A DNA stretch of 64,000 nucleotides from NCBI GenBank assembly GCA_965242525.1, contig OZ251459.1, positions 1,609,214-1,673,213 on the forward strand. The letters are read 5' to 3'. The translations under genes and the position numbers were made by a program. A model generated the notes under the pieces. The model did not search any database, was not told where the DNA came from, and was given only the letters and a program-made list of their open reading frames with translations. The DNA comes from an uncultured Candidatus Binatia bacterium. Lineage in GTDB: Bacteria; Desulfobacterota; Binatia; UBA9968; JAJDTQ01. How positions within the stretch are numbered: the first letter of the stretch is position 1; each line of letters starts with the position of its first letter. Positions 1 through 64,000 of the stretch are shown here, piece after piece.

Positions 1-788
1 TTGAGGAAGATGTCCACGGCTTCCTGCGGGTTCTCCACCGACCAGGCGATGCCCTTGTAGGTGGCGGCCAGGAACCGCCTCACCAGGTCGGGCCTCTCCT
101 TCGAGGTCTTGCCGGACACCATCAGGCCGTTGCCGTAGGTGCTCATGCCGTAGTCCGCGTACAGCATGTACACGGGCTTCTTGCCCACAGTGGCGGAGGC
201 TTTGTCCACCGTCGGCTTCTCCGTGTAGAAGATCAGGATGGCGTCCACCCGGCCGGCCATGAGGCTCGGGGTGGTGGCGGGCACCGTCATGTTCACCCAC
301 GTGACCTTGTTGTGGTCGAACTCGTTGATGCTCGCGAAGGCCGGGAAGATGACGCGGGAGGCGTTGGCCTCGGGGGAGCCGATGCGCTTGCCTTCCAGGT
401 CCGACGGCTTGGAGATCTTGTTGGCCGCCAGCGTGGCCACGGTCTCCAGGGTCTTGTCGTGGATCATCCCGACCATCCTGAGGTCGGCGCCCCGGGACTT
501 GGCCGCGATCATGTTCCCCACGGACGCGAAGCCGAAGTCCTCGGTGCCCGAGGCCACCCGCTTCACCGTGTCGCCGGAGCCGAAACCGCGGGTCATGGCC
601 ACGTCGAGCCCGGCCTCCTTCCAGAACCCCTTGTCGATGCTGGCGTAGAACATGGCGTGCTTGCCGTAAGGGATCCAGTCCAGGGCGAACTTCACCTTGT
701 CCTGGGCCGACGCTCCGCCGACCCACGCCCAAGACAGCAGCAGGGCTGCGAGCACGACACGCAACGATACCTTGTGGATGCGCTTCAT
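1..788 (-). CDS. ABC transporter substrate-binding protein, NMT1/THI5-like (aliphatic sulfonate/nitrate/taurine family); 3' end cut by window edge
   Basis: The reverse translation begins MKRIHKVSLRVVLAALLLSWAWVGGASAQDKVKFALDWIPYGKHAMFYASIDKGFWKEAGLDV. It has a signal peptide followed by an SsuA/TauA-like fold, and a GGAGG-type SD upstream. Its stop lies beyond position 1. Confidence 0.8.
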   Translation of the reverse strand, partial: MKRIHKVSLRVVLAALLLSWAWVGGASAQDKVKFALDWIPYGKHAMFYASIDKGFWKEAGLDVAMTRGFGSGDTVKRVASGTEDFGFASVGNMIAAKSRGADLRMVGMIHDKTLETVATLAANKISKPSDLEGKRIGSPEANASRVIFPAFASINEFDHNKVTWVNMTVPATTPSLMAGRVDAILIFYTEKPTVDKASATVGKKPVYMLYADYGMSTYGNGLMVSGKTSKERPDLVRRFLAATYKGIAWSVENPQEAVDIFL

Positions 789-876
789 TTCCGTACCTCC
801 GAAAGTTTTCGTGACAACCCCTATATCGAAAGAACCGCGCCCGCGCAACGCGCTTCCCCGCGCCGGGCCGCCGCTC

Positions 877-1650
877 CTACAGGTATTGCAGCCCGATGGT
901 CTTGCCCACCTGCCGCACGCATTCGGTGAACTCCGCGGACAACCGCATCTCCGGCGTCCGGGGCCGCGGCAGCCCGATCTCGATGATGTCGGTGATGTGG
1001 CCCGGCCGGGGCGTCATGACCATCACCCGGTCGGCCAGGAACACCGCTTCCGGTATGCTGTGGGTGATCAGCAGGCTGGTCTTCTTCTTCTCGCTCCAGA
1101 TGCGCTGCAGCTCCATGTTCATCTCGCCCCGGGTCATGGCGTCGAGGGCGCCGAAGGGCTCGTCGAGCAGGAGCAGCGAAGGCTCGTGCACCAGCGCCCG
1201 GCTGATGGAGACCCGCTGCTGCATGCCGCCGGACAACTCCCGCGGGAACTTCTCCCTGAACTCCGAGAGGCCGGTCAACTCCAGCATCTCCAGCGCCTTG
1301 GGATAGTACTCGGCCTTGGACAGCCCCAGGATCTCCACCGGCAGCATCACGTTGTCCATGACCGTGCGCCACTGGAACAGCACCGGCGTCTGGAACACGA
1401 TCCCGGTGCTGGCCTTCGGTCCGGTCACCGGGGCGCCGTTCACCAGCACCTCGCCCGCGGTCTTGTCCAGCAGGCCGGCGATGATCTTCATGATCGTGGT
1501 CTTGCCGCAGCCGCTGTGCCCCACCAGCGACACGAACTCCTGCTCGTGGACGTCGAAGGTGGCGTCCTCCAACGCGACGATGGGCGCGTCCTTGGAGGGA
1601 TACACCTTGGTGAGCTGCCTGACCTCGATGGCTTTCCCGGCTTCCGTCAT
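877..1650 (-). CDS. ABC transporter ATP-binding protein (SsuB/TauB/NrtD-like)
   Basis: Walker A GHSGCGKTT, ABC signature LSGGMQQRV and Walker B LLLLDEP are present, and the gene sits in an operon with the permease and substrate-binding protein. Confidence 0.9.
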   Translation of the reverse strand: MTEAGKAIEVRQLTKVYPSKDAPIVALEDATFDVHEQEFVSLVGHSGCGKTTIMKIIAGLLDKTAGEVLVNGAPVTGPKASTGIVFQTPVLFQWRTVMDNVMLPVEILGLSKAEYYPKALEMLELTGLSEFREKFPRELSGGMQQRVSISRALVHEPSLLLLDEPFGALDAMTRGEMNMELQRIWSEKKKTSLLITHSIPEAVFLADRVMVMTPRPGHITDIIEIGLPRPRTPEMRLSAEFTECVRQVGKTIGLQYL

Positions 1651-1704
1651 CCGATACCGTCCCGGTCCGTTGCGCCGACTCCCGCTGGCCCGAGCCGCCC
1701 GCGG

Positions 1705-2487
1705 CTACATGCCGAAGCCCGAGGGCTGGTCTTCCTCCCCGATGCTCCACGGGATCAACCAGAGCTCCAGCAGCACCAGGACGCCGTAGAGGACCAGGCC
1801 CAGGACCGACAGCACGATGAGGGCGGCGAACATGAACGGCGTGTTGACCTCGTAGTTGGAAACCATGACCAGGTACCCGAGGCCGGTGTTGCCGCCCACG
1901 AACTCCCCGATGATGGCGCCAATGACCGCCAGCGTGATGGCGATCTTCAGGCCGCCGAAGAAGTGCGGGAGAGCGTTGGGCAGGCGGACCTTGGTGAAGA
2001 CCTGCCAGTCCGTGGCCTGCAGCGACTTCACCAGGTCGAGCATCTCGGGCTGCACCATGCGCATGCCGCTGACCGTGGTGACGATGATGGGGAACCAGGA
2101 CACCAGGAACGCGATGAGCACCTTGGAGATCTCGCCGTACCCCACCCACACCAGCAGCAGCGGCGCGATGGCCACCTTGGGGACGATCTGGGCCACCAGG
2201 ATGAGCGGATAGAGCAGGTTCTGGAGCAGCCGGGAATAGACGATCATGATGGCCGAGACCACCCCCAGCACCAGCCCCATCAGGAACCCGTACACGGTTT
2301 CCCGGAAGGTCACCAGGGAGTGCTCCAGGAGCGGGCCGATGCGAAGGAACAGCGTCGCGATCACCTTGGACGGCGCGGGCAGGAGGAACTCGGAAACGGA
2401 GAACAGCCACACCGACAGCTCCCACAGCACGGTGAAGAGCGCGAGGCTGAAGGCGATGGTGCCGAGCTCCTTGAAACGTTCGACCAT
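1705..2487 (-). CDS. ABC transporter permease (SsuC/TauC-like, BPD_transp_1)
   Basis: The protein is 260 aa and hydrophobic with multiple TM segments (ALIVLSVLGLVLYGVLVLLELWLIP), and lies immediately upstream of the ATPase. Confidence 0.85.
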   Translation of the reverse strand: MVERFKELGTIAFSLALFTVLWELSVWLFSVSEFLLPAPSKVIATLFLRIGPLLEHSLVTFRETVYGFLMGLVLGVVSAIMIVYSRLLQNLLYPLILVAQIVPKVAIAPLLLVWVGYGEISKVLIAFLVSWFPIIVTTVSGMRMVQPEMLDLVKSLQATDWQVFTKVRLPNALPHFFGGLKIAITLAVIGAIIGEFVGGNTGLGYLVMVSNYEVNTPFMFAALIVLSVLGLVLYGVLVLLELWLIPWSIGEEDQPSGFGM

Positions 2488-2676
2488 TCGTTCCCCTCGT
2501 CCGGCAGGCGGTCCGGGGAGTCGGCGCGAGCGGGCCGGAGGGAGGCCCCTGCCGCCTCCCGCGGCGCGCCCGGACGGGTCCCGATCCAGCCCGCTTCATA
2601 CCACAAGTTCCGGCGCAAGGAACCCCGGAACGGAACTTTTTGCGCGGGCGGCCGGGGCCACGGCCAAGGCGGCCGA

Positions 2677-3681
2677 TCAGCGGTCCGAAGGGGGCCGCGC
2701 GCTGTCCGGGTCGGCGCTCGACCGGACCAGGGCCTCGACGCAAGAAGCGGTGTCGAGCATGGCGCACCCGAACCCGACGCTGGGTGGCGCCGGCGGCAGG
2801 GGTCCCTGCCAGTAGCGGTGCTGCGGCCAGCTTCCGTCGGAGCGTTGCCGGCCCAGGATCCGCTCCAGCGTGGCCCACAGCTCTTCGCCCTCCGGCGGGG
2901 CGCCCAGCACGTGCAGCGCGGAAAGGGCGCGGGCGGTGCGGAGGGTGTCGCCGTAGCCGCCGTCCGCGCCGCGGCGGGCGCGGATCCGGTCCGCGAGCCG
3001 GTCGCCCATGTCCCGGAACGCGGGCACGCCCCGCTGCCGGGCGCGGGCCACCGCGTCGTAGAGGTCCATGGCGTCGGGGTAGTAATGGGACGTCCCCTCG
3101 AAGTTCCCCTCGGTGACCAGGCCGGCGAGCCACGCCGCGGCCTGCGCGCCCAACTCGTTCCGGCCCTGTATGGCGAGGTAGCCCACCACGTTGGCGTTCA
3201 CCACGCTGTCCGGGACGTTGCCTTCGCCGGGCGGGGCGAGCCAGGTCCGGAACCTTCCCCTGTCGTCCCGGGCCGCGGACACGAGTCCCAAGTTCTGTCC
3301 GAACAGCACCCAGGGGTGCCACAGGATCGCCAGGGAGCAGACGCTGAGGCTGTCCAGGTCCCGCGGAAGCCGCGGCCAGTAGCGCCACGCGCCCGGATGG
3401 CTCATGGACCGGACGATGAACTCCCCGGACCGGTCCCGGACCGCCCGGGAGCGGGGGTCGTCGCAGACCTCCAGGGTGAGCGCGCCGAGAGCGGCCACGA
3501 AGGGGGGATGCTCCTCGTTGGACGGGCCTTGGAGGTCCAGGCTCGGGTAGCTCCACGAGGTCCATGCCCCGTCGCCGCGGATGGAGGCATGGAGGAAACC
3601 GAGGCCCCGGTCCACCGCGCCGCGCACCGCCTCCCGGAGGTGCGCCGGGACGGCGCCGTCGTTGTAGGATGAATGCTGCAT
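2677..3681 (-). CDS. Prenyltransferase / squalene-hopene-cyclase repeat (alpha/alpha-toroid) protein
   Basis: QW-type repeats RQRSDGSWPQH and RRGADGGYGDT are present, there are no LanC-type Cys/His motifs, and GC3 is high. The start was placed at MQHSSY because the longer ORF (to 3753) runs into the MITE cluster. Confidence 0.5.
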   Translation of the reverse strand: MQHSSYNDGAVPAHLREAVRGAVDRGLGFLHASIRGDGAWTSWSYPSLDLQGPSNEEHPPFVAALGALTLEVCDDPRSRAVRDRSGEFIVRSMSHPGAWRYWPRLPRDLDSLSVCSLAILWHPWVLFGQNLGLVSAARDDRGRFRTWLAPPGEGNVPDSVVNANVVGYLAIQGRNELGAQAAAWLAGLVTEGNFEGTSHYYPDAMDLYDAVARARQRGVPAFRDMGDRLADRIRARRGADGGYGDTLRTARALSALHVLGAPPEGEELWATLERILGRQRSDGSWPQHRYWQGPLPPAPPSVGFGCAMLDTASCVEALVRSSADPDSARPPSDR

Positions 3682-3699
3682 TGCAAGAGTTCCCTCTCC

Positions 3700-4080
3700 C
3701 TGTGGGGGCGCTTCAGGAATTCGTGTGGGTTGCGACACTTCCCATCCCGTCATCCCCGCGAAAGCCCCGTCTCGTCATTCCCGCGAAAGCGGGAATCCAT
3801 CCACTTTCCTCGCTCTTGTTGTAAAAACCTCTCATACAGGGCGCTATGGGGTTTGCTCGCAGGGTCTGGATTCCCGCCCCCGCTTCCGCGAGGACATGCT
3901 TTCGCGGGAATGACGGCGTGGGCGTCTGTGGAGCAATGACGGCGTGCCCCCTGTCGCTCCCCCTTTCCCTCTTGCCTTGCCCACACGAAAGCCGGAAGAG
4001 CCCCCTATGGGAAAGCGCGTCCTTCGACTTCGCTTCGCTCAGGACGAACGGGGTTCGTAGTTCAGGGTTTCCAAATCCGG
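3700..4080. repeat. MITE cluster containing family 2 (TIR CCGTCATTCCCGCGAAAGCGGGAATCCATC) and a partial family 1 copy (GCGTCCTTCGACTTCGCTTCGCTCAGGACGAACGG)
   Basis: Palindromic GTCATTCCCGCGAAAGC / GCTTTCGCGGGAATGAC arms are present, and the same units recur at about 11.2, 24.3, 25.1, 29.2, 42.3 and 45.9 kb. Confidence 0.8.
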
Positions 4081-4084
4081 CTTT

Positions 4085-4111
4085 ATCCAGTATAGTATAA
4101 AGGCATAATTT
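4085..4111 (+). promoter_or_regulatory. AT-rich putative promoter (CCAGTATAGTATAAAGGCATAATTT) upstream of the tandem repeat and HlyD gene
   Basis: This is a conspicuous AT island in a 70% GC background, with TATAGT/TATAAA -10-like hexamers, about 215 bp upstream of the HlyD start. Confidence 0.35.
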
Positions 4112-4238
4112 CGTCAGGCCCGTCAGGCCCGTCAGGCCCGTCAGGCCCGTCAGGCCCGTCAGGCCCGTCAGGCCCGTCAGGCCCGTCAGGCCCGTCAGGC
4201 CCGTCAGGCCCGTCAGGCCCGTCAGGCCCGTCAGGCCC
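4112..4238. repeat. Perfect 9-bp tandem repeat (CGTCAGGCC) x ~14
   Basis: The repeat is read directly from 4112 to about 4238. It translates as a (GPD)n artefact on the minus strand, and lies between the AT-rich element and the HlyD start. Confidence 0.95.
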
Positions 4239-4325
4239 GGTCTTCCGGCCGTGGTGGCGTCCCGCCCGGTCGGAACCCGGGCGCGCGCCTCCGGCGCCGG
4301 CGGGCATCCCGGAGCATTGACGCAC

Positions 4326-5228
4326 GTGTCCCTGTTCTACAACAAACTTTTCCGGGAGGAAGCCGTCGCCCGTCGGGCGAGCGGGGACCCACTGGACGAA
4401 CGGCTCCAGGTCACGGCCCGGCACGAGTGGATGGTGCTGGCGGGGCTCGGCTTGGCGCTCCTGCTGCTGCTCGTCTGGGGGGTCTTCGGAAGCGTGGAGC
4501 GCAGCCTTTCGGTCAAGGCCGTGCTGGTCCAGCCGGGCGAGCGCTACGCGGTGCTGTCACCCGTGTCCGGCAACGTGGTCGAACTCCTGGCCGAGGTCGG
4601 AGACACCCTCCAGGCCGGACAGGGCATCGCCCGGGTCCGTCTCCCGGAAGCCGAGCGCCAAGTCCGGATCACCCGGAGGATCCTGGACGCCGTCCGGGAC
4701 GGGACGGGAGGCGCCGCAACCGCCGAGATCCGGGCGGCGCTGCTCACCGCGGCGCGGGCCGAGGTCGAAGCCGTCGAGTCCCGCGCCGCGGAATCCATCG
4801 TGGCCCGGCGCGAGGGCCGGCTCGTGGCGCATCGCCTGGTCCCGGGCCAGCCGGTGCGCACCGGCGAGACCGTGGCCCAGGTCCGGGGCAGTTCCGATGA
4901 GCCGTGGCAGGCGCTGGCCTTCGTGTCGGCGCGGGACGCCGGGAAACTCGAAGCGGGCATGGAGGCGGAGGTGCGGGTGGCGCTGCCCGGGCGGCCGGGG
5001 ACCAGCCGGTTGGAAGCCCGGGTCCTGGAGGTGTCGCCCCGGACCGTGGCCGCCCCGCAATGGCTTGCGGACCTGGGCCTTGCCGCGCCCGCGCCGGCGC
5101 ACCTGCTGCGGCTGGTCCTGAGCGACCGGCCGCGCCTGCCGCTCGCCGACGGCGCCGGCGGACACGTGCGGATCGTGCTGGGGAACCGGTCCCCTGCGGC
5201 CCTGCTGCTGGCCAACACCGACCTCTGA
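4326..5228 (+). CDS. HlyD-family secretion adaptor of an NHLM/NHLP-type bacteriocin export system
   Basis: GTG start followed by [51 protein letters not shown] (N-terminal TM) and then a coiled-coil/beta-barrel-like region. The gene immediately precedes the C39-ABC gene. Confidence 0.75.
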
Positions 5229-5268
5229 TGCCTGCCGCGGTCTCGAACACCTGGGAGGAAACGCCGGC

Positions 5269-7482
5269 TTGAACGCGACGCCGAAGCGAGGGCGCGCTGC
5301 GCCGGAGCGGCGCCGGGCGCGCACGCCCCTGATGCTGCAACTCACCGAGACCGAGTGCGGGGCGGTGTGCCTCGGCATCGTGCTTGCGCACTTCGGGCGC
5401 TGGGTATCCGTCGAGGAGTTGCGGGAAACCTGCTCGGTGGGCCGGGACGGGTGCTCCGCGGCCGACATCTTCCGCGCGGCGCAGCGGTACGGCCTGGAGG
5501 CCCAGGGATGGCGCAGGCAGCCGAAGCACCTCCGCGGCATGCCGTTGCCCATGATCATCTTCTGGGAGTTCAACCATTTCGTGGTGCTGGAAGGCTTCCG
5601 CGGGGACCGGTTCCTGATCAACGACCCGGGCAGCGGCCACCGGACGGTCAGCGCGGAAGAGTTCGACCGGGCGTTCACGGGCGTGACGCTGACGCTCCGA
5701 CCGAAGCCCGAGTTCCGTCCGGGCGGCGTCCGCCCCGGTCTCCTGCACCGGATCCTGCCGTGGCTGCGCGACGTGAAGGAGCCGCTCGCGTTCGCCATGT
5801 GCTGCGGGCTGCTGCTGACCCTGCCCTCCCTCGCCATGCCGTTCCTGGTGGGCCTGTTCGTGGACTTCGTGCTGTCCGGGCGCGAACCGTCCTGGAGCGC
5901 GGCGCTGACCGGGAGCCTCGTGGGGGCCGCGGCCCTGCTCTACCTCCTGACTTGGCTCCGGGAACGCTGCCTCCGGCTGCTCTCCGTGCGCCTCGCCATC
6001 GACCACGGCGCGCGCTTCATGGAGCGGCTGTTCCGGCTTCCCATGGGGTTCTTCACCCACCGGCTGTCCGGCGACCTGACCTCCCGGATACAGCTCCTCG
6101 ACACGGTCTCGAACGTGGCCGCGCACCACCTGGCCGGCATCTCCATCGAGATCGTCACCAGCATGGCGTTCCTTGGGCTCATGCTGGCGTACGACCCGCT
6201 GCTCTGCGCCGTGGTGGTGGGACTGGGCGCGCTCAGCGCGGTGGCCATGCGCGTCCTGGCCCGGGTCCGGGTGGACGAGAACCGCAGGCTCAGGCGCGAG
6301 CAGGGCATGCTGTACGGCATCGGCATGTTCGGGGCCGGCAAGATCGACGCCTTGCAGGCGTCCGCCGCGGAGGACGACTTCTTCTCCCGCTGGACGGGAT
6401 ACCAGGCGCGGGAACTGGCCGCCCGGCAACGGTTCACCGAGCTCGGCCACCTCAACGCGGCCCTGCCCCTGCTGTTCCTGATCGCGGGCAACGCCGCGGT
6501 GCTGGGCATCGGCGGCTGGCGGGTGATGGCGGGCGACCTGACGGTGGGCATGCTGACGGCCTTCTACATGGCGGCGGTGAACTTCCTGCAGCCCATAGGA
6601 CGGTTCATCCAGTTCGCCGACATGTTCCAGATGCTGGAGGCGGACCTGCAGCGCCTCGACGACGTGTTCGACGCGTCCGAGGACCGCACCTTCCATCCGG
6701 CGGCGCCCTCTCCCCAGGGGGAGGAGGGGGAAGTCTCGACGTTGGCCGGGCGGCTGCGTCTGAAAGGCCGGGTCGAGCTGCGCAACGTCACCTTCGGCTA
6801 CCAGAAGAACCGCGAACCCCTGATCGAGGACTTCAACCTGACCATCGAGCCGGGCCAGCGCGTGGCCGTGGTCGGCCCCAGCGGCTCCGGCAAGTCCACG
6901 CTCTCGGCGCTGGTGGCCGGCCTCCAGCAACCGTGGTCCGGGGAGATCCTCATCGACAGGCACCCGCGCAGCGCCATCCCGCGGGAGGTGCTGACCAGTT
7001 CCGTGTCCCTCGTGGACCAGCACATCTTCCTGTTCGGGGGCACCGTGCGCGAGAACCTGACCATGTGGATCCCCGAGGTGCCGGACCAGATCCTGGTGGC
7101 GGCCGCCCAGGACGCGGCCATCCACGCGGAGATCATCTCCCGGCCCCTGGGGTACGACGCGCCGGTGGACGAGGGAGGACGCAACTTCAGCGGCGGCCAG
7201 CGGCAGCGGCTGGAGATCGCCCGGGCCCTGGTCAACAACCCGTCGGTCCTGATCCTGGACGAGGCCACCTGCTCCCTCGACACCATCACCGAGGTGCGCA
7301 TCGACGACGCCCTGCGGCGCCGGGGATGCACCTGCCTCATCGTGGCCCATCGGCTGAGCACCATCCGTGACTGCGACCTGATCGTGGTCCTCGACCAAGG
7401 GCGCGAGGTGCAGCGCGGCGCCCACGAGGAGTTGATGCGGGACACGGACGGACTGTACCGCCAACTCGTGGAGTCGTCTTGA
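5269..7482 (+). CDS. Peptidase C39 domain / permease / ATPase ABC exporter (NHLM bacteriocin system)
   Basis: The N-terminus LQLTETECGAVCLGIVLAHFGRW carries the C39 catalytic Cys, followed by 6 TM segments and an NBD with GPSGSGKST, FSGGQRQRLEIARAL and ILDEAT. An alternative start is MLQL at about 5332. Confidence 0.9.
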   Translation: MNATPKRGRAAPERRRARTPLMLQLTETECGAVCLGIVLAHFGRWVSVEELRETCSVGRDGCSAADIFRAAQRYGLEAQGWRRQPKHLRGMPLPMIIFWEFNHFVVLEGFRGDRFLINDPGSGHRTVSAEEFDRAFTGVTLTLRPKPEFRPGGVRPGLLHRILPWLRDVKEPLAFAMCCGLLLTLPSLAMPFLVGLFVDFVLSGREPSWSAALTGSLVGAAALLYLLTWLRERCLRLLSVRLAIDHGARFMERLFRLPMGFFTHRLSGDLTSRIQLLDTVSNVAAHHLAGISIEIVTSMAFLGLMLAYDPLLCAVVVGLGALSAVAMRVLARVRVDENRRLRREQGMLYGIGMFGAGKIDALQASAAEDDFFSRWTGYQARELAARQRFTELGHLNAALPLLFLIAGNAAVLGIGGWRVMAGDLTVGMLTAFYMAAVNFLQPIGRFIQFADMFQMLEADLQRLDDVFDASEDRTFHPAAPSPQGEEGEVSTLAGRLRLKGRVELRNVTFGYQKNREPLIEDFNLTIEPGQRVAVVGPSGSGKSTLSALVAGLQQPWSGEILIDRHPRSAIPREVLTSSVSLVDQHIFLFGGTVRENLTMWIPEVPDQILVAAAQDAAIHAEIISRPLGYDAPVDEGGRNFSGGQRQRLEIARALVNNPSVLILDEATCSLDTITEVRIDDALRRRGCTCLIVAHRLSTIRDCDLIVVLDQGREVQRGAHEELMRDTDGLYRQLVESS

Positions 7483-10418
7483 ACGGGAAGCACCGAACCG
7501 GGGACGTGCGGAAGCCGGCGCCGGGCAGCCTCCGGGAAATCGCCCTCGCGCACGGCGAGCCGTTCATCGGAGGCGGCAACCGCCCCATCCGCCTGTCCGA
7601 CCCCGAGACCCTGTGGTACGTGGTCAAGGGCACCATGGACGTATTCACCGCCCAACATTCCGCGGACAGGGAGACGTCGGACTTCAAGCATCTCCTGCGC
7701 GCGGGCGCCGGCCGGTGGATCTTCAGCATCGCCAACGAGGAGGACGCCTCCACGTCCCTGTACATCGCCAAGGGGCTCCCCGACACCGAGCTCCGCTGCG
7801 TCCCCCGGACCGCCCTGACCGGACCCGGGACGGCCGGACTCCTGGCCGAACAGGCGGACGCCTGGATTGCCGACCTCGCCGCGGCCATCGCCCGGGAAGT
7901 GGAGCCGCGCCCGCGCCCCCAGCGCTTCCTGACCCCGGGCGAGGACGTCGAGGCCGCGGCCGAGAACGTGCTGTCCACCCGCCGCGGCGTGGTCTGGGTC
8001 TCGACCCAGGTGGGGAACGCGGCTTTCCTCGACACCGGCGAGCCTACCGGCAGCGGTCCGGGCTTCATCCCCGTCTCCGCGGGTAGCTGGATACGGCTGT
8101 TCCACCCCTGCCGACTGGCCGTCACCACGTCCGCGGCCCTCGAAGCCGACGGCCTGCTGTTCTCCGCCCTGGCCGAGTTCCATCGACTGGCGCTGTCCGC
8201 GGAGGAAATCAACCGGCGCCTGGTGCTCGTGGACATGGCCAACTTGCAGCGGGCCCACGTCCAGCGCCGGAGCCGGAGCGAAGAGCGCGCCCGGGACAGC
8301 CTGCTCGGCGTGCTGAACGAGCGGCGGTCCCCCGCGGGGGACCGCGGGACCGGCCTGTTGCGCGCCCTGGAGCAGGTGGGCCGCCACGAAGGCATCCGGT
8401 TCCGCACTCCGCCCCGCCGGCGGGGAACGGACGAGGACGCCCCCGACCTGACGGAGATCCAGCGCGTGTCGGGGGTCCGCGCGCGCAGGGTCAAGCTCGC
8501 CGTCGAAGACCATTGGTGGCGCGGCGACAGCGGCGCGATGCTGGCGTTCCGGCGCGAGTCCGGGAACCCGGTGGCGCTGGTCCCGGGCGTGTGGGGCCGT
8601 TACCAGATGATCGACCCGGAGACGGGCCGTTCGGAGCGGGTGGACGAGGGCCTGGCCCGGGACCTCGCTTCCGAGGCGTACTTCTTCTACCGCCCGCTGC
8701 CGCAGGAGGAAACGGTCCGTCCCGGCGCCCTGTTCCGCTTCGCGTTCCGCGGGCTCGGAAAAGACCTGGCGCGCTTCATCCTGGCGGGACTGCTGGTGGG
8801 CCTCATGATGCTGACGCCGCCCATCCTGCTCGGCGCCCTGGTGGACCGCGTGATCCCCAGCGGGTCCGGCTGGCAAGTCCTGGAGCTGTCCCTGTCCCTG
8901 GTCCTGCTGGCGGTCCTCACCGCGCTCCTGCATCTCCTCCAGGGAACCGCCCTGATGCGGCTGGAGGCCGCAGCCGCGGCCCGGGTGGGCGCGGCGCTCT
9001 GGGACCGGCTGCTCGGCCTGCCGCAGCGGTTCTTTCGTCGCTTCTCCTCCGGCGACCTGACCATGCGCACCATGGCCTTCCAGGGACTGCGCGACCAGGT
9101 CTCGGGGGTGGTCGGCAACGCCCTCCTGTCGGTGGTCTTCCTCCTGCCCACCTTCCTGCTGCTGTTCGTCTATGACACCGGGATCGGCTGGCTCGGCCTG
9201 GGGCTGGGACTGTCCTCCCTGGGGGTGACCGCGGCCATCGGCGTCCTCCAGCTACCCCACCAACGGCGCCTGCTCGCCATCTCGAGACGGCTTGCGGGCA
9301 GGCTGGTGCAACTGCTGAACGGCGTCAGCAAGCTGCGGTCCACCGGCTCCGAAGGCATCGGGTTCGCCTTGTGGGCGCAGGACTACCGGGAACAGAAGCA
9401 GACCGAGATGCGGCTCGGCAGGCTGAACGAGCACCTGATCGCCTTCCTGGCGGCCGCGCCCCTGCTGGCCGCGGCCGCGGTGTTCGCCGCGGCCATGCAC
9501 GACGGCCGCGCGGTCCTTCCGGTCGGGGACTTCCTCACCATCTACGCAGCGTTCATGGTGTTCTATTCCGCGGTGGCCAGGCTCGGCGCTTCGTTCTCCG
9601 CGGTGGCCGCGGTCATGCCCGCGTACGAGCAGGTGACCCCGATCCTGGAGTCGAAGCCGGAGACGGGCGCCAAGGGCGAGCCGCCGCCGGAGCTCAGCGG
9701 CGAACTCCACGTGGACCACGTGAACTTCCGCTACACGGAGGACGGTCCCCTGGTCCTGCAGGACGTCTCCATCCACGCACGGGCCGGCGAGTTCGTGGCC
9801 ATCGTGGGGGAATCCGGCGCGGGCAAGAGCACCCTGTTCCGGCTCGCCCTCGGACTCGAGGCGCCGCTGTCGGGGGCCGTTTACTACGACGGGCGCGACC
9901 TCGCGCGACTCAACAAGCGGGCGGTGCGCAGCAGGATCAGCATGGTGGTGCAGGACGTGTCGCTGCACCCCGGCACCGTGCTGGAGAACATCGTCGGAGT
10001 GTCCGGGAACCTCACCGAGGACGACGCCTGGCGGGCCGCCCGCCAGGCCAGCGTGGACGAAGACATCGCCGCCATGCCCATGCAGATGCACACCCCGACC
10101 GGAGACAAGTCCGCGACTTTCTCGGGCGGGCAGATCCAGCGGATCATGCTGGCCGCGGCGCTGGTCCGGGACCCGAGCGTCCTGTTCCTCGACGAGGCCA
10201 CCAACTGGCTCGACAACAAGAGCCAGGCGCAAGTGATGCACAACGTGGCCGAGCTTGCCGTCACCCGGTTCGTGACGGCCCACCGCCTGTCCACCATCCG
10301 CATGGCCAACCGCATCTACGTGCTGCAGGACGGCCGGGTGGTCCAGACCGGAACCTTCGACGAGCTGTTCGAGATCGACGGCCCCTTCCGCAACCTGGTG
10401 CGGCGGCAAATGGCCTGA
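7479..10418 (+). CDS. Second large ABC transporter of the NHLM tripartite system, with an N-terminal non-transporter domain
   Basis: The protein is 979 aa, and the start overlaps the upstream stop (ATGA). The N-terminal ~400 aa are not TMD-like, followed by a TMD (LLVGLMMLTPPILLGALV) and an NBD with GESGAGKST, FSGGQIQRIML and LFLDEAT. Confidence 0.85.
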   Translation: MNGKHRTGDVRKPAPGSLREIALAHGEPFIGGGNRPIRLSDPETLWYVVKGTMDVFTAQHSADRETSDFKHLLRAGAGRWIFSIANEEDASTSLYIAKGLPDTELRCVPRTALTGPGTAGLLAEQADAWIADLAAAIAREVEPRPRPQRFLTPGEDVEAAAENVLSTRRGVVWVSTQVGNAAFLDTGEPTGSGPGFIPVSAGSWIRLFHPCRLAVTTSAALEADGLLFSALAEFHRLALSAEEINRRLVLVDMANLQRAHVQRRSRSEERARDSLLGVLNERRSPAGDRGTGLLRALEQVGRHEGIRFRTPPRRRGTDEDAPDLTEIQRVSGVRARRVKLAVEDHWWRGDSGAMLAFRRESGNPVALVPGVWGRYQMIDPETGRSERVDEGLARDLASEAYFFYRPLPQEETVRPGALFRFAFRGLGKDLARFILAGLLVGLMMLTPPILLGALVDRVIPSGSGWQVLELSLSLVLLAVLTALLHLLQGTALMRLEAAAAARVGAALWDRLLGLPQRFFRRFSSGDLTMRTMAFQGLRDQVSGVVGNALLSVVFLLPTFLLLFVYDTGIGWLGLGLGLSSLGVTAAIGVLQLPHQRRLLAISRRLAGRLVQLLNGVSKLRSTGSEGIGFALWAQDYREQKQTEMRLGRLNEHLIAFLAAAPLLAAAAVFAAAMHDGRAVLPVGDFLTIYAAFMVFYSAVARLGASFSAVAAVMPAYEQVTPILESKPETGAKGEPPPELSGELHVDHVNFRYTEDGPLVLQDVSIHARAGEFVAIVGESGAGKSTLFRLALGLEAPLSGAVYYDGRDLARLNKRAVRSRISMVVQDVSLHPGTVLENIVGVSGNLTEDDAWRAARQASVDEDIAAMPMQMHTPTGDKSATFSGGQIQRIMLAAALVRDPSVLFLDEATNWLDNKSQAQVMHNVAELAVTRFVTAHRLSTIRMANRIYVLQDGRVVQTGTFDELFEIDGPFRNLVRRQMA

Positions 10419-10436
10419 CCGTCGTTCGGGCAGGCC

Positions 10437-10486
10437 GTCGTTCCCGCAGGCGCCCGCCTCCGTCGTTCCCGCAAGCACGCGCCCGC
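10437..10486. repeat. Three degenerate direct repeats CCGTCGTTC(G/C)CG(G/C)CA(G/A)G (MITE-TIR remnants)
   Basis: Read directly; the repeats resemble the family-2 TIR CCGTCATTCCCGC and lie between the convergent ABC gene and precursor A. Confidence 0.6.
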
Positions 10487-10499
10487 GGAAGCGCCGGGA

Positions 10500-10787
10500 T
10501 TACCAATCGTCGACGATGCTCCGCCCGCTCGGGTTTGGCTGCCATCCGTACACGCCGCCAGCGACCGCCTGCAGGTCGCCGTCGCCCAGCCGGCTGTCGG
10601 GGGGCAGGACCAGATGCGCAGCCTCGCCGCTCTCTTCGTGGACCTCGATGGACAGGGACGCCGGAATGGTGACGCCCAATTCCTGCTCCACCGCCCCCTT
10701 CGGGTCGCTGAGAAGCCGGGCGCGGAACTCCGCGTCCTCCATCGCCTTGCCCACGATCTTCGCCTGCATTTCCTTCGCCGTTTCCAT
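10500..10787 (-). CDS. NHLP (nitrile hydratase leader peptide) family RiPP precursor A
   Basis: Full sequence METAKEMQAKIVGKAMEDAEFRARLLSDPKGAVEQELGVTIPASLSIEVHEESGEAAHLVLPPDSRLGDGDLQAVAGG|VYGWQPNPSGRSIVDDW. It carries a classic NHLP leader, a double-Gly C39 cleavage site, a 17-aa core and a GGAGG SD. Confidence 0.9.
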   Translation of the reverse strand: METAKEMQAKIVGKAMEDAEFRARLLSDPKGAVEQELGVTIPASLSIEVHEESGEAAHLVLPPDSRLGDGDLQAVAGGVYGWQPNPSGRSIVDDW

Positions 10788-10823
10788 GGCTCGTCCCTCC
10801 TCGACAGACTGATAACTACGTGC

Positions 10824-10853
10824 AATTTACGATACCGCTTCATCCAATGTCAA
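10824..10853 (-). promoter_or_regulatory. Sigma70-like promoter for precursor A (TTGACA-N18-TAAATT on minus strand)
   Basis: The reverse complement reads TTGACATTGGATGAAGCGGTATCGTAAATT; a homologous block lies upstream of precursor D. Confidence 0.45.
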
Positions 10854-10984
10854 GGCCATATGCACGAAAACCAGTGTTATCAGGGATTTTCGTGGAACCC
10901 GGCCTTCCGTTCATCCACCTGCCCGATTCCATCGCCATCCGCTCCAAGCTCGACCGCCGAACCACCGGGCGTCCGCCTGGCCGG

Positions 10985-11090
10985 AGTCGCCGCCATGCCC
11001 ATGCAGATGCCCACCGCGACCGGAGGCAAGTCCGCGACTTTCTCGGGCGGGCAGGTCCAGCGGATCATGCTGCCGCAGCGCTGGTCCGGG
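10985..11090 (+). pseudogene. Duplicated ~105-bp fragment of the ABC gene signature region (AAMPMQMPTATGGKSATFSGGQVQRIML)
   Basis: The fragment is about 90% identical to 10070-10175 of the 7479-10418 gene, is out of context, and ends in a MITE-TIR-like CCGTCATTCC. Confidence 0.8.
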
Positions 11091-11149
11091 GCCCCGTCAT
11101 TCCTGCAAGCGTGCCCTCGTCCGCAGGCACACACATCCGGAAGGTCTGA

Positions 11150-11625
11150 ACAATGTCATACCTCCCTTGGGAATGCGCGTCCTTCGACTTCGCTACGCTA
11201 CGCTCAGGACGAACGGAATGGTTGTTCAGGGTTTCCTTGAAAACCTCTGAACAATCGAAACATCCGGGATGGATTCCCGATTCCCTCACCCTGACGCCCC
11301 TGTCCCCGTTCGTCCTGAGCGTAGCGAAGCGAAAACCTCCGTTCGTCCTGAGCGTAGCGTAGCGAAGTCGAAGGACGCGCTCATGCCCCCTGTCTGTCCC
11401 GATTGTTCAGAGGTTCCCTCGGTCATTCCCGCGAAAGCATGTCCTCGCGGAAGCGGGGGCGGGAATCTCGTCGTACAAGCCTCGATGGATGGATTCCCGC
11501 TTTCGCGGGAATGACGGAGGTGCGTGCCCGCGAACGGGGTGCGTGCCCGCGAACGGGGTGCGTGCCTGCAGGAATGACGGAGGTGGCCGCCGCGGGAACG
11601 ACGGGGTGTGCTTTTGGGCGTTTCG
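11150..11625. repeat. MITE cluster (families 1 and 2)
   Basis: Contains GCGTCCTTCGACTTCGCTACGCTACGCTCAGGACGAACGG, GAACAATCGAAACATCCGGGATGGATTCCC, GTCATTCCCGCGAAAGCATGTCCTCGCGGAAGCGGGGGCGGGAATC and a GATGGATTCCCGCTTTCGCGGGAATGACGG arm. Confidence 0.85.
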
Positions 11626-11627
11626 GG

Positions 11628-12749
11628 CTAGTCCCGGGCGAGGGAACAGATCAGGCCGGCGTATGCCTTGGCGGCGACCCCGGCGTCCGTGACCGTGAGC
11701 TTGACGTGGTTGACCCCCTTGTAAACGAGGAACACGCCCCGACGGTCGTACATCCTGTCGAGCGCGCACCACTGGAGCAGCCCCTGCGCCTTCGCCGCCA
11801 GGCACCAGCCGCGGAGCGCCAGCCGCTCCACCACCGGCCGCCAGGCGCTCCGCCCCGTGGTCAGCCAACTGTCCATGGCGTCGTCGCCCCACGACCCCGC
11901 ATGGTACAGTTCCAGGCCGATCCTGGGCAGCAGCCCCGAGTCGGCCACGTCCACCGACAGCCGGAAGCGGGGCAACACGTCCCCGAGGTCGGCCAGCAAC
12001 TCCGTGGCAGGGCGAACCGCAGCGCTCCGGCCCAACCGCTCCAGCACCCCGGCAACCTCGTCGCGCCCGATCTCCTGAACCACCAGCCGCACCGCCCGCG
12101 GCGTCCGGCTCGGCAACGCTCCGACATGGGCGACCCTGGCGTCCGGCGGCAGCGCCGCCAGCGCCCGCGCCACCCACCGCAGCGCCTCGTCCTCATCGGT
12201 CCAGCCCACCGCGCCGGCCAGCGCCGCGATCGGCAAGGGCTGCGGACGGTCATGGGGCCCGGATTCCTCCGTGCGCCGTATCTTCAAGAAGACCCCCGGA
12301 TCCGGGCGCGGGTCGGCCGGCGCCTCGGCCAGGTCGTATTCGAGCATGGTTCCGGCGATGCAAGCGTGCAACTCGGAGTCGGCCTGCCCGATCCGGGCGA
12401 GGTACCGGGACAGCGCCGCCGCCGCCGAGCCCGGACGGGCGGCTTCGCCCCTGCGGATGAAGTGCCGCGCGAGCGGGCTCCCCGACCTCACCACCACGAA
12501 CAGGTCCGCCGCCGGCGTCTCCTCGCCGAGCCGGAACTCGCAACCGAGGAACGCCGACGACCCGGCGTCCGGCAGCTCCGCGGCGCAGGCCGTCAACCGG
12601 TCCCATCCGAGGCCGTCGAGCAAGGAACGCGGTATCAGCGGGCGGAGCCCCGCGAGCACCGCCTCCGGCGCGCGGCGCGCATCGTGGGTCGATGCAGCAA
12701 ACGCGGGCTCGGCAGCCTCAACCAAGGGAAACGGGCTCGACGCCACCAT
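11628..12749 (-). CDS. Hypothetical protein (373 aa) nested between NHLP precursors; candidate RiPP maturation/immunity protein
   Basis: The ORF is long with strong GC3 bias, starts 37 bp downstream of precursor B on the same strand with a GGAGG SD, and has no recognisable motifs. The competing frames are Gly/Arg-rich. Confidence 0.5.
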   Translation of the reverse strand: MVASSPFPLVEAAEPAFAASTHDARRAPEAVLAGLRPLIPRSLLDGLGWDRLTACAAELPDAGSSAFLGCEFRLGEETPAADLFVVVRSGSPLARHFIRRGEAARPGSAAAALSRYLARIGQADSELHACIAGTMLEYDLAEAPADPRPDPGVFLKIRRTEESGPHDRPQPLPIAALAGAVGWTDEDEALRWVARALAALPPDARVAHVGALPSRTPRAVRLVVQEIGRDEVAGVLERLGRSAAVRPATELLADLGDVLPRFRLSVDVADSGLLPRIGLELYHAGSWGDDAMDSWLTTGRSAWRPVVERLALRGWCLAAKAQGLLQWCALDRMYDRRGVFLVYKGVNHVKLTVTDAGVAAKAYAGLICSLARD

Positions 12750-12785
12750 CGCGCCTCCGCGGGAGCGCTGGGAACCCCGGCGGGG

Positions 12786-13067
12786 TCACCAGTCCAGAAC
12801 GCCCTTCCCCTGCTTGAAGTCCTCCCAGCTATATCCTCCCGCAACCGCTTGCAGGTCGCCTTCGTTCAGCTTGCTGTCGGGGGGCAGGACCAGATGCACA
12901 ACCTCGGCGCTCTGTTCGTGGACCTCGATGGACAGGGACGCCGGAATGGTGACACCCAACTCCTGCCCGATGGCTCCCTTCGGATCGCCGAGCAGCCGGG
13001 CGCGGAACTCCGCGTCCCCGGCCGCCTTGCCCACGATCTTCGCCTCCAATTCCTTTGCCGTTTCCAT
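12786..13067 (-). CDS. NHLP family RiPP precursor B
   Basis: Full sequence METAKELEAKIVGKAAGDAEFRARLLGDPKGAIGQELGVTIPASLSIEVHEQSAEVVHLVLPPDSKLNEGDLQAVAGG|YSWEDFKQGKGVLDW. A GGAAGGAG SD is present, and the ORF-track N-terminal extension was discarded. Confidence 0.85.
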   Translation of the reverse strand: METAKELEAKIVGKAAGDAEFRARLLGDPKGAIGQELGVTIPASLSIEVHEQSAEVVHLVLPPDSKLNEGDLQAVAGGYSWEDFKQGKGVLDW

Positions 13068-13119
13068 TGGTTTGCTCCTTCCTGGAGAGAGTGACGGCCA
13101 AGCGCGACCCACGGCGGGA

Positions 13120-13410
13120 TCACCAGTCAAGCAATCCTCCGCCTTTCGTGGCTTCGTGGTAGTCATCCCAGGTAAGCCCGCCGGCGACCCCCTGCAGGTC
13201 TTTTTCGCTCAGCTTGCTGTCCGGGGGCAGAACGAGATGCGCGGTCGCGGCGCTATCCTGGTGGACTTGGATGGACATGGACGCCGGAATGGGGACGCCC
13301 AACTCCTGCCCGATGGCTCCCTTCGGGTCACCGAGCAGCCGGGAGCGGAACTCCGCGTCCTCGGTCGCCCTGCCCACGATCTTCCCCCGCATTTCCTTCA
13401 CGCTTTCCAT
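13120..13410 (-). CDS. NHLP family RiPP precursor C
   Basis: Full sequence MESVKEMRGKIVGRATEDAEFRSRLLGDPKGAIGQELGVPIPASMSIQVHQDSAATAHLVLPPDSKLSEKDLQGVAGG|LTWDDYHEATKGGGLLDW, with a GGAGGAGG SD. Confidence 0.85.
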   Translation of the reverse strand: MESVKEMRGKIVGRATEDAEFRSRLLGDPKGAIGQELGVPIPASMSIQVHQDSAATAHLVLPPDSKLSEKDLQGVAGGLTWDDYHEATKGGGLLDW

Positions 13411-13510
13411 GTTTCGTTCCTCCTCCATCGAGCGATGGTTGCGCACGCCCCACGTTCACGGGCAACCTGCGATACCGGCTCACCGGATGAAGCGACACGG
13501 TCCGGCGGTA

Positions 13511-13810
13511 CTACCAGTCGGCCACGACATTCCAACTGTCATCCACACGCACACCGTTTTCGTCGTACACCGCGGCGGCGCCGGCGACGGTCTCCATCTC
13601 GCTTTCGCTCAGCCTGCCGTCGGGGGGCAGGACCAGATGCGCAGCCTCGGCGCCCTCTTCGTGGACCTCGATGGACAGGGACGCCGGAATGGTGACGCCC
13701 AATTCCTGCTCCACCGCCCCCTTCGGGTCGCTGAGCAGCCGGGCGCGGAAGTCCGCGTCCTCCATGGCCTTGTCCACGATCCTCGCCTGCATTTCCTTTG
13801 CCGTTTCCAT
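13511..13810 (-). CDS. NHLP family RiPP precursor D (VAGA cleavage-site variant)
   Basis: Full sequence METAKEMQARIVDKAMEDADFRARLLSDPKGAVEQELGVTIPASLSIEVHEEGAEAAHLVLPPDGRLSESEMETVAGA|AAVYDENGVRVDDSWNVVADW. The leader is about 85% identical to precursor A. Confidence 0.85.
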   Translation of the reverse strand: METAKEMQARIVDKAMEDADFRARLLSDPKGAVEQELGVTIPASLSIEVHEEGAEAAHLVLPPDGRLSESEMETVAGAAAVYDENGVRVDDSWNVVADW

Positions 13811-13846
13811 GCCTCGTCCCTCCTCCATAGAGTGCCGAACACGTGC

Positions 13847-13876
13847 AACCTACGATACCGGCTCGCCCAATGTAAA
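13847..13876 (-). promoter_or_regulatory. Promoter-like block upstream of precursor D (TTTACA-N18-TAGGTT), homologous to precursor A promoter
   Basis: The reverse complement reads TTTACATTGGGCGAGCCGGTATCGTAGGTT. A conserved CGAAAATCCCTGATA box lies further upstream in both copies. Confidence 0.4.
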
Positions 13877-13993
13877 GTCCCCATGCATGAAAAATGAGTC
13901 TATCAGGGATTTTCGGGGAACCATGCCTTCCGTTCGTCCGCCCGCCCGATTCGGTCGCGGCCCGTTCCGGGGCGGGCGCCGGACGCTTCGGGT

Positions 13994-15358
13994 TCACCCA
14001 TGCTCCGGCCCGGAGGACGGCGGCGCCGCGCAAGCGACCCCCCGGATGACCAGGAGCTTGAGGAACTCGTCCGCCGACCCTGCCGGAGTTCCCTCGGGGA
14101 CCGTTTCCCGGAAAGCCCCCACGCGCACGGTCCCTCCCCGCAGGAGCGAGGCCAGCAACTCCATGCACCGGCCGTCGAAGGTCCAGCGGTAGCCGTGGGC
14201 CTCCAGCACCGCCTCCCCGTCGGCGTTCCGCTCCAGGGTCGCGTGCCGGGCGCCCCGGAGCCGGACCCCGTAACTCTCCCAGTCCGGAGAGTTCCAGGGG
14301 TCGATGCAGGGGCCAAGGCTCGTCCGGGGGCTCTCGGACCACGTGGAGCGCAGGTGGTCGCGGAACTTCCGTCCGACGTCCCCTTGCAGCTCCCGGAGGA
14401 CCAGCTCCCTGAGCGCCGTGTAGTGGGCGGCGCCGGTCCGGTCCGTGGGGTGGGGGAGGTCCCGGCGGAAGGTCTCGTGGCGAGCGAGCCTGCCGGAGAG
14501 CCACTCCATGAATTCCAGCCCGGTGACCGGGAGGACGCTGCAGGTGAGGTGCAGGCTGCCCGAGCCGCCCTGCCCTCCTTCGTCCTGGGTACGGGCGTCG
14601 TGCCACCACCCCCGCGGGACGTAGAGGACGTCGCCCGACCGGACCACCTCGCTCCACACCGGCTCCCGAGGCGGCTCCACGTTGGGTTCCGAGTCCCGAC
14701 CCAGGGGAAAGCGCCGCGTTTCGCCGTAGAGCCGCCAACGCTTTGCGCCGGCCGCCTGCAGCACGAACACGTCGTGGTCGTCCCAGTGCACGGAAAAGCC
14801 CCGGGTGGCCGTCCAGGAGGCGTAGAGGTTGATCCCGGTGTAGCCGCCCAGGGTCTCCTCGATTGCCTCGGCCACGGGGCGGAGAGGGGGATGGATTTCG
14901 TTGACGCCGTGCATGGCCACGCTGGCGCCCGTACGGAGGAAGGTCGCCAGCCGCGCGTCGTCGATGCAGGTTTCCTCCGGGCCTCCCCTTCTCCCCCTCC
15001 ATCCGTGGCCGAACTGCGGCGTCGTGTAGTAGTTCGGGGCAACCGTCTTGCCGTCCTGCACCAGGTGCATCCGGTTGCGCCACGCGCCCGACGACAGCAG
15101 CCCGTTGAGCGCTTCCCAGGTGCAAAGGGACGCGAAACGCGGACCCTTCGCCCGGAACAGCACCGGCCGTTTGTCCCGGTAGCGGGTGTCCAGGAACTCC
15201 TGGGTGGCGAGGGGCCGGACCAGGCTCTCGAACCCGGACTCCGGTCCGTACGGCGCCGCATCGGCCGCCAGCACCTCCACCGGGCCGGCGCCGGGGGGGA
15301 CGGTCCGTTCGGGGCGCGTTTCCGCGCCGGGGCCTCCCGGCGAGGCGGGGCCGGTCAT
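13994..15358 (-). CDS. Cupin_4 / JmjC-domain Fe(II)/2-oxoglutarate-type oxygenase (RoxA/YcfD-like)
   Basis: HxD motif in VHWDDHDVFVLQAAGAKRWRLY with a distal His in GSLHLTCSV. The start was set at MTGPASPGG, which overlaps the upstream ORF's stop (ATGA), and the Arg/Pro-rich N-terminal extension was rejected. Confidence 0.7.
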   Translation of the reverse strand: MTGPASPGGPGAETRPERTVPPGAGPVEVLAADAAPYGPESGFESLVRPLATQEFLDTRYRDKRPVLFRAKGPRFASLCTWEALNGLLSSGAWRNRMHLVQDGKTVAPNYYTTPQFGHGWRGRRGGPEETCIDDARLATFLRTGASVAMHGVNEIHPPLRPVAEAIEETLGGYTGINLYASWTATRGFSVHWDDHDVFVLQAAGAKRWRLYGETRRFPLGRDSEPNVEPPREPVWSEVVRSGDVLYVPRGWWHDARTQDEGGQGGSGSLHLTCSVLPVTGLEFMEWLSGRLARHETFRRDLPHPTDRTGAAHYTALRELVLRELQGDVGRKFRDHLRSTWSESPRTSLGPCIDPWNSPDWESYGVRLRGARHATLERNADGEAVLEAHGYRWTFDGRCMELLASLLRGGTVRVGAFRETVPEGTPAGSADEFLKLLVIRGVACAAPPSSGPEHG

Positions 15359-15696
15359 GCTTCGCCCTTCTTTCCCGAGGCCTTCGCGGGTTCCCGTTCC
15401 TCCACCGCGGCGTCCGGGGCGGTCGGGTCCGGGACGATCTTGACGCTGATGCGCGGAACGGGCCTGGAGGCGCCCCCGGACAGGACCCGAAGGTAATCCG
15501 CTTCCTGCTCGAAGACCCTGCGGGAGGCGAGGCACACGATGGGCGTCCCGTCCCGCAGCAGACTCCCCATGTCCGCGGCGCCCGGGAGCGGCCGGCGGTC
15601 GATTTCCCGGTCGTCGGCGCCCGGGGGACACGCGGACGCTTCGGGGACGGAGGCGCCGCCTGCGTCCCCCGCGGGCGGGCGTTGGTCCGTGCTCAT
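15355..15696 (-). CDS. Small hypothetical protein translationally coupled to the cupin_4 oxygenase
   Basis: The ORF is 113 aa (or 72 aa from MGSLLRDG), its stop overlaps the JmjC ATG, and it has no known motif. Confidence 0.4.
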   Translation of the reverse strand: MSTDQRPPAGDAGGASVPEASACPPGADDREIDRRPLPGAADMGSLLRDGTPIVCLASRRVFEQEADYLRVLSGGASRPVPRISVKIVPDPTAPDAAVEEREPAKASGKKGEA

Positions 15697-15872
15697 GTGC
15701 GACCTCCCTCTTCGAGGCCGTTGCGGAGTCCCTCGACGCCCATGGAACCCCTCCCGGTTGCGGCGATGCCAACGACCTGACGGGAAGATAGCGGACCTCT
15801 ACCCCAATGTCAAAACAGTGACGCCCAAAAAGTGGATTATCCGGGTTTTCCGTGGGAAGCGGCCGTGCGCTT

Positions 15873-16631
15873 TCAGGAGCGGAGGCGCGCCCGGCTTCCG
15901 CGCGCGCCGTACTTGGCCACGAGGGGGAACAGGTCGTAAACGATCCTGGCCTGGGGGCAGTGGCGCCGCACCTCCGGTTCGTAGGCGCTGTTCATGTCCA
16001 TGGCCACCGCCTCGATGGCCTTGCAGCCGTCGGCGCCCAGGCTCTCGAAGAACGGCCGCACGTCTTCGCGGCTGCGCCCCTTGCCCACCCACAACACGCG
16101 CCGGGTCACCGCATCGGTAATCACCGTGGCCAGCTTCTGCACGGTTTGCAGCGCGAACTCGTCCATCACCAGCCGGGTCACCCCGCGCAAGTCCATGGGC
16201 CCCACCGCGCGCTGCAGGTACCCCCTGTCCAAGTCCCTCACCGCGTCCCACCCCAGCCGGTAGTGCTGCGCCACCTGCTTGATGGTCATCACCGTGCACA
16301 AATGCGCCACGTTGTCGGCCAGCCGTTGCGTCACCCGCGCATAGCGGGCCAGCCAGCTCAACCGTTCCAGCTTGGGACCGCACCGCGGACACGCCAGCCG
16401 CCGACGCCGCAGCACCAGGGTCGTGGGCGCGTCGAAGATGGGCAGGTCGCGCACCCGACGCCGCTCGTACCCGTGGACGGCCGCCACTTCCCGGCCGCAG
16501 CCGACGCAGACCCCGGGCCGTCCCGCCACCGGGTCGAGGTCGATCTCGACCATGCCGCGGTTGCGCCTGGCCGCCACCGCTTCGTAGCCTTCCCAGTCTC
16601 CGAGAACTTCGTCGATTCCGATCTTCGCCAA
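15873..16631 (-). mobile_element. ISL3-family transposase gene, 3'-truncated (pseudogene/remnant)
   Basis: A zf-ISL3 region (CVGCG...RDLPIF...RRRRLACPRCG) is followed by a DDE_Tnp_ISL3 start (LVMDEFAL...AVAMDMNSAYEPEVRRHCPQARIVYDLF). The coding region stops after about 250 aa against an expected ~420, and no TIRs were identified. Confidence 0.75.
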
Positions 16632-16718
16632 GCCGTCTCCTCCCGTGGTCCGTGGCCGCCGTCCGACCCTTCCCGGTCTGGCCGCCCCTTGCCAGTCTAG
16701 CGGCCCTTCCGCGGCCCA

Positions 16719-19700
16719 TCAACCCGCGGACGGCAGCGGGAGCGAGCCGCCTTCCGCGGGGGGCGGCGCCGCGTCCCCGGCGGGAGGGGCCGCGGCCACT
16801 TTCTCCGTCAGTCCGAGGTCGTCGAGGATGGCGTACAGCGCCGGCACCAGGAACAGGATCTGGAAGGTGGACGCGGCGAGGCCGAAGGCGAGGCTCGCCA
16901 CCAGGGGCACGAGGACCTGGGCCTGGAGGCTCGTCTCCATGAGCAGGGGCAGCACCCCCGCCACCGTGGTGAGCGAAGTGAGCAGGATCGCGCGAAAGCG
17001 CTGCCGGGCCGCCCGGCGCGCGCCCTGGGCCGCGGACTCCCCGCGGCGCCGGTGGAGCTTGATGAACGCCACCAGCACGATGGCGTTGTTGACCACCACC
17101 CCGGCCAGGGAGACGAACCCCACGACGCTGGGCATGGAAAGCTCCAGGCCCATGGCAAGGTGGCCCGCCACCACCCCCACCAGGCCCACGGGGATGGAAG
17201 CCATCACCACCAGGGGCTCCACGTAGCTGCGGAACTGGAAGCTCAGCAACAGGTAGATGGCGGCGAGACCCACCAGGAAGTTCCGCGCCAGCGAGGCCCC
17301 GAGGGTGGACCCCTCCCTGGCCGAGCCGCCGAACTCCACGGTGACCTCCGGGTACCGGGCCGCCAACTCGGGCAGCAGCCGGGCTTGGGTGTCGGCGACC
17401 ACCTCGCTGGCGTTGGCCACCTGCGGGTCCAGGTTGCCCTCCACCCGCACCGCCCGGCGCCCGTCGATGCGGCGGATGCGCGCATAGCCGCGGCCCGGCT
17501 CCAGGACCGCCACCGCGTGGAGGGGCGCCTGCCCGCCGTCCGGGAGGGTGATCGTGAACTGGGTCAGGTCGGCCAGGCTGTCCCGGTCCGGTCCGGTGAG
17601 GCGGACGTTGACCTCGTAGTCTTCCGGACCCACCTGCATGGTTCCCGCGTTGCGGCCGTGGAAGGCCGCCCGCAGTTGCCGCGCCACCGTGGCCGCGTCG
17701 AGCCCCAGGGCCAGCGCGCCCTCGCGCAGGCGCAGACGCATCTCCGGCTTGCCCGGACGCAGGTCGTCGGTCAGGTCGAACACGCCGCGGTAGTTGCCGA
17801 GCCACTGGCGGATCTCGGTGGACGCGGCCTTGAGCTTTTCCAGCTCGCCGCCCGCCAAGCGGACGCTGATGGCCTTTCCGCCGGGGCCCACCTGGTCCTG
17901 GGTGAAGTTCAGCGAGACCACGTCCGGGAGGTCCCCCACCTCCGTCCGCCACCGGCCCACTACGTCGTCCAGCAACACGCGGCGGGCCTCGGAGTCGATC
18001 AGGTCCACGACCACGGTGGCCACATGGGCGCCGGACTCGCCGGCGTCCGGGTTCCGGTTGAACTGGACCACGACGTTCCGCACCAGCCTCCGGCCGTCGG
18101 CCCGGCCCGCGGACAACTCATCATCTACTTTCCGGACCGCCTCCACCACATGCCCGACCACCGCCTCGGTGCGCGCCAGGGGCGTCCCCGGGGGCAACAG
18201 CAACCGGGCCTCCATCGTGTTGCCCTCGAGGGTGGGGAAGACCCGGAACTTGAGCATGCCCGCGGCCAGCGTGGACGCGGCCACGAAGAACAGGGCCGCG
18301 ATGACCGCGCACGCGAGGTAGCGCGACTGGACCGCGGCATCCACGCACCGCCCCACGCATGCTTCGGTGAAACGCCCCAGGCCCGCGTCGAACCGCGCCC
18401 GGAGTCCCCGGGCCGCCGAACCCTCGCGGGCGCGCAGGGTCCCCATCAGGTGGTGGGGAAGGATCAGGAACGCCTCCACCAGGCTCAACGACAAGGTGAG
18501 GATCAGGATCACCGGCAGCACCGCCAGTATGGTCCCGAGGTTCCCCCGGAGGAACGCGAGCGCTCCGAACACCGCGAGGGTGGTGAGGTACGAGGCGAGC
18601 ACCCCCGGGGCCACCTCCCGGGCGCCTTCCACCGCGGCCTCCAGGGGAGGGCGTCCCGCGGCGTGGTGGCGCGCGATGTTCTCCGAGATCACGATGGCGT
18701 CGTCCATCATCAGGCCCACCGCGATCATCAGGCCCACCATGGTGACCATGTCGAAGGAGTAGCCGGTCATGGCCATGGCCGCGATGGTCCCCATGAAGGC
18801 CACCGGCAGCCCCGCGGCCACCCAGAACGAGTAGCGCAGGCCGAAGAACAGCCACATGACCAGGAGCACGAGGCCCAGCCCCTGGACTCCGTTGCGCAGC
18901 AGCATGGTCAGGCGGTCCCGCACCACCGAGGCCACGTCGCGGGTGACGTCCAGGACCACGCCCGGGGGCGCCCGCTGGCGCTCCTCCTCGACCCATGCGG
19001 TGATGGCGTCGAAGACCTCCAGCAGGTCGTCGCCCTTCCCCTTCTCCACCCCCAGGAAGGCGGTGCGCTGGCCGTTGAAGAAGTCCTTGGCCTCGTCCTT
19101 CTCGAAGCGGTCGGTGACGACCGCGATGTCGCCGAGCCGGACCGCGGCGCCGCTCTCCGACGCCACCACCACCAGGTCTTCGAACTCCCGGGAGTCCCGG
19201 CGTTCGTCGTCGAACCGGACCAGCACCGTGGCGTCCCGGGTCTCCACCGCGCCCGCGGGCAGTTTCAGGCTCTGGGACGCCACCGCGTTGGCCAGGTCCC
19301 GGACGCCGAGCCCGAACTGGCGCAGGGTGGACGCCGGCGCCTCGATGCGGATCTGGCGTTGGGAAAAGCCCTCCACGCTCACCCGGGCGACTCCGGGAAC
19401 GCCCAGCAGGCCGCGTTTCATGCGCTCCGCATAGGCCTTCAGGCTCCGGGGATCCATGGGGCCCGCCACCGCGATGGCCGCCACCAAGTCCGAAGGCTGG
19501 CGCAGGCGCACCAGCGGGGTCTCCACGTCGTCGGGAAAGTCGTCGATGGCGGCCACCTGGGTCTTCACGTCGTCGAGGAAGCGGTCGAGGTCGCCGCCGT
19601 CGCGCATCTTCAGGACCGCGGAAGCCAGGCTCTCACGGGCCTCGCAGTCGGTTTCGTCCAGGTCGTCGATGCTGCTGACCGCTTCCTCCACACGCTGGCA

Positions 19701-19883
19701 CAGGGCCTCTTCCACCTCCTGGGCCGCTGCGCCCGGGAAGGGGATGCTGACTTGCACCGAGTTCGGGGGGATCTCCGGAAACGTCTGGCGCTTCACCGCA
19801 GGCGCGAACACGAACCCCACCGCCAGAAAGGCGAGCATCAGCAGGTTGGCGGCCGTGGGATGGCCGGCGAAGAAACGGATCAT
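16719..19883 (-). CDS. RND efflux transporter permease (AcrB/CzcA family)
   Basis: The protein is about 1054 aa from MIRFFAGHPTAANLLMLAFLAVGF, with 12-TM topology, two large periplasmic loops, and the conserved MDDAIVISENIARH region. Confidence 0.9.
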   Translation of the reverse strand: MIRFFAGHPTAANLLMLAFLAVGFVFAPAVKRQTFPEIPPNSVQVSIPFPGAAAQEVEEALCQRVEEAVSSIDDLDETDCEARESLASAVLKMRDGGDLDRFLDDVKTQVAAIDDFPDDVETPLVRLRQPSDLVAAIAVAGPMDPRSLKAYAERMKRGLLGVPGVARVSVEGFSQRQIRIEAPASTLRQFGLGVRDLANAVASQSLKLPAGAVETRDATVLVRFDDERRDSREFEDLVVVASESGAAVRLGDIAVVTDRFEKDEAKDFFNGQRTAFLGVEKGKGDDLLEVFDAITAWVEEERQRAPPGVVLDVTRDVASVVRDRLTMLLRNGVQGLGLVLLVMWLFFGLRYSFWVAAGLPVAFMGTIAAMAMTGYSFDMVTMVGLMIAVGLMMDDAIVISENIARHHAAGRPPLEAAVEGAREVAPGVLASYLTTLAVFGALAFLRGNLGTILAVLPVILILTLSLSLVEAFLILPHHLMGTLRAREGSAARGLRARFDAGLGRFTEACVGRCVDAAVQSRYLACAVIAALFFVAASTLAAGMLKFRVFPTLEGNTMEARLLLPPGTPLARTEAVVGHVVEAVRKVDDELSAGRADGRRLVRNVVVQFNRNPDAGESGAHVATVVVDLIDSEARRVLLDDVVGRWRTEVGDLPDVVSLNFTQDQVGPGGKAISVRLAGGELEKLKAASTEIRQWLGNYRGVFDLTDDLRPGKPEMRLRLREGALALGLDAATVARQLRAAFHGRNAGTMQVGPEDYEVNVRLTGPDRDSLADLTQFTITLPDGGQAPLHAVAVLEPGRGYARIRRIDGRRAVRVEGNLDPQVANASEVVADTQARLLPELAARYPEVTVEFGGSAREGSTLGASLARNFLVGLAAIYLLLSFQFRSYVEPLVVMASIPVGLVGVVAGHLAMGLELSMPSVVGFVSLAGVVVNNAIVLVAFIKLHRRRGESAAQGARRAARQRFRAILLTSLTTVAGVLPLLMETSLQAQVLVPLVASLAFGLAASTFQILFLVPALYAILDDLGLTEKVAAAPPAGDAAPPPAEGGSLPLPSAG

Positions 19884-19890
19884 CGGAGGT

Positions 19891-21252
19891 TCACCGGACC
19901 GGGGTCGCCCCCACCGCCTCGGCCACGAGGCTCTCCGCGGCGTCCCGGTCCACCACCGGACGCACCCGCATGCCCTCCACCGCGAACGGCAGGTCCGAGA
20001 CCACCACGCGTTCCCCGGGCGCAACCCCCGACCGGACCACCACGAAATTGCTCTGGGCGAACTGCGTCTCCACCTCGCGCCCGTTCAGGCGGTCGTCGGG
20101 GCCGGCCACGTAAACCCGTTTGCCGTCCAGGGCGGCGCGCGGGACCACCACCGCCCTGGGCCGGGGCGGCCCCCGCAGCTCCACTTCCACGTACATGTTC
20201 TTGACCAGGGGCGGTCTCCCGCCCGACTCCGCCTGCCGGTAGGGATGGTCCACCGCCACGATGACCCCGACCGTGCGGGTGCGCGGGTCCACCGTGTCGC
20301 TCATCCGAAGGAAGCGGGCGGGCCACTCCACCGCCACGTCTCCGGTGCGCAGACGCACCACCGCCTCGACGTCCGTGACGCCGCGCAGCCGCGGCATGGC
20401 CGCGCCCGGTCCCGCGGGAGTCCCGACCTCCGGGGGCAGCAGCGTCAGCATCTTGTCCATGGGCGCCTGGGCGATGACTTCGGCCGCGTCGAGGCCGTCC
20501 GCCTCCACCAGGACCTGGCCCCTGGCGGCGAACTGGGAGAGCTCCACGTGGACCGCGGCGATCCGGCAGGTGAAGGGAGCGACGATGCTGGTGCGGGCCA
20601 AGTCCCGCCGCGCCGTCTCCAACTGGGCCTTGAGCCGGTCCCGCGCGGCTTCCTGCACCGAGCGCTCCGCGGGGAGCAGCCTCATGGCGTTGCGCAGGTT
20701 CTGCAGCGCCTGCTCACCGGCGAGCACCGAACGCTCTTCCTGCTCCACCTCCGACTGGGAGATGGCGCCCCGGCGCAGCAGCTCCCGCTTGCGCTCCAGT
20801 TGCTTGCGGCCCAGGTCCAGGCGCCGCTCTTCGATGGCCAGGGACCCTTCCGTGTTGCGCGCCCTCACGTCCAGCACCCGGACCTGGGCCTCCACCGAGC
20901 GGATGTTGGCCTCGATCTGGGCCACCGACAGGCGGTAGTCGGCCGGGTCGATGCGCAACAGCTCCGTCCCTTTCCGGAGGATGGCGCCTTTCCGGAGCTC
21001 CGGGTGCCGATACACGACGGCGCCGCCCACCTGCCCCACCGCCTCCCAGACCCTGCCGGGCTTGACGTTGCCGTAGCCCAGGACCCGGGGCACCACGTCC
21101 ACCGCGGGCGCCTCCACCACGCGCACCGGAGTGACCCGTTCTTCCAGCGGGACGCGCTTGGGGGCCTCCCGCGGCTTCATCAGGATCAGGGCCGCCAACC
21201 CGCCCAGGGTGACGAGCAGCAGGACGAGGATCTTCCTTGCGTGTCGGAGCAT
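19891..21252 (-). CDS. RND efflux periplasmic adaptor (membrane fusion protein)
   Basis: N-terminal TM anchor (KILVLLLVTLGGLAALILM), a coiled-coil (LERKRELLRRGAISQSEVEQEER), and a beta-barrel domain; located directly upstream of the RND pump. Confidence 0.85.
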   Translation of the reverse strand: MLRHARKILVLLLVTLGGLAALILMKPREAPKRVPLEERVTPVRVVEAPAVDVVPRVLGYGNVKPGRVWEAVGQVGGAVVYRHPELRKGAILRKGTELLRIDPADYRLSVAQIEANIRSVEAQVRVLDVRARNTEGSLAIEERRLDLGRKQLERKRELLRRGAISQSEVEQEERSVLAGEQALQNLRNAMRLLPAERSVQEAARDRLKAQLETARRDLARTSIVAPFTCRIAAVHVELSQFAARGQVLVEADGLDAAEVIAQAPMDKMLTLLPPEVGTPAGPGAAMPRLRGVTDVEAVVRLRTGDVAVEWPARFLRMSDTVDPRTRTVGVIVAVDHPYRQAESGGRPPLVKNMYVEVELRGPPRPRAVVVPRAALDGKRVYVAGPDDRLNGREVETQFAQSNFVVVRSGVAPGERVVVSDLPFAVEGMRVRPVVDRDAAESLVAEAVGATPVR

Positions 21253-21437
21253 GGTTCCGTGAAGGAACGGATACTATGCGAAAGAGGGTGTGGCAAGGAA
21301 TACCCACCTTTCCAGACGCCCGATCCGACGGGAGGGCCTGCACTCCGCCGCGGAGAGGGGGCGGCGCAAGCCGTTGCCATGAGCCGCGTTTGGCGGTACA
21401 GATGTTCCTTGATGACCCCTCCCGGAAAGGACGAGCC

Positions 21438-21653
21438 ATGCCGGACACTGTGCTGATCTTCGGCCACGACCTCTGACCCTATACTTCGAGTGCCCGGAGG
21501 GACTACTCGGACCGAAACGTCCCCGTCGAGTACGTCAACGTGCTGGACGACGAGGACGGCCTGCAGCGCATGCTGGAGCTGAACCCCGGCAGCCGCGAGA
21601 TCCCGGTGGTGGTCGAGGGAGGCAGGGTCACCGTGGGCTTCGGCGGGAGTTGA
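21438..21653 (+). CDS. Glutaredoxin/NrdH-like small redox protein with in-frame TGA at the active-site Cys position (candidate selenoprotein; otherwise pseudogene)
   Basis: Sequence MPDTVLIFGHDL[TGA]PYTSSARRDYSDRNVPVEYVNVLDDEDGLQRMLELNPGSREIPVVVEGGRVTVGFGGS. The TGA replaces the first Cys of a CPYC motif, the frame continues for 58 more codons with Grx-like features, and a possible hairpin CGAGTGCCCGGAGGGACTACTCG lies 9 nt downstream. Confidence 0.45.
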
Positions 21654-21736
21654 ACGGTGTAGCGGCCGAGGTCCTCGGCCCGACCCCCCCTTCCCCGTCG
21701 AACGTCCCCGTCGGACGAACCATTGCGGAGGACGCC

Positions 21737-22699
21737 ATGATCAAGCACGTGGTCCTCGTGAAGCTCAAGGCAGACGCGTCCCGGGAGCAGATCGACCGGA
21801 TGCTGGAAGGCTACGACTCCATGAAGGACGCCATACCGGACCTGCTGGGCTGGTCCATGGGACCCAACCGGCGGCGGGACGGGGAGTTCGACTACGCCAT
21901 GGTGGCGGTGGTGGAGGACGAGGAGAGCCTCCGGCGCTACGTGGAACACCCTCTCCACCGGCAGGTGGCCCGGGATCTCGGGCGGCCCATATTCGAGAAG
22001 CGGGAGATCGCCGACTACGAGTTCGACCCCGAAGCCGAGCTGTGGGAGCCCCAGGTGCAGGAGGTGTGGACCGAGCTCGCGGACATGGTGCGGCCCGAGC
22101 ACACCGCGCTGGTGGTGGTGGACGTGCAGAACGACTTCTGCGCCCCCGGGGGCGCGCGCATGAAGGGCGACCTGAGCTTCGTGGAGGCCATGCGCGAACC
22201 CCTGCGGCAGATGGTGGAAGCGGCCCGGGCCGCGGGGACGCCGGTGGTCTATACCCAGACCTCCAACGACGAGGAGCACGACAACGGACCCATCCTCGCC
22301 CGGCGCGCCCGGGTGGGGCTGGCCAACGCCAAGTACACGGTGCCGGGCACACCGGGTTGGGACGTCTGCGATTTCGTAGCCCCGGCACCGGGGGACGTCA
22401 CCATCAAGAAGTGGCACCACAGCGGCTTCACCAACCCCAAGATGGACGCCGCCCTGGGACGCCTGGGGGTCAAGACCCTGCTGTTCACCGGCGCCGCCAC
22501 CAACGGGTGCGTCGAGGCCACGGTCCGGGACGCTTTCGCACGGGGCTACTACAACGTGGTGCTGGAGGACTGCGTGGCGGCTTACGACGCGGACTTGCAG
22601 CGCTACTCGCTCAAGAACATGGCCACCCACTTCGCCCTGGTCAGCACAAGCCGCGAGGTCCAGCGCGCGTGGGCGGAACGGGGAACGCTGGCGGGATAG
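21737..22699 (+). CDS. Dabb (stress-responsive alpha/beta barrel) domain fused to isochorismatase-family cysteine hydrolase
   Basis: N-terminus MIKHVVLVKLKADASREQIDRMLEGY (Dabb), followed by TALVVVDVQNDFCAPGG with a catalytic Cys in FTGAATNGCVEAT. Confidence 0.75.
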   Translation: MIKHVVLVKLKADASREQIDRMLEGYDSMKDAIPDLLGWSMGPNRRRDGEFDYAMVAVVEDEESLRRYVEHPLHRQVARDLGRPIFEKREIADYEFDPEAELWEPQVQEVWTELADMVRPEHTALVVVDVQNDFCAPGGARMKGDLSFVEAMREPLRQMVEAARAAGTPVVYTQTSNDEEHDNGPILARRARVGLANAKYTVPGTPGWDVCDFVAPAPGDVTIKKWHHSGFTNPKMDAALGRLGVKTLLFTGAATNGCVEATVRDAFARGYYNVVLEDCVAAYDADLQRYSLKNMATHFALVSTSREVQRAWAERGTLAG

Positions 22700-22761
22700 C
22701 GCGGACGGGTCCGGGACCGCCCGCGCAGGGAACCGGAAGGCCGGAACACACGGAGGACGCC

Positions 22762-23592
22762 ATGGCCACAGCCGCAGCCGAGAACCTCGAAGACGTCGTC
22801 GAAGCGAGTTTCCACTACCTGGTCCACACCGGGCCGAAACCCGTGACCGACTCCAGCCGGCCCGGCTTCCTGCAGCCCCGGCACACGGGCGAGTACGAGA
22901 CCCGGCGGGCGCCGGTGCGGAACGCCCGGCAGGTCCCGGACATCGCCATGGAGCGCCAGGGCTTCGTGCTGAGGCCCCAACCCACGAAGATGACCGACTT
23001 CTACGACGAGGACGAGTTGCGGTCCGTGTACTATCCCGAGGTGGAGGCCCTGGTCCGGGAGACCACCGGGGCCTCGCGGGTGCTGATCTTCGACCACACC
23101 CTGCGTTCCGGGCGCCAGGAGACTCAAGAGGAAAAGGGCATCCGGGGTCCGGTTCGGCGGGTCCACAACGACTACACCGAGTGGTCTGGACCGCAACGGG
23201 TGCGGGACCTGTTGCCGGAGGAGGCGGAAGCGCTGCTGCGGCGCCGCTTCGCGGTCATCCAGGTCTGGCGCGGCATGCTCACCCCGGTGGTGCGGTCGCC
23301 CCTGGCCCTGTGCGACGCCCGCAGCGTCGCCCCAAAGGACCTGATCCCCACCGAGCGGCGGCACCCCGACCGGGTGGGCGAGACCTACCACGTCACCTAC
23401 GACCCCGGGCACCGCTGGCACTACTACCCCGAGATGCAGCCTGACGAAGCCCTGGTGTTCAAGTGCTACGACTCGGAGCGGGACGGACGCGCGCGCTTCA
23501 CCCCCCACTCAGCCTTCGACCACCCCGACGCCCCCGCGGACGCGCCGCCCCGGGAAAGCATCGAGACCAGGACCCTGGCCTTCTTCGGGTAA
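22762..23592 (+). CDS. CmcJ/NvfI-like oxidoreductase family protein (tentative)
   Basis: The protein is 276 aa with LIFDHTLRSG, RRVHNDYTEW and SAFDHPDAP segments. Family assignment is from memory and is only moderate. Confidence 0.45.
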   Translation: MATAAAENLEDVVEASFHYLVHTGPKPVTDSSRPGFLQPRHTGEYETRRAPVRNARQVPDIAMERQGFVLRPQPTKMTDFYDEDELRSVYYPEVEALVRETTGASRVLIFDHTLRSGRQETQEEKGIRGPVRRVHNDYTEWSGPQRVRDLLPEEAEALLRRRFAVIQVWRGMLTPVVRSPLALCDARSVAPKDLIPTERRHPDRVGETYHVTYDPGHRWHYYPEMQPDEALVFKCYDSERDGRARFTPHSAFDHPDAPADAPPRESIETRTLAFFG

Positions 23593-23846
23593 CCGGGCAA
23601 CCGGGAGACGGTCCCAGGCCGTGCGGCCGCCCCCGGGCGCGTATGGATTGCGTCGTGGGTCCCCTGCGCCGTGCGGCCGCCGGCGGTGCGGCGCCCCAAG
23701 CCGTCTTCCCTGGGGCTTCCTTTCGTCGCACCAACGTGCAGCCGCTGGCGGTGCAGCCGCCTCAAGCCGCCGGAAACCGGGCCCCGGCTGCAGGACCGCG
23801 GCGAGCCGCGCAGCGGCCGCACCTTCCGCGCTCCCCAGCCCCGGTC

Positions 23847-24260
23847 CTAGCCTTCGTCGAACCCGCGGCGGAAGCGGCGGCGCCAGTAGGCGTCCAGGGC
23901 CTCGTACAGGCCCGGGTCGGCCTTCCTGTTCTTGACGAACCAGTCCGCCAGGATGTCGATGCTGTGATCCATGTCCAGCACCGGATTGGCGGCGAACAGC
24001 ACCATCCCGGACAGGGCCTTGCGGCTGGCATTCTTCTCCAGCGCGTTGCCCAGCGCCGCCAGGAACACCTCCCGCTCGCTGCCCCGGAGCCCATGGTAGA
24101 GGCTCAGCAGCACCGAAGCGGCGCCGTAGCTCTCCACGTCCCTGGCCGTCTCCGGGTCGATCCCCAAGGCGATGCGGACGATGAGCCTCTCGTAGCCCCT
24201 TATGTCGTAGTAGTCGTACAGACCCGCTGACCCTCTACCGCTTCGGACCGCGCTCGACAC
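23847..24260 (-). CDS. Hypothetical protein
   Basis: The 137-aa ORF has balanced composition and GC3 bias, and the opposite-strand alternative is Arg/Pro/Ala-rich. Confidence 0.4.
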   Translation of the reverse strand: MSSAVRSGRGSAGLYDYYDIRGYERLIVRIALGIDPETARDVESYGAASVLLSLYHGLRGSEREVFLAALGNALEKNASRKALSGMVLFAANPVLDMDHSIDILADWFVKNRKADPGLYEALDAYWRRRFRRGFDEG

Positions 24261-24269
24261 GAACTCCCC

Positions 24270-24640
24270 GTGGGAAAGCGCGTCCTTCGACTTCGCTACG
24301 CTACGCTCAGGACGAACGGGGTTCGTTGTTCCGAGGTTCCCTCGAACGGGAACAGGTTGCGAGAGTTTCCTTTGGAACCTCTGAACAATCGAGACATCCG
24401 GGATGGATTCTCGATTCCCTCACCCTGACGCGCCTATCCCGTTCGTCCTGAGCGTAGCGAAGTCGAAGGACGCTCTCTCCCGATTGTTCAGAGGTTCCCT
24501 TTATCTGTAGGAATGTCGAACGATCAAGACAGGGAGGGTGGATTCCCTCGCCCTGACCCTCCTATCCCGTTCGTCCTGAGCGTAGCGAAGCGAAGTCGAA
24601 GGACGCGCTCTTCCTCTGGAATTGTCCAGAGTTTCTGTTA
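24270..24640. repeat. MITE family 1 copies (TIR GGAACCTCTGAACAATCG ... CGATTGTTCAGAGGTTCC)
   Basis: Read directly; the copies include the GCGTCCTTCGACTTCGCTACGCTCAGGACGAACGG core. Confidence 0.85.
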
Positions 24641-24655
24641 GATAGTAGCATTGAT

Positions 24656-24994
24656 ATGGTGGTTCCACGCATGGAGTACGAGGCGCTGCGCGAGGCCACT
24701 GATGAGGATGTCGGTGACGCCGACCTGGTCCGCCGCATGCTCGACGACCCCGAGGAGGAACTGGCGCCCTTGGAGTTGAGCGAGCGGATCGCCCAGGGCG
24801 AGCACCCGGTTCGGGTCTGGCGTGAGCACCGGGGAATGAAGGCCGGCATCCTCGCCAGACGAGCCGGAGTCGCAGCCTCCTACCTGTCCGACATCGAGCA
24901 CGGGAAGAAACCGGGCTCGGCCAAGACCCTCGCCGCCATCGCCCGAGCGCTGGACGTTGACCTGGACGAAATCGTCCGATCCGACGTCTCCTGA
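24656..24994 (+). CDS. XRE-family helix-turn-helix transcriptional regulator (HigA-like antitoxin fold)
   Basis: Segment VRVWREHRGMKAGILARRAGVAASYLSDIEHGKKPGSAKTLAAIARALDVDLDEI. Confidence 0.75.
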   Translation: MVVPRMEYEALREATDEDVGDADLVRRMLDDPEEELAPLELSERIAQGEHPVRVWREHRGMKAGILARRAGVAASYLSDIEHGKKPGSAKTLAAIARALDVDLDEIVRSDVS

Positions 24995-25600
24995 CTTCCC
25001 GCCTTTCCCGCGCTTTCGCCCGAACGGACAGACGGCCGACACGGTTGAGGCGGTCCATGTAGAGGCCCCATCCTCACAGCCTCGCCGTCATTCCCCACAG
25101 ACGCCCACCCCTCGTCATTTCGGCAAGCGCTTACCCCGTCATTCCCGCGAAAGCGGGAATCCATCCGGTTTCGTCGCTCTCGTTGTACAAACCTCTCCAG
25201 GTCGGATTACCCTTCTCGATCCACTCGATCTTCCTTGCCCGCTTCCATTTCCTGACCGCCTTTCTCTCCGGGTAGCGCTTTCCATGGGTTCAGGAACCTC
25301 GTATCCAACCAACAGGTGCACAGATGGATGGATTCCCGCTTTCGCGGGAATGACGGCATGGGTTTTCACAGGAGGAACCTCTGAACAATCGAGACATCCG
25401 GGATGGATTCCTTCACCCTGACCCCTATATCCGTTCGTCCTGAGCGTAGCGAAGCGGAGTCGAAGGACGCGCTCATGCCCTCTATCCCGATTGTTCAGAG
25501 GCTCCTCCCGTCATTCCCGCGAAAGCATGTCCTCGCGGAAGCGGGGACGGGAATCCATCTGCCTTCGATCTTTGCCACGGGATCGGTTCCCGTCGCTTAC
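24995..25600. repeat. MITE cluster: a family 2 element (~25133-25358), a family 1 element (~25373-25510) and a TIR fragment
   Basis: The family-2 copy here is about 95% identical to the copy at about 29226-29460. Confidence 0.85.
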
Positions 25601-28600
25601 CGCGGCGCCGCCAGCAGCATGGCGTCCAGCAGGCGCTTCTCTTCGCTCACCGGAGGGTACAGAGCGGACAGGGCGTTGGCAAGGCGCAGGAAGTCGGGGC
25701 CGCGCTCGTGTTCCGCCTTCAGCAGGTTGCGCAGGGCCTGGCTGCGGCCCGACGCCTGCAAGAGCATGGCCGCGTGGACCCGGTCCAGCGTGGTGGCGTC
25801 CGGGGCCTGCATCTCCGCGTCGTCCGCGATGAGGACCTTCCCACCGCGGCTTCGGGTTCGCTTCTTCTTGGGGGCGGCCTCCATTTCGGGGAAAAGCACC
25901 TGCTGCACGGTGACCCTCGGGTCGCGCTCCAACCATTCCGCGGCCGTGTCTGCGCCGTCTTCGCCGAAAAGCTGTTTCCCTCGTTCCGTGGCGTTTATCA
26001 GCCGCACCACGCCCTTGTCCGTCTCGATGATCCGCCCCTCCCACTTGGACAGTTCGATGCCCAGAGGCTGGGCCAAGCGGCGCGCCACGTCGAAGACGAG
26101 ACTGTAACCCCTAGGCTTGTCGCGGGGCGCGTCGTCCGCCTCCTCGTGGTCATCGTCCTCCGCAACGTTGTCATCGTCTTCGGAGGCGTCGTCTGCGCCA
26201 GTGCTTTGCAGGGTCCAGAGGAACAGGGCGGTCAGGCGGGTGTCCTCTTCCAGCGCCCCGGCCATGCCGTTGCGCGCCTTCGCCTCCGCGGCCCCGAGGA
26301 CGTTTTCGAGGGCGGTGCGCCCGACCACTTCCCACACCCGTTCCAGGTACTCCGGCAGGCCCACCTCACGCCCCTCCGCGGTCTCCACCTGCCGGTAGCG
26401 GCTGTATATCTCCAGGGCCGGTCCGATGCAGGCAAAGACCAGGTCCGCGCCCCGGACCCCTTCGCCTTGCAACCGTTCCATCCATTCGCCCACGCGGATG
26501 GGCAGTTCGCGCAGCACGTCCGCCCAATCGCCCACCGGCGCGTCGTCGGGGCGGGGACGGCAGACCAGGTGGACGCTGGTGGCCAGGGACGCGGTGTCAC
26601 GCGCATTGAGACGAGAACCCATCTCCGTTGCCACCGGCCACGAGCCGGTGATGGTCCAGCCGCCGCTGATCATCCCGGACAGCAGCGCTTCCCAGCCCTC
26701 GGTGGTCTTGTGGGCGAAGACGACCGATCCGATACCGTCCTGGCGCAGGATGCGCCGCCCTTCGGCAAAAGCCCGAACCATTCCCGATTCGTAGGTCCTT
26801 GCCGTCTTGGTCGAACTGCTGAGCCGATGCGGTCGGTCAACGACGATCTCTTCTTCCTTCGGGGTCAGGTCATGTGAATCGATGGAGTGGCAAAGAGCCA
26901 TCATCTGCTCTGGCAAGGCGCGCTTGAGCCATACGAAGAAGAAATCGGACAAGTGTGCATAGGGGACAGCGTCGTAGTAGGGCGGGTCGGTGAACCAGAC
27001 ACTGGCGGCGGCGTCGGGCAAAGGATAAGCCTTGGCGTCTGCGGGTTGCACTTGGCCAAGGTTGGATTCGGGCCATGAGTCAATAACATTGGCAATCCAG
27101 TCCAGCGCTCCGTCATAACCACCGGTGGATTCCGAAAAGGGATTGCTCTCGCTGTAGTCCCAGACCAGGGGGAGAGCCTGTCGAGAATAGACACCCTCAT
27201 GCTTCTCGCCTGATGTATGCCATCGGCATAGCGAGCATCCTGCATTGGCGGTTCGTGTCAACGCCAGCGCCAGAGGTTGTTTCGCCATGTCGTCGATCGT
27301 TGGGAACCTCTGAACGATCGGGACAGGGGGCGTGAGCGCGTCCTTCGACTTCGCTTCGCTACGCTCAGGACGAACGGAGGACTCCACCTCGCTACGCTCA
27401 GGACGAACGGGAGGCTCCGCTTTGCTACGCTCAGGATAAACGGGGATGGGACGGTCAGGGTGCGGGAATCCATCCTGGATGTCTCGATTGTTCGGGAGTT
27501 TCGTTGATGATTTCGTCAATTCCACCAGCGCCGCCTTCTGCCGCGCGGTGAACAGATCGCCCCATGTCGTCATTCCGTAGATTGGCACGCTGATGCGTCG
27601 AATCTCGTTCAGCGAAATCGGCTCGTCCGGCACAGGACACAACCCTTGCCTCCCGCCCCGCTCCCATTCGTCGAGAATCCCCGCCAGCCGTGCCTGCGCT
27701 TCATACACCGCCGCGTAATCGGCGTCCGTCGGCATCCGATAGTGCCGGCCCGGCTCGTTCTCCTTCAGCGTCACCACCGCGGTCATGCACGCGCCGCCCA
27801 TGCGTCTGCCTGCTTCGTCGAAGATCACGTCCGCGCCGCCGCGCTGCTCGGCAAGTTGCGCCCGCACCCGCTCCGGCGGTAGTACGGCGCCGCAACACAG
27901 GCAGGTCGCCTTGGCCCGCGTCACCGTGCCCGCACGCACGTCCTTGTCGGTCTCCGGCTCGAAAATCTCCAACTCCACACGCGGCGGCTCCTTGGCCGGC
28001 TGCACGACCTTATGGAACCTCTGAACAATCGGGACAGGAGGCATGAGCGCGTCCTTCGTCTCCGCTTCGCTACGCTCAGGACGAACGGGGATAGGCGTGT
28101 CAGCGTGAGGGAATCCATCCCGGATCTCTCGATTGTTCAGATGTTTCTTGTACCGGAGCGCCTGACGGCCCCGGACCTTCTTCCGCTTGCCGCCCTCCCT
28201 CTTGAACACAGCTTTCTTCGCCAACCACAGCGACCGCAGCAGCGGGACTTCCGCCCCGCAGTTCGGGGCCTCGCAGCGCACCGTGCGCGCCCACAGGTAG
28301 GCGATGGGCGTGCTCCCGTCCAGGTCCACCGGATACAGATCGGCCAACTCCCGTTCCGCGGCCTGCCTGACCTCGCCGCCGACCTTGCGCAACTCATCGG
28401 CCAGCCCCGAACCGTGGCGCGGGATGTCTTCCAGCATCACCTTGAGGATCAGGCAGGCCACCGGGTTCAGGTCGCTGGCGAACGCCTCGCAGCCCACCCG
28501 CAGGGCTTCCAACGGAATCGAGCCGCCGCCCGCGAACGGGTCCACCACTAGGGGCGGCTCCGCGCCGTGGGCCGCCCTCACCAGCGCCCGGGCCGTTTCG

Positions 28601-29037
28601 AGCCGGACGCCGTTTGCGGCAAGGTTCCAGTTGGCGAAGTCGGCGATGAACTTGAGCAGGACCCGCCGCAAGCCATCGTCCGGCTCGATGGCCTCGATCC
28701 ACCCTCCCGGCCGTCCGTGCATCCCCAAGAGGATCTGCCGCGTCTCCTTCTTGAAGGCTTCCGGGCAATGCGGGTCACACGGGTCCGGCAGCAGCAGCGC
28801 CATCAGCATCGCCCGGGAGGAAGCCAGCGGCCGCCGCGCCCACCACAGGTGCAGCGTGGAAGGATGCCCGTGCCGGATGGACTTCTCCCGCGCCGCATGC
28901 CGCGAAACCTCGGCAATGGGGAAGTCCACCTCCGCCAGACGCCTGCACTCCCTGGGAATCACAAATCGAATCCTTGTGAGCCTCGGATCAATCCCGGCTT
29001 GAACTCCCTCTCCCTGTGGGAAAGCGCGTCCTTCCAC
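25597..29037 (-). CDS. DUF1156-domain adenine-specific DNA methyltransferase (defence-island type), carrying two in-frame MITE insertions
   Basis: N-terminal hallmark KSIRHGHPSTLHLWWARRP, with methylase motifs VVDPFAGGGSIP and WFTDPPYYDAVPYAHLSDFF. Residues encoded by the MITEs at 28013-28150 and 27298-27500 ([34 protein letters not shown]) keep the reading frame open. Confidence 0.7.
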   Translation of the reverse strand: MEGRAFPQGEGVQAGIDPRLTRIRFVIPRECRRLAEVDFPIAEVSRHAAREKSIRHGHPSTLHLWWARRPLASSRAMLMALLLPDPCDPHCPEAFKKETRQILLGMHGRPGGWIEAIEPDDGLRRVLLKFIADFANWNLAANGVRLETARALVRAAHGAEPPLVVDPFAGGGSIPLEALRVGCEAFASDLNPVACLILKVMLEDIPRHGSGLADELRKVGGEVRQAAERELADLYPVDLDGSTPIAYLWARTVRCEAPNCGAEVPLLRSLWLAKKAVFKREGGKRKKVRGRQALRYKKHLNNREIRDGFPHADTPIPVRPERSEAETKDALMPPVPIVQRFHKVVQPAKEPPRVELEIFEPETDKDVRAGTVTRAKATCLCCGAVLPPERVRAQLAEQRGGADVIFDEAGRRMGGACMTAVVTLKENEPGRHYRMPTDADYAAVYEAQARLAGILDEWERGGRQGLCPVPDEPISLNEIRRISVPIYGMTTWGDLFTARQKAALVELTKSSTKLPNNRDIQDGFPHPDRPIPVYPERSKAEPPVRPERSEVESSVRPERSEAKSKDALTPPVPIVQRFPTIDDMAKQPLALALTRTANAGCSLCRWHTSGEKHEGVYSRQALPLVWDYSESNPFSESTGGYDGALDWIANVIDSWPESNLGQVQPADAKAYPLPDAAASVWFTDPPYYDAVPYAHLSDFFFVWLKRALPEQMMALCHSIDSHDLTPKEEEIVVDRPHRLSSSTKTARTYESGMVRAFAEGRRILRQDGIGSVVFAHKTTEGWEALLSGMISGGWTITGSWPVATEMGSRLNARDTASLATSVHLVCRPRPDDAPVGDWADVLRELPIRVGEWMERLQGEGVRGADLVFACIGPALEIYSRYRQVETAEGREVGLPEYLERVWEVVGRTALENVLGAAEAKARNGMAGALEEDTRLTALFLWTLQSTGADDASEDDDNVAEDDDHEEADDAPRDKPRGYSLVFDVARRLAQPLGIELSKWEGRIIETDKGVVRLINATERGKQLFGEDGADTAAEWLERDPRVTVQQVLFPEMEAAPKKKRTRSRGGKVLIADDAEMQAPDATTLDRVHAAMLLQASGRSQALRNLLKAEHERGPDFLRLANALSALYPPVSEEKRLLDAMLLAAPR
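27298..27500. repeat. MITE family 1 copy with triplicated central GCTACGCTCAGGACGAACGG, inserted in-frame in the DUF1156 methylase gene
   Basis: The TIRs GGGAACCTCTGAACGATCG and CTCGATTGTTCGGGAGTTTC flank the element. Confidence 0.85.
28013..28150. repeat. MITE family 1 copy inserted in-frame in the DUF1156 methylase gene
   Basis: The TIRs GGAACCTCTGAACAATCGGGACA and CTCGATTGTTCAGATGTTTC flank the element. Confidence 0.85.
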
Positions 29038-29039
29038 TT

Positions 29040-29660
29040 CGCTTCGCTACGCTCAGGACGAACGGGGATAAGGGGTCGGGGTGAGGGAATCCATCCTGGA
29101 TGTCTCGGTTGTTCAGAGGTTCCATAAATCGGCTCTTCCGGCTTTCGTGTGGGTAAGGTAGAAGGGAAAGGGGAGCGAAAAGGATCACACGGTCATTGCT
29201 CCGCGGACGCCCACTCCCGTCATTCCCGCGCACACCCACTTCCGTCATTCCCGCGAAAGCATGTCCTCGCGGAAGCGGGGGCGGGAATCCATCCGGTTTC
29301 GTCGCTCTCGTTGTACAAACCTCTCCAGGTCGGATTACCCTTCTCGATCCACTCGATCTTCCTTGCCCTATTCCATTTCCTGACCGCCTTTCTCTCCGGG
29401 TAGCGTTTTCCGTGGGTTCAGGGACCTCGTATCCAACCAACCGGTGCACAGATGGATGGATTCCCGCTTTCGCGGGAATGACGGAGATGAGGCTTTCGCG
29501 GGAATGACGGCATGGGCTTTCACAGGAGGAACATCTGAACAATCGAGACATCCGGGATGGATTCCTTCACACTGACCCCTATATCCGTTCGTCCTGAGCG
29601 TAGCGAAGCGAAGTCGAAGGACGCGCTCATGCCTCCTGTCCCGATTTTTCAGAGGTTCCA
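29040..29660. repeat. MITE cluster (family 1 at ~29040-29140 and ~29530-29660; family 2 at ~29226-29520)
   Basis: Read directly. Confidence 0.85.
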
Positions 29661-29811
29661 GGAATGACAGACCGACCCCTTTCCCTCCTGCCTTTCCCAC
29701 TCGAAAGCCTGGGGATACCGCTCTGCGGGCGTGCAGACGGCCAACCACAGGAATCCCTGCTCGCTCACGCTGCCGGTCCCGCTCTGCGGGTGGGTGTGCG
29801 GCCGGTTCCGG

Positions 29812-31596
29812 TCAGCGCCGCTGGGTCACGGTGTCCACCAGGGCGGGGGTTCCCTGCTTGACCTGCTCGATGGCGCGGTCCAGGGCGGGCCTCAGGTGGT
29901 CGGCGTTCTCGATGGGGCCTTCGCCGTACCAGCCCATGGAGCGCGCGAGGGCGGCGAAGTCGGGGTCCGGGCCGCACAGGTCCATGCCGATGTGCGCCCG
30001 GGAGGGGTCCGTGCCGCGGTTCCGCGCCATGACGATCTGGTGGTTCCAGTCGTTGTAGTAGGCGCGGTTGTTGTACATGACCACGAGCATGGGGATGCGG
30101 TACTTGGCCGCCATCCACAGGGCGCCGGCGTCGAACATCAGGTCGCCGTCGGGTTGCAGGTCCACCACCAGCCTCCCCTGCCCCTTGTGGGCCAGGGCCA
30201 CCCCCAGGGACAGGCCGATCTGGGTGCCGGTGCCCAGCTCGCGCCCGCCGTGGCGGTAGGGCCGGTCGAAGTTCCACAACCGGCGGGCCCAGTCGTGCAG
30301 CGTGCCGGAGGTCAGCACCCAGTCCTCGTCCCGGATGGCGTCCCACACTTCCAGCGCCAGCCGCGGCACGGTCATGGGAACCGCGTCCCAGCGGTCTTCC
30401 TCGGCCTGCCGGCGCCATTGGGCGCGGACCTCGGCGTGGCGCCGGCCGGTCTCCTCCGTGCGCCGGGCGATCTTCTCGGCCAGGCCCGGAGTCCGGGCGA
30501 TGCGGGCCTTCAGCAGCCGGGTGAGCGCCGGGGCCGCGGTCACCGGGTCCGCGGTCATGCGCTGGTGCGCATAGAAGGGCCGGGCGTAGGTCATGGCCCA
30601 CTTGCTGATCTCCACGTCGGTGTAGCCGATGTCGATCCAGGCGGCGTCCTCGGGCACCATGCTCACCACCGTGCGCGTGGCGATGTCGCGCACGTGGGTG
30701 GGCTTCTCGAAGTCCGCCACGTCCAGCGTCAGCACCGCGTCCGCGTCCTTGTAGCAGCCCTCGCCGTCCATGCTCAGGTTCAGGGGGTGATCGCTCGGGA
30801 AGTTCAGGCGGGAGTCGCAGTCCCACACCCGGGCGCCCAGGGTCTCGGCCAGATCCACCACGTGGTCCCAGCCGTGGGGCGGACGCGCGGCGAAGTCCGC
30901 CACGATGACCGGGCGCTCCGCCCCGGCCAGGGTGTCCGCGGCCTGCTCCAGGGCTGCGGGGTCCGCCATCACCGGGGCCGGCACGCGCGCGGCCTCCTCC
31001 GGCGGCATGGCCACGTCCCGTTCGAGGGGAGCCTCCTGGAGGCCCGCGTCGTAGCACATGTAGATGGGTCCCTGCTTGCCGCTCATCATCACCGAATAGG
31101 CCCGGGCAAAGGCCCCGGGCACCCCGTCGATGGTGGTGGGCTGGGAGTCCCACTTGACGTAGTGGCGGATGGCCTCGCCCTGGACGCTGGCCGAATGGAT
31201 CCAGTCGATGAACGGGCGGCGCTTGGGCTCCTCCATGGGGCCGGTGGCGCCGATGATGAAGACCGGCGCCCGGTCCAGGTAGGCGTAGTAGATGCCCATG
31301 GGCGCGTGCAGCAGCCCCACCAGGTTGTGGACGATGGCGATCATGGGCTTGCCGGTGGCCCGGGCATAGCCGTGGGCCATCTGCACCGCGATCTTCTCGT
31401 GGTTGCACAGCATCATGGGCGGGTCGTCCTCGCCGTAGTTCACCAGCGAGTCGTGGAGGCCCCGGTAGCTGGCCCCGGGGTTGAGGGTGATGTGCTCGAA
31501 CCCATACCGCTTGATCATGTCCACGATGACGTCCGACTGCCACTTGCGGTCGGACTTTTTGATGTCGGGAACTTCCGTCCCTGCCGCCTTGCTCAT
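29812..31596 (-). CDS. Thiamine-pyrophosphate-dependent enzyme (acetolactate synthase / benzoylformate decarboxylase superfamily), copy 1
   Basis: Start MSKAAGTEVPDIKKSDRKWQSDVIVDMIKRYGFEHITLNPGASYRGLHD, a TPP-binding motif region GTGTQIGLSLGVALAHKGQGRLVVDLQPDGDLMF...NNRAYYN, and about 595 aa in length. Confidence 0.8.
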   Translation of the reverse strand: MSKAAGTEVPDIKKSDRKWQSDVIVDMIKRYGFEHITLNPGASYRGLHDSLVNYGEDDPPMMLCNHEKIAVQMAHGYARATGKPMIAIVHNLVGLLHAPMGIYYAYLDRAPVFIIGATGPMEEPKRRPFIDWIHSASVQGEAIRHYVKWDSQPTTIDGVPGAFARAYSVMMSGKQGPIYMCYDAGLQEAPLERDVAMPPEEAARVPAPVMADPAALEQAADTLAGAERPVIVADFAARPPHGWDHVVDLAETLGARVWDCDSRLNFPSDHPLNLSMDGEGCYKDADAVLTLDVADFEKPTHVRDIATRTVVSMVPEDAAWIDIGYTDVEISKWAMTYARPFYAHQRMTADPVTAAPALTRLLKARIARTPGLAEKIARRTEETGRRHAEVRAQWRRQAEEDRWDAVPMTVPRLALEVWDAIRDEDWVLTSGTLHDWARRLWNFDRPYRHGGRELGTGTQIGLSLGVALAHKGQGRLVVDLQPDGDLMFDAGALWMAAKYRIPMLVVMYNNRAYYNDWNHQIVMARNRGTDPSRAHIGMDLCGPDPDFAALARSMGWYGEGPIENADHLRPALDRAIEQVKQGTPALVDTVTQRR

Positions 31597-31649
31597 GTCT
31601 CGTTCCTCTCCCGGCGCCGCGGCCCGGGTCCCGGCCGCGCCAAGGGCCG

Positions 31650-33416
31650 TCAGGCGTTGATGTCCCGGCGCCAGACGATGGGGTCCACCAGCGCGGGCTT
31701 GCCGGCCTTGACCTGCTCGATGGCCCGGCGCAGCGCGGGTCCCACCTCCGCGGGGTCTTCGATGGGGCCTTCGGCGTACCAGCCCATGCCCCTGGCGATG
31801 TGCGCGAAGTCCGGCGGCGGCCCCTCCAGGTCCATGCCGATCCAGGCCCGGGACGGGTCGGTGCCGCGCTGGTGCGCCATGTGGATCTGGTGCGCCCAGT
31901 CGTTGTAGTAGGCCCGGTTGTTGTACATGACCACGAGCATGGGGATGTCGTACTTGACCGGCATCCACAGGGCCCCCAGGTCGAACATCAGGTCCCCGTC
32001 CGGCTGCAAGTCCACCACCAGCCTCCCCTGCCCCTTGTGGGCCAGAGCCACGCCGATGGACATGCCGATCTGGGTGCCGGTGCCGAGTTCCCGGCCCGGA
32101 TGGCGGTAGGGCCGGTCGAAGTTCCAGATCTTCTGCACCCAGTCCTTCAGGGTCCCCGCGGTCAGCACCCAGTCCTCGCCCTCGATCTCCCGCCACACAT
32201 CCCATGCCAGCCGGGACTCGGTCATGGGCCGCCGGTCCCTCTCCGCCTGCGCCTGCTCCTGCCACTTCTCCCACTGGCGGTCGTGCTTCTCCGCCAGGGC
32301 GCGCTTGCGCCCCTCGATGCGCTCCCGCAGCGCCGGGTCGGCTTCGACCAGCGCCCGGCACGCCCGGGTGAGCTCGGGAATGGTGATGGCGGTGTCCCCC
32401 AGGACCCGCAGGTCCCAGTTGTGGTGCTTGTTGTAGTCGGTGGCCCACTTGCTGATCTCCACGTCGGCGAAGCCCGCGTCCACCCACTTGCAGTCCGGCG
32501 CGGTCACCACCGTGATCTCCCGGGTCCGGGTGTTGAGCCGGTGGGAGCCCCGGGTCCAGTCCACCACGTCCAGGGCCATCACCAGGTCCACGCCATCGAA
32601 GGCGTCCGGGTGGAAGCTCATGCTGAGGGGGTGGCGGTTGGGGAAGCCCAGCCGCTTGCAGATGTCGAACACCGACGCTCCCACGGTCTCCGCCAGCTCC
32701 ACCGTGGGACCGAAACCCGTGGGCATGCGCCCGGCGTACTCGGTGAGCAGCAACGGGTTGTCCGCCTGCATCAGCATCTCGGCCGCCCGGGCCACCGCCG
32801 CGGGCTCCGGCGCCATGCGCGACGGCACCTTCACCGCGGAAGCCGGCGGGAGCGCCGCCTCCTCGGTGAGCGGACTCTCCTGCAACGCCGAGTCGTAGCA
32901 CAGGTAGATGGGTCCCTGGGGCTCGCTCATCATGATGGAGTAGGCCCGGGCGAAGGAGTCGGGCACGCCGTGGATGCTGCCGGGCTGGTAGTCCCACTTG
33001 GTGAAGTTGCGCACCGCGTCGCCCTGGGCGAAGGCCGTGTGGATCCAGTCGATGAAGGGGCGCCGGTACTTCTCGTCCATGGGGCCGGTGGCGCCGATGA
33101 CGAACACCGGACAGCGGTCGATGTAGGCGTAGTAGATGCCCATGGGCGCGTGCAGCAGCCCCACCACGTCGTGCACGATGGCGATCATGGGCTTGCCCGA
33201 CGCCTTGGCGTAGCCGTGGGCGATCTGCACCGCGATCTTCTCGTGGTTGCACAGGAGCATCTCCGGGTCGTTCTCGCCGTAGTTCACCAGCGAGTCGTGG
33301 AGGCCCCGGTAGCTGGCCCCCGGGTTCAGGGCCACGTAGGGGATGTCGTAGAGCCGGATGAGGTCCACGATCACGTCCGACTGCCAGCGCTGTTCCGATT
33401 TCCTGATTTCCGACAT
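31650..33416 (-). CDS. TPP-dependent enzyme, tandem paralog (copy 2, ~75% identical to copy 1)
   Basis: Sequence MSEIRKSEQRWQSDVIVDLIRLYDIPYVALNPGASYRGLHD...GTGTQIGMSIGVALAHKGQGRLVVDLQPDGDLMF. Confidence 0.8.
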   Translation of the reverse strand: MSEIRKSEQRWQSDVIVDLIRLYDIPYVALNPGASYRGLHDSLVNYGENDPEMLLCNHEKIAVQIAHGYAKASGKPMIAIVHDVVGLLHAPMGIYYAYIDRCPVFVIGATGPMDEKYRRPFIDWIHTAFAQGDAVRNFTKWDYQPGSIHGVPDSFARAYSIMMSEPQGPIYLCYDSALQESPLTEEAALPPASAVKVPSRMAPEPAAVARAAEMLMQADNPLLLTEYAGRMPTGFGPTVELAETVGASVFDICKRLGFPNRHPLSMSFHPDAFDGVDLVMALDVVDWTRGSHRLNTRTREITVVTAPDCKWVDAGFADVEISKWATDYNKHHNWDLRVLGDTAITIPELTRACRALVEADPALRERIEGRKRALAEKHDRQWEKWQEQAQAERDRRPMTESRLAWDVWREIEGEDWVLTAGTLKDWVQKIWNFDRPYRHPGRELGTGTQIGMSIGVALAHKGQGRLVVDLQPDGDLMFDLGALWMPVKYDIPMLVVMYNNRAYYNDWAHQIHMAHQRGTDPSRAWIGMDLEGPPPDFAHIARGMGWYAEGPIEDPAEVGPALRRAIEQVKAGKPALVDPIVWRRDINA

Positions 33417-33480
33417 GGGAGCCTTTCCTGGTTGGACGAAACGGGTCTCACACACATGGAACCGCGGACGCGGCGGGGCT

Positions 33481-34977
33481 TCAAGGCAGGTCAGTGCCGT
33501 GCATGAGGTAGCGGTCCACCTCCCGGGCCGCGCCCCGTCCTTCGTGGATGGCCCACACCACCAGGCTCTGGCCCCGGCGCGCGTCGCCCGCGGCGAACAC
33601 GTTCTCCACGTTGGTGACGTACTTGCCGTATTCGGCCCGGGCGTTGGAGCGGGCGTCCCGCTCGACCCCGAGTTGCGCCAGGACCTGGTCTTCCGGGCCG
33701 GAGAACCCCATGGCCAGCAGCACCAGGTCCGCGGGCCATTCCTTCTCCGTGCCTTCCACCGGGCTGAAGGGCGCGCGCTCTCCCGGCCGGTCCCAGTCCA
33801 GGTCGATGGTCCGGAGGGCCTTGACCCGGCCGTGTCCGTCGTCGATGAACTTCACGGTGTTGGTGCAGTAGCGCCTGGGGTCGTCGCCGAAGCGCGCCTT
33901 GCCCTCTTCCTGGCCGTAGTCCAGCTTGTAGACCACCGGCCACTGGGGCCACGGGTTGCCGGGGGCGCGCTCGGGCGGCGGCTTCGGGATCACGTCGAAC
34001 TGCCGGATGGTGCGGCACCCGTGGCGCAGGGCCGTGCCCACGCAGTCGGTGCCGGTGTCGCCGCCCCCCAGGACGATGGTGTGCCGGTCCCGGGCCGAGA
34101 TGAAGCCGCCGTCCCCATGGCCCGAGTCCAGCAGGCTCCGGGTGTTGGCGTGCAGGAACTCCATGGCGAAGTGGACGCCCCGGAGGTCCCGGCCCGGAGC
34201 GTTCCGCAGGAAGTCGTTGGGCTTGGTGGCGCCGGTGCAGACCACCACCGCGTCGAACTCCCGGGGCAACTCCTCCCCGGGCAGGTCCTTGCCCACTTCC
34301 ACCCCGGTCTCGAAGACGACCCCCTCGGCCTCCATCTGCTCCAGACGCCTCCCCACCACCTTCTCCTTGTCGAGCTTCATGTTGGGGATGCCGTACATGA
34401 GCAGCCCGCCGGGCCGGTCCGACCGTTCATAGACCGTGACCCGGTGTCCGGCGCGGTTGAGCTGGGCGGCGCAGGCCAGGCCCGCGGGGCCGGAGCCGAT
34501 GACCGCCACGCGCTTCCCGGTCCGCTCGGGGGGCGGTTCCGGGCGGATCCACCCCTCCTCGAAACCCCGATCGACGATGGCGCATTCGATGGTCTTGATG
34601 GTCACCGGACTGCCGTTGATGCCCAGGACGCAAGAACCCTCGCAGGGCGCCGGACAGACGCGGCCGGTGAACTCGGGGAAGTTGTTGGTCCGGTGCAACT
34701 GGACCAGGGCCTCTTTCCAGTGGTCCCGGTAAACCAGGTCGTTCCAGTCCGGTATGAGGTTGTTCAGCGGACAGCCCGAGGCGCCCGGGCCTTTGCCCAT
34801 GGGCGCGCCGGTATGGCAGAAGGGGATGCCGCAGTCCATGCAGCGGGCGCCCTGCTCCCGCAGAGCTTCCGCGGGCATGGGGAGCACGAACTCGTTCCAG
34901 TCCTCCAGCCGTTCGAGCGGGTCCCGGTACGCGGTCTTGCCCCGCTCGTATTCCATGAATCCCGTGATCTTGCCCAT
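33481..34977 (-). CDS. gltD: Glutamate synthase (NADPH) small subunit
   Basis: Fe-S motifs CMDCGIPFC and CPAPCEGSC with Rossmann motifs [11 protein letters not shown] and IVLGGGDTG. The gene lies directly downstream of gltB. Confidence 0.9.
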
Positions 34978-35027
34978 ATGCCCGGAGCCGTCCCCTCCTT
35001 CGGTCCTCGGTCAACCCGTCCGCGGGC

Positions 35028-39599
<4,572 letters not shown>

Positions 39600-39948
39600 G
39601 GAGAGAACCCTCTGTACAGGAATACCCGCACGGCCTTCCGGGCGCCCGAAACAAGTCGGATACCACAAAGAGGACCGAGTTTCAGTAGCTGACGCGCTCT
39701 TGTCAAGGAAACGCTGCGCGGTCGTCGTCCCGACCGCCGCGCGGATCTCCCGAACGCTCTGAGGCGGGCTCGGCTCGTTCCGCCGACTTCGGCCCACGAG
39801 TCTAGCAACCTATGGACGCTTCCGCTACGCCCGCCGGGACCCCCGGGCCGCGGGGGCGTTCCCGGACCGCGGTTGCGGGGGCCGAGGGTCCGGGGGGTCC
39901 GGGCGCACCCGGTTCCGAAACCGCCGCGGGTTCGGTATAGAAAGGGGC

Positions 39949-42234
39949 ATGGAGCACCCTTCGATGAAATACGTGGGCCGGTCGGTGCGCAGCCTCGACG
40001 CGGACGAGAAGGTCACGGGAACCGCGGTGTACACCGCGGACCTCACGTTCCCGGGCATGAAGTTCGCCCGGCTCGTGGCGAGTCCCCACGCGCACGCGCG
40101 CATCGACGGGTTCGACCTGGAAGCCGCGCGCAAGGTCGAAGGCGTGCGCGCCATCGTGACCCACGACAACCTGGACCGGAGCCGGCTCGGGTGCCTTCGC
40201 GCCATCCGGCCCTACGGCCAGGCGGTCAAGGACCGCCCGGTGCTGGCCCACGGCAAGGTGCGGTTCCAGGGCGAGCCGGTGGCCCTGGTGGTGGCCGACA
40301 GCGAGACCGCGGCGGTCGAAGCCGCGGCCCGGACCCGGGTCCGCTACACGCCGCTGCCCCAGGTGGCGGAGACCAGGGCGGCCCTGGAGGGCGGCGTGCT
40401 GGTGCACGACCCGGACGCCGACTACGACCGGGAGGGCGCCGACGACTTCGAGTACGACTACGCGCACAACAACTGCGGCGGCACCCATTTCGTCCAAGGC
40501 GACCCGGAGCGGGCGTTCCGGGAGAGCGCCCGGGTCATCGAAGACCGCTTCTCCTTCCCGTCCCTGTTCCACTACCCCATGGAGCCCCATTGCGCGGTGG
40601 CGCTGGTGGACCGGGAGTCCGTCACGGTCCATACCTCTTCGCAGGCCCCCTTCCCGGTGCGGGACGAGCTCGCGCGCATGTTCGGACTCGACCCGGACCA
40701 GGTCGTGGTGAAGGTGCCCTACGTGGGTGGGGGCTTCGGCTCCAAGGGCCACATCAGCGTGGAGCACCTGGCGGTGCTCGCGGCCGCGGCTTCGGGGGCG
40801 CCCGTGCAGCTCCGTCTGTCCATGGAAGAGACCGCCTTCACTGCCCGGCGCCATCCCGCGGAGATCGAGATGCGCACCGGGCTCCGGGAGGACGGCACGC
40901 TGCTGTGCCGTGAGACCCGGATCTACCTGGACACGGGGGCGTACGCCGACTTCGGCATCCAGGTCACCCGCAAGGCCGCGTTCCGGTCCGTGGGGCCGTA
41001 CCGGGTGGACCACGCCCGGGCCGACTGCTACTCGGTCTATACCAACAAGGTCCCCGCGGGCGCGTTCCGCGGCATCGGCAGCGTGCAACTGGGTTGGGCC
41101 TGCGAGGCCCACACCGACCACATCTGTACCGAGCTCGGCTACGACCCTGTGGAGTTCCGCCTGAAGAACCTGCTGCGCTCGGGCGAGAGGTACGCCCTGG
41201 GCGGCCCCCCGCTGGACGGCGACCCCCGCGAAACCCTGCGGACCTGCCTGGACCGCTTCGAGAAGACCCGGCGACGCCGGGACCCCGAGTCCCTGGGCCG
41301 GGACGGGGAGCGCACCGGCGTGGGCGTCGCGTGCAGCATCAAGGACCTGTCCACCACCCAGTACCAGGCCCGGGTGGTCTTCGAGCGGGACGCCCAATTC
41401 ACCGTGCACGCCAACGCCCCGGAGATCGGCGGCGGCGCCAGGACCGTGCTGGCCCAGACCGCAGCCGACACCCTCGGTGTGGACCTGGGCAGGGTCGCCA
41501 TCGCCCCGTATGACACCAGCACGACGCCCGGGGCCTCCGGCGTCTATGGCAGCCGCATCACCGTGCTCATGGGCAACGCGGTGAAGCGCGCGTCCGAGGA
41601 GTTGCGGGAGGTCCTGCTGGAAAAGGCCGCGGCCCTGTCCGACCGGGACCCCCGGAGCCTTTCCCTGACGGACGACGCGTTCACCAGCGGCGGAGAGCCG
41701 GTGCTGAGCCTGGAGGAGTTGGCCGAAAGCGCCGCGGGCGCGCTGGCGGGCCGGGGCATGGACAAGGCCCTTACCCGTGAGCGCATCGACATCCGCACCT
41801 GGGAGATCAACGCGGGCATGGCGGTGGTGGCGGTGGACCCCGACTCCGGCCGCGTGCGCTGCCTGGGCTACGTGTCCGCGGCCGACGTGGGACAGGCCAT
41901 GCACCCGCTCCGGTGCGAGGGGCAGGAGCAGGGTTCGGTGATGTTCGGCATGGGCAACACCCTCACGGAGGAACAGGTGTTCGACGGCGCCCTCCTGCTG
42001 AACCCCAGCGCCATCGACTATGCGCTGCCCCGGTTCGAGGACCTGCCCCCGGTGTTCGACTCGGTGCTGATCGAGAACCGCGACGGCCCCGGCCCCTTCG
42101 GCAGCAAGGGCATGGCCGAGGGCGGCCTGGCGCCGGTGGCCCCGGCCATCGCCGCGGCCTTGCGCCAGGCCGTGGGCGTGGTGGCCCGGGAACTGCCCAT
42201 GAGCCCCGAGCGGGTCTATCGGCTGATGAAGTAA
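39949..42234 (+). CDS. Xanthine dehydrogenase / aldehyde oxidase family molybdopterin-binding large subunit (orphan copy)
   Basis: Sequence MKYVGRSVRSLDADEKVTGTAVYTADLTFPGMKFARLVASPHAHARI...GGGFGSKG. No adjacent small or medium subunit genes were found. Confidence 0.85.
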   Translation: MEHPSMKYVGRSVRSLDADEKVTGTAVYTADLTFPGMKFARLVASPHAHARIDGFDLEAARKVEGVRAIVTHDNLDRSRLGCLRAIRPYGQAVKDRPVLAHGKVRFQGEPVALVVADSETAAVEAAARTRVRYTPLPQVAETRAALEGGVLVHDPDADYDREGADDFEYDYAHNNCGGTHFVQGDPERAFRESARVIEDRFSFPSLFHYPMEPHCAVALVDRESVTVHTSSQAPFPVRDELARMFGLDPDQVVVKVPYVGGGFGSKGHISVEHLAVLAAAASGAPVQLRLSMEETAFTARRHPAEIEMRTGLREDGTLLCRETRIYLDTGAYADFGIQVTRKAAFRSVGPYRVDHARADCYSVYTNKVPAGAFRGIGSVQLGWACEAHTDHICTELGYDPVEFRLKNLLRSGERYALGGPPLDGDPRETLRTCLDRFEKTRRRRDPESLGRDGERTGVGVACSIKDLSTTQYQARVVFERDAQFTVHANAPEIGGGARTVLAQTAADTLGVDLGRVAIAPYDTSTTPGASGVYGSRITVLMGNAVKRASEELREVLLEKAAALSDRDPRSLSLTDDAFTSGGEPVLSLEELAESAAGALAGRGMDKALTRERIDIRTWEINAGMAVVAVDPDSGRVRCLGYVSAADVGQAMHPLRCEGQEQGSVMFGMGNTLTEEQVFDGALLLNPSAIDYALPRFEDLPPVFDSVLIENRDGPGPFGSKGMAEGGLAPVAPAIAAALRQAVGVVARELPMSPERVYRLMK

Positions 42235-42239
42235 CGCCG

Positions 42240-42545
42240 CATCCTGCGGCCGGACCCAAGCGCGGACGCCCGCACCGTCATTCCCGCGAAAGCATGTCCT
42301 CGCGGAAGCGGGGGCGGGAATCCATTTTCATCGACCTTCTCAATCCTCTTATACGGGGCGCCACGGGGTTTGCTCGCAAGGATGGAAACACAGGGGGTTT
42401 TCATAGGAGTCTATGGATTCCCGCTTTCGCGGGAATGACGAGAGTGGGGCCTTTGCGGGAATGACGGCGTGGGCTTTCGCGGGGATGAGGAAAGTGGGGC
42501 CTTGCGGGGATGTTGGGGCGGGCGTTCGCGGGTATTCGGATGGTG
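42240..42545. repeat. MITE family 2 copy (~42266-42445) followed by about four degenerate ~24-bp tandem units (GTGGGGCCTTTGCGGGAATGACG-like)
   Basis: Read directly. Confidence 0.75.
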
Positions 42546-42654
42546 GGGAGGGTCACTACCCACATGCAAGCCTGAAGCGCCCATCTTCCTTAGTGGCGGA
42601 CCCGGGACAACGCCGCCGTTTGGCGTTCTTGCAAAGAACCGCTAAAATGGCGGC

Positions 42655-42846
42655 ATGGCTCAACCACGAACCACGTTCGCCAAGCGGCAGCGCGAACGCG
42701 CGAAACAGGAGAAGAAAGAGGAGAAGGCCAAGCGGCGGGCCGAACGCAGGGAAGCGCGGCAAGGCCGGCCGGAGCGCGGCGACGAAGACCCGGACATCGC
42801 CGACATCGTTCCCGGTCCGCAACCCCGTCCCGACGACGACTTCTGA
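42655..42846 (+). CDS. Small highly charged Lys/Arg/Glu-rich protein (63 aa), hypothetical
   Basis: Sequence MAQPRTTFAKRQRERAKQEKKEEKAKRRAERREARQGRPERGDEDPDIADIVPGPQPRPDDDF. A Lys-rich ORF is atypical of spurious frames at this GC, and GCTAAAATGG lies upstream. Confidence 0.35.
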   Translation: MAQPRTTFAKRQRERAKQEKKEEKAKRRAERREARQGRPERGDEDPDIADIVPGPQPRPDDDF

Positions 42847-43106
42847 GTCCTGCGCCCCGCATGCAGTGGCCGACGCGCGATCCTCTCAACCGCCTCCCTT
42901 GCCCGTGGAGGCGCCGGGAACCGGTGCGGTTGCAGACCGCGCCCGCCATGGACGTTCCCGTCGAAGCATCCCGTCCCCCCTCATGGCCGCGAGCCGCGCT
43001 GACGAAGCACGCTGACGAAAGATGACGTCCGCGGAGGCCGCAGCGCCCCGGGCAAGGCAATCCAACCCTCTCATCACGGAAGACATCCGGCAAGGAACAT
43101 CCATTC

Positions 43107-44393
43107 ATGCCCACACCAGACACTTTCGAATCCTTCGGTCTATCCGATCCGCTGCTCGACGACTTGGCCCGGATCGGTTTCGTCACTCCCACCCCCATCC
43201 AGGCAAAGGCCATCGCCCCGGCCCTGCAGGGCCGCGACATACTCGGCTGCGCCCAGACCGGAACCGGCAAGACCGCTGCCTTCGTGGTCCCCATGGTGGA
43301 GCGGCTCGCAGGCTCCCCCGAAGGGCCGCCCCGGGGCCTGGTCCTGGCCCCCACCCGTGAACTGGCGTTCCAGATCCAGGAGACCATCGACCAGCTCGGC
43401 CGCTCGTCGCGGGTGTACGCCACCACTGTGGTGGGGGGCGCCGACATGCAGGCGCAGGTCCGGGGCCTCGGGCAGCGCCCGGAGATCATCGTGGCCACCC
43501 CCGGCCGCCTGCTGGACCTCATGTGGCACGGCGCCGCGGACCTCCGGGACGTGGAGGTGGTGGTGCTGGACGAAGCCGACCGCATGCTCGACATGGGGTT
43601 CGCGGATCAACTGAACCAGGTCATCGACGCCCTGCCCCCCGAGCGGCAGAGCTTCCTCTATTCGGCGACGCTGGCCACGGACCTGCGCGAGCTCGCGCGC
43701 ATGTCCCTGCGCGACCCGTTCCACGCGGTGGTGGCCAAGCCGGCCACTCCCGCGGACGGCGTGACCCACACGCTCCACGACACCACGCCCGGGGCCAAGA
43801 CGCCGCTGCTGCTGTCGCTGCTGGAGGAAGACCGGGAGTCGGTGCTGGTCTTCACCCGCACCAAGAGCCGGGCGGACCTCATCGGGGAGACCTTGCGGCG
43901 CAGCGGCCATCGAGCCGCGGCCATCCACGGGGACCTGTCGCTGGAGCGCCGCCGGTCCGCGCTGGAGGGGTTCCGGCGGGGCCGCTACAAGATCCTGGTG
44001 GCCACGGACATCGCCGCCAGGGGCCTGGACATCGACCACATTGGCCACGTGATCAACTACGACCTCCCCTACACGCCGGAAGACTACGTCCACCGCATCG
44101 GCCGCACCGCGCGGATGGCCGCGGTGGGCCGGGCCACGAGCTTCGCCACGGACGCGGACGCCCGCTCGGTGGAGGCCATCGAGACCATGCTGGGGCGTTC
44201 CATCCCGCGGCCTTCGACCCCCCGGCCGGGCAAGAAGCGGCGCACGGGCGCGGACGCGCCGGAACCGCAGAGCGCGCGCTCGGCCAACAAGCGCCGGCGG
44301 GCCAGGAAGCGGCCCGGCCAGCCGGGCCGACGCCCCGAGCGCCACGCGGAACCGGCATCGAGACAGGCCGCGCCGGTGGTCGAGCAGCCCTGA
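43107..44393 (+). CDS. DEAD-box ATP-dependent RNA helicase (RhlE-like)
   Basis: Q-motif and motif I AQTGTGKT, then PTRELA, DEAD ([14 protein letters not shown]), SAT, and HRIGRTAR, with a basic C-terminal tail. Confidence 0.9.
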
Positions 44394-44454
44394 CCCCGGG
44401 GCTTCCGGGACGATCGACCCCCGCGAGGGTTCCCCGCCCCTTCACGAGGAGACC

Positions 44455-44949
44455 ATGGAACACGCCGCAACGCCCATCAACGTCACCGTGAACGGAAAGG
44501 TCCACGCGGCCCGGGTGGAGCCGCGGCTTTTGCTCATCGACTTCCTGCGCGAGGACCTCGGACTGACCGGCTCCCACGTGGGCTGCGACACCAGCCAGTG
44601 CGGCGCGTGCACGGTCCACCTGGACGGCGCCGCGGTGAAGTCCTGCACCGTGCTGGCGGTGCAGGCCGACGGCGCAGCCGTCACCACCATCGAAGGGCTG
44701 GCGGACGGCGCGACCCTCCACCCCGTGCAGCAGGCGTTCCAGGAACAGCACGGGCTCCAGTGCGGCTTCTGCACCCCCGGCATGGTGATGACCGCGGTCC
44801 ACCTGCTGGAGACGAACCCGGACCCCGGCGACGACGACATCGCCCACGCCCTGGAAGGGAACCTGTGCCGCTGCACGGGCTACGTGAACATCGTCAAGGC
44901 CATCCGTTGGGCCGCGGCGCAGGAGAGGGAACGTCATGCATCCCGCTAG
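44455..44949 (+). CDS. (2Fe-2S)-binding small subunit of a xanthine-dehydrogenase-family enzyme (CoxS-like)
   Basis: Cys motifs [11 protein letters not shown] and CGFCTPGMV...CRCTGY. Confidence 0.9.
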
Positions 44950-45805
44950 GTTCGGATACCACGCGCCCGGGTCCCTGGAAGAGGCGTTCGACCTGTTGGA
45001 GCAACACGGAGAGGACGCCAAGGTCCTGGCCGGGGGGCACAGCCTGCTCCCGGCCATGAAGCTCCGGCTGACCCAACCCGACTACCTCATCGACCTGCGC
45101 CGGATACCGGACCTGAGCGGCATCCGGACGGACCGCGGCGCCCTGGCAGTGGGCGCCCTCACCACCCACACCCGGGTGGCTGCGTCGGAAACCGTGCGGC
45201 GCGCGGTTCCGGGACTGGCCGACACGGCCGCGGTCATCGGCGACTTGCAGGTGCGGAACCGGGGCACCATGGGAGGGAGCGTCGCCCATGCCGACCCGGC
45301 CGCGGACCTGCCGGTGACCCTCACCGCCCTGGACGCCGCCTTCGTCCTCGCCTCCCGGGCGGGCGAGCGCGTGGTGTCCGCGGACGACTTCTTCGTGGAC
45401 TTCTTCACCACCGCCCTGGATCCTCACGAGATCCTCACGGAGATACGCATCCCGACGCCGCCTGCGGGCGCGGGAACGAGCTACGCCAAGCTGCCCCACC
45501 CGGCTTCCGGGTACGTGGTGGTGAGCGCGGCCGCGGCCCTGCGGGTGGACGGGAACGGCGTCTGCTCCGAGGCCCGGGTGGTGCTGGGCGGCGTGGCCGG
45601 CACGCCCCGGCGAGCCGCGGCAACGGAAGCCGCCATCCTGGGACGGGAGCTGACGCGGGAAACCGCGGCCGCGGCTGCGGCCCGGGCCGCGGACGACATC
45701 GACCCCCACGCCGATTCCTACGCCGACGAGGAGTACAAGCGCCACATGGCGGTGGTGTACGCCGGCCGCGCCATTGAAGCCGCGGCCGGACGGATCCAGG
45801 GATAG
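44936..45805 (+). CDS. FAD-binding medium subunit (CoxM/XdhB-like)
   Basis: FAD-binding fold motifs [14 protein letters not shown] and [17 protein letters not shown]; the gene overlaps the coxS-like stop. Confidence 0.85.
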
Positions 45806-45819
45806 GGTCATGGGAACCC

Positions 45820-46147
45820 CATGGGAAAGCGCGTCCTTCGACTTCGCTTCGCTACGCTCAGGACGAACGGGCCGTTCGTATCGCTGCGCTCAGGACGAAT
45901 GGGGGGCTTTGCTTCGCGATCCGATTCCCTCCCCCTTGAGGGGGAAGGTCAGGGAGGAGGGGCTCGCACCGACGGACTCGGGGAACCTCTGAACAATCGA
46001 GACATCCGGGATGGATTCCCTCACCCTGAGACCTATATCCGTTCGTCCTGAGCGTAGCGAAGCGAAGTCCCCCGTTCATCCTGAGCGTAGCGAAGCGAAG
46101 TCGAAGGACGCACTCATGCCCCCTGTCCCGATTTTTCAGAGGTTCCT
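45820..46147. repeat. MITE family 1 copies (two units) inserted between coxM-like and coxL-like genes
   Basis: The insertion runs from GGGAAAGCGCGTCCTTCGACTTCGCTTCGCTACGCTCAGGACGAACGG, through GGGAACCTCTGAACAATCGAGACATCCGGGATGGATTCCC, to CCGATTTTTCAGAGGTTCC. Confidence 0.85.
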
Positions 46148-46282
46148 CATGGCGAACGGAGACGGTTCTTCCGAGTTTCCTCCACCGGGAAGCGACCCGA
46201 GGGCGGGCGGCTCGTCCGCGGCGCGGCTCCCTGTCGAGGGGAGCCACTGTCTCCGCGGTCGCAAACCTTCGAGGGATGATCC

Positions 46283-48601
46283 ATGAGCACAGAGCAAGAA
46301 AGCCCCCGCGGCCTCATCGGCGCTTCGGTCACGCGGGTCGAGGACCCGCCGCTGCTCACCGGCAAGGGATGTTACGTGGACGACGTGAAATTGCCGGGGA
46401 TGCTCCACGTGGCGTTCCTCCGCAGCGCCCATCCCAAGGCCAGGATACTCTCCATCGACACCGGCGAAGCCGAAGCCATGCCCGGGGTGGCGCAGGTGCT
46501 CACCGGCGACCACGTGGAGGGAGTCGCCATCCGGGTTCCCATGGCGGTGAAGGGCATGGCCGTCCCGCGCCATCCGGTGCTGGCCCAAGGCGCGGTCCAC
46601 GCGGTGGGGACGCCGGTGGCCGCGGTGGTGGCAGAGAGCCGGGCCGAGGCCGAAGACGCCGCGGCCGCGGTCCGGGTGGAGTACGAGCCGCAGCCCGTGG
46701 TCACCGACGCGGAAGCCGCACTGGAGGACGGCGCGCCCCTGGCCCACGACGAGCTCGGCACGAACCTGTGCTACACGCTCACGAAGGAGGGGGGCGACGT
46801 GGACAAGGCCTTCGCCGAGGCGGACCACGTCTGCCGCATGCACATACGGAGCCCGCGGCAGGTGGCCCTGTCCATGGAGCCCCGGGGCGTGCTGGCGAAC
46901 CCCGACCCCTTCCGCAACGAGGTCACCGTGTGGCTCTCGACCCAGGGCCCGCACCGGGCGCGGGCGGACCTCGCCAACTCGCTGGGGGTTCCGGAGAACC
47001 GCATCCGGGTCATCGCCCCGGACGTGGGCGGGGGTTTCGGCAGCAAGGGCTGCGTCTATCGGGAGGACCTGCTGGTCTGCCACTTGGCCATGAAGCTGGG
47101 CCGGCCGGTCAAATGGATCGCCACCCGCAGCGAGGACTTCCTCACCACCTGCCAGGGACGCGACCAGGCCATGACCTCCGAGCTGGCCCTGAGCCGGGAC
47201 GGCAGGATGCTGGGCCTGAAGGTCCGGGTGGTGGCCAACCTCGGGGCCTACCTGCACTCCGCCACCGCGGGTCCGCCCCAGCGCATGATGGTCATGGCCC
47301 CGGGCTGCTACCGGATCCCCAACGTGCGGGTGGAGATCGCGGGGGTCTTCACCAACACCGTGCCCACCGGGCCGTACCGCGGCGCCGGACGGCCGGAATC
47401 GGTGCTCAACATCGAACGCCTGGCGGACAAGGCGGCCCGGGATCTGGGCATGGACCGCCTGGAGATCCGGCGCAAGAACTTCATCCAGCCGCACCAGTTC
47501 CCGTACCGCACCGGCGTGGGCGTGGAGTACGATTCGGGCGACTACGAGAAGTCCCTTGCCGAGGCCCTGCGGCTGTCGGACTACGAGGCCCTCGTGCGGA
47601 TGCGCGACCAGGCGCGGGACCGGGGCGAACTGGTGGGGGTGGGCGTCTCCACCTTCGTGGAGCCCAGCGGCGGGGCCGGTTTCGAGAGCGGCGCGGTCCG
47701 GGTCGAGCGCACCGGCGAGGTCACGGTGCTCACCGGGTCCAGCTCCCACGGCCAGGGGCACGAGACCGTGTTCGCCCAGGTGGCGGCGGAGAAGCTGAAG
47801 CTGCCCATGGACCGGGTGGTGGTGCGGCACGGCGACACCACGGCCATCCAGCAGGGCACCGGCACCTTCGGAAGCCGCAGCGCGGTCATGGGCGGGGGCG
47901 CCCTGGGCCTCGCCGCGGAACGGCTGGTCCGCAAGGCCCAAGCCATCGCCGCCCACCTGCTGGAAGCGGACCCGGACGACGTGGTCCAGACCGACGGGGG
48001 CTTTGCCGTGGCCGGGGTGCCGGACCGGAACGTGGACTGGCGGCGGGTGGCCGCCGCGGCCTACGGCAAGGGGACGCCGGAAGGAATGGACCCGGGTCTC
48101 CAGGAGACCGCCTTCTTCGATCCCAACCGCGAGGCCTGGGGCTTCGGCGCCCACGTGGCGCTGGTGCGCATCGACGCCGACACCGGCGCATTGACCCTGG
48201 AGAAGCTCGTGCTGGTGGACGACATCGGCGTGGTGCTGAACCCCATGATCGTCGAGGCTCAGGTCCACGGGGGCGTGGCCCAGGGGCTGGGCGAGGCGCT
48301 GCGAGAGCAGATGGTCTTCGGCGACGACGGGCAGCCCCGCACCGGCGCCCTCATGGACTACGCGGTGATGCGCGCCGGCGACATGCCGCCCCTCCTCCTG
48401 GGCGAGACGGTGACGCCCAACCCCTTCAACCCCCTGGGCGTCAAGGGCGTGGGCGAAGCGGGCACCAACGGCGCGCCGCCGGCAGTGGCCAACGCCGTCA
48501 TGGACGCCTTGGCGCCCCTGGGCATCGACCACATCGACATGCCCTACACCGCGCCCAAGCTGTGGCGCGCCATCCGCGAAGCCCGCAAGGACGACGCCTG
48601 A
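46283..48601 (+). CDS. Xanthine dehydrogenase family molybdopterin-binding large subunit (CoxL-like)
   Basis: Sequence MSTEQESPRGLIGASVTRVEDPPLLTGKGCYVDDVKLPGMLHVAFLRS...GGGFGSKG...GQGHETVFAQV, 772 aa. Confidence 0.9.
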   Translation: MSTEQESPRGLIGASVTRVEDPPLLTGKGCYVDDVKLPGMLHVAFLRSAHPKARILSIDTGEAEAMPGVAQVLTGDHVEGVAIRVPMAVKGMAVPRHPVLAQGAVHAVGTPVAAVVAESRAEAEDAAAAVRVEYEPQPVVTDAEAALEDGAPLAHDELGTNLCYTLTKEGGDVDKAFAEADHVCRMHIRSPRQVALSMEPRGVLANPDPFRNEVTVWLSTQGPHRARADLANSLGVPENRIRVIAPDVGGGFGSKGCVYREDLLVCHLAMKLGRPVKWIATRSEDFLTTCQGRDQAMTSELALSRDGRMLGLKVRVVANLGAYLHSATAGPPQRMMVMAPGCYRIPNVRVEIAGVFTNTVPTGPYRGAGRPESVLNIERLADKAARDLGMDRLEIRRKNFIQPHQFPYRTGVGVEYDSGDYEKSLAEALRLSDYEALVRMRDQARDRGELVGVGVSTFVEPSGGAGFESGAVRVERTGEVTVLTGSSSHGQGHETVFAQVAAEKLKLPMDRVVVRHGDTTAIQQGTGTFGSRSAVMGGGALGLAAERLVRKAQAIAAHLLEADPDDVVQTDGGFAVAGVPDRNVDWRRVAAAAYGKGTPEGMDPGLQETAFFDPNREAWGFGAHVALVRIDADTGALTLEKLVLVDDIGVVLNPMIVEAQVHGGVAQGLGEALREQMVFGDDGQPRTGALMDYAVMRAGDMPPLLLGETVTPNPFNPLGVKGVGEAGTNGAPPAVANAVMDALAPLGIDHIDMPYTAPKLWRAIREARKDDA

Positions 48602-48780
48602 TACGTCGCGGATGGCGGCATCCGGCCGCGACTTGCCTTGAAGGTTATCTCGTACAGGCTTACCGGACTGTAGAAGACGTCGTTGTCGTCGTCGAGGATG
48701 AGGGCGCGCGCCTTGTCGGACAATTTCGGAGAATCGGCCATGGCCCACAACAGGGCGTGGCTGTCGAGAAGCAGCCGCAT
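48544..48780 (-). pseudogene. vapC: PIN-domain VapC-like toxin gene, apparently truncated
   Basis: Sequence MRLLLDSHALLWAMADSPKLSDKARALILDDDNDVFYSPVSLYEITFKAS, after which it degenerates. Only about 79 aa remain against an expected ~130, the distal acidic residues are missing, and the gene overlaps the coxL-like 3' end. Confidence 0.55.
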
Positions 48781-48793
48781 GAAGCTTCCGGCA

Positions 48794-49114
48794 CTACCGT
48801 GTGGCAATGCCGAGTGGGTCGGAGTGCTGGCCCTCGAGGGCGGCCTGATCGGCCGGCGACAGCGGATCTTCCACTGCCTCCACGAGCGCGGCAAGAGCCT
48901 GTGCGCTCATCAGTTCCTTGAGAACCCCCAGCCTGCGCCGACCCTTGCGCCGTAGCCCAACGAGTTTCGCCACAGGTTCCCGCCCTCGGGCGACCACGAC
49001 TTCTTCGCCCCGTTCGGCGCGACCGATCATTTCCGCAAGCCGTGCGCGAAATTCACTGACCGTGACGGGTTCGGCAGTCTGTCGCGCAGGACCGTGCAAG
49101 TTGGCGCCATCCAT
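48794..49114 (-). CDS. Type II antitoxin (Phd/YefM- or VapB-like) upstream of vapC
   Basis: Sequence MDGANLHGPARQTAEPVTVSEFRARLAEMIGRAERGEEVVVARGREPVAKLVGL; its stop lies 13 bp before the vapC start. Confidence 0.6.
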   Translation of the reverse strand: MDGANLHGPARQTAEPVTVSEFRARLAEMIGRAERGEEVVVARGREPVAKLVGLRRKGRRRLGVLKELMSAQALAALVEAVEDPLSPADQAALEGQHSDPLGIATR

Positions 49115-49253
49115 GATCGCTACCTCGTCGAGACGTGGACACCGGGAGCCTGTCCGAGTGCAACGGGAATCGTGGCACGAATCCGTTTGACGTGCAACGC
49201 GCGTACGAACGAGTCCGGACGTGTACGGGTGGAGGACGACCCGTTCGCGCCGG

Positions 49254-50279
49254 TCAGACGCCGCCGAATCCCCGGTCCTGGGCCTCGCCCACCAGCCACG
49301 GGTCCCTGATCTCGGTGGTGGGAGGCTCGCCCCTGAGCACCCGGGCCACTTCCCTGGCGGCGTGGGTCTGGCAGTCCACATAGGATTCGTCGGAGTTGGC
49401 CGCGGTGTGGCAGGTCACGATGACGTTGGGCAGGGTGAGGATGGGATGGTCCGCGGGCATGGGCTCGGGGTCGGTGACGTCCAGCGCGGCCCCGGCGAGC
49501 TCGCCCGCGGTCAGCGCCCGGTAGAGGGCGTCCGTGTCCACCAGCCCGCCCCGGGCGCAGTTGATGAGGTAGGCGGTGTCCTTCATGGCAGCGAACCGGT
49601 CCTTGCCGAACATCTTGCGCGTGGCCGGAACCAGCGGCGCGTGCAGGCTGACGACGTCCGAGGTCCGCACCAGTTCGTCCAGCGAAACCAGCGTTACCCC
49701 CATGGCCTCGGCGATGGCCGGGGCTACGTAAGGGTCCACCGCCTGGACCTTCATCTTCATGCCCTGGGCCCGGGGGGCCACCTGCCGCCCCACGTGCCCC
49801 AGGCCCACGATTCCCAGGGTCTGTCCCGCGATGCGCGACACCGGACCCCGGTAGGCGTGGAGCTCGGCGCTGTGGCGGCGCCAGCGCCCCTCCCGCACGT
49901 ACTGGTTCATGCGCACCAGCTTGCGGGACACCGCGATGAGCAGCCCGATCATCTGCTCGGCCACCTCGATGGAGTTGCAGCCCGCGGCGTTGCACACGAC
50001 GATGCCGCGCTCGGCCGCGGCCGCCAGGTCCAGCCGGTCCACGCCCACGCCGGTGCGGCACACCACCTTGCAGCGGTCCAGGCCGGCGATGATCTCACGG
50101 GTGAACGGGATGGCGCCGTGGAAGATCATGCCGTCGGCGCCGCGCCCCGCCTCCGCCACCTCCCGGTCGCTGGACGGCCTGGCCAGCACCAGCTCCGCAT
50201 CGGCCTCCCGCAGTATGGGCTCGATGAGGCTTACGGGGACGTCGTTGCTGCCGCAATAGACGACGCGGAACCTGGCCAC
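49254..50279 (-). CDS. D-isomer-specific 2-hydroxyacid dehydrogenase (phosphoglycerate dehydrogenase-like)
   Basis: GTG start VARFRVVYCG, an NAD-binding GIVGLGHVGRQVA motif, and catalytic CARGGLVD and CHTAANS segments. Confidence 0.8.
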   Translation of the reverse strand: MARFRVVYCGSNDVPVSLIEPILREADAELVLARPSSDREVAEAGRGADGMIFHGAIPFTREIIAGLDRCKVVCRTGVGVDRLDLAAAAERGIVVCNAAGCNSIEVAEQMIGLLIAVSRKLVRMNQYVREGRWRRHSAELHAYRGPVSRIAGQTLGIVGLGHVGRQVAPRAQGMKMKVQAVDPYVAPAIAEAMGVTLVSLDELVRTSDVVSLHAPLVPATRKMFGKDRFAAMKDTAYLINCARGGLVDTDALYRALTAGELAGAALDVTDPEPMPADHPILTLPNVIVTCHTAANSDESYVDCQTHAAREVARVLRGEPPTTEIRDPWLVGEAQDRGFGGV

Positions 50280-50281
50280 CC

Positions 50282-51415
50282 CTATGCCCCCAGCCCGTAC
50301 ATCTGCGCCGGGTTGTCCCACAGGATCTTGCGGCGGGTCTCGTCCGACAGCTTCTCGTTGGCGCTCAGGGCGCCTACGGTGAGGTCGGGGAACTTGTCGA
50401 TGCAGTCGCTGTGCGGATAGTCCGTGGCCATGGTCAGGCGGTCGTTGCCCAGGTGCTCCACGAAACTCGGCACCAGTTCCTCCCCGGCCTCGCAACTCAC
50501 CCAGCACTGGCGCTGGAAATAGAAGCTGGGGGCGTGCGGCGTGGTCCTGGCGGAGCCGTGGGACTCGTGCTCCCAGTGTTCGTCCATGCGCTCCAGCCAG
50601 TAGGGCACCCAGCCGCAGCCGGACTCCAGGTAGGCGACCTTGAGGGCGGGGAAGCGCTCCAGCACGCCGTCGGCGCAGAAGCTCAGGCACGCGAGCATCT
50701 GCTCCAGGGGATGGCAGGCCACGTGGCGCCCGAACTCGCTGTAGCGGTCGCCGCCCGCCTGCTCCAGGACCGTGCGCGCGCCCTCGTGCACGCACACGGT
50801 GACGCCCAGGTCCTGGGCGGCCTCGTAGATGGGGAAGTAGTCGGGGCTGGCCAGGGTCCTGCCGCAGAGCTTGTTGGGGCGCCAGAAGATCCCCACCAGA
50901 CCGAGCTTCTCCCGCGCGTGGCGCAACTCCTCCACCGCCCGGGCCGGGTCCTGCAAGGGCAGCAGCATGACGCCGCGGAGCCGCGACGCGTCGTAGCCGC
51001 AATACTCCGCGAGCCAGGTGTTGTAGGCGCGGCAGATGGCCGCGCTGAGCTCCGGGTCGATGTCCGAGCGCCACATGACGTACAGGCCCATGGTCGGGAA
51101 CAGCACGCTCAGGTCGATGCCCTCCCGGTCCATGTCGCGGAGGTTGGACGCGGGGTCGAAGCCCGCGGCAATGGCTTCCGCGAAGGTGTCGCGCCACCCC
51201 TCGTTGCTGGCGAAGATGAAGCCGTAGTCGGTGGTCTCTCGGTCGGGGCGCCGGTCGGAGTCCGACACCGGCTTGCCGTCCACGTAGCGGCCGGACTGGT
51301 TCGGTCCCGTGATCTTCACCCGCCCGCGGAACCTGGCGTCCATGTACCGGTCGTACACGTCCGAGGGCTCCATGATGTGCCGGTCCGAATCGATGACGCG
51401 GTATCCATCCTTCAT
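50282..51415 (-). CDS. Amidohydrolase_2 family protein (ACMSD-like metal-dependent hydrolase/decarboxylase)
   Basis: Sequence MKDGYRVIDSDRHIMEP...VCVHEG...TDYPHSD, 377 aa. Confidence 0.75.
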   Translation of the reverse strand: MKDGYRVIDSDRHIMEPSDVYDRYMDARFRGRVKITGPNQSGRYVDGKPVSDSDRRPDRETTDYGFIFASNEGWRDTFAEAIAAGFDPASNLRDMDREGIDLSVLFPTMGLYVMWRSDIDPELSAAICRAYNTWLAEYCGYDASRLRGVMLLPLQDPARAVEELRHAREKLGLVGIFWRPNKLCGRTLASPDYFPIYEAAQDLGVTVCVHEGARTVLEQAGGDRYSEFGRHVACHPLEQMLACLSFCADGVLERFPALKVAYLESGCGWVPYWLERMDEHWEHESHGSARTTPHAPSFYFQRQCWVSCEAGEELVPSFVEHLGNDRLTMATDYPHSDCIDKFPDLTVGALSANEKLSDETRRKILWDNPAQMYGLGA

Positions 51416-51554
51416 GGCTCAACTCCTTCTTCGGACAGCGGCTCGCCGCTGCCTCCTGCGGTCGCCAACGTCGATGCCCGCGGAGAGCCCCCCGGCCTGC
51501 CGGGGAGCCGTCTCCAGCGTGGCGCCACTATAGATCAAAGCACGGACCCCATCA

Positions 51555-51655
51555 AGGAAACTCCGAACAATCGGGGGAGCATGAGCGCGTCCTTCGACTT
51601 CGCTTCGCTACGCTCAGGACGAACGGGGATGGAAGGGTCGCGTGAGGGAGCTTGA
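51555..51655. repeat. Partial MITE family 1 copy
   Basis: Sequence CTCCGAACAATCGGG...GCGTCCTTCGACTTCGCTTCGCTACGCTCAGGACGAACGG. Confidence 0.8.
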
Positions 51656-51709
51656 CCGGGCGCAAGGCCGAAGATAACATCCCCGCGGACAAACACCACG
51701 GAGGGAATC

Positions 51710-52948
51710 ATGGGAGTCGAGCCGGGCGCGGAATTGTTCGAGTTCAGCGAGCCTTCGGTAACGGGCAAGGCCGGGTTCGGCAGGTGGAAGAACCCCCGGT
51801 CGCCCTACGACCGGTTCATGGAGGACCAGGGCCTCCCCATCCACAGGGACATCGGGGTCCACAAGGTCCAGGACCTGCCCCTGGCCCCGTGGAAGCGGCT
51901 GGGAGGACGCGGCACCGCCATCCAGCTCCTGGGCACCGAGCACCTGTGGGGCATGTACGTGGTGGAGGTGCCGGGGGCGGGCGCGTTGCACGCCGAGCGC
52001 CACCTCTACGAAGAGACTTGCTACGTGGTGGAAGGCAGGGGCACCACCGAGGTGTGGCACGAGGGCAGCGGCAAGAGGCAGACCTTCGAGTGGGGGCCGG
52101 GCTCGCTCTTCGGCATCCCGTTGAACGCATGGCACCGGGTGGTCAACGCCACATCCTCCCCGGCCATGCTCCTGGCCGCCACCACCGCGCCCAACATCAT
52201 CAACCTGCTCCGGGACCCGCAGTTCGTCATGGACTGCCCCTACGAGTTCACCCGGCGTTTCAAGGGCGACGACGACTATTTCAAACCCGTGGAGGACATC
52301 CGCGCGGACCCGGTGCGCGGTCTGGCCATGAGGCTCACCAACGTCATACCGGACATCGTCACGTGCGAGCTGCCGCGGGACAACCGGCGCTCGTTCAGCT
52401 ACCGGCGGGTGGAGCCGCACATGGCCGGGGCCAACTTCTACATGAAGATCGCCCAGTACGAGACCGGCCAGTACTCCAAGGCCCACAAGCACACCTCGGG
52501 CGCCATACTCGTGTGCATCGAGGGCAAGGGCTTCAGCTACACCTGGCCGGACCGCCTGGGCATGAGGCCGTGGCAGGAGGGGCGCAGCGACGAGGTCAGG
52601 CAGCAGACCTATGAGCCGGTGGGCATGATCAGCGCCGCGCCCATGGCCGGCGACTGGTTCCACCAGCACTTCGGCACCGACCCCGCGGGGCTGAGGCTGT
52701 TGATCTTCGACGGTCCGTACGGGCCGGGCTTCCGGCGCGGGGGCGCGCCCGGCGCCCAGGCCATGGACGTGGGCGCGGTGGACACCCGGGACGGCGGCAA
52801 CGCCATCGCCTACATGGACGAGGACCCGCAGATACGGAAGACCTACGAGGCCGAGCTGGCCGCCCACGGCATGGAGAGCCGCATGCCCCAATGGGCCTAC
52901 GAGACCCGGACGCCCCCCGAAGGCGCACTGGAGCCCGGCGGACTCTGA
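51710..52948 (+). CDS. Bicupin protein (gentisate/homogentisate-dioxygenase-like cupin pair)
   Basis: The protein is 412 aa with two cupin-like segments containing His/Glu clusters (HAERHLYEETCYVVEG and HKHTSGAILVCIEG). Confidence 0.55.
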   Translation: MGVEPGAELFEFSEPSVTGKAGFGRWKNPRSPYDRFMEDQGLPIHRDIGVHKVQDLPLAPWKRLGGRGTAIQLLGTEHLWGMYVVEVPGAGALHAERHLYEETCYVVEGRGTTEVWHEGSGKRQTFEWGPGSLFGIPLNAWHRVVNATSSPAMLLAATTAPNIINLLRDPQFVMDCPYEFTRRFKGDDDYFKPVEDIRADPVRGLAMRLTNVIPDIVTCELPRDNRRSFSYRRVEPHMAGANFYMKIAQYETGQYSKAHKHTSGAILVCIEGKGFSYTWPDRLGMRPWQEGRSDEVRQQTYEPVGMISAAPMAGDWFHQHFGTDPAGLRLLIFDGPYGPGFRRGGAPGAQAMDVGAVDTRDGGNAIAYMDEDPQIRKTYEAELAAHGMESRMPQWAYETRTPPEGALEPGGL

Positions 52949-52965
52949 GCCGGGGACGAGGCTCG

Positions 52966-53886
52966 TCAACTTTCCCACAGGTGGCGGAACTGCACGGCCG
53001 CCACCCGTTCGTACGGCGCCGGCCCCGACAGGTGCCCCACGGACCGGGCGAACCGGTTGAGATGGGACACCGCCGCCTCCGAGATGGCGGGGTCGTAGAA
53101 CGGCGCATCCCGCTCCACGATGCCGGCGATGAGCGCGGCCGCGTCCGGCGGGAAGAGTCCCTCCCCCACCCGCACCGCTTGGGCCGGGTCTGCGCGCAAC
53201 GCCTTCTGGGCCTTCACGACGGCGCGCACGGCCGCGGCGGCCTGCTCCGGCGCCCGCTCGATGAAGGCGTCGGTGGTGCCGAGACCGGCAAAGGTGCAGT
53301 ACCGGACCTCCCCGGGGTCGTCGCCCCGGCGCACGTCCACGTGGAGCTTGCCAGCGCCCAGGGCCGCGGCGGTGGCGCTGCCCATGGCGTTGGACCAGAA
53401 GCCGTCGATGCGGCCCGCGGCCAGACCCCGGGCCGCAAAGACGCCGAAGGAGACGTCCCGGGCCTCGGAACCCGGCAGATGCACCAACTCCACGTCCCGG
53501 TCCGGGTCGAGGCCCGCCTCCGCCAGCAGCGCCCGGAACACCAGGTCCGGTCCTTCGGCCGCGGTGAGGCGCAAGCCCCGGAGGGCCTCGAAGTCCCCCC
53601 TTTCCGCGGGGAGGTCGGCCCGCACCGTCAGGAGCCACGGCGTCCCCCGGGACAGCGCCACCAGCAGCTTGGCGCCGCTCCAATCGGGGAACTCCCGCAG
53701 CAGGTCGTGCACCGACCCGGCGATCATGGCGTCCGCGCTGCCGTCCCGGAGCGCCCGGGTGGCGCCGATCTGGGACACGAGGTCGATCTCCACCTCCAGC
53801 CCCTCGTCCCGGAAGAAACCCAGCTCCCGGGCGGCCAGGGCGGGGAAACAGGTGTTGCTGATCAGGTCCACCGCAGCAATGCGCAT
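52966..53886 (-). CDS. NMT1/THI5-like substrate-binding protein (SsuA-like), no signal peptide
   Basis: Start MRIAAVDLISNTCFPALAARELGFFRDEGLEVEIDLVSQIGAT. The ORF-track N-terminal extension was rejected. Confidence 0.6.
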   Translation of the reverse strand: MRIAAVDLISNTCFPALAARELGFFRDEGLEVEIDLVSQIGATRALRDGSADAMIAGSVHDLLREFPDWSGAKLLVALSRGTPWLLTVRADLPAERGDFEALRGLRLTAAEGPDLVFRALLAEAGLDPDRDVELVHLPGSEARDVSFGVFAARGLAAGRIDGFWSNAMGSATAAALGAGKLHVDVRRGDDPGEVRYCTFAGLGTTDAFIERAPEQAAAAVRAVVKAQKALRADPAQAVRVGEGLFPPDAAALIAGIVERDAPFYDPAISEAAVSHLNRFARSVGHLSGPAPYERVAAVQFRHLWES

Positions 53887-54023
53887 GTCGAGGTCACCTC
53901 CGGCCCGGGGTTCGGTCCCGCATGGGCATAACAGGGATTGCTTCCGCGCCGCAACGCGCCGGGGACGGAATTTGAGGAGTTGTTCCTGTGGGTGCGGTAA
54001 ATGGTTTACCAAAGGCGTCTGGC

Positions 54024-54049
54024 GTTAGAAACTCAAGGTTCTTTCTAAC
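54024..54049. promoter_or_regulatory. Perfect 8-bp inverted repeat GTTAGAAA-N10-TTTCTAAC (putative operator)
   Basis: The repeat lies in a low-GC intergenic stretch about 210 bp upstream of the AlbA_2/HATPase gene. Confidence 0.35.
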
Positions 54050-54257
54050 ACATGACGGCCGAAAGTCACCCATCAATGGAAAGGAATCCCGTTCGGCCTC
54101 GTCGTGCGGCAGCTTCGCCGCCCGGACCGAAGGGCCTCGGAAGTTGGAAACGTGACCGGCCGGTTCCTCTGTTCGACCCGGTGGGCGGGCCTGGGCGCGT
54201 TGTCGCTTCCGCGGCCGGATGGTAGATGTAGGGAACCGAACGAGGGTTCGACCGCCG

Positions 54258-55511
54258 ATGACGAAGTCCGAGCTACTGGAACTGATTGCCAACGGGGAAA
54301 ACTCCGGAACGGAGTTCAAAGGCGACGAACAGCGTCCGGAACAGGTCGCCAAGGAAATCGTGGCTCTGGCCAACTTCCGGGGCGGCCGACTGTTGCTGGG
54401 CGTGGAGGACGACGGGACCATTGCGGGTATTCGGCGGGATGACCTCGAACGCTGGATCATGGACACGGTGTTCGGCCGAAAGGTGCATCCGATGATCCTG
54501 CCTTTCTACGAAGAGGTCCGGGTCGATGAACGGCGCAGGGTGGCGGTCGTTACGGTCACCCAGGGCGCGTCCAAGCCTTACGTGGTCCGTCACAACGACC
54601 GGGAAGACATCTATGTGCGCATCGGGAGCACGTCACGGTTGGCTACCCGGAAACAGCAGGCGAGACTGCACGCGCTTGGCGGTATGCTCCACACGGAATT
54701 GCTGCCCGTATCCGGCAGTGGACTCCGCGACCTCGGCAAGGAAAGGCTGGAAGACTACCTCATTTCCATGGTCCACGACCGTGAAACGCCCGCCACCGAC
54801 GAGGCATGGGGCGAGCGCCTGTGCGGACTGGGTTTCATGGCCGAACGTCAAGACGGTCCGCCGGTGTGCACGATAGTGGGACTGGTGCTGTTCGGACGCA
54901 GACCGCGGCGTCTGCTGCGGCAGGCCGGCATTCGATGGATGGCCTTCAAGGGCGGCGCCAAGGCTTACGACGCACTGGACGACCAGGTGATCGACGGCCC
55001 GTTGACCGCTCTCCGGGGCGAGTTGTCAGGCCGCGGACGCGAGGTCCTGGAAAACGGAATCATCGAGCGGCTGGCCGACGCCATGCGTCCATTCGTTTCC
55101 GAAGAAACCGGTCGAATCGGCGAGTCCATGCGCCGGGAGCGGACCTGGCACTACCCTCTGGACGCGGTTCGGGAAGCGGTCGTCAACGCCCTCGGCCATC
55201 GAGACTGGACCCGCAACGAAGAGATCGAAGTCGTCCGTTACGCAGACCGGCTGGAAGTGCTGAGCCCCGGTGCGCTCCAGAACACCATGACGGTCGAGAA
55301 GATGATCGCCGGCCAACGTTCCCCGCGCAACCCGCTCATGGTCGAGGTATTGAAGGACTATGGCTATGCGGACGCTCGCGGCATGGGGGTCCGCAACAAG
55401 ATCATTCCCCTGCTGCGAAAAGCGAACGGCGTGGACCCGGAGTTCCAGGTGACCGAAGACCATTTGCGCCTGACCATGCGCAGGGGAGCGAACGCGCAAC
55501 GAGTCGCGTGA
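54258..55511 (+). CDS. AlbA_2 (Schlafen-like divergent AAA) plus HATPase_c_4 domain protein (putative DNA-binding ATP-dependent regulator, RecG-C-like)
   Basis: N-terminus MTKSELLELIANGENSGTEFKG...IVALANFRGGRLLLGVEDDGTIAGI, and C-terminus REAVVNALGHRDW...RNPLMVEVLKDYGYADARGMGV. Confidence 0.7.
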   Translation: MTKSELLELIANGENSGTEFKGDEQRPEQVAKEIVALANFRGGRLLLGVEDDGTIAGIRRDDLERWIMDTVFGRKVHPMILPFYEEVRVDERRRVAVVTVTQGASKPYVVRHNDREDIYVRIGSTSRLATRKQQARLHALGGMLHTELLPVSGSGLRDLGKERLEDYLISMVHDRETPATDEAWGERLCGLGFMAERQDGPPVCTIVGLVLFGRRPRRLLRQAGIRWMAFKGGAKAYDALDDQVIDGPLTALRGELSGRGREVLENGIIERLADAMRPFVSEETGRIGESMRRERTWHYPLDAVREAVVNALGHRDWTRNEEIEVVRYADRLEVLSPGALQNTMTVEKMIAGQRSPRNPLMVEVLKDYGYADARGMGVRNKIIPLLRKANGVDPEFQVTEDHLRLTMRRGANAQRVA

Positions 55512-55536
55512 CCCCGGCTGACGCCGGGCGCGCCTC

Positions 55537-58500
55537 TTACGGCGCCGGGACGCTTCCGCCTTGGGTCCCGGGTCGGTAGGTCTCCCGGAAGACGGTCTCG
55601 GAGAGCCATTTCTCGAACGACGGGTTGTCGCTGAACTGCTTGAACAACTCGGTGTGGTCCGCGAGCAGCTCGGTCATGGCGCGGCGCAGGGCCTTGTCGT
55701 GTTCGATGCGCGCGTTCTGCCGGTCGGAGTTGGCCATGGCGTTCCGGTACGCCCTGTCACCGGCCACCTTGGCGGGCAGTTCCTCGGCGATGACCTTGGC
55801 GATCTTGTCCTGGTCCTTCCACTCGATGTTGCCGAACCTGTCGTTGAACTCCTCCAGGATGCGGGAGAGCCGGTCCATCTCCGGTTCCGGCTTCTGTCCG
55901 CCGCCCTCGACGGACGCCGGCGGGACCTCCGCATCCTGGTCGGGAAGCTGGACGTCCTGCACCGCCTGCTTCTCGACCCGGTAGCTGTCCATGTCGATGG
56001 CGTCGAGTATCCCCCTGGACAGGTCGTCCTCGACCGGAGCCGGCAGCTTGCGGACGAGGAAGTTCAGGAAGATGGAGAGCTTCTCCCACTCGGCGTTGGT
56101 GTAGGGCAGGATGGCGCCCAGGAAATCGTAGGCCCGGAGGAACGCCTTGGCCTTGCCCTTGAAGTCCACCTGTCCGTCCTCGTCCAGGTTGTCCAGGTAG
56201 ATGGAGACGCAGGCGTCCAGGATCGGGTCGAGCCGGTCGCGGCCGGCCCCCGAGAGGTACTGCTCCACCAACTCGTCCACCTGCGACGGGCCATGGACCT
56301 GGTAGCTGTCGAGGGACGCCTTGAGGTCGTGGAGACGGTTCGGGTCGGTCTCGTCCGCCAGGAGCGTGGTCCGGTAATAGTCGGCGAAGGCGCCCCGTAT
56401 GGCGTCCGCATGGTTGGCGAAGTCCAGCACGAAGGCGTCGTGCTTCCCGGGGCGCGCCCGGTTGAGACGCGACAGGGTCTGCACCGCCTTCACCCCGGAC
56501 AGCGGCTTGTCCACGTACATGGTGTGCAGCAACGGCTCGTCGTAGCCGGTCTGGAACTTGTCGGCGCAGACCAGGAAGCGGTACGGGTCTTGCCGGATGC
56601 GGTCGGCGATGAGGTTCGACGAGAAGCCGTTGAGGGACGCCTCGGTGACCGTCGCGCCCTCGTACTCGTGCTCGCCGGAGAAGGCGACCATGGCCCGGTA
56701 GGGGCTCTTCCTCTCCGCGAGGTAGGCGCGGATGGCGTGGTAATAGCTCACGGCGCGCCGGACGCTGCTCGTCACCACCATGGCGCGCGCCTGTCCGCCG
56801 ATCTTCCGCAGGTCGGCCACCTGCTCGTGGAAGTGGTCCACCATGATCTCGGCCTTGAGGCGGATGGGGTGCTCGTGGTCCTCCACGTAGCGGCGCAGCT
56901 TCTTCCCGGCCCGCTTGGCGTCGAACACCGGGTCGCCCGCCACCGTCTTGACCAACTGGCAGTAGGCGTCCACCGGCGTGTAATGCTTCAGCACGTCGAT
57001 GATGAACCCTTCCTGTACGGCCTGCTTCATGGTGTAGGAGTGGAAGGGAACGTGCCGGGTCTTCCCGTCTTCGGGAACGGGCGCGCCGAAGATCTCCAGG
57101 GTCTTGTTCTTGGGGGTGGCGGTGAAGGCGAAGTAGCTGGCGTTGGGCAAGAGCTTCCTGGACTCCATCAGGCGGTTGATCTTGTCCTCCGCGGTCTCTT
57201 CCTCCCCTTCCGCGCCGGCCTCCCCCAGCGCCATGGACACCGACGCCGAAGCGCGTCCTCCCTGGCTCGAATGGGCTTCGTCGATGACAACGGCGAACTT
57301 GCGCCCCCGGTGCTCGTCGCCCATGGCCTCCAGGATATAGGGGAACTTCTGCACCGTGGTGATGACGATGCGCTTGCCCTCCCGGAGCAGCGTCCGCAGA
57401 CGGCCGGAGGTCTCGGCATGGCCCACGACGGCGCCCACCTGCGCGAACTGCCTGATGGTGTCCCTTATCTGCCCGTCCAACACCTTCCGGTCCGTGACCA
57501 CCACCACGGAATCGAAGAGCGCTCCACCGTCCCGCTCCAGACCGATCAACTGGTGGGCCAACCACGCGATGGAGTTGGACTTGCCGCTGCCCGCGGAGTG
57601 CTGGACCAGGTAGCGGGCTCCGACGCCGCGCTCGGACGCGTCGGCCAGCAACCGGCGCACCACATCGAGCTGGTGGTAGCGAGGCCATACCTGCACCCGC
57701 CTCTTGCGCCCCGTGCCCTCGTCCCTGGTCTCCAGGAGCTGGGCGTAGTTCTCGATGACATCGGTCAACCGGTCGCGGGTGAGGATCTGATTCCACAGGT
57801 AGTCGGTCTTGAGGCCGTCGGGGTTGGGCGGATTGCCCGCGCCATCGTTCCAGCCCCGGTTGAAAGGCAGGAACCACGACTCCTTGCCCCTGAGATGGGT
57901 GCAGAAACGGACCTCGTGTTCATCCACCGCAAAGTGGGCCAGGCAGCGGCCAAGCTCGAAGAGCTTCTCGCCCGGGCGCCGGTCGCGCTTGTACTGCTCC
58001 ACCGCGTCGTCCACCGTCTGCTTGGTGAGGCGGTTCTTCAACTCGAAGGTGGCCACCGGCAGGCCGTTGACGAACAGGCACAGGTCCAGGGCAAGCCGAG
58101 TCTCGTCAAGGCTGTACCGGAGTTGCCTCGTCACGCTGAACCGGTTCCGTGCGTAGAGGCTTTCGGCCCTCTCGTTCCCCGCAGACGGCGTGCCGTAGAA
58201 CAGGTCCAGGTGGTGCGGCCCATGCTTGACGCCCTTGCGCAGCAAGTCGATGGTCCCGCGCCTGCCCACCTGCCCTTGCAGCCGGGCCAGGAACTTGCGC
58301 CGCGCGGGGCCGTCCTGGGCCAGGTCCAGCGACGCGGCCGCCTCGGGCTGGGTGGCGCGGAGGAAAGCCGAAAGCTGGGCCAAGTCGACGCAGTACTCCC
58401 GGTCGTAGTCCCGCGGGTCCCCGCAAATCCAGCCCGCGCCGCAACCCGACCGCGGTTCGCGCCCCACGCCCTCCTGCGCCGGGTCGCACGCGCTCCCTGT

Positions 58501-58554
58501 CAGCGCCGTGCAGATGAGGCGCTCCAGGCCGCGCTCGGTGGTGTCCGTGGTCAT
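55537..58554 (-). CDS. hsdR: Type I restriction enzyme R subunit
   Basis: N-terminal nuclease region, then helicase motif I VQHSAGSGKS and motif II VVIDEAHSSQ, with a motif VI region QTLSRLNR. The start was set at MTTDTTERGL, because the longer ORF runs into a MITE remnant. Confidence 0.85.
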   Translation of the reverse strand: MTTDTTERGLERLICTALTGSACDPAQEGVGREPRSGCGAGWICGDPRDYDREYCVDLAQLSAFLRATQPEAAASLDLAQDGPARRKFLARLQGQVGRRGTIDLLRKGVKHGPHHLDLFYGTPSAGNERAESLYARNRFSVTRQLRYSLDETRLALDLCLFVNGLPVATFELKNRLTKQTVDDAVEQYKRDRRPGEKLFELGRCLAHFAVDEHEVRFCTHLRGKESWFLPFNRGWNDGAGNPPNPDGLKTDYLWNQILTRDRLTDVIENYAQLLETRDEGTGRKRRVQVWPRYHQLDVVRRLLADASERGVGARYLVQHSAGSGKSNSIAWLAHQLIGLERDGGALFDSVVVVTDRKVLDGQIRDTIRQFAQVGAVVGHAETSGRLRTLLREGKRIVITTVQKFPYILEAMGDEHRGRKFAVVIDEAHSSQGGRASASVSMALGEAGAEGEEETAEDKINRLMESRKLLPNASYFAFTATPKNKTLEIFGAPVPEDGKTRHVPFHSYTMKQAVQEGFIIDVLKHYTPVDAYCQLVKTVAGDPVFDAKRAGKKLRRYVEDHEHPIRLKAEIMVDHFHEQVADLRKIGGQARAMVVTSSVRRAVSYYHAIRAYLAERKSPYRAMVAFSGEHEYEGATVTEASLNGFSSNLIADRIRQDPYRFLVCADKFQTGYDEPLLHTMYVDKPLSGVKAVQTLSRLNRARPGKHDAFVLDFANHADAIRGAFADYYRTTLLADETDPNRLHDLKASLDSYQVHGPSQVDELVEQYLSGAGRDRLDPILDACVSIYLDNLDEDGQVDFKGKAKAFLRAYDFLGAILPYTNAEWEKLSIFLNFLVRKLPAPVEDDLSRGILDAIDMDSYRVEKQAVQDVQLPDQDAEVPPASVEGGGQKPEPEMDRLSRILEEFNDRFGNIEWKDQDKIAKVIAEELPAKVAGDRAYRNAMANSDRQNARIEHDKALRRAMTELLADHTELFKQFSDNPSFEKWLSETVFRETYRPGTQGGSVPAP

Positions 58555-58607
58555 GGTCCGGATTCCGGTCCTGCATGGAACGGGTTGATTACCCGCAGGC
58601 CGCCGCA

Positions 58608-58676
58608 AGGAAACCCTGAACAATCGTCCTCGTTCGTCCTGAGCGTAGCGAAGCGAAGTCGAAGGACGCGCTGACG
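58608..58676. repeat. Partial MITE family 1 copy
   Basis: Sequence GGAAACCCTGAACAATCG...CGTTCGTCCTGAGCGTAGCGAAGCGAAGTCGAAGGACGCGC. Confidence 0.8.
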
Positions 58677-58697
58677 GCGTAGAGCAGCACGCTGGTG

Positions 58698-59018
58698 TCA
58701 ACGAATCGCATCGGGTCCGTTCATCGCTTCATCGTACAGCTCTTCCCGGGTCAGCCGATCGGAGGCTTGCAGCCCCAGACGCCGCGCATCCAGATCCGCG
58801 AAGAACTCGTCCAGCCGCCTGCGCCGACGCTCCAACTCCGGCTCTCTCTCCCCTTCCGCACCCGGTTCGTTGGCCGCCATAGCGTCCTCGCCGCGGTCGG
58901 CCGCGAGGCCATTGAGATAGCCGCGCACCAGCGCCGAGACCGACGTGCCGGCCTCCGTAGCCTTGGCATGGGCGACGCGGTAGGTCTCCTCGTCCAACGA
59001 AACGGTGACGTTCTTCAT
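58698..59018 (-). CDS. Ribbon-helix-helix (CopG/StbC-like) antitoxin-type protein
   Basis: Sequence MKNVTVSLDEETYRVAHAKATEAGTSVSALVRGYLNGL. The ORF-track N-terminal extension was rejected. Confidence 0.6.
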   Translation of the reverse strand: MKNVTVSLDEETYRVAHAKATEAGTSVSALVRGYLNGLAADRGEDAMAANEPGAEGEREPELERRRRRLDEFFADLDARRLGLQASDRLTREELYDEAMNGPDAIR

Positions 59019-59218
59019 CCTTGCGACCTCACCATCAGCCTGACTCACAATATACCAGCAATCGACCCTCCGGCGCACCACGGTCTCGCGGGCTCCCTTT
59101 CTCCGGCAATCGGTGGTGTCGGTGGACGACTTCATTTCTTCAAGGGGCGAACAAGCCCTTCTTCGCCAGGACATCGACCGCCATCGGCATAGCCCGACCA
59201 GAGCGGTGCGCCCTGCCG

Positions 59219-59722
59219 TCATCTCGGAAATGTCGGTTGAAGGGTTGAGTCGCCGGGCCGCCGAACCTCCCACGGCTCGAACACCACCACCTTCAGATCG
59301 TGGAACTCCCCCAAGCTGGCCTCGATACGCGGCCGCACCGTAGCCCAGTCCAGGCCGCCCAATCCGCTGCCCAGCGGCGGCAGCGCAATGGAGCCGATAT
59401 TGCGCTCCCGGATCTCTCGGGTCAGGGTGGCAAGACCGGCTTCGATGTCCTCCATTCGGCTCTTGTCCCGCCAGTGGCGCTTGGTCGGGAAGTTGATGAT
59501 GTAGCGCGGGTATATCCGGCCGGTCTCGAAGACGAACAGCCGGCCAGGCTGAACCGTCCCCTGCCTGCATGCCGCGGCGTACGCGTCAAAGTTATCGGGA
59601 AACGCCTTCTTGAACTGCAAAGCAAGGCCGCGCCCCATGACGCCGACACACTTGACGGTGTTGACCAGCGCTTCGGCGTCTTCAGCGATGATGTCGCCTG
59701 TCTTGTATTCGATCATGGCCAA
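59219..59722 (-). CDS. Stand-alone macro-domain protein (ADP-ribose binding/hydrolase; DarG-macrodomain-like)
   Basis: Sequence MAMIEYKTGDIIAEDAEALVNTVKCVGVMGRGLALQFKKAFPDNF...INFPTKRHWRDKSRMEDIEAGL...ALPPLGSGLGGLDW. Confidence 0.7.
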   Translation of the reverse strand: MAMIEYKTGDIIAEDAEALVNTVKCVGVMGRGLALQFKKAFPDNFDAYAAACRQGTVQPGRLFVFETGRIYPRYIINFPTKRHWRDKSRMEDIEAGLATLTREIRERNIGSIALPPLGSGLGGLDWATVRPRIEASLGEFHDLKVVVFEPWEVRRPGDSTLQPTFPR

Positions 59723-59879
59723 CCTTCCTTCACCTCAACAATACCAGTCCAGCTTGATTGTGAGTCGCGGTTTATGCGGAGCAGATTGAAGAACTGCATG
59801 ACGCGATAGCACATCGGTAGCGACAAGGTGCCCCTTAGACCGGTTGTCCGCCTATCAAGTGACGCCTACTCTCAAACCC

Positions 59880-60590
59880 TTAATAACCCTTTTTAGAAGG
59901 TGAAAGCAAGGCAGGGAACTCTTTCATCCGGGCAATAACAGCGAACCGTATGTGTTCATTCAGGATGTCCGCTCGACGACATAAAATCCCTTTTTTCTCA
60001 CAGTGCCGTCTAGCAAAAGTCGTTTCTTCCTCCGTAAGAAACTCGGTGATCCTCACATAATCATCCACTTTCCACATTGGATCGCAAAGATCGTCGATGT
60101 CGTGAACTTCGTCGAGCGATTTTGATTTCTCCAAGAATTGCCCTGCCAACTCAGCTACATATAAGTCGAACTCTGGCCGATTGTAAATCATCCTGTAACG
60201 CCTGTAGGAGTCTTCCTCGTTTTTTCTGATACCTCGCATGATCTTCTGTCTTTTTTTATCATCCATGTCCCAAGACCGGTTCAGTTCTAGCGTCATAAAA
60301 TCCATCTCCAAGGTCCGGCAAAGCGCTTCTTTTTCGGCAAAGGAAAGGCAATTATCACCTCTCGCCCATCGATAAATACGCCAAGGCCTAATCTGAGGAT
60401 CACACTGGTAAGCGAGATCCGTCAACGTGCAGTTCTTATCCTTCAAATGCTCTCGAAGCCACTCCGGAGTTTTCCATTTCATACGAAGCTTGGTAATGAA
60501 CGATGCCAACGAGTTTCGCTGCACAAACATCATCACTATCGTTAAAACGCTCGCAATCACGGGGAGAATCACGGAGATTAAGTCTATCAC
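59880..60590 (-). CDS. Hypothetical membrane-anchored protein with XRE-like HTH segment; low-GC island
   Basis: N-terminal TM LISVILPVIASVLTIVMMFV and an HTH-like segment CTLTDLAYQCDPQIRPWRIYRWARGDNCLSFAEKEALCRTL. Lys/Asn/Ile/Phe-rich composition in AT-rich DNA is unlike the rest of the window. Confidence 0.5.
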   Translation of the reverse strand: MIDLISVILPVIASVLTIVMMFVQRNSLASFITKLRMKWKTPEWLREHLKDKNCTLTDLAYQCDPQIRPWRIYRWARGDNCLSFAEKEALCRTLEMDFMTLELNRSWDMDDKKRQKIMRGIRKNEEDSYRRYRMIYNRPEFDLYVAELAGQFLEKSKSLDEVHDIDDLCDPMWKVDDYVRITEFLTEEETTFARRHCEKKGILCRRADILNEHIRFAVIARMKEFPALLSPSKKGY

Positions 60591-60749
60591 TGTTCCGTCA
60601 CCCTTCAGGAGGCTATGTCTTTACCTTTCGATTAGGTTGGTGGGTAGATCCTATTTCGTAAACCATGTTCGGCTTGCAGATTACGCCGTGAGACCCCGCT
60701 CACACGAAAGACTGGAGAATCATCTTTGATTCGGCAGGAACAAGCATGT

Positions 60750-62135
60750 TCAATCTTCCACAGACACCTTGGCCGTTGCTCCACGCACGTCCAGCTTGCC
60801 GGTCACTGCATTGGCGACCAGGCGGGTGCGATACTCGCGGAGCAGGTCGATCTGCCGCCGGGTACGGGCGATGGTACAGTCGATGCCAGCGGTAACTTGG
60901 TCGAGATATAGGACGATAGCGTTTTGTTCCGATAAAGGAGGGAATGCAATTTTGATCTCCCCGATCTCAGCTTCGTTGATTGCAGGAACAGGACCAGGCT
61001 TGGTGATGACTGCCAAGTCGATACGCTGCAATAACGATAGTACGAAGTCAGGATTCCCCCGAGCAACAACGCAGCCCATCAAATTATTGTCGATGCTGGA
61101 AGGTTGTGTCAAGACGCGTCGTTTATTAGTTAGCATCGCACCGCCAACCTTGGGGAAGATAATGGTTCCGACCGGAAAGATTGCTGCTTTCAATGCCGCT
61201 GCTGTATTGTGAGAGACCGAATTATTCCAAGTTTTCACGAACTTGTCATTGCCAGGAAGATTCATGTCAGAGACTTTGAGGAAAGGAACTTCTTGATCTT
61301 GCTGGCCTTGTTGCTCTACAGGAAATCCACTCCCACTCTTGAATGTCCCCAGGTGTTTCAAAGCGAATACATCCCAATGCTCTGGTACATCACCTAGCCA
61401 CTCCACACCCGAAGGTTTGAGCGAGACGCTAGGATCAAGGCCACGGGTGACGGCTTGGGTCACGACGGCCTGTCGCTCATCCTCCAGCAGCGCGATGAGC
61501 CGCTCCTTGGCATCGACGTACCGGCGGATGCGGGCGTCCACGTGATCCAGGTACCGCACGATGGCCGACTGTTCCGATAGGGGCGGGAGAGGAATACGGA
61601 CGGATTTGATGCCAAAGTGGGTAAGACCGTACCGCGTAACGCCGTTCGCCCCTACGTGGAACTGGTAGGCAACCCCCCTGCTCTGCAAAGTCAGAGCCAA
61701 ATATGCCCCGAGTATCGCCTTGCAAGGCCGTAGCAGCGCCAGATGGTAGCCGGAAAGAAGGTCATCCGCTGACTCCGTTACCAGAGCCGGAACTCCAATG
61801 TCGTCCCACGTCTCGGAGTCCTTCGTGACGAGTACGTCGTCTCGCTCCAGCCGGAATCTTTCGATTTCGTCCGGCGATGCCGTTGCGCTCATGAAAGGCA
61901 GGTCCTGGGTTATCCGATCGTTCTTGTAAACATCGACGTAGTTGCACAGACGAACCGGAACTTCGCCCTCCCTCGTGTGCTTATCCACGTTGCTTACGCG
62001 CATTTCCGCTACGGTGCGAAGCCGCCGCACTTTCCAATGCTCCGGCACGTCGCCGAGCCACTCGACACCGGAGGGCTTGTAGGCTGGATAAGGGCGGAGC
62101 TTTTGGAATCTCTCAACAATCGGGACAGGGGGCAT
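60750..62135 (-). CDS. hsdS: Type I R-M specificity subunit; the start codon is possibly supplied by a MITE
   Basis: Two TRDs, each beginning KPSGVEWLGDVPEHW, with conserved PLPPLSEQSAIVRYLD and FPPLSEQNAIVLYLD segments. The second TRD is AT-richer. The ORF extends into the MITE (ALMPPVPIVERF). Confidence 0.8.
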   Translation of the reverse strand: MPPVPIVERFQKLRPYPAYKPSGVEWLGDVPEHWKVRRLRTVAEMRVSNVDKHTREGEVPVRLCNYVDVYKNDRITQDLPFMSATASPDEIERFRLERDDVLVTKDSETWDDIGVPALVTESADDLLSGYHLALLRPCKAILGAYLALTLQSRGVAYQFHVGANGVTRYGLTHFGIKSVRIPLPPLSEQSAIVRYLDHVDARIRRYVDAKERLIALLEDERQAVVTQAVTRGLDPSVSLKPSGVEWLGDVPEHWDVFALKHLGTFKSGSGFPVEQQGQQDQEVPFLKVSDMNLPGNDKFVKTWNNSVSHNTAAALKAAIFPVGTIIFPKVGGAMLTNKRRVLTQPSSIDNNLMGCVVARGNPDFVLSLLQRIDLAVITKPGPVPAINEAEIGEIKIAFPPLSEQNAIVLYLDQVTAGIDCTIARTRRQIDLLREYRTRLVANAVTGKLDVRGATAKVSVED

Positions 62136-62240
62136 GAGCGCGTCCTTCGACTCCGCTTCGCTACGCTCAGGACGAACGGGGATAAGAGAGTCAGGGTGAG
62201 GGAGTCTATCCCGGATGTCTCGCTTGTTCAGAGGTTCCTT
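62105..62240. repeat. MITE family 1 copy overlapping the hsdS 5' end
   Basis: The element runs from CTCTCAACAATCGGGACAGGGGGCATGAGCGCGTCCTTCGACTCCGCTTCGCTACGCTCAGGACGAACGG to CGCTTGTTCAGAGGTTCC. Confidence 0.85.
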
Positions 62241-62387
62241 TTTCAGGTCCGTCATCCTGCCGCACCGCTCATTTCGACTTCGAAGAAGCGTCGGCCCGAT
62301 TGGACTTGGCAAAGAACTCCCCGGCAGGGGTTCTCAGCGGATGGGGCCGCTCCACCGCGTACATGAAGATGTTGGTATCCACGAATA

Positions 62388-64000
62388 TCACGAACCGCCC
62401 TGTCCCCCGCGGCGGGACTTGTCCATGACCCTCAGGTGTTGCTCCCAATCCGGTTCACGCTCAGGACCTTCCCGAGCGTCGCACTCCCGAAAGAACTCGT
62501 CCAGTTGCGCCGGCGACTCGAAGGCGCCGGGGCGCGGCGCCTCTCCCACGATCTCTTCCAGCAACCCTTCGGTCTCCCGCTCCAACGCCAGTATGTCGGC
62601 CCGTATCTCATCCAGGGAGCGCAGGGGTTCCGGCTTGTAGAAGTAACGGGTGAAGCTGATCTCGTAACCGACCTTGAGGTTGCCGGGCGTGTACCAGGCA
62701 TCGGGCGCGTAGGGCAGCACCTCCCGTTTCAGGAAGGCGTCGATGCCGCCCTCTTCCTGGAACGGGACCTGCTCGACGTCGCGCAGGTCGGTGTCCGGCT
62801 CGTACTCCACCACCGCGGGCCTGCCGTCGATGGCGGCTGCGAACTTGCCGCATAGCGGGTCGGGCTCGGCGCCGCTCTCGTGGACTTTCCTGATGACCGG
62901 CGGCGCGGCCTCCGAACGCGGGAGTTCGTCCTTGAGCGCCCGGATTTCCCTGGGGGCGTAGGCCCGCTCGGGGTCGATGCCTTCCAACCTCAGGGGCCGC
63001 TCCACGACCACCTTCCAGTAGGCGAACGCCTCGTTGGGGAATATCTTCGACTCCTCGGTCTCCTCGAAGGCGAGGAAGACGTCGCAGATGCGTTGGATGT
63101 GGTCGCCCGAAAGTTCACAGTTCTTGTTGCCCAGGTTCTTGCGCAGGGGCCGGAACCATTGGGTGGCGTCGATGAGCTGCACCTTGCCCCGCCGCTGTTC
63201 GGCCTTGCGGTTGCTGAGCACCCAGATATAGGTGGCGATGCCGGTGTTGTAGAAAATGTTGAGAGGCAGCGCGACGACCGCTTCCAGCCAGTCGTTCTCG
63301 ATGATCCAGCGGCGGATGTTGCTCTCGCCCTGACCGGCGTCGCCGGTGAAGAGGGAGCTTCCGTTGTGGACCTCGGCGATGCGGCTGCCCAGGGGGGTGT
63401 CCTGCTTCCTCTTGCTCAGCATGTTGGCCAGGAACATCATCTGGCCGTCGCTGGACCGCGTGATCAGCGAGTACTCGCTGTCGCCGCTATGCTCCACCAC
63501 GAAGCGCGGGTCCTTGACGCCGGACTTGCCGCCCATGCGCTCCAGGTCGCTCTTCCAGCTCTTGCCGTAAGGCGGGTTGGAGAGCATGAAGTCGAACTCC
63601 CGGGTCGGGAATCCGTCCCCGGAGAGCGTGGAGCCGTACTGCATGTTGTCCGCCCCGACGCCCTCTCCCTTGAGGATGAGGTCGGCCTTGCTGATGGCGT
63701 AGGTCTCCGGGTTCACCTCCTGGCCGTACAGGTGCACCGACACTTCCTTGCCCTGTTTCCTCGCCAACTCCGTCAGCGTCTCCTCCGCGACGGTCAGCAT
63801 CCCGCCGGTGCCGCAAGCGCCGTCGTACACGAGGTAGGTGCCGGACTTGACCTGATCGGCCACGGGCCGGAAGACCAGGTGGGCCATGAGCTGCACCACG
63901 TCCCTGGGGGTGAAGTGCTCCCCGGCCTCTTCGTTGTTCTCCTCGCTGAAGCGGCGGATGAGCTCTTCGAACACCGTGCCCATGCCGTGGTTGTCCAGAC
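62388..64000 (-). CDS. hsdM: Type I R-M N6-adenine DNA methyltransferase subunit; N-terminus beyond window
   Basis: Motifs GEHFTPRDVVQLM, DGACGTGGML and NPPYG. The ORF reaches the window end. Confidence 0.85.
   Translation of the reverse strand, partial: LDNHGMGTVFEELIRRFSEENNEEAGEHFTPRDVVQLMAHLVFRPVADQVKSGTYLVYDGACGTGGMLTVAEETLTELARKQGKEVSVHLYGQEVNPETYAISKADLILKGEGVGADNMQYGSTLSGDGFPTREFDFMLSNPPYGKSWKSDLERMGGKSGVKDPRFVVEHSGDSEYSLITRSSDGQMMFLANMLSKRKQDTPLGSRIAEVHNGSSLFTGDAGQGESNIRRWIIENDWLEAVVALPLNIFYNTGIATYIWVLSNRKAEQRRGKVQLIDATQWFRPLRKNLGNKNCELSGDHIQRICDVFLAFEETEESKIFPNEAFAYWKVVVERPLRLEGIDPERAYAPREIRALKDELPRSEAAPPVIRKVHESGAEPDPLCGKFAAAIDGRPAVVEYEPDTDLRDVEQVPFQEEGGIDAFLKREVLPYAPDAWYTPGNLKVGYEISFTRYFYKPEPLRSLDEIRADILALERETEGLLEEIVGEAPRPGAFESPAQLDEFFRECDAREGPEREPDWEQHLRVMDKSRRGGQGGS

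Follow-up and report, generated by a model that had tools for sequence, protein, structure and literature searches.

Within an array of NHLP precursor genes in a 64,000-nucleotide stretch of DNA from an uncultured Candidatus Binatia bacterium (hereafter the window) lies a 373-codon reading frame, ORF373, and its location raises the question of what the encoded protein does for the neighbouring peptides. A first-pass annotation regarded it as an orphan ORF with GC3 bias, a plausible Shine-Dalgarno sequence and no recognisable motif, and considered a maturation partner of the nearby oxygenase, a leader-binding scaffold and an immunity protein as its possible roles. It proposed structure prediction, fold comparison and a survey of co-occurrence with NHLP precursors as checks, and named absence of conservation as the mark of a spurious high-GC ORF. 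In this study, we combined these approaches with an analysis of residue conservation and of the genes neighbouring ORF373 homologs, and we conclude that ORF373 is probably a peptide tryptophan prenyltransferase acting on the adjacent NHLP precursors.

Gene organization of the cluster

ORF373 occupies positions 11628-12749 of the minus strand, with an ATG codon at 12749, a TAG stop codon at 11628-11630, and a GGAGG element located 4 nt ahead of the start. The start codon follows the stop codon of precursor B (12786-13067; core YSWEDFKQGKGVLDW) at a distance of 36 nt, and precursor B is preceded on the same strand by precursors B2 (13120-13410; core LTWDDYHEATKGGGLLDW) and C (13511-13810; core ...AAVYDENGVRVDDSWNVVADW). 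Precursor A (10500-10787, minus strand; core VYGWQPNPSGRSIVDDW) follows downstream of ORF373 past an 840-nt spacer. All four precursors pass the curated TIGR03793 cut-off of 50.9 bits, with 74 bits for B, 65.6 for B2 and 73.7 for C, and precursor A is also matched by a precursor HMM (E 5e-38). Each has a double-glycine type site (AGG or AGA), and the 15-21-residue cores contain exactly two Trp residues, one internal and one terminal after Asp, all four ending in DW.

The array is preceded by a JmjC_2/Cupin_4 oxygenase gene (13994-15358, minus strand; PF08007, E 1e-24), which probably starts at the Met of MTGPAS..., the 592-aa ORF with a TTG start being probably over-extended; its orthologs are about 466 aa long. 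On the plus strand, an HlyD-type adaptor for NHLP export (4251-5228, frame open from 4101; PF13437, partial TIGR03794), a C39-peptidase ABC exporter (5269-7482; TIGR03796, 894.7 bits with a cut-off of 853.3; Peptidase_C39) and a second NHLP export ABC subunit (7479-10418; TIGR03797, 748.2 bits with a cut-off of 709.4) converge on the precursor and ORF373 genes. No polyprenyl diphosphate synthase was found among the window's likely genes and no LanM among its scanned proteins; the cyanobactin proteases of the PatA/PatG context are also absent from the window, where the processing system is the NHLP C39-ABC exporter. A truncated ISL3 transposase gene (15873-16631, minus strand; PF01610, PF13542 and PF14690), covering only the first 91 of the 240 DDE-model positions, abuts the JmjC gene at the place where related loci carry a cyclase gene overlapping the JmjC start. 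The fragment probably marks the end of the cluster or a site where it may have been disrupted.

The spacer between ORF373 and precursor A (10788-11627) is rich in repeats and carries copies of two neighbouring segments. The regions upstream of precursors A and C (10790-10929 and 13813-13952) are 80% identical, a sigma-70-like site is found ahead of precursor A at 10853-10824 of the minus strand, and the precursors may carry their own promoters. Positions 10987-11094 repeat 109 nt from the 3' part of the ABC exporter gene (10066-10174) with 94% identity, a sign of earlier rearrangement. Short dispersed REP/MITE-like repeats, among them a perfect 43-nt inverted repeat (11175-11217/11338-11380), fill positions 11160-11620. 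The REP/MITE-like repeats recur in many intergenic regions of the window, at about 3770-4070 and at 24270-24610, 25130-25560, 27300-27490, 28010-28150, 29010-29660, 42275-42445, 45820-46150, 51575-51630, 58600-58670 and 62100-62240. The stretch from about 55500 to 64000, which encodes a type I restriction-modification R subunit, a macro-domain protein and an N6 DNA methylase, has a GC content of 0.49-0.58 compared with about 0.70 elsewhere and is probably an acquired island.

ORF373 is a real gene of a large unannotated family

Overlapping ORFs of 563 and 256 aa occupy other frames of this 72% GC stretch, so the length of ORF373 is by itself no proof of a gene. The ORF373 frame is the only one with a coding signature, its GC content at the three codon positions being 0.74, 0.55 and 0.90, evenly along the whole length. 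More than 180 homologs were found at 40-100% identity, and a profile search of 1.84 billion representatives retrieved 3,437 family clusters at E≤1e-3 and 2,357 at E≤1e-10, counted as clusters at 50% identity. When ORF373 was compared with four orthologs (about 65-85% identity), third codon positions differed about 1.5 times more often, and the change was synonymous in 37-43% of the differing codons. The coding-type GC3, the homologs and the third-position bias thus identify ORF373 as a real gene under selection. The initial view of a genuine ORF with GC3 bias and a plausible Shine-Dalgarno sequence is therefore borne out by the frame-specific GC3 and the GGAGG element; the location inside the array, with precursors on both sides, stands as well, while the label of orphan does not survive a family of about 3,400 clusters, nor does the notion of a spurious, non-conserved ORF survive the homologs and their substitution pattern.

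The absence of a recognisable motif was correctly noted at the sequence level. ORF373 has no Pfam and no NCBIfam match, and a Pfam scan of 40 aligned relatives at E≤10 gave nothing relevant, neither Trp_DMAT nor PTase_Orf2; the family is without annotation in these two databases. A tblastn search of plasmids gave zero matches, a second enzyme of this type is absent from the window, and the protein sequence shows neither a membrane nor a signal segment.

Predicted structure of ORF373

The AlphaFold2 model of ORF373, built from a 40-sequence alignment, is confident (pLDDT 85.8, pTM 0.86) and depicts a ten-stranded antiparallel barrel composed of five alpha-alpha-beta-beta units. In a Foldseek search of the PDB with this model, the top 17 matches are all ABBA aromatic prenyltransferases, and the list includes EpzP, DMATS1, NphB, KgpF, CloQ, AmbP3, NotF, FamD1, CdpNPT, FgaPT2 and CymD, with the indole prenyltransferases as the best structural matches. 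Sequence identity to these structures is only 6-14%. The structure prediction proposed at the outset thus leads to the ABBA prenyltransferase barrel, a fold that we regard, on the strength of the model, as almost certain for ORF373. Isoprenoid-synthase folds are not among the structural matches of this beta-barrel model.

No sequence similarity to any characterised prenyltransferase was detected by Pfam, NCBIfam, PDB HMM searches or hhalign against NphB. The profile search of PDB sequences with the ORF373 family gave a single chance match (PARP14, E 0.75), and hhalign of the family against NphB, whose sequence was verified as 1zb6, revealed no similarity (probability 0.1%). ORF373 is accordingly a member of the ABBA superfamily by its modelled fold and lies outside its sequence families.

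Conserved residues of the barrel

Residue conservation was scored at strand positions over 88 family members from related loci, using a cut-off of at least 94%. The residues above this cut-off are E71 on strand 1, D82 on strand 2, E137 and D139 on strand 3, F154 on strand 4, R221 on strand 6, D267 on strand 7, R276 and E280 on strand 8, H348 and K350 on strand 9, and K361 and Y363 on strand 10; R73 on strand 1 is near-invariant across the 40-sequence set. ORF373 itself keeps all invariant residues of the family. A family-conserved charged or polar residue is found on nine of the ten strands, in phase facing away from the hydrophobic packing side. On strand 1, for instance, the hydrophobic L68, C70, F72 and L74 alternate with G69, E71 and R73, and the residues R73, R221, R276, H348, K350, K361, Y363 and E71 all occur in the non-hydrophobic phase of their strands.

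Because they alternate with hydrophobic positions, the conserved polar residues would share the face opposite the helix-packing side, and this strand periodicity suggests that they face the barrel lumen. The set resembles what a lumen with diphosphate-binding Arg, Lys, His and Tyr residues would look like. E71 is a glutamate on strand 1, and in DMATS as well as cyanobactin enzymes the acceptor-contacting residue is a Glu on that strand. Three further conserved residues, W49, W295 and W303, are borne by helices.

Genomic neighbourhoods and the tryptophan signature of precursor cores

To place the window among its relatives, we analysed 60 related loci, 57 of them from a scan of one genome per species and three from exact look-ups. 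At least one NHLP precursor is encoded within 10 kb in 54 of the 60 loci, 201 precursors altogether. A C39 ABC exporter is present in 29 loci, a homolog of the cyclase encoded at 2677-3681 in 23 (none within 10 kb in the other 37) and a JmjC homolog in 19. The co-occurrence survey thus reveals the expected linkage to precursors and argues against the proposed maturation partner of the oxygenase: given precursors in 54/60 loci and JmjC in 19/60, the consistent partner of the ORF373 family is the Trp-bearing NHLP precursor, not the oxygenase, and ORF373 was rejected as a dedicated JmjC partner. The broader idea of a maturation role within the precursor array gains support from this linkage and from a barrel fold of catalytic type.

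The cores of these precursors share a pronounced tryptophan signature. Trp is present in 189 of the 196 delimited cores (96%) and missing from seven, it makes up 8.7% of core residues compared with 0.06% of leader residues, and 102 cores (52%) have a terminal Trp. Typically, no more than tens of bases separate the start of the enzyme gene from a precursor stop codon on the same strand. When the enzymes were clustered at about 55% identity and compared with the core of the same-strand precursor directly upstream, the enzyme groups were found to match the core motifs. The group of the window includes 24 sequences from other loci, 20 of which have a precursor directly upstream; 17 of these 20 cores end in W, mostly as DW or NW. 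A second group (n=35) lies behind cores in which FWDD(F/W/Y) and related motifs are internal, a third (n=16) behind NAWNSLNQNS cores, and a fourth (n=5) behind SWARA, FWG or GW cores. Two more distant family members also adjoin NHLP genes, one of them with the three-residue core FWE and the other beside a YcaO gene and a YcaO-type precursor whose core, KMGMYCIT, has no Trp. In our qualitative reading of the locus data, JmjC genes turn up chiefly where the cores have W-(D/E)-D motifs.

L012 (83% identity), the closest full cluster, has enzymes of both groups on the flanks of its B- and B2-type precursors, together with a JmjC gene and a cyclase gene. As its enzyme complement is limited to the C-terminal type and an IS fragment adjoins its JmjC gene, the window may hold a trimmed version of an L012-like full cluster.

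Several loci depart from this general layout. Locus L002 has about 11 NHLP precursors with cores ending in or near ...CW, three enzyme-family paralogs, two cyclase-like and two UCP032817-like proteins, and no JmjC. The NHLP precursors at 10827-11825 of L053 and 10869-11975 of L056 extend about 150 residues past the Trp-containing core (…CFRPDALVRLADGRELPAGEI…), and Pfam matches only their leader part.

Across loci L004-L019 and L047, orthologs 74-83% identical to ORF373 occur in MAGs labelled Alphaproteobacteria, Gammaproteobacteria and Binatia, orthologs with 66-69% identity in Vicinamibacterales and Spirochaetia genomes, and more distant relatives in SAR202, Nitrospinota, Tectomicrobia and Latescibacteria. 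The taxonomic spread of the orthologs suggests horizontal transfer within one habitat; several bin names of the ortholog genomes resemble what we take to be marine-sponge microbiome studies.

A terpene cyclase as cluster and fusion partner

The minus-strand gene at 2677-3681 encodes a protein of 334 aa (358 aa from the alternative start at 3753) with about 84 homologs, some of which have a SQHop_cyclase_C domain. Pfam and NCBIfam give it no name, the best Pfam values (E 0.1-0.2) being not significant. Its profile matches squalene-hopene cyclase (E 1.6e-27), the single-domain cyclases 8paj and 8pak (1e-16), the prenylcyclase 6ij1 and MstE, and its invariant D108-L-D110-S fits the class II acid motif DxD(D/T/S). 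Drimenol synthase, itself a HAD-cyclase fusion, is the best structural match. Based on this profile and motif evidence, the gene product is an MstE-like single-domain class II terpene cyclase, of which the window has no second copy. MstE cyclises a meroterpenoid, whereas the substrate of the window cyclase would be a prenylated peptide. We also considered ORF373 as a paralog of this neighbour (handled as the 365-aa protein U365) and rejected the idea, since hhalign of the family against U365 was negative; the neighbour proved to be a terpene cyclase.

In two metagenomic proteins, the cyclase and the barrel enzyme are fused. P0361 (660 aa) matches the cyclase profile at residues 3-301 (E 1e-98, with PPDLDDT) and the ORF373 profile at residues 323-656 (E 7e-91), and P0167 is the same fusion, 41% identical to P0361 and truncated by the contig end. 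Both are encoded on short contigs that show no precursor, and a HAD-family hydrolase gene directly follows both (1371-2066 in L061; 4773-5453 in L064), so the fusion branch could act on small molecules. Since class II cyclases depend on a polyisoprenoid chain, the recurrent pairing and the fusion provide independent support for prenyl handling by the barrel enzyme, probably with a chain longer than C5.

Comparison with known prenylation systems

According to the review PMC13290415, NctPC (Hubrich et al., Chem 2024) has an alpha-beta-beta-alpha prenyltransferase domain of barrel fold with low similarity to cyanobactin enzymes, which geranylgeranylates a Trp of a RiPP, the product being then cyclised by a fused MstE-like terpene cyclase. 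By this account, both systems pair a barrel-fold transferase with an MstE-like class II cyclase. They differ in that NctPC is one protein with the transferase domain first, whereas the window has separate genes about 8 kb apart and the fused relatives P0361 and P0167 have the cyclase first, and in that the window encodes a JmjC oxygenase and four precursors with DW at every C-terminus. Compared at this level, ORF373 and the cyclase look like a split relative in kind of the NctPC maturase.

A second barrel-fold enzyme, MppC, is leader-dependent and geranylates one specific Trp of a lanthipeptide, and nine MppC-like proteins were reported to adjoin NHLP genes (PMC12715784). The substrate of MppC is a LanM-cyclised Nif11-leader peptide, whereas no LanM is among the scanned proteins of the window; this comparison, too, is one of descriptions. 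With the systems compared at that level, ORF373 may be either a homolog of NctPC and MppC or an independent barrel lineage.

The precursor side of the window is closest to that of PalQ from Paenibacillus alvei, which is specific for the terminal Trp of an NHLP-leader precursor with a conserved C-terminal Trp and whose activity is enhanced by the leader (PMC10853753). PalQ has an all-helical isoprenoid-synthase (ComQ-like) fold, in contrast to the beta-barrel ABBA fold modelled for ORF373, and with these different folds the two enzymes would be convergent solutions. The cyanobactin F-family (PagF, KgpF, PatF) is leader-independent and acts on macrocycles; ORF373 has no NCBIfam or Pfam match to it and a lower structural score than to DMATS-type enzymes. 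The DMATS-type indole prenyltransferases (MpnD, FgaPT2, CymD, 6-DMATS) accept free Trp, diketopiperazines or small molecules as substrates, share 8-14% identity with ORF373, and are not linked to it by a Trp_DMAT match at E=10. In the literature searched, we found no published description of the ORF373 family or its motif-specific clades. Barrel-fold Trp prenylation of a RiPP combined with a terpene cyclase was already published in 2024, and what would be new here is the split, multi-precursor, C-terminal-Trp form.

Proposed pathway and alternative functions

We consider a peptide Trp prenyltransferase acting on the adjacent NHLP precursors the probable function of ORF373; specificity for the C-terminal Trp is a more even question, for which we see about equal chances either way. 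The catalysis, donor chain length, modified Trp and step order given below are as we infer them. The precursors would be synthesised with the NHLP leader attached, and cytoplasmic ORF373 would bind them in a leader-dependent manner with the leader still on. Inside the barrel, the indole of a Trp would be alkylated by an allylic cation formed from a prenyl diphosphate, as in the general ABBA mechanism (PMC13290415). In the clade of the window, the target would probably be the Trp that invariably closes the ...(D/N)W terminus. The MstE-like cyclase may then protonate the terminal alkene and cyclise the terpene chain, and either the peptide or the terpene may be hydroxylated by the JmjC enzyme. 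The C39 exporter would then remove the leader by cleavage behind the Gly-Gly motif and carry the product out of the cell.

A catalytic ABBA enzyme could also modify the precursors by another chemistry, with Tyr, Asp/Asn or the C-terminal carboxylate as acceptor, or with a non-isoprenoid diphosphate donor. The acceptors known for cyanobactin ABBA enzymes also include Tyr, Ser, Thr, His and Arg (PMC12715784), the conserved set in the putative lumen phase is unusually acidic (E71, D82, E137, D139, D267 and E280), the cores are rich in D/N with D or N as the penultimate residue, and a few partner cores have no Trp. We nevertheless hold this explanation to be unlikely, as no residue other than Trp is shared by 96% of these otherwise unrelated cores and the leaders lack it, the closest structures are indole prenyltransferases, and a terpene cyclase is the partner both in clusters and in fusions.

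The leader-binding scaffold of the first-pass annotation has a precedent in PatF, an inactive ABBA homolog in cyanobactin RiPP clusters. W49, W295 and W303 could form a leader-docking surface comparable to that described for W336/F340 of MppC (PMC12715784). Still, the barrel is that of catalytic prenyltransferases, and near-invariant charged, His and Tyr residues persist on nine of its ten strands in 88 sequences, down to about 35% identity, a pattern that fits an active site better than a degenerate one; with every invariant residue retained in ORF373, a non-catalytic peptide- or leader-binding scaffold or chaperone that merely retains the barrel is quite improbable.

A small-molecule, meroterpenoid-type prenyltransferase that works with the cyclase and lies next to the precursors incidentally is very improbable. 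It would have to be reconciled with the precursors in 54/60 loci, with gene starts tens of bases behind a same-strand precursor stop codon, with enzyme subclades that track core motifs, and with the transporter genes that separate the cyclase from ORF373 in the window; what speaks for it is that MstE-type cyclases belong to meroterpenoid pathways, judging from PDB names, and that the fusion genes are trailed by a HAD hydrolase on short contigs with no visible precursor. Finally, although long chance ORFs are common in a 72% GC stretch, an immunity protein or a spurious ORF is hardly credible in view of the coding-type GC3, the 180+ homologs, the family of some 3,400 clusters, the third-position substitution bias and a confidently predicted globular fold of enzyme type that lacks membrane or signal segments, which already refute the spurious reading.

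Beyond the peptide Trp prenyltransferase activity proposed for ORF373, a more far-reaching scenario can be offered, though only tentatively and as one that we think doubtful in its entirety. The ORF373 family would be a barrel-fold lineage absent from databases that defines its own RiPP class of Trp-lipidated NHLP peptides, with paralogs keyed to C-terminal (D/N)W, internal FWDD, NAWNSLNQNS and FWG motifs. In full clusters, two-Trp peptides such as those of the window would be doubly prenylated, then cyclised and oxidised; the system would have been exchanged horizontally among distant uncultured bacteria, and it would be independent of, and not homologous to, NctPC and MppC.

If the proposed function is correct, a family of about 3,400 clusters now listed as hypothetical would gain a candidate function in site-specific peptide lipidation on Trp. 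It would provide a barrel-fold counterpart of PalQ for the C-terminal Trp, a sought-after tool for peptide and protein lipidation, and the natural pairing of enzyme clades with short recognition motifs could be exploited for engineering. Many unannotated clusters of uncultured bacteria would thereby be flagged as producers of terpenylated peptides.

What the first reader, a model, noticed from the sequence alone, without database searches (positions are those of the whole stretch)
21438..21653. Glutaredoxin-like ORF with in-frame TGA exactly at the active-site Cys position: candidate selenoprotein
The sequence reads MPDTVLIFGHDL-TGA-PYTSSARR...IPVVVEGGRVTVGFGGS, an uninterrupted 71-codon Grx/NrdH-like frame in which UGA sits where the first Cys of CPYC would be, giving a U-P-Y-T motif. 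A possible stem-loop (CGAGU...ACUCG around a GGA/GGG apex) begins about 9 nt downstream, at a SECIS-like position. Sec-for-Cys substitution in thioredoxin-fold proteins is an established phenomenon. The alternatives are a nonsense-mutated pseudogene or a sequencing error.
Basis: partly seen in the sequence, partly recalled or inferred. Interest (0 to 1): 0.6.

Follow-up and report, generated by a model that had tools for sequence, protein, structure and literature searches.

The report
Known glutaredoxin-like double selenoprotein gene

Summary
Window 21438-21653(+) is a glutaredoxin-like frame with an in-frame TGA at codon 13 (21474-21476), giving U-P-Y-T.

The selenoprotein reading is supported. 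The protein scores 95.9 bits against NCBIfam NF041114, "UXX-star selenoprotein family 1" (cut-off 72). Among 78 distinct homologous loci, codon 13 is TGA in 47 and Cys in 31. Both sides of the TGA show third-position-only variation.

The "stop" TGA at 21651-21653 is followed by ACG GTG TAG. All 78 loci have GFGG[ST]-TGA-NNN-GTN-stop (one has ATT for GTN). Adding C-T-V fills the last three model positions (103.7 bits). The true CDS is 21438-21662, 74 codons with Sec13 and Sec72.

Each UGA has its own hairpin. SECIS1 (21485-21511) lies inside the CDS. SECIS2 (21664-21680) lies just past the TAG, has a covarying stem and a G-first loop, and has no T-run.

The family is listed in a 2026 review with two Sec residues, predicted and not experimentally verified. 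The source is close to a Candidatus Binatia genome. No sel genes or tRNA-Sec lie in the window. The redox or metal-binding function is inferred only. Ordinary in kind; low interest.

The parts
21424..21431 (+). Shine-Dalgarno-like GGAAAGGA, 6 nt before the ATG
   Evidence: Read directly. GGAAAGGAC is invariant in the five closest loci aligned, which supports 21438 as the start.
21438..21662 (+). Corrected CDS: 74 codons plus TAG stop, MPDTVLIFGHDL-U-PYTSS...GFGGS-U-TV. A member of UXX-star selenoprotein family 1, a glutaredoxin-like double selenoprotein.
   Evidence: NF041114 scores 95.9 bits without the tail (model positions 1-67 of 70). With C-T-V added it scores 103.7 bits and covers 1-70 of 70; the cut-off is 72. 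Pfam Glutaredoxin matches. GC3 is 0.9 across the frame. 78 homologous loci have the same architecture.
21474..21476 (+). First Sec codon (UGA, residue 13), in the motif U-P-Y-T at the CxxC position
   Evidence: This codon is TGA in 47 and TGC/TGT in 31 of 78 distinct loci. The fourth motif position is always Thr.
21485..21511 (+). SECIS1: an 8-bp lower stem (21485-21492 with 21504-21511) around a CCC-GGA-GGG apical mini-hairpin. It lies inside the coding region. The stem starts 8 nt after the UGA and the loop 19 nt after it.
   Evidence: MFE is -10.5 kcal/mol, z = -1.5 against dinucleotide shuffles. P = 0.003 against synonymous-codon resampling. Homologs keep the stem with different arm sequences: CGGGAG/CUCCCG, CGGGCG/UGCCCG, GCGAGCG/CGCUCGC. 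Support is moderate. Global MFE tests are weak.
21651..21653 (+). Second Sec codon (UGA, residue 72).
   Evidence: It is followed in frame by ACG GTG TAG. TGA-NNN-GTN-stop follows GFGG[ST] in 78 of 78 loci, with one ATT in place of GTN. All four Val codons and all three stop codons are used. More distant homologs have Cys here with the tail translated: P0061 ...GTCGV, P0154 ...YCAV, P0178 ...YCGI.
21660..21662 (+). True stop codon, TAG
   Evidence: This position is TAG in 41, TAA in 20 and TGA in 17 of the homologs.
21664..21680 (+). SECIS2: GGCCGAG-GUC-CUCGGCC, a 7-bp hairpin in the 3' untranslated region. The stem starts 10 nt after the second UGA and the loop 17 nt after it.
   Evidence: MFE is -12.6 kcal/mol, z = -3.3. 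An equivalent hairpin is found in 77 of 77 loci. The loop starts with G in 73 of them (GGC, GGUC, GGU, GUU, GUC). The UGA-to-loop distance is 15-22 nt. The mean hairpin score is 18.75 against 11.5 +/- 0.44 in shuffles. Only 1 of 77 has a T-run after the stem. Covariation: 7 of 7 pairs change on both sides; the score is 0.36 against 0.18 shuffled (0 of 500 shuffles reach it) and at most 0.13 when the partners are slid.
21737..22699 (+). Context only: the same-strand downstream gene, a Dabb (stress-responsive A/B barrel) plus isochorismatase-family hydrolase fusion
   Evidence: Pfam PF07876 and PF00857; weak RutB/BiuH-like NCBIfam matches. The same neighbour is found in the close relatives L001-L008. 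It is absent from the closest relative, L013, and from most of the family.

Best explanation
Window 21438-21662(+) encodes a 74-residue glutaredoxin-fold protein of the curated family "UXX-star selenoprotein family 1" (NCBIfam NF041114). It contains two selenocysteines.

**Shown or strongly supported**
- Both UGA codons (21474 and 21651) are translated.
- Each UGA is followed at the usual bacterial distance by its own hairpin with a G-first apical loop. SECIS1 lies within the coding sequence. SECIS2 lies immediately after the true TAG stop, because only two codons follow Sec72.

**Inferred from established knowledge of bacterial Sec decoding**
- SelB carrying Sec-tRNA(Sec) binds each hairpin and delivers Sec to the UGA.

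**Inferred from the fold**
- The protein is a minimal beta-alpha-beta-alpha-beta-beta thioredoxin fold with no C-terminal helix.
- Sec13 sits at the N-terminus of helix 1, in a U-x-x-T motif that has no resolving Cys.
- The chain ends just after the GFGG loop that follows strand 4. In the thioredoxin fold that loop lies on the same edge of the sheet as the active site.
- Sec72, on the short tail, is therefore positioned to act as the partner of residue 13. It would form an intramolecular diselenide, or a selenenylsulfide in the forms with Cys13. That would make the protein a self-contained two-chalcogen redox centre, or possibly a metal(loid)-binding centre.

The identity and the recoding are near certain. 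The chemistry is a hypothesis, roughly 40-50% likely.
For: **Family match**
- NF041114 is an equivalog-level match: 95.9 bits, rising to 103.7 bits with full model coverage once the U-T-V tail is included; the cut-off is 72.
[quoted passage not shown] It appears among the families predicted with high confidence.
- The "-star" naming for a C-terminal stop is confirmed by "KCU-star" in the Haft and Gwadz preprint.

**Comparative evidence from 78 distinct loci**
- Codon 13 is TGA in 47 loci and Cys in 31.
- The C-terminal TGA-NNN-GTN-stop is present in 78 of 78.
- The pattern of variation is that of coding sequence on both sides of the first TGA.
- Cys/Cys homologs with a translated C-x-V tail exist.

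**SECIS elements**
- SECIS2 is present in 77 of 77 loci, with covariation and no T-run.
- SECIS1 in the window beats synonymous resampling at P = 0.003.
- SECIS2 has almost the same geometry as the SaoC 3' SECIS quoted: UGA, 10 nt, a 7-bp stem and a GGU loop.

**No global recoding of TGA**
- TGA is the ordinary stop of 15 of 24 window ORFs.

**Fold**
- The AF2 model of a Cys homolog has pLDDT 86.7, reads b1-a1-b2-a2-b3-b4 and ends right after strand 4.
- The best PDB matches are glutaredoxins, including C. oremlandii cGrx1, BC3987 and NrdH, with TM 0.75-0.81.
Against: - No selA, selB, selD or tRNA-Sec is found in the 64-kb window. Sec-decoding capacity of this genome is therefore inferred from the family, not shown.
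- SECIS1 is not significant by global folding-energy tests. The z-score is -0.5 to -1.5 against dinucleotide shuffles. The mean z is -0.36 against synonymous resampling, and this does not differ between Sec and Cys forms.
- There is no Rfam match, at the gathering or the E-value threshold.
- No member of the family has been verified experimentally.
- The proximity of Sec13 and Sec72 could not be modelled.
- The gene neighbourhood is not conserved across the family and gives no functional pointer.
Confidence: 0.9

Rival explanations
1. Single selenoprotein. Only the UGA at codon 13 encodes Sec. The TGA at 21651 is the real stop. The hairpin at 21664-21680 is a transcription terminator or a stabilising stem.
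For: Gene callers end nearly all database homologs at GFGG[ST]. A G+C-rich hairpin right after a gene is what a terminator looks like.
Against: TGA-NNN-GTN-stop is conserved in 78 of 78 loci. All four synonymous Val codons and all three stop codons are used, which is a signature of coding sequence. The last three positions of the family model are filled only when the tail is translated, adding 7.8 bits. Cys-tail homologs exist. Only 1 of 77 hairpins is followed by a T-run, and the terminator scan finds nothing here. The loop and the spacing fit a SECIS. The review lists two Sec residues for this family.
Confidence: 0.05
2. Nonsense-mutated pseudogene of a Cys-type glutaredoxin-like gene, or a sequencing or assembly error at 21476.
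For: The close relatives L001, L003 and L014-L017 have TGT or TGC at this codon, one base away from TGA.
Against: The same TGA is found in 47 independent loci from several phyla. These include the closest relative, L013, at 86% amino-acid identity. GC3 is 0.90 downstream of the TGA. Third-position-only variation is seen on both sides. The downstream hairpin is retained.
Confidence: 0.02
3. TGA is reassigned in this organism, to Trp or Gly as in genetic codes 4 or 25, so both positions carry an ordinary amino acid.
For: Some metagenome gene calls for homologs carry W at both positions (P0005, P0068, P0081, P0095).
Against: TGA terminates 15 of 24 well-supported ORFs in the window. These include ORFs that match their family models to the end. 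In homologs the two positions alternate with Cys, not with Trp or Gly codons. The genome is 68% G+C, unlike lineages known to use code 4 or 25 (the comparison rests on general knowledge).
Confidence: 0.01
4. Same gene and same recoding, but a different chemistry. The two selenols do not cycle as a redox pair. They chelate a soft metal or metalloid (Hg, As, Cu, Se) or carry a persulfide- or selenide-type cargo, so the protein is a chaperone or carrier.
For: [quoted passage not shown] In the window the gene is divergently adjacent to an RND efflux pump with weak CusA/CzcA-type similarity. The related fusion family HUGP/GUXX-star exists.
Against: The RND neighbour is not conserved. Most loci sit between rsmI and amgK/murU-like genes, and close relatives sit next to an ABC transporter. 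The fold and the [U/C]-x-x-T motif are those of thiol-disulfide oxidoreductases. No direct test was possible.
Confidence: 0.3

Closest known systems
UXX-star selenoprotein family 1 (NCBIfam NF041114). Also called 'Distant Grx-like protein 1' in Zhang-lab selenoproteome inventories, review PMC13188914.
   Same: Equivalog-level HMM match over the whole model. U-x-x-T at the active site. C-terminal U-x-x-stop. About 74 residues. Two Sec residues. Found mostly in Candidatus Binatia and 'Deltaproteobacteria' MAGs.
   Different: Nothing of substance; this is a member. The window copy is a double-Sec form (U13 and U72), whereas 31 of 78 relatives have Cys13.
Selenoprotein glutaredoxin of Clostridium oremlandii (cGrx1; PDB 7c10/7c12) and other Sec-containing Grx (UxxC)
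   Same: Glutaredoxin fold, with TM 0.78-0.79 to the model of a homolog. Sec at the first position of the active-site motif.
   Different: Those proteins keep a resolving Cys (UxxC), have one Sec, and keep a SECIS inside the CDS only. Here the fourth motif position is invariably Thr, the chain ends right after strand 4, and a second Sec sits on a C-terminal tail.
C-terminal Sec proteins with a SECIS beyond the stop codon: SaoC (CU-stop) and KCU-star (NF033934), from the Haft and Gwadz preprint 10.1101/2022.07.06.499078. By analogy, also the GCUG tail of animal thioredoxin reductase.
   Same: Sec lies within the last few residues, so the SECIS hairpin must lie after the stop. The quoted SaoC element (UGA, 10 nt, a 7-bp stem, a GGU loop) has almost the geometry of SECIS2 here (UGA, 10 nt, a 7-bp stem, a GUC loop). 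A Sec on a flexible C-terminal tail serving a redox centre is the principle of thioredoxin reductase (general knowledge).
   Different: The protein families are unrelated. Here the tail Sec is combined with a second Sec in a Grx active site on the same 74-residue chain.
NrdH-redoxin, mycoredoxin and YruB-type glutaredoxin-like proteins
   Same: Small proteins of about 75 residues with a Grx-like fold. Weak HMM similarity (TIGR02194, TIGR02200, TIGR02196 at E = 1e-3 to 1e-6). NrdH structure 1h75 aligns at TM 0.75.
   Different: Scores are far below their cut-offs (18-28 bits against 86-90). There is no CxxC and no NrdH signature. Those families have no C-terminal Sec or Cys tail.

Membership tests
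[quoted passage not shown] | Score at or above the curated equivalog cut-off of the family HMM, over its full length | tested here: met
   95.9 bits (positions 1-67 of 70) without the tail. 103.7 bits (1-70 of 70) with C-T-V. The cut-off is 72. Sec was entered as Cys because the tool rejects U.
[quoted passage not shown] | C-terminal Sec followed by two residues and a stop (U-x-x-star) | tested here: met
   TGA ACG GTG TAG at 21651-21662. The same pattern is found in 78 of 78 homologous loci.
[quoted passage not shown] | Sec or Cys in a [U/C]-x-x-T motif at the glutaredoxin active-site position | tested here: met
   U-P-Y-T at residues 13-16. In the family this position is U in 47 and C in 31 loci, and Thr is invariant.
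[quoted passage not shown] | Glutaredoxin or thioredoxin fold | tested here: met
   PF00462 at E = 2.5e-7, above the gathering score. An AF2 model of the Cys homolog P0006 (68% identical) has pLDDT 86.7, and its top PDB matches are glutaredoxins at TM 0.77-0.81. The window protein itself could not be modelled.
Bacterial selenoprotein gene (general) | SECIS hairpin at the right distance downstream of each UGA, with a G in the apical loop | tested here: met
   SECIS2 has strong support: present in 77 of 77 loci, with covariation, a G-first loop in 73 and a UGA-to-loop distance of 15-22 nt. SECIS1 is present in the window with a GGA loop 19 nt after the UGA and P = 0.003 against synonymous resampling. 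It has only moderate family-wide support, and the global MFE tests are not significant.
Bacterial selenoprotein gene (general) | Cys-containing homologs aligned with the UGA (Sec/Cys pair), with conservation continuing past the UGA | tested here: met
   Position 13: 31 Cys forms. Position 72: Cys-tail homologs P0061, P0154 and P0178. The pattern of variation is that of coding sequence on both sides.
Bacterial selenoprotein gene (general) | Sec-decoding machinery (selA, selB, selC/tRNA-Sec, selD) in the same genome | not testable with these tools
   None is found in the window: no tRNA and 20 large ORFs scanned. The rest of the genome is not available.
Classical dithiol glutaredoxin (CPYC) / NrdH-redoxin | A C-x-x-C active site with a resolving Cys. 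Family HMM scores above cut-off. | tested here: not met
   The fourth motif position is Thr in all 78 loci. GRX_bact scores 23 bits against 90. NrdH scores 18 against 86. Mycoredoxin scores 27 against 90. The model lacks the C-terminal helix.
Pseudogene (nonsense-disrupted) | A stop not shared by orthologs, with relaxed constraint downstream of it | tested here: not met
   The TGA is shared by 47 loci. Downstream entropy at codon positions 1/2/3 is 0.56/0.40/1.23. GC3 is 0.90.

The most novel reading that the evidence does not exclude
The residue the family is built around may be the C-terminal Sec72. It is invariant in 78 of 78 loci. The "active-site" position 13 switches freely between Sec (47) and Cys (31). 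On this reading the protein is a helix-less mini-glutaredoxin. Its tail Sec and residue 13 would form an intramolecular diselenide or selenenylsulfide. That centre would have a very low-potential redox or metal(loid)-handling chemistry not described for any characterised glutaredoxin. The family is known only from prediction, so this mechanism has not been tested by anyone.
Probability: 0.35. Interest if true: 0.45.

Novelty: already known. Interest (0 to 1): 0.25.

Why it matters
It matters mainly for annotation. Standard gene callers either miss this gene or truncate it at one of the two UGAs, and some even write Trp. The correct product is 74 residues with two selenocysteines.

It is a clean worked example of a bacterial gene with two separate SECIS elements, one inside the coding sequence and one in the 3' untranslated region. 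It also shows that this Binatia-like organism very probably decodes Sec.

Biologically the family is uncharacterised. The contrast between an invariant tail Sec and a Sec/Cys-switching active-site residue is a usable starting point for biochemistry. None of this changes what is already catalogued.

Tried and rejected
- **Global folding statistics for SECIS1.** The 67-nt segment gives z = +0.39. The 42-nt and 27-nt segments give z = -0.5 and -1.5. MFE against synonymous-codon resampling gives a mean z of -0.36, no different for Cys forms. I replaced this with a geometry-specific stem test.
- **RNAalifold on the MAFFT alignment of the 3' hairpin.** It returned only 3 pairs, because 16-nt and 17-nt palindromes were aligned one column out of register. 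I replaced it with a per-sequence hairpin search and an explicit pair count.
- **Rfam.** No match at the gathering threshold over the whole window. Only chance-level hits at E up to 10 around the gene.
- **Sec machinery.** No tRNA in the window or in 45 related loci. No SelA, SelB or SelD among 20 window ORFs.
- **Other in-frame TGA candidates in the window.** The only other hit, at 63331(+), lies antisense to the ORF at 62388-63998(-). It is a shared-third-position artefact.
- **Structure of the window protein with Cys for Sec.** I modelled a Cys homolog without the tail instead. The tool gives no coordinates, so the distance between residues 13 and 72 could not be measured.
- **PDB sequence search.** Only marginal glutaredoxin 2 hits, at E of about 0.02.
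- **Source contig lookup.** An exact-protein lookup with the neighbouring gene's product found nothing on record.
- **Literature.** Haft and Tolstoy 2025 (PMC12013261), the paper that treats the UXX-star families, is not held. The GOS paper cited for family 1 lists only a generic "Grx-like UxxC" family. Nothing was found on Sec use in Binatia.
- **Gene-neighbourhood clustering across 78 loci.** It found only lineage-specific housekeeping neighbours (rsmI, amgK/murU-like) and no functional partner.

Full report
**1. The observation**

The internal TGA is at 21474-21476.

- With Cys at that position the protein matches Pfam Glutaredoxin. PF00462 gives E = 2.5e-7 and 31.3 bits against a gathering score of 22.9.
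- The window is 68% G+C and its genes have GC3 near 0.9. In this frame GC3 is 0.92 for the 12 codons before the TGA and 0.90 for the 58 codons after it. Both halves therefore look translated in one frame.
- A Shine-Dalgarno-like GGAAAGGA lies 6 nt before the ATG. It is invariant in the closest relatives.

**2. What it is**

An NCBIfam scan gives an equivalog-level match to NF041114, "UXX-star selenoprotein family 1". The score is 95.9 bits against a cut-off of 72, but it covers only model positions 1-67 of 70.

The name is the clue.
- In Haft's nomenclature "-star" means the stop codon, as in "KCU-star".
[quoted passage not shown] It appears among the families predicted with high confidence.

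Appending C-T-V to the query fills model positions 68-70 and raises the score to 103.7 bits. The true CDS is therefore 21438-21662. It has 74 codons, with Sec13 in U-P-Y-T and Sec72 in the tail GFGGS-U-T-V-stop.

**3. Comparative evidence**

A protein search found 53 close homologs. All were called as 68-73-residue Cys forms ending at GFGG[ST], or as 41-44-residue fragments starting after the first TGA.

A scan of one genome per species found 360 relatives, of which 80 loci were fetched. Most come from Candidatus Binatia, "Deltaproteobacteria" and Syntrophobacterales MAGs. Others come from Acidobacteriota, anammox Planctomycetota, Methylomirabilis and Chloroflexota.

Reading the DNA of 78 distinct loci shows the following.

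| Feature | Result |
|---|---|
| Codon 13 | TGA in 47, TGC in 23, TGT in 8 |
| Fourth motif residue | always Thr |
| After GFGG[ST] | TGA-NNN-GTN-stop in 78 of 78 (one ATT in place of GTN) |
| Residue after the tail Sec | varies: E, A, S, G, T |
| Val codon in the tail | GTG 27, GTC 25, GTT 20, GTA 5 |
| Final stop | TAG 41, TAA 20, TGA 17 |

This is the signature of translated sequence, not of a 3' untranslated region.

Among the 47 Sec13 forms, per-position entropy at codon positions 1/2/3 is 0.42/0.26/1.38 for the eight codons upstream of the TGA. It is 0.56/0.40/1.23 for the 58 codons downstream. Purifying selection therefore acts on both sides in the same frame.

A profile search of 1.8 billion representatives found 937 relatives. 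They include Cys/Cys forms in which the tail is translated: P0061 GCGYT...GFPGTCGV, P0154 ...YCAV and P0178 ...YCGI. They also include metagenome calls that wrote W for both TGAs, such as P0095 SWPYT...GFGGTWGV. Both Sec positions thus have Cys counterparts.

TGA is the normal stop of 15 of 24 solid ORFs in the window, so the code is not reassigned.

**4. The two SECIS elements**

SECIS2 is well supported.
- In the window it reads UGA, 10 nt, GGCCGAG-GUC-CUCGGCC (21664-21680). Its MFE is -12.6 kcal/mol and z = -3.3.
- A hairpin in the same place is found in 77 of 77 loci.
- Stems are 4-10 bp and fall into 21 distinct inner-arm types.
- Loops are GGC (31), GGUC (21), GGU (10), GUU (4) and GUC (3).
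- The UGA-to-loop distance is 15-22 nt, mostly 16-18.
- The mean hairpin score is 18.75, against 11.5 +/- 0.44 in shuffles.
- Only 1 of 77 has a T-run after the stem, and the terminator scan finds nothing.
- An explicit pair count on the MAFFT alignment gives 82% of cells paired against 71% in shuffles (0 of 500 reach it). All 7 pairs change on both sides. The covariation score is 0.36, against 0.18 shuffled and at most 0.13 when the partners are slid.
- The geometry matches the 3' SECIS that Haft and Gwadz describe for the C-terminal Sec of SaoC: UGA, 10 nt, a 7-bp stem and a GGU loop.

SECIS1 is supported less strongly.
UUCGAGUG (21485-21492) pairs with UACUCGGA (21504-21511) around CCC-GGA-GGG. 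The loop starts 19 nt after the UGA.
- Only 0.3% of synonymous-codon resamplings of the same peptide give as good a stem in that geometry.
- Sec forms average a stem score of 13.7 against 8.4 in controls. Cys forms average 10.5 against 7.1.
- The stem is kept with different arms, partly through amino-acid changes: CGAGUG/UACUCG, CGGGAG/CUCCCG, CGGGCG/UGCCCG and GCGAGCG/CGCUCGC.
- Global MFE tests are not significant.
- Many Cys forms still carry the stem. That is consistent with recent Sec-to-Cys switches, but it weakens the contrast between the two groups.

**5. Source and context**

Window 15.7-24.3 kb is 82-94% identical in nucleotide sequence to L013 over the aligned blocks. L013 is OZ241979.1, a Candidatus Binatia chromosome, and it also has U-P-Y-T.

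Neighbours in the window:
- Upstream and divergent: an RND efflux adaptor and permease, then an ISL3 transposase fragment.
- Downstream on the same strand: a Dabb plus isochorismatase-family hydrolase, then a CmcJ/NvfI-family oxidoreductase.

The downstream pair recurs in the close clade, but L013 lacks the hydrolase gene. In 43-46 of 78 loci the gene instead lies between rsmI and amgK/murU-like genes. There is therefore no family-wide functional neighbourhood.

No tRNA and no SelA, SelB or SelD lie in the window.

**6. How it most likely works**

Recoding (near certain). Two independent SelB-dependent UGA-to-Sec events occur, each driven by its own hairpin. The involvement of SelB is inferred from the established bacterial mechanism.

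Chemistry (hypothesis).
- The AF2 model of the Cys homolog P0006 has pLDDT 86.7. It is a minimal b1-a1-b2-a2-b3-b4 fold that ends right after strand 4, with no C-terminal helix.
- Its best structural matches are glutaredoxins, BC3987 and NrdH, at TM 0.75-0.81.
- In the thioredoxin fold, strand 4 runs in the same direction as strand 1. The loop after strand 4 (here GFGG) therefore lies beside the active site at the start of helix 1. This is established fold topology, so the step is an inference.
- Residue 13 has no resolving Cys (U-x-x-T). The invariant Sec72 sits two residues beyond that loop.
- I therefore propose an intramolecular Sec13-Sec72 diselenide, or a Cys13-Sec72 selenenylsulfide in the Cys forms, as the working centre. 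I put this at roughly 40-50%.
- The main rival is chelation of a soft metal or metalloid by the two selenols, as the review suggests.

**7. Comparison and verdict**

This is a member of a known, curated but biochemically uncharacterised selenoprotein family. It is not a classical CPYC glutaredoxin or an NrdH: the motif and the HMM cut-offs are not met. It is not a pseudogene.

It missed the second and more conserved Sec, and the corrected CDS ends at 21662.

- Novelty: already known.
- Interest: low (0.25).
- Worth noting: the invariance of the tail Sec against the Sec/Cys toggling of the "active-site" residue.

Noticed in passing
window 24300-29600: A stretch of lower G+C (0.57-0.69 against about 0.70). 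It lies between the 137-aa ORF at 23850-24260(-) and the thiamine-pyrophosphate enzyme genes at 29765-31543(-) and 31650-33455(-). It holds a 1146-aa ORF at 25600-29037(-) with an N-terminal DUF1156 domain, which looks methylase-like. The relatives L001-L008 go from the small ORF to the TPP genes without an insert of this size. It is possibly a mobile or defence island.
   Followed up: partly
window 15876-16718 (-): An ISL3-family transposase fragment, matching model positions 10-221 of 370. It abuts the end of the RND permease gene.
   Followed up: no
L003-L008 about 6330-7500; L013 6264-6281; window 21681-21736: The spot just downstream of the selenoprotein's 3' hairpin is variable. L003-L008 carry AAA_15/AAA_21 ATPase genes there, intact or fragmented, often with a DUF4276 gene (an OLD/Gabija-like pair?). 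L013 lacks the Dabb/isochorismatase gene altogether. The window has neither insertion.
   Followed up: partly
P0005, P0065, P0068, P0079, P0081, P0095 (database proteins): Public metagenome gene calls for members of this family carry Trp at both Sec positions. In P0065 and P0079 the call also runs on past the true stop. TGA was evidently translated as W by the caller.
   Followed up: no
78 homologous loci (L001-L092): The C-terminal Sec is never replaced by Cys within family 1 (78 of 78 TGA). Position 13 is Sec in 47 and Cys in 31, and both states occur inside the closest clade at 75-86% identity. This implies repeated switches.
   Followed up: partly
L001, L014, L016, L022 and others, about 25-60 nt after the 3' hairpin: A conserved AAATTGACTTGCG...GTCATCGGATATTCTC block lies between the hairpin and the Dabb/isochorismatase gene. 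It looks like a -35/-10 promoter pair for the downstream gene. It is absent from the window and from L013.
   Followed up: no
window 39763-42234 (+), 44888-45805 (+), 46280-48601 (+): Two xanthine-dehydrogenase/CO-dehydrogenase-family molybdoenzyme large subunits and an FAD-binding subunit. All score below the equivalog cut-offs, so the substrate is unknown.
   Followed up: no
window 63331 (+): An apparent in-frame TGA with high GC3 on both sides. It lies antisense to the ORF at 62388-63998(-) and shares its third codon positions. I judge it an artefact.
   Followed up: yes

What the first reader, a model, noticed from the sequence alone, without database searches (positions are those of the whole stretch)
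25597..29037. MITE copies inserted in-frame inside the DUF1156 methylase gene, leaving an uninterrupted 1146-codon ORF
Two family-1 MITE copies (28013-28150 and 27298-27500) lie inside the coding region between the N-terminal DUF1156 and methylase motifs and the C-terminal domain. Both are read through without stops as ...[34 protein letters not shown]..., analogous to Rickettsia palindromic elements that add peptide segments to proteins. Either the element is selected to be translatable, or these are recent hits on a decaying gene.
Basis: seen in the sequence. Interest (0 to 1): 0.65.

Follow-up and report, generated by a model that had tools for sequence, protein, structure and literature searches.

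The report
Mobile repeats translated inside a methylase
Two copies of a small mobile DNA repeat sit inside a DNA-methylase-like gene and are read through as extra, probably floppy, protein loops while the gene stays under selection; this is a free-living-bacterium counterpart of the Rickettsia palindromic elements, not a new kind of thing.

Summary
The ORF 25597-29037 (-) is open for 1146 codons, though the real start is probably GTG 28962, giving 1121 aa. It holds two copies of a 134-nt repeat with 18-nt terminal inverted repeats and 4-bp target duplications. Copy 1 adds 138 nt (46 codons). Copy 2 adds 204 nt (68 codons: 134 + 4 + two 33-nt internal units). Sixteen homologues lack copy 1. One (L084) shows the exact empty site of copy 2.

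A syntenic orthologue from an independent metagenome (L001) carries copy 2 at the same site. Since that split, the host gene evolved at dN/dS 0.15-0.28 and the insert at about 2.2. So the gene is not decaying and the peptide is not conserved.

Only 2 of 6 frames of the element are stop-free, which is what chance predicts, and most intergenic copies are frame-broken variants. An AlphaFold model puts both inserts in low-confidence coil between well-predicted elements.

Best reading: compatible insertions tolerated in permissive loops of an orphan Hma/BREX-related DUF1156 adenine methylase.

An extra finding: the insert-1 loop also holds in-frame RAYT or DUF559 insertions in homologues from other phyla.

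The parts
25597..28962 (-). Probable coding sequence of the DUF1156 methylase-like protein (1121 aa, GTG start). The mechanical ORF extends to 29037 (1146 codons).
   Evidence: One search gives the ORF. Searches show that homologues and the database entry P0001 start at (M/V)IPRECRRLAEV. One search shows AGGA 7 nt upstream of the GTG at 28962.
28747..28923 (-). DUF1156 N-terminal helical domain (aa 39-97 of the 1146-codon ORF).
   Evidence: PF06634, E = 4e-22.
28519..28542 (-). Methyltransferase motif I, DPFAGGGS (AdoMet binding), invariant in the family.
   Evidence: Assigning it as motif I rests on general knowledge of N6-adenine methylases.
28014..28147 (-). MITE copy 1 (134 nt) inside the gene. 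It is translated as aa 273-318, [46 protein letters not shown]. It is absent from all 16 aligned homologues, including the syntenic orthologue.
   Evidence: It is 93% identical to the family consensus.
28148..28151 (-). Left target-site duplication of copy 1 (ACAA). The right copy is at 28010-28013 (ATAA, one mismatch). The uninterrupted orthologues read TAC AAG GTC here.
27303..27502 (-). MITE copy 2 (200 nt = 134 + two extra 33-nt internal tandem units) inside the gene. Together with its duplication it is translated as aa 488-555. It is shared with the syntenic orthologue L001, which has one unit fewer.
27503..27506 (-). Left target-site duplication of copy 2 (CAAC). The right copy is at 27299-27302 (CAAC). 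The empty site in L084 reads TCA ACG ATT.
27058..27297 (-). Hypervariable, mosaic module (aa 556-635) directly downstream of copy 2. It is probably part of the target-recognition insert of the methylase. The window and L001 are only 52% identical at the nucleotide level here, against 91-93% elsewhere.
   Evidence: The interpretation as a target-recognition insert comes from PMC12839542.
26971..26991 (-). Methyltransferase motif IV, TDPPYYD (catalytic DPPY).
28978..29123 (-). Related repeat copy (subfamily with a different right half) that forms the 5' leader of the gene and ends a few bases before the ribosome-binding site. It causes the 25-codon over-extension of the ORF. An orthologous copy is present in L001.
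25137..25505 (+). Composite repeat of about 370 nt downstream of the gene. It ends in a 132-nt MITE copy (25374-25505). A direct copy lies upstream at 29265-29659, 95-97% identical. Both are absent from the syntenic locus L001.
   Evidence: (D6, D12).
29265..29659 (+). Upstream copy of the same composite repeat, ending in a 132-nt MITE copy (29528-29659, flanked by AGGA/AGGA).

Best explanation
A non-autonomous transposable element (134 nt, 18-nt terminal inverted repeats, 4-bp target duplication, internal 33-nt unit of variable copy number) has inserted twice into the coding sequence. The host gene is an orphan homologue of the DUF1156 N6-adenine DNA methylase of Hma / DUF499-centred BREX-related defence systems.

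Three things let both insertions leave the gene intact:
1. This 134-nt variant plus its 4-bp duplication adds 138 nt, and each extra internal unit adds 33 nt. All are multiples of three.
2. Both landed in the one phase of this orientation that has no stop codon.
3. Both landed in surface loops or linkers of the large insert between methylase motifs I and IV. One is a beta-hairpin loop in a four-cysteine region. The other is the linker just before the hypervariable module.

The gene is kept by purifying selection. The inserted Pro/Arg/Glu/Ser-rich peptides are carried along as unconstrained, probably disordered loops.

Shown: insertion, boundaries, duplications, frame, shared ancestry of insert 2, and selection on the host parts. 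Inferred: that the protein is made and active, that the loops are exposed, and that the pattern comes from a filter (incompatible insertions are lost) rather than a property evolved by the element.
For: - Repeat family and its statistics.
- Strong hairpin of the consensus (z = -6.3).
- 4-bp duplications at both gene copies, at three intergenic copies in the window, and at the L002 gene copy.
- Insert 1 is absent from 16 of 16 homologues and insert 2 from 15 of 16.
- Exact empty site of insert 2 in L084.
- L001 is syntenic (gltB, gltD, two TPP enzymes, DUF1156, HTH, Dabb-isochorismatase, RND pump). It has insert 2 at the same site with shared derived substitutions.
- dN/dS window versus L001 is 0.15, 0.28 and 0.18 for the three conserved parts (dS about 0.2). 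For insert 2 it is about 2.2 (2 synonymous against 13 nonsynonymous differences; by codon position 4/9/2 in the insert against 50/26/122 in the host). Fisher p = 5e-4.
- 2 of 6 frames are open, against 0.32 per frame expected by chance.
- Frame-broken 132-nt and +7-nt variants dominate the intergenic copies.
- In an AlphaFold model with mean pLDDT 72 and pTM 0.61, the only long low-confidence coils in the N-terminal 770 residues other than 145-184 are 275-322 (insert 1 is 273-318) and 495-553 (insert 2 is 488-555). Both are flanked by elements with pLDDT 83-95.
- The insert-1 loop tolerates 130-230-aa in-frame insertions in other lineages.
- HmaB profile match, E = 1e-110. Motifs I and IV are invariant.
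Against: - There are no expression, proteomic or methylome data, so translation and activity are inferred.
- The dN/dS for the insert rests on 15 differences in 56 codons.
- The structure is a prediction, and low pLDDT for an insert absent from almost all alignment rows is expected whatever its real conformation.
- The gene lacks the helicase and DUF499 partners that its close homologues have, so its present role is unclear.
- Its GC3 (0.79) is lower than its neighbours' (about 0.9).
- No autonomous element with matching ends was found, so transposition is inferred from structure alone.
Confidence: 0.8

Rival explanations
1. The peptide has been recruited for a function. For example, it could act as a flexible linker whose length, set by the number of 33-nt units, tunes the methylase. 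Alternatively, the element family as a whole may be shaped to be translatable.
For: - All three independent gene insertions of this repeat superfamily (the two here, and P0006/L002) use the same orientation and the same frame of the core.
- Unit number differs between the window (3) and L001 (2) without breaking the frame.
- Insert 2 has persisted over dS of about 0.2.
Against: - The insert's dN/dS is about 2.2, with most changes at codon positions 1 and 2.
- The number of open frames equals the chance expectation.
- Most family copies in the window are frame-broken.
- Unit number also varies in intergenic copies.
- Of 167 core hits in 928 kb of metagenome loci, only one doubtful case is intragenic.
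- No bona fide long protein among 1.84 billion representatives carries the peptide internally.
Confidence: 0.08
2. The gene is a dying orphan. The MITE hits are recent and the ORF is still open only by luck. Roughly one random insertion in three of the 134-nt variant would be read through.
For: - The gene lacks its usual defence partners.
- It is embedded in repeat clutter, including a window-specific 370-nt composite repeat on both sides.
- GC3 is lower than in the neighbours.
- Other family members are plainly broken by insertions: L019, and L070 downstream.
- Insert 1 is lineage-specific and could be recent.
Against: - Insert 2 predates the split from L001.
- Since then all conserved parts show dN/dS of 0.15-0.28, and both genes keep full-length ORFs and invariant catalytic motifs.
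Confidence: 0.07
3. The repeat at the edge of the hypervariable module serves as a recombination point for swapping specificity modules between alleles or paralogues.
For: - Window and L001 are 91-93% identical up to and through insert 2, then drop to 52%.
- L001 keeps the window-type left flank (TKSS) and the MITE, but continues with the module type of P0003.
- The junction is a 9-nt identity, GGTTCCCAA, between the MITE end plus duplication and the native P0003-type sequence.
- Repeat-derived inserts also sit at the other edge of the module: P0006, and P0070 with a REP-like hairpin.
Against: - There is one junction only.
- Module boundaries fall at the same place in the many family members that have no repeat there, so the repeat is not needed for swapping.
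- Nine nucleotides of identity can be chance.
Confidence: 0.04
4. Artefact: either a misassembly that placed repeats into the gene, or a native low-complexity segment from which the intergenic copies derive.
For: Repeats are a classic source of assembly error.
Against: - An independent metagenome assembly has insert 2 at the same base.
- The inserts have target duplications and inverted-repeat ends.
- They are absent from orthologues at exact empty sites.
- The same element occurs at many unrelated intergenic sites.
Confidence: 0.01

Closest known systems
Rickettsia palindromic elements (RPE; Ogata et al. 2000, 2002, as summarised in PMC10969869)
   Same: Both are palindromic mobile repeats of about 100-150 nt inserted in frame into functional genes. 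Both are translated as extra peptide segments, at sites judged compatible with the protein fold.
   Different: - This is an unrelated sequence family in a GC-rich (68%) free-living-type genome rather than an AT-rich obligate intracellular one.
- In-frame gene insertion is the exception for this family, since nearly all copies are intergenic. Nearly half of the RPE copies in R. conorii are in ORFs.
- There is no conserved peptide under selection.
Other bacterial MITEs with intragenic in-frame copies (Coxiella QMITE1/2, PMC5896051; intragenic ERIC; Anabaena MITEs, cited in PMC10969869)
   Same: They share terminal inverted repeats, target duplications, small size and many copies. Occasional in-frame fusions or C-terminal extensions also occur. 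A second repeat family here replaces the stop codon of homologue P0005, adding 9 aa.
   Different: Here two copies sit in one gene. An orthologue comparison dates one of them and measures selection on host and insert separately.
[quoted passage not shown]
   Same: - It has the N-terminal DUF1156 domain.
- It has an adenine-methylase core with motif I, a large insert, then motif IV.
- The HmaB profile matches at E = 1e-110.
- Homologues 63-70% identical (L206, L207) sit in helicase - DUF1156 - DUF433 - DUF499 operons.
   Different: - The window gene is an orphan between housekeeping genes (TPP enzymes, glutamate synthase) and an HTH gene. It has no helicase or DUF499 nearby.
- It scores far below the NCBIfam equivalog cut-off (182 against 1000 bits).
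REP elements with their RAYT transposase (REPtrons)
   Same: Hairpin repeats are inserted in the same loops of homologues. P0055 and L016 carry a whole Y1 transposase domain flanked by such hairpins, in frame.
   Different: The element in the window is a 134-nt inverted-repeat element with target duplications, not a 20-40-nt REP hairpin. No RAYT gene is in the window.

Membership tests
MITE (miniature inverted-repeat transposable element) | Terminal inverted repeats | tested here: met
   The 18-nt ends are GGAACCTCTGAACAATCG / CGATTGTTCAGAGGTTCC. The consensus folds as one long hairpin, z = -6.3.
MITE (miniature inverted-repeat transposable element) | Target-site duplication of fixed length | tested here: met
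   4 bp: CAAC/CAAC, ACAA/ATAA, AAAA/AAAA, AGGA/AGGA, CTTT/CTTT, and TCAA/TCAA in L002. Three other copies show none. One of them (25.4 kb) lies at the edge of the duplicated composite repeat.
MITE (miniature inverted-repeat transposable element) | Small, non-coding for a transposase, many dispersed copies | tested here: met
   The element is 132-200 nt. There are 21 core hits in the window against 0 expected. At least 120 metagenome contigs carry the core.
MITE (miniature inverted-repeat transposable element) | An autonomous insertion sequence with the same ends | not tested
   None is in the window. The only transposase fragment, ISL3 at 15873-16718, has no evident relation. A resemblance of the ends and the 4-bp duplication to the IS5 family is from memory only.
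Rickettsia palindromic elements | Sequence membership in one of the RPE families of Rickettsia | not tested
   No RPE sequence was compared. The base composition and host are very different, so the relation claimed is functional analogy only.
Rickettsia palindromic elements | In-frame insertion in functional genes at fold-compatible sites | tested here: met
Rickettsia palindromic elements | A high proportion of copies inside ORFs, with a conserved encoded peptide | tested here: not met
   Nearly all copies are intergenic. The peptide is not conserved, with dN/dS of about 2.2.
Hma / DUF499-centred BREX-related system methylase (HmaB) | DUF1156 N-terminal domain plus an N6-adenine methylase core with motifs I and IV | tested here: met
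   There is weak fold support from EcoP15I Mod and CcrM (E = 0.02-0.03).
Hma / DUF499-centred BREX-related system methylase (HmaB) | Operon with an SF2 helicase and a DUF499 ATPase | tested here: not met
   No such genes lie within the surveyed neighbourhood (15.9-39.8 kb, i.e. about 10 kb on either side) in the window or in syntenic L001. They are present next to homologues in L206 and L207.
NCBIfam NF042963 anti-phage-associated DUF1156 protein (equivalog) | Score at or above the curated cut-off | tested here: not met
   182 bits against a cut-off of 1000.
Intein | In-frame insert with splicing residues (Cys/Ser/Thr at its first residue, His-Asn at its end followed by Cys/Ser/Thr) | tested here: not met
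   The inserts begin with K-H-L-N-N and K-L-P-N-N and end with Q-R-F-H-K and Q-R-F-P-T. They are too short, and they are copies of an intergenic repeat.

The most novel reading that the evidence does not exclude
The loops around the specificity region of this widespread DUF1156 methylase family may be a recurrent landing place for unrelated selfish elements that end up translated within the host protein:
- A MITE in the window.
- REP hairpins in P0055 and P0070.
- Whole RAYT transposase domains in P0055 and L016.
- A DUF559 endonuclease domain in L070.

This could be more than passive tolerance. The elements might target this DNA, the embedded nuclease or transposase domains might add activities to a defence methylase, or the repeats might help exchange specificity modules.
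Probability: 0.15. Interest if true: 0.75.

Novelty: new member of a known kind. Interest (0 to 1): 0.45.

Why it matters
This is a clean, datable example outside Rickettsia of selfish repeats living inside a working gene. One insert is shared by two lineages. That allows selection on the host protein (strong) and on the inserted peptide (none detectable) to be measured separately. The result supports a simple filter model over the idea that such elements evolve to be translatable.

It also marks two, probably four, permissive sites in a large defence-type methylase with no solved structure. That is useful for domain mapping or engineering.

The in-frame transposase and endonuclease domains found at the same loop in other phyla are unusual and were not found described in the searchable literature.

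Tried and rejected
- A peptide search of the 5.8-billion-protein index with the 44-aa consensus returned only 3 candidates. The query was too short for the word index, so this was uninformative.
- A profile search of 1.84 billion representatives found only short spurious ORFs. The two long hits were one false positive (P0255, TPR repeats) and one N-terminal over-extension (P0295). Clustering at 50% hides insert-bearing members, so this cannot exclude other cases.
The nearest named locus is a Methylomirabilota MAG at 68%.
- Exact look-ups of P0001 and of the HTH protein found no record. Cluster members carried no names.
- The first AlphaFold run, with 74 close homologues, was unusable (pLDDT 52). 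It was replaced by a run with 114 more diverse sequences.
- No solved structure is related by sequence. Foldseek gave only weak methylase hits.
- Rfam found nothing in the window. The promoter and terminator scans gave nothing above background.
- Long ORFs through metagenome copies were almost all GC-rich antisense artefacts, or 5' leaders of real genes (L118, L171). L170/L183 (core unit in another frame of a DnaJ-like ORF) remains possible but unverified.
- Intein, native repeat and misassembly readings were rejected (see the membership tests and rivals).
- A literature search for the repeat sequence and for in-frame RAYT insertions found nothing relevant.


Full report
**What is in the sequence**

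The minus-strand ORF 25597-29037 is open for 1146 codons and carries Pfam DUF1156 at residues 39-97. A repeat family pervades the window. Its 20-nt core GTTCGTCCTGAGCGTAGCGA occurs 21 times at up to three mismatches, against none in 100 shuffles.

Full copies align to a 134-nt consensus that starts GGAACCTCTGAACAATCG and ends CGATTGTTCAGAGGTTCC. The consensus folds into one long hairpin, z = -6.3. Two copies lie in the ORF, both in the gene's orientation.

Careful translation and comparison with orthologues gives these boundaries:
- Element 1 is at 28014-28147, flanked by ACAA/ATAA. It adds 138 nt, or 46 codons.
- Element 2 is at 27303-27502, flanked by CAAC/CAAC. It adds 204 nt, or 68 codons: 134 + 4 + two extra 33-nt internal units.

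Two details need correcting:
- The first 25 codons of the ORF run over a further repeat copy that forms the 5' leader (28978-29123). Homologues begin at the GTG at 28962, which has AGGA 7 nt upstream. The protein is therefore probably 1121 aa.
- The inserts lie between methylase motif I (DPFAGGGS) and motif IV (DPPY), inside the split methylase domain.

**These are insertions into a pre-existing gene**

The database holds thousands of homologues, typically about 1000 aa long. In an alignment of 16 of them, insert 1 is absent from all and insert 2 from 15. L084 (P0007) has the same downstream module as the window gene and shows the exact empty site, TCA ACG ATT, where the window has TCA ACG [element] CA ACG ATC. 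Orthologues read TAC AAG GTC at the site of insert 1.

Four-base duplications also flank three intergenic copies in the window (AAAA, AGGA, CTTT). They flank a third, independent in-frame insertion of a shorter subfamily in homologue P0006/L002 as well (TCAA). Small size, inverted ends, target duplications and high copy number meet the usual definition of a MITE. An autonomous partner was not found.

**Age and selection**

L001 is a 293-kb scaffold from an independent metagenome assembly. It is syntenic with the window across gltB, gltD, two TPP enzymes, the DUF1156 gene, an HTH gene, a Dabb-isochorismatase gene and an RND pump. Its DUF1156 gene lacks insert 1. It has insert 2 at the same base, with the same left flank, shared derived substitutions and one 33-nt unit fewer. 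Insert 2 therefore predates the split of the two lineages, and it rules out misassembly.

Since that split, the conserved parts of the gene evolved as follows (Nei-Gojobori method):

| Region | dN/dS |
|---|---|
| N-terminal part | 0.15 |
| Middle part | 0.28 |
| C-terminal part | 0.18 |
| Insert 2 | about 2.2 |

dS is about 0.2 for the conserved parts, and differences are concentrated at third codon positions (50/26/122 by position). The 56 shared codons of insert 2 differ at 2 synonymous and 13 nonsynonymous sites, with differences by position 4/9/2. The contrast is significant (Fisher p = 5e-4), though the insert's value rests on few changes. The gene is thus maintained by selection after the insertion. 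The inserted peptide is not conserved as a peptide; only its frame is kept.

**Is the element built to be translated?**

Of the six frames of the consensus, two are stop-free, one in each orientation. For 44 codons at this composition, the chance of an open frame is about 0.32, so two of six is what chance gives.

The 3n property holds only for the 134-nt variant. Three intergenic copies (25.4, 29.6 and 46 kb) are 132-nt variants, and two (24.4 and 11.3 kb) carry a 7-nt insertion. All five are broken in every forward frame. Only the two gene copies and the copy at 62 kb are fully open.

Other evidence on where copies sit:
- All other window copies are intergenic or in 5' leaders.
- In 120 metagenome contigs holding the core (167 core hits in 928 kb), long ORFs through the element were GC-rich antisense artefacts or leaders of real genes. 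One doubtful exception remains, L170/L183.
- A profile of the peptide searched against 1.84 billion representative proteins found 53 hits. Nearly all were under 280 aa. None was a credible long protein with an internal copy. The caveat is that 50% clustering hides insert-bearing members.

The picture is a filter. Roughly one random insertion in three of the 134-nt variant into a coding sequence would be read through. Of those, only the ones in permissive places in a needed gene persist.

**Where the inserts sit in the protein**

No solved structure is related by sequence. A first AlphaFold model from close homologues was unusable. A second, from 114 sequences of two subfamilies, reached mean pLDDT 72 and pTM 0.61. 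In that model:
- Residues 275-322 are low-confidence coil between strands 267-271 and 331-334. Insert 1 is residues 273-318. The site lies in a region bracketed by CxxxxC and CxCC motifs.
- Residues 495-553 are coil between helices 473-488 and 556-574. Insert 2 is residues 488-555.

Low confidence is expected for segments absent from the alignment. The informative point is that the flanking elements are confidently placed and the inserts replace loops.

Independent support comes from the family itself. More distant homologues have natural indels at both sites. The segment after insert 2 (residues 556-635) is hypervariable and mosaic. According to PMC12839542, the region between strand 2 and motif IV of these methylases is the target-recognition insert.

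**What the gene is**

PADLOC matches HmaB, the methylase of the Hma system, at E = 1e-110. The NCBIfam equivalog for the anti-phage DUF1156 protein is matched only weakly, at 182 against 1000 bits. Homologues 63-70% identical sit in full operons of SNF2 helicase, DUF1016, NTP_transf_2/HEPN, DUF1156, DUF433 and DUF499 (L206, L207). These are the DUF499-centred BREX-related systems of PMC12839542.

In the window and in L001 the gene stands alone among housekeeping genes next to an HTH gene, so it is an orphan copy. A paralogue without inserts (P0010) exists in the same genome. Foldseek gives only weak hits to adenine methylases (EcoP15I Mod, CcrM).

**Side findings that widen the picture**

The loop of insert 1 is a recurrent in-frame insertion site in other phyla:
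- P0055 is an intact 1226-aa protein in a complete operon. It carries a Y1 transposase (RAYT-like) domain flanked by REP-like hairpins at this loop, plus a further REP in the acidic linker.
- L016 (Pirellulaceae) carries another Y1 domain between perfect 26-nt inverted repeats.
- L070 (Methylomirabilota) carries a DUF559 endonuclease domain between hairpins. It is stop-free in the host frame, although that gene is frameshifted further on.

Repeat-like inserts also occur at the far edge of the variable module (P0006, P0070, P0079, P0075) and in the acidic linker.

At the junction after insert 2, L001 switches to the module type of P0003 at a 9-nt identity, GGTTCCCAA. That hints at recombination at the repeat end, but it is a single case.

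**Comparison with what is known, and verdict**

In-frame MITE insertions that add peptide segments are known. The best-known case is the Rickettsia palindromic elements. Others are reported in Coxiella, enterobacteria and cyanobacteria (PMC10969869, PMC5896051). This case works like an RPE but is an unrelated family in a GC-rich genome. Gene insertion is the exception for this family rather than the rule.

It is a new member of a known kind, well documented, and of moderate interest. The recurrent colonisation of the same methylase loops by unrelated selfish elements is the part most worth following up.

Noticed in passing
Loci L206 (P0055, gene 4001-7681), L016 6750-7370 and L070 6820-7290: Homologues from other phyla carry whole mobile-element domains in frame at the same loop as insert 1. 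P0055 and L016 have a Y1/RAYT-like transposase domain, and L070 has a DUF559 endonuclease domain. Each is flanked by REP-like hairpins. P0055 is an intact called protein inside a complete helicase-DUF1156-DUF499 operon.
   Followed up: partly
window 27058-27297; L001 7540-7800; L083: The module after insert 2 is mosaic across the family, with at least six types shared between otherwise divergent backbones. L001 keeps the window-type flank plus the MITE and then switches to the P0003 type at a 9-nt identity, GGTTCCCAA. This may be recombination at the repeat end.
   Followed up: partly
window 25137-25505 and 29265-29659: A composite repeat of about 370 nt, 95-97% identical, flanks the gene in direct orientation and is absent from syntenic L001. 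It consists of a GGGAATCC hairpin repeat, about 190 nt of a third repeat (also at 3773-3833), and a 132-nt MITE. The upstream copy has an extra 26-nt hairpin unit.
   Followed up: partly
window 3773-3946, 25137-25160, 29456-29514, 42248-42497; L085 9037-9066: A second small repeat family, (C)GTCATTCCCGCGAAAGCGGGAATCC, forms arrays in intergenic regions. In homologue P0005 (L085) it replaces the stop codon and adds 9 residues (MDGFPLSRE).
   Followed up: partly
window 4112-4246: A perfect tandem array of the 9-nt unit CGTCAGGCC (about 15 copies) lies at the start of the ORF 4101-5228 (+). If coding, it would encode a tripeptide repeat.
   Followed up: no
window 10553-10852, 12833-13132, 13176-13475, 13576-13875: There are four copies of a 300-nt segment (74-88% identical) overlapping small minus-strand ORFs of about 110 aa. 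This looks like a small paralogous gene family in tandem.
   Followed up: no
window 29812-31560 and 31650-33400: Two adjacent paralogous thiamine-pyrophosphate enzyme genes show 64-79% DNA similarity over 300-nt stretches. Their frames merge into a second, spurious 1146-aa ORF (29812-33252) that is the same length as the one under study.
   Followed up: partly
window 15873-16718: A truncated ISL3-family transposase gene (zinc ribbon, HTH and the start of the DDE domain only) lies next to the RND efflux operon.
   Followed up: no
Loci L170 and L183: One 33-nt core unit of the repeat appears to be read in a different frame (PFVLSVAKRSRRT) inside a plausible DnaJ-like ORF of about 600 aa. This would be a second kind of in-frame capture.
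   Followed up: no
Locus L207 16726-19038: A second, shorter DUF1156 gene (770 aa) follows the DUF499 gene in the same operon as P0070. It is followed by AAA_15/AAA_21 and DUF4276 genes.
   Followed up: no

What the first reader, a model, noticed from the sequence alone, without database searches (positions are those of the whole stretch)
55537..64000. Type I R-M locus split by an embedded gene island (RHH antitoxin-like, stand-alone macro domain, low-GC membrane/HTH protein)
hsdM and hsdS are separated from hsdR by about 2.2 kb carrying three small genes. One is a macro-domain protein resembling the DarG antitoxin macrodomain but lacking a recognisable DarT (DUF4433) partner and the DarG C-terminal domain. 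The AT-rich 236-aa membrane-anchored HTH protein is compositionally foreign. Defence genes embedded inside Type I R-M operons are a known hotspot phenomenon. A macro domain, RHH and membrane/HTH trio could be an uncharacterised ADP-ribosylation-linked toxin-antitoxin or abortive-infection module.
Basis: partly seen in the sequence, partly recalled or inferred. Interest (0 to 1): 0.6.

Follow-up and report, generated by a model that had tools for sequence, protein, structure and literature searches.

The report
Eroded defence island inside Type I R-M
The three small genes between hsdS and hsdR are not one new toxin-antitoxin module; they are what is left of three separate cassettes (DarTG, VapBC and a low-GC regulator/TIR pair) whose toxic partners have been deleted, at a site already known as an insertion hotspot.

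Summary
On the minus strand, hsdM and hsdS are separated from hsdR by 2,195 bp holding a low-GC 236-aa gene, a 165-aa macro ORF and a 106-aa RHH ORF.

Sister loci from closely related genomes show these are not a trio. The fullest one (L005) reads hsdM-vapB-vapC-hsdS-[240 aa]-[DUF1883-TIR]-darT-darG-[RHH]-hsdR.

- **Macro ORF:** it is the N-terminal half of a DarG orthologue. A 1-nt frameshift and a 468-bp deletion removed its C-domain, and a 1.46-kb deletion removed the TIR gene and all but the last ~90 nt of darT.
- **RHH:** it is a VapB. Its vapC is a 14-codon stub followed by a dispersed repeat, and is intact in L025, L027 and L089.
- **Second vapBC relic:** it lies between hsdM and hsdS, with the vapB 3' half fused in frame to hsdM.

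The macro-only ORF appears to be under purifying selection in the clade, but this genome's copy carries N22K at an invariant, functionally important residue. DarTG between hsdS and hsdR is already published. Interest is modest.

The parts
62388..64000 (-). hsdM (5' end lies beyond the window). Its last 48 codons (62391-62534) derive from the 3' half of a vapB antitoxin gene and are fused in frame.
   Evidence: N6_Mtase 3.5e-55, PADLOC MTase_I 1e-182. tblastn places residues 44-91 of the sister 91-aa VapB at 62534-62391 in the hsdM frame. About 283 bp present in L005 (2411-2693) are missing here.
62269..62391 (-). vapC (PIN) stub 1: about 34 homologous codons, then unrelated sequence and a stop.
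   Evidence: blastn aligns window 62523-62289 to L005 2694-2928, where the PIN gene is 2826-3215. tblastn with the L003 PIN covers residues 1-24 at 83% identity. The PIN is intact (119-129 aa, PF01850) in L003-L006 and L089.
62137..62182 (.). Copy of a dispersed REP-like repeat, directly upstream of hsdS.
   Evidence: blastn-short finds about 20 copies across the window.
60750..62135 (-). hsdS with two target-recognition domains. The likely start is the ATG at 62135. Its GC content is low (0.56).
   Evidence: Methylase_S 5.9e-18, PADLOC Specificity_I 5e-104. Start inferred from the alignment to sister HsdS N-termini.
59880..60590 (-). Low-GC 236-aa gene: an N-terminal membrane anchor (about residues 1-25), an XRE-type HTH (about 37-110) and an all-helical C-domain of unknown function (126-236).
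59734..59826 (-). darT 3' stub (last ~30 codons). The rest of darT and an upstream DUF1883-TIR gene are deleted.
   Evidence: blastn aligns window 59826-59191 to L005 6854-7491, where darT is 6290-6946. tblastn covers DarT residues 198-217. The same junction occurs in L087, L088 and L089.
59219..59716 (-). darG-derived macro-domain ORF (165 aa). Catalytic K79 (K80 in T. aquaticus DarG numbering) is kept. It carries N22K. A frameshift near 59267 gives a 17-aa foreign tail.
   Evidence: NCBIfam DarG 252.7 bits, profile positions 1-152 of 338; PADLOC DarG 1.6e-75. PDB 5M31 and 5M3I at 3.5e-49. The 1-nt deletion is shared with L001. N22K is the only deviation from columns that are invariant or nearly invariant across the 14 DarGs compared.
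59140..59270 (-). Out-of-frame darG remnants: residues 150-177 (59187-59270), a 468-bp deletion junction (about 59184-59190) and the last 14 codons plus stop (59140-59183).
   Evidence: tblastn finds DarG 150-177 in a second frame. blastn aligns window 59183 onward to L005 7959 onward, with L005 7491-7959 missing. The alignment is shown.
58698..59018 (-). RHH gene: a VapB-type antitoxin (106 aa), now without a toxin.
   Evidence: Weak hits to DUF6364 (5.9e-4) and NikA-like/Arc-like families. Orthologues in L025, L027 and L089 are followed by an overlapping, intact 140-144-aa PIN gene that ends at the hsdR start.
58670..58711 (-). vapC stub 2: 14 codons (MRFVDTSVLLYAVS) overlapping the RHH stop.
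   Evidence: Read directly from the sequence. L027 VapC begins MRFVDTNVLLYAVS.
58604..58677 (.). REP-like repeat copy replacing the body of vapC.
55537..58554 (-). hsdR (1005 aa), intact.
   Evidence: HSDR_N, SWI2_SNF2, ResIII, T1R_D3. TIGR00348 4e-59. 93-95% nucleotide identity to sister loci.

Best explanation
The 2.2-kb insert between hsdS and hsdR is the eroded remainder of several independent cassettes that accumulated at a recombination hotspot inside this Type I R-M operon family. It is not a three-gene system. An ancestor like sister locus L005 carried hsdM-vapBC-hsdS-[TM/XRE gene]-[DUF1883-TIR]-darT-darG-vapB(RHH)-(vapC)-hsdR.

In this genome every toxic or effector partner has been deleted:
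- both vapC genes are reduced to stubs;
- a 1.46-kb deletion removed the TIR gene and darT;
- a frameshift plus a 468-bp deletion removed the DarT-binding C-domain of DarG.

What remains are the harmless partners, and each acts on its own.
1. The DarG macro domain is an ADP-ribosyl-thymidine DNA glycohydrolase. In principle it could still neutralise a DarT supplied in trans. This copy carries N22K, which probably weakens it (inferred).
2. The VapB RHH protein is a DNA-binding antitoxin/autorepressor (inferred from family).
3. The 236-aa protein is a membrane-tethered XRE-type DNA-binding protein. It is most likely a regulator, and possibly the former regulator or antidote of the adjacent TIR gene (inferred, weak).

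The Type I R-M genes appear intact as far as the window shows.
For: **Sister loci.** The loci share the flanking genes NMT1, Cupin_2 and Amidohydro_2.
- L005 and L006 carry DarT (NF048013, 241 bits) and full-length DarG (450 bits, 345 aa) at the same position. There the 240-aa gene is followed after 21 nt by a DUF1883-TIR gene (PADLOC PDC-S66, 2.9e-70).
- L002, L003 and L004 also carry full DarT and DarG.

**Deletion map.**
- The window equals L005 minus 5390-6854 and minus 7491-7959.
- The frameshift and the second deletion are shared with L001.
- The darT-deletion junction is shared with L087, L088 and L089.

**DarT.** Only a 20-aa DarT stub exists anywhere in the window.

**RHH and vapC.** RHH orthologues are followed by an intact PIN in L025, L027 and L089.

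**Independent variation of the three genes.**
- L001 has no macro N-terminus or darT, but keeps the HTH N-half, fused to TIR by deletion.
- L087 and L088 have a stop at codon ~126 plus a C-domain deletion in the 236-aa gene, but an intact macro ORF.
- L089 keeps vapC.

**Other species.** Among 80 loci of the same hsdR family in other species, 9 have darT-darG between hsdS and hsdR, 3 have DarG fragments only, 9 have the RHH and none has the 236-aa gene.

**Literature.**
- DarTG2 sits between hsdS and hsdR in enteropathogenic E. coli (EPEC), and the site is described as a potential recombination hotspot (PMC12255303).
Against: **The macro-only ORF does not look like a freely decaying pseudogene.** Derived codon states confined to the truncated alleles are 24 synonymous against 9 nonsynonymous (p = 5e-9 against neutrality). 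The dead fragment in L001 has changed faster than the window copy over the same stretch. So 'relic' may understate a retained function. Recombination between alleles is evident, which weakens this test.

**A DarT elsewhere in the genome cannot be excluded.**

**The regulator role of the 236-aa protein is weakly based.** It rests on fold similarity and one type of sister locus. Its C-domain has no detectable relatives, and the full-length structure model was unusable (pLDDT 41.5).

**No expression data exist.**
Confidence: 0.8

Rival explanations
1. One reading: the macro, RHH and membrane/HTH genes form one uncharacterised ADP-ribosylation-linked toxin-antitoxin or abortive-infection module, with the membrane protein as toxin or effector.
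For: The three ORFs are adjacent, on the same strand and embedded in a defence operon. All three ORFs are intact. The 236-aa gene and the macro ORF show dN/dS below 0.3 and the RHH gene about 0.5.
Against: Each gene has a different, identifiable partner in sister loci, and DNA stubs of those partners remain here. The genes vary independently between genomes. The trio occurs only in genomes that share the same deletion junctions, so it has a single origin by deletion. The 236-aa family is absent from all 80 other-species loci, although DarTG and the RHH recur there.
Confidence: 0.04
2. The DarG-derived macro ORF is a functional stand-alone DNA de-ADP-ribosylase (an orphan antitoxin). Selection keeps it in this clade to counter a DarT encoded elsewhere or brought in by mobile elements, or to repair ADP-ribosylated DNA. 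This is compatible with the main explanation for the other genes.
For: - The truncated alleles show a signature of purifying selection: 24 synonymous against 9 nonsynonymous derived states; pairwise dN/dS 0.13-0.25 at dS up to 0.35.
- The truncated 165-aa allele is common: three 90%-identity clusters holding 22 member sequences.
- All residues that are invariant across 14 DarGs are kept except N22.
- The macro domain alone rescues DarT toxicity (PMC5179494).
- A macro hydrolase outside the DarG family (SCO6735) also reverses DarT's thymidine-linked DNA ADP-ribosylation (PMC9411070).
- Many 150-185-aa DarG-like macro-only ORFs exist in other genomes, some on megabase contigs.
Against: This genome's copy has N22K at a residue that contacts ADP-ribose, and its alanine mutant is strongly impaired. 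The sister truncated alleles keep N22. The selection signal could be imported by recombination with intact darG alleles; a mosaic pattern is seen. No DarT is present in the window. Many of the short database ORFs are on short contigs or may themselves be relics, for example P0069 with a DarT fragment at its N-terminus.
Confidence: 0.4
3. The 236-aa protein is the regulatory or neutralising partner of the neighbouring DUF1883-TIR gene, in a two-gene low-GC cassette. The window keeps only this partner.
For: In L005 and L006 the two genes are 21 nt apart, with an AAGGAA ribosome-binding site, and they share an atypical GC (0.476 and 0.447 against about 0.67). XRE HTH proteins are common antitoxins and defence regulators, and the fold hits include HigA, HipB and CapH. 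The pattern in this island is that antidotes survive and toxins are lost.
Against: TIR homologues in L015, L063 and L086 have no such neighbour. PADLOC files the TIR under the label PDC-S66, and the PDC set includes single-gene candidates. The association is seen in one lineage only. The gene persists at dN/dS 0.29 in loci that have lost the TIR gene.
Confidence: 0.2
4. The 236-aa protein is a controller of the R-M operon itself, analogous to C proteins or RptR. It would set hsdR or island expression from a membrane-tethered position.
Against: These hits reflect the generic XRE fold; phage repressors and antitoxins score equally well. The family is absent from the 80 other-species loci of the same R-M family. 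C proteins are small soluble proteins next to the R gene. No promoter or operator signal rose above shuffled controls.
Confidence: 0.12

Closest known systems
DarTG2 embedded in a Type I R-M operon (the EPEC E2348/69 RRDM island; T. aquaticus and M. tuberculosis DarTG)
   Same: The position is the same, between hsdS and hsdR. The macro domain is a clear DarG orthologue (5M31 and 5M3I at 3.5e-49; NCBIfam DarG above its cut-off). Sister loci and 9 of 80 other-species loci have the complete darT-darG pair there.
   Different: Here darT is reduced to ~90 nt. DarG has lost its C-terminal DarT-binding domain and carries N22K. The system cannot work as a DarTG TA or defence module.
Macro hydrolases that act without a DarG C-domain or outside DarG (SCO6735, TARG1), and phage orphan DarG-like antitoxins
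   Same: A macro domain on its own is enough: the T. aquaticus DarG macro domain alone rescues DarT toxicity, and SCO6735 also reverses thymidine-linked DNA ADP-ribosylation (PMC5179494, PMC9411070). The orphan-antitoxin concept is published (PMC11825919, title and abstract).
   Different: This ORF arose recently by truncation of a canonical DarG, and the deletion scars are still present. SCO6735 is an old, conserved family with different catalytic residues. Activity of the K22 variant is untested.
VapBC type II toxin-antitoxin pairs
   Same: The RHH gene overlaps the start of a PIN gene. The orthologous pairs are intact in L025, L027 and L089, and a second vapBC lies between hsdM and hsdS in sister loci.
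   Different: Both vapC genes in the window are stubs (14 and ~34 codons) followed by a REP-like repeat. One vapB is fused to hsdM.
XRE/Cro-C1 HTH regulators (P22 c2, 434 repressor, R-M C proteins, CapH, HigA/HipB), and membrane-anchored XRE proteins (RodZ, YmfM)
   Different: There is no significant sequence match to any XRE family. The membrane anchor is N-terminal to the HTH, the reverse of RodZ. The ~110-aa C-domain has no relatives. The family is confined to a few closely related genomes.
PADLOC phage-defence candidate PDC-S66 and ThsB-like TIR proteins, and the 'guilt-by-embedding' concept (Payne et al. 2024)
   Same: The sister-locus DUF1883-TIR gene matches PDC-S66 (2.9e-70). The PDC candidates were defined from genes embedded in Type I R-M, BREX and DISARM systems.
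   Different: The TIR gene is absent from the window. It appears only in sister loci.

Membership tests
DarG antitoxin (NCBIfam NF048014) | Macro domain of the DarG clade that scores above the family cut-off | tested here: met
   252.7 bits against a cut-off of 250, but only profile positions 1-152 of 338. PADLOC DarG 1.6e-75. PDB DarG macro domains at 3.5e-49.
DarG antitoxin (NCBIfam NF048014) | Catalytic lysine (K80 in T. aquaticus DarG) | tested here: met
   K79 in the FPTKRHW motif aligns with K80.
DarG antitoxin (NCBIfam NF048014) | ADP-ribose-contacting N22 (N22A strongly impairs activity) | tested here: not met
   The window has K22. All 14 other DarGs aligned, and the sister truncated alleles, have N. 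Its importance is reported in PMC5179494.
DarG antitoxin (NCBIfam NF048014) | C-terminal DarT-binding domain (about 190 aa) | tested here: not met
   A frameshift at about codon 150 and a 468-bp deletion removed it. Only 28 out-of-frame codons and the last 14 codons remain.
DarTG2 toxin-antitoxin/defence system | Adjacent DarT (DUF4433/PF14487) ADP-ribosyltransferase gene | tested here: not met
   Only a 20-aa 3' stub at 59800-59741 is found in the whole 64-kb window. The rest of the genome could not be searched.
VapBC type II TA | RHH-type antitoxin gene directly upstream of, and overlapping, a PIN gene | tested here: met
   The RHH assignment by sequence is weak (DUF6364 at 5.9e-4, below its cut-off). 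Orthologues precede an intact PIN in L025, L027 and L089, with overlapping start and stop.
VapBC type II TA | Intact PIN-domain toxin | tested here: not met
   A 14-codon stub at 58711-58670 and a ~34-codon stub at 62391-62289.
Type I restriction-modification system | hsdM, hsdS and hsdR all present and intact | tested here: met
   All three have strong family hits. The hsdM 5' end lies outside the window, and hsdM carries a 48-aa VapB-derived C-terminal extension. Activity is not testable here.
XRE/Cro-C1 HTH family | Five-helix HTH fold | tested here: met
XRE/Cro-C1 HTH family | Significant sequence match to an HTH_3/XRE profile | tested here: inconclusive
   No Pfam or NCBIfam hit. PHROG_3 repressor at 2.2e-5.
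R-M controller (C) proteins | Small soluble XRE protein immediately upstream of the R gene, with C-box operators | tested here: not met
   The protein is 236 aa with a membrane anchor and is separated from hsdR by two other ORFs. C-boxes were not searched specifically. No promoter-like signal rose above shuffled controls.
Thoeris type II (TIR ThsB plus TM-macro ThsA) | A TIR protein together with a membrane-anchored macro effector | tested here: not met
   The macro ORF is a DarG orthologue without a TM segment. No TIR gene is in the window. The sister-locus TIR and macro genes are separated by darT.

The most novel reading that the evidence does not exclude
The island may be a retained 'antidote-only' set rather than junk. 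A DarG-derived stand-alone DNA de-ADP-ribosylase would be kept by selection after loss of DarT. A membrane-tethered XRE protein found only in this clade would originally have controlled or neutralised a DUF1883-TIR effector, forming a previously undescribed two-gene TIR module. Together they could protect the host against toxins carried by incoming mobile elements.
Probability: 0.15. Interest if true: 0.5.

Novelty: new member of a known kind. Interest (0 to 1): 0.28.

Why it matters
The window and its sister loci capture several stages in the turnover of cassettes embedded in a Type I R-M operon. In four separate modules the toxin or effector is lost first and the antidote or regulator lingers. 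The DarG macro domain may persist under selection after darT is gone.

This is a useful caution for 'guilt-by-embedding' searches. A set of small adjacent genes inside a defence operon can be unrelated leftovers rather than a new system.

The only element without precedent is the membrane-anchored XRE protein found only in this clade. Its link to a PDC-S66-like TIR gene is a testable lead, but a narrow one.

Tried and rejected
- **Exact-sequence look-ups** of the window's 236-aa and macro proteins, and of P0001, found nothing on record.
- **Full-length AF2 model** of the 236-aa protein had pLDDT 41.5 and was not used.
- **Profile search of 1.84 billion representative proteins** found only the family itself plus two repetitive proteins, judged spurious.
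- **PDB profile search** gave only a Mediator subunit at E = 1.4.
- **Scans of genome, viral and metagenome contigs** with the family alignment found no relatives.
- **The TIR fusion protein P0007** first looked like evidence for a modular effector architecture. It was rejected: blastn shows it is a deletion product that joins the 240-aa gene to the neighbouring TIR gene.
- **A conserved partner for the TIR gene** was sought in L015, L063 and L086. None was found.
- **A Thoeris-II-like TIR plus macro reading** was rejected (see the membership test).
- **Promoter and terminator scans** gave nothing above shuffled controls.
- **Rfam** gave no match.
- **The afdb50 fold library** was unavailable.
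- **'Macro ORF is a neutral pseudogene'** was tested by lineage-specific substitution counts and was not supported. Recombination limits this test.

Full report
**1. The observation**

All relevant genes are on the minus strand.
- hsdM runs from 62388 past the window end (N6_Mtase 3.5e-55; PADLOC MTase_I 1e-182).
- hsdS is 60750-62135 (Methylase_S; Specificity_I 5e-104).
- hsdR is 55537-58554 (HSDR_N, SWI2_SNF2, ResIII, T1R_D3; TIGR00348 4e-59).
- The 2,195 bp between hsdS and hsdR hold three ORFs: 59880-60590 (236 aa), 59219-59716 (165 aa from the ATG) and 58698-59018 (106 aa).
- The 236-aa gene has GC 0.453 and GC3 0.53, in a window of GC 0.679 where hsdR has GC3 0.92.

**2. The macro ORF is a truncated DarG**

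It matches NCBIfam 'antitoxin DarG' at 252.7 bits (cut-off 250), but only profile positions 1-152 of 338. It matches PADLOC DarG positions 1-148 of 329. It also matches the solved DarG macro domains of T. aquaticus and M. tuberculosis at 3.5e-49.

tblastn with a sister-locus DarG shows three pieces:
- residues 1-160 in one frame;
- residues 150-177 in a second frame;
- the last 14 codons ('MAVDVLAKKGLFAP*') as a separate stub.

The cause is a 1-nt deletion near 59267 plus a 468-bp internal deletion.

**3. Sister loci give the history**

Homologues of the 236-aa protein led to contigs from closely related genomes that share the flanking genes NMT1, Cupin_2 and Amidohydro_2.

The fullest locus, L005, reads: hsdM - vapB (91 aa) - vapC (PIN, 129 aa) - hsdS - 240-aa gene - DUF1883-TIR (265 aa; PADLOC PDC-S66, 2.9e-70) - DarT (NF048013, 241 bits) - DarG (345 aa, 450 bits) - RHH (106 aa) - hsdR.

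blastn shows that the window equals this arrangement minus two segments:
- L005 5390-6854, holding the TIR gene and darT codons 1-188;
- L005 7491-7959, holding the DarG C-domain.

The remaining ~90 nt of darT sit at 59734-59826.

The frameshift and the 468-bp deletion are shared with L001. The darT-deletion junction is shared with L087, L088 and L089. L001 lost darT by a different deletion, which also fused the N-half of the 240-aa gene to the TIR domain. That fusion explains protein P0007.

No other DarT-like sequence exists in the 64-kb window.

**4. The RHH is a VapB**

Right after its stop codon the window reads ATG-CGA-TTC-GTT-GAC..., translating to MRFVDTSVLLYAVS. It then runs into a dispersed repeat.

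In L025, L027 and L089 the orthologous RHH gene is followed by an overlapping, intact 140-144-aa PIN gene. In L027 that gene starts MRFVDTNVLLYAVS and ends exactly at the hsdR start.

A second vapBC relic lies between hsdM and hsdS. The 3' half of vapB is fused in frame to hsdM (62391-62534). vapC is cut to about 34 homologous codons (62289-62391), again next to a repeat copy.

**5. The 236-aa gene**

It has no Pfam, NCBIfam or PADLOC match.

*Distribution.*
- Seven clusters among 5.8 billion proteins, all from the same few genomes.
- Nothing credible among 1.84 billion representative proteins.
- Nothing in the genome, viral or metagenome contig scans.

*It is a real gene.*
- dN/dS is 0.29, and 0.31 for the first 36 codons.
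- Indels are in frame.
- The start position is conserved, alternating GTG and ATG behind a GAAGGG motif.

*Domain layout.*
- The first ~25 residues are the only strongly hydrophobic segment. Basic residues follow it. By the positive-inside rule this suggests an N-out, C-in anchor (inference).
- An AF2 model of residues 37-128 reached pLDDT 82.6.
- Sequence-level support is weak: PHROG_3 at 2.2e-5 and hhalign at E = 0.54.
- The C-terminal ~110 residues have no relatives.

*The C-half is dispensable in some sisters.* It is lost in L087 and L088 (stop at codon ~126 plus a deletion) and replaced in L001. The membrane-anchor-plus-HTH half is present in all eight loci.

*Link to the TIR gene.* In L005 and L006 the gene is 21 nt from an equally low-GC TIR gene (GC 0.447). 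TIR homologues elsewhere have no such neighbour.

**6. Is the orphan macro ORF dead?**

*Against a simple pseudogene.*
- The truncated 165-aa allele occurs in several sister genomes (P0012-P0014, 22 member sequences).
- Pairwise dN/dS among truncated alleles is 0.13-0.25 at dS up to 0.35.
- Codon states derived only in truncated alleles are 24 synonymous against 9 nonsynonymous (p = 5e-9 against neutrality).
- The certainly dead fragment in L001 changed faster than the window copy over the same 35 codons.

*Caveat.* The hsdR tree and the site patterns show recombination among alleles, so part of this signal could be imported from intact darG alleles.

*Against function in this genome.* The window alone carries N22K, its only departure from columns that are invariant or nearly invariant across the 14 DarGs compared. 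N22 hydrogen-bonds ADP-ribose, and N22A had the strongest effect on turnover after K80A (PMC5179494).

The same paper shows that the macro domain alone suffices as antitoxin. A truncated DarG could therefore have supported DarT for a time. Both readings are kept open.

**7. Wider context**

Among 80 loci of the same hsdR family from other species (best matches are Dehalococcoidia/Chloroflexota MAGs at up to 82% identity):
- 9 have darT-darG between hsdS and hsdR;
- 3 have DarG fragments only;
- 9 have the RHH;
- 4 have the vapB, and 3 of those also have the PIN;
- 3 have the TIR gene;
- none has the 236-aa gene.

The literature already reports the following:
- DarTG2 sits between hsdS and hsdR in EPEC, at a potential recombination hotspot (PMC12255303).
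- Genes embedded in Type I R-M systems are a rich source of defence candidates (bioRxiv 10.1101/2024.01.29.577857).

**8. Verdict**

The 'trio module' interpretation is not supported. The island is an eroded composite in which every toxin or effector (two VapC, DarT, TIR) has been deleted and the antidote or regulator partners remain.

Shown by the comparisons:
- the identities of the macro and RHH genes;
- the deletion map;
- the independent variation of the three genes between genomes.

Inferred:
- the order of events;
- the present activity of the macro ORF;
- the regulator role of the 236-aa protein.

In novelty terms this is a degenerate member of a known arrangement, plus one family found only in this clade.

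Noticed in passing
window 62137-62182, 58604-58677, 51584-51630, 28013-28093, 29585-29660, 46070-46146 and others: A dispersed REP/MITE-like repeat of ~45-80 bp (core GCGTCCTTCGACTTCGCTTCGCTACGCTCAGGACGAACGG) has about 20 copies in the 64-kb window. Copies sit exactly where both vapC genes are truncated. Read through, the repeat translates as '...SLRYAQDERG...' and inflates neighbouring ORF calls, including the apparent 5' extensions of hsdR and hsdS.
   Followed up: partly
window 62391-62534: hsdM has an in-frame 48-codon C-terminal extension derived from the toxin-binding half of a VapB antitoxin, created by a deletion of about 283 bp. Sister locus L087 has a 701-aa HsdM against 651-654 aa elsewhere, which suggests the same fusion. 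Its effect on the methyltransferase is unknown.
   Followed up: partly
window 54219-55511 (+): A SLFN_AlbA_2 + HATPase_c_4 gene is convergent with hsdR and has weak PADLOC hits to pAgo-associated proteins. This slot also varies: an AAA_14/DUF4143 gene in L001 and L087, and the opposite orientation in L004 and L005. It looks like a second variable position flanking the R-M operon.
   Followed up: no
L002 5516-5790, L003 1998-2150, L004 about 9830-10000: In the loci with intact DarTG, a 35-50-codon fragment of the darT 5' end lies between hsdS and the low-GC gene. A fragment of the hsdR 5' end plus a shortened RHH copy lie between that gene and the full darT. This points to duplicative rearrangement or cassette insertion at this site.
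   Followed up: partly
L089 3113-3848: L089 is the locus closest to the window at hsdR (dS 0.073), yet it still has an intact 142-aa vapC after the RHH. L087 groups with the intact-DarTG locus L005 at hsdR but carries the truncated macro. The island is a recombination mosaic across lineages.
   Followed up: partly
proteins P0015-P0131: Hundreds of DarG-like macro-only ORFs of 150-270 aa exist in public data, some on megabase contigs. One (P0069) starts with a DarT fragment ('DGWLWCDAK'). Truncated or orphan DarG macro domains may be common. Full-length DarGs were absent from the top of the list.
   Followed up: partly
window 60800-61400; L002 4763-5488: hsdS is low in GC (0.56 overall, down to 0.47 in the second target-recognition domain) and differs in architecture between sister loci: 461 aa with two domains here, 241-aa half-size forms in L002 and L004, and 358-439 aa in others. 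This is consistent with frequent exchange of specificity domains.
   Followed up: no
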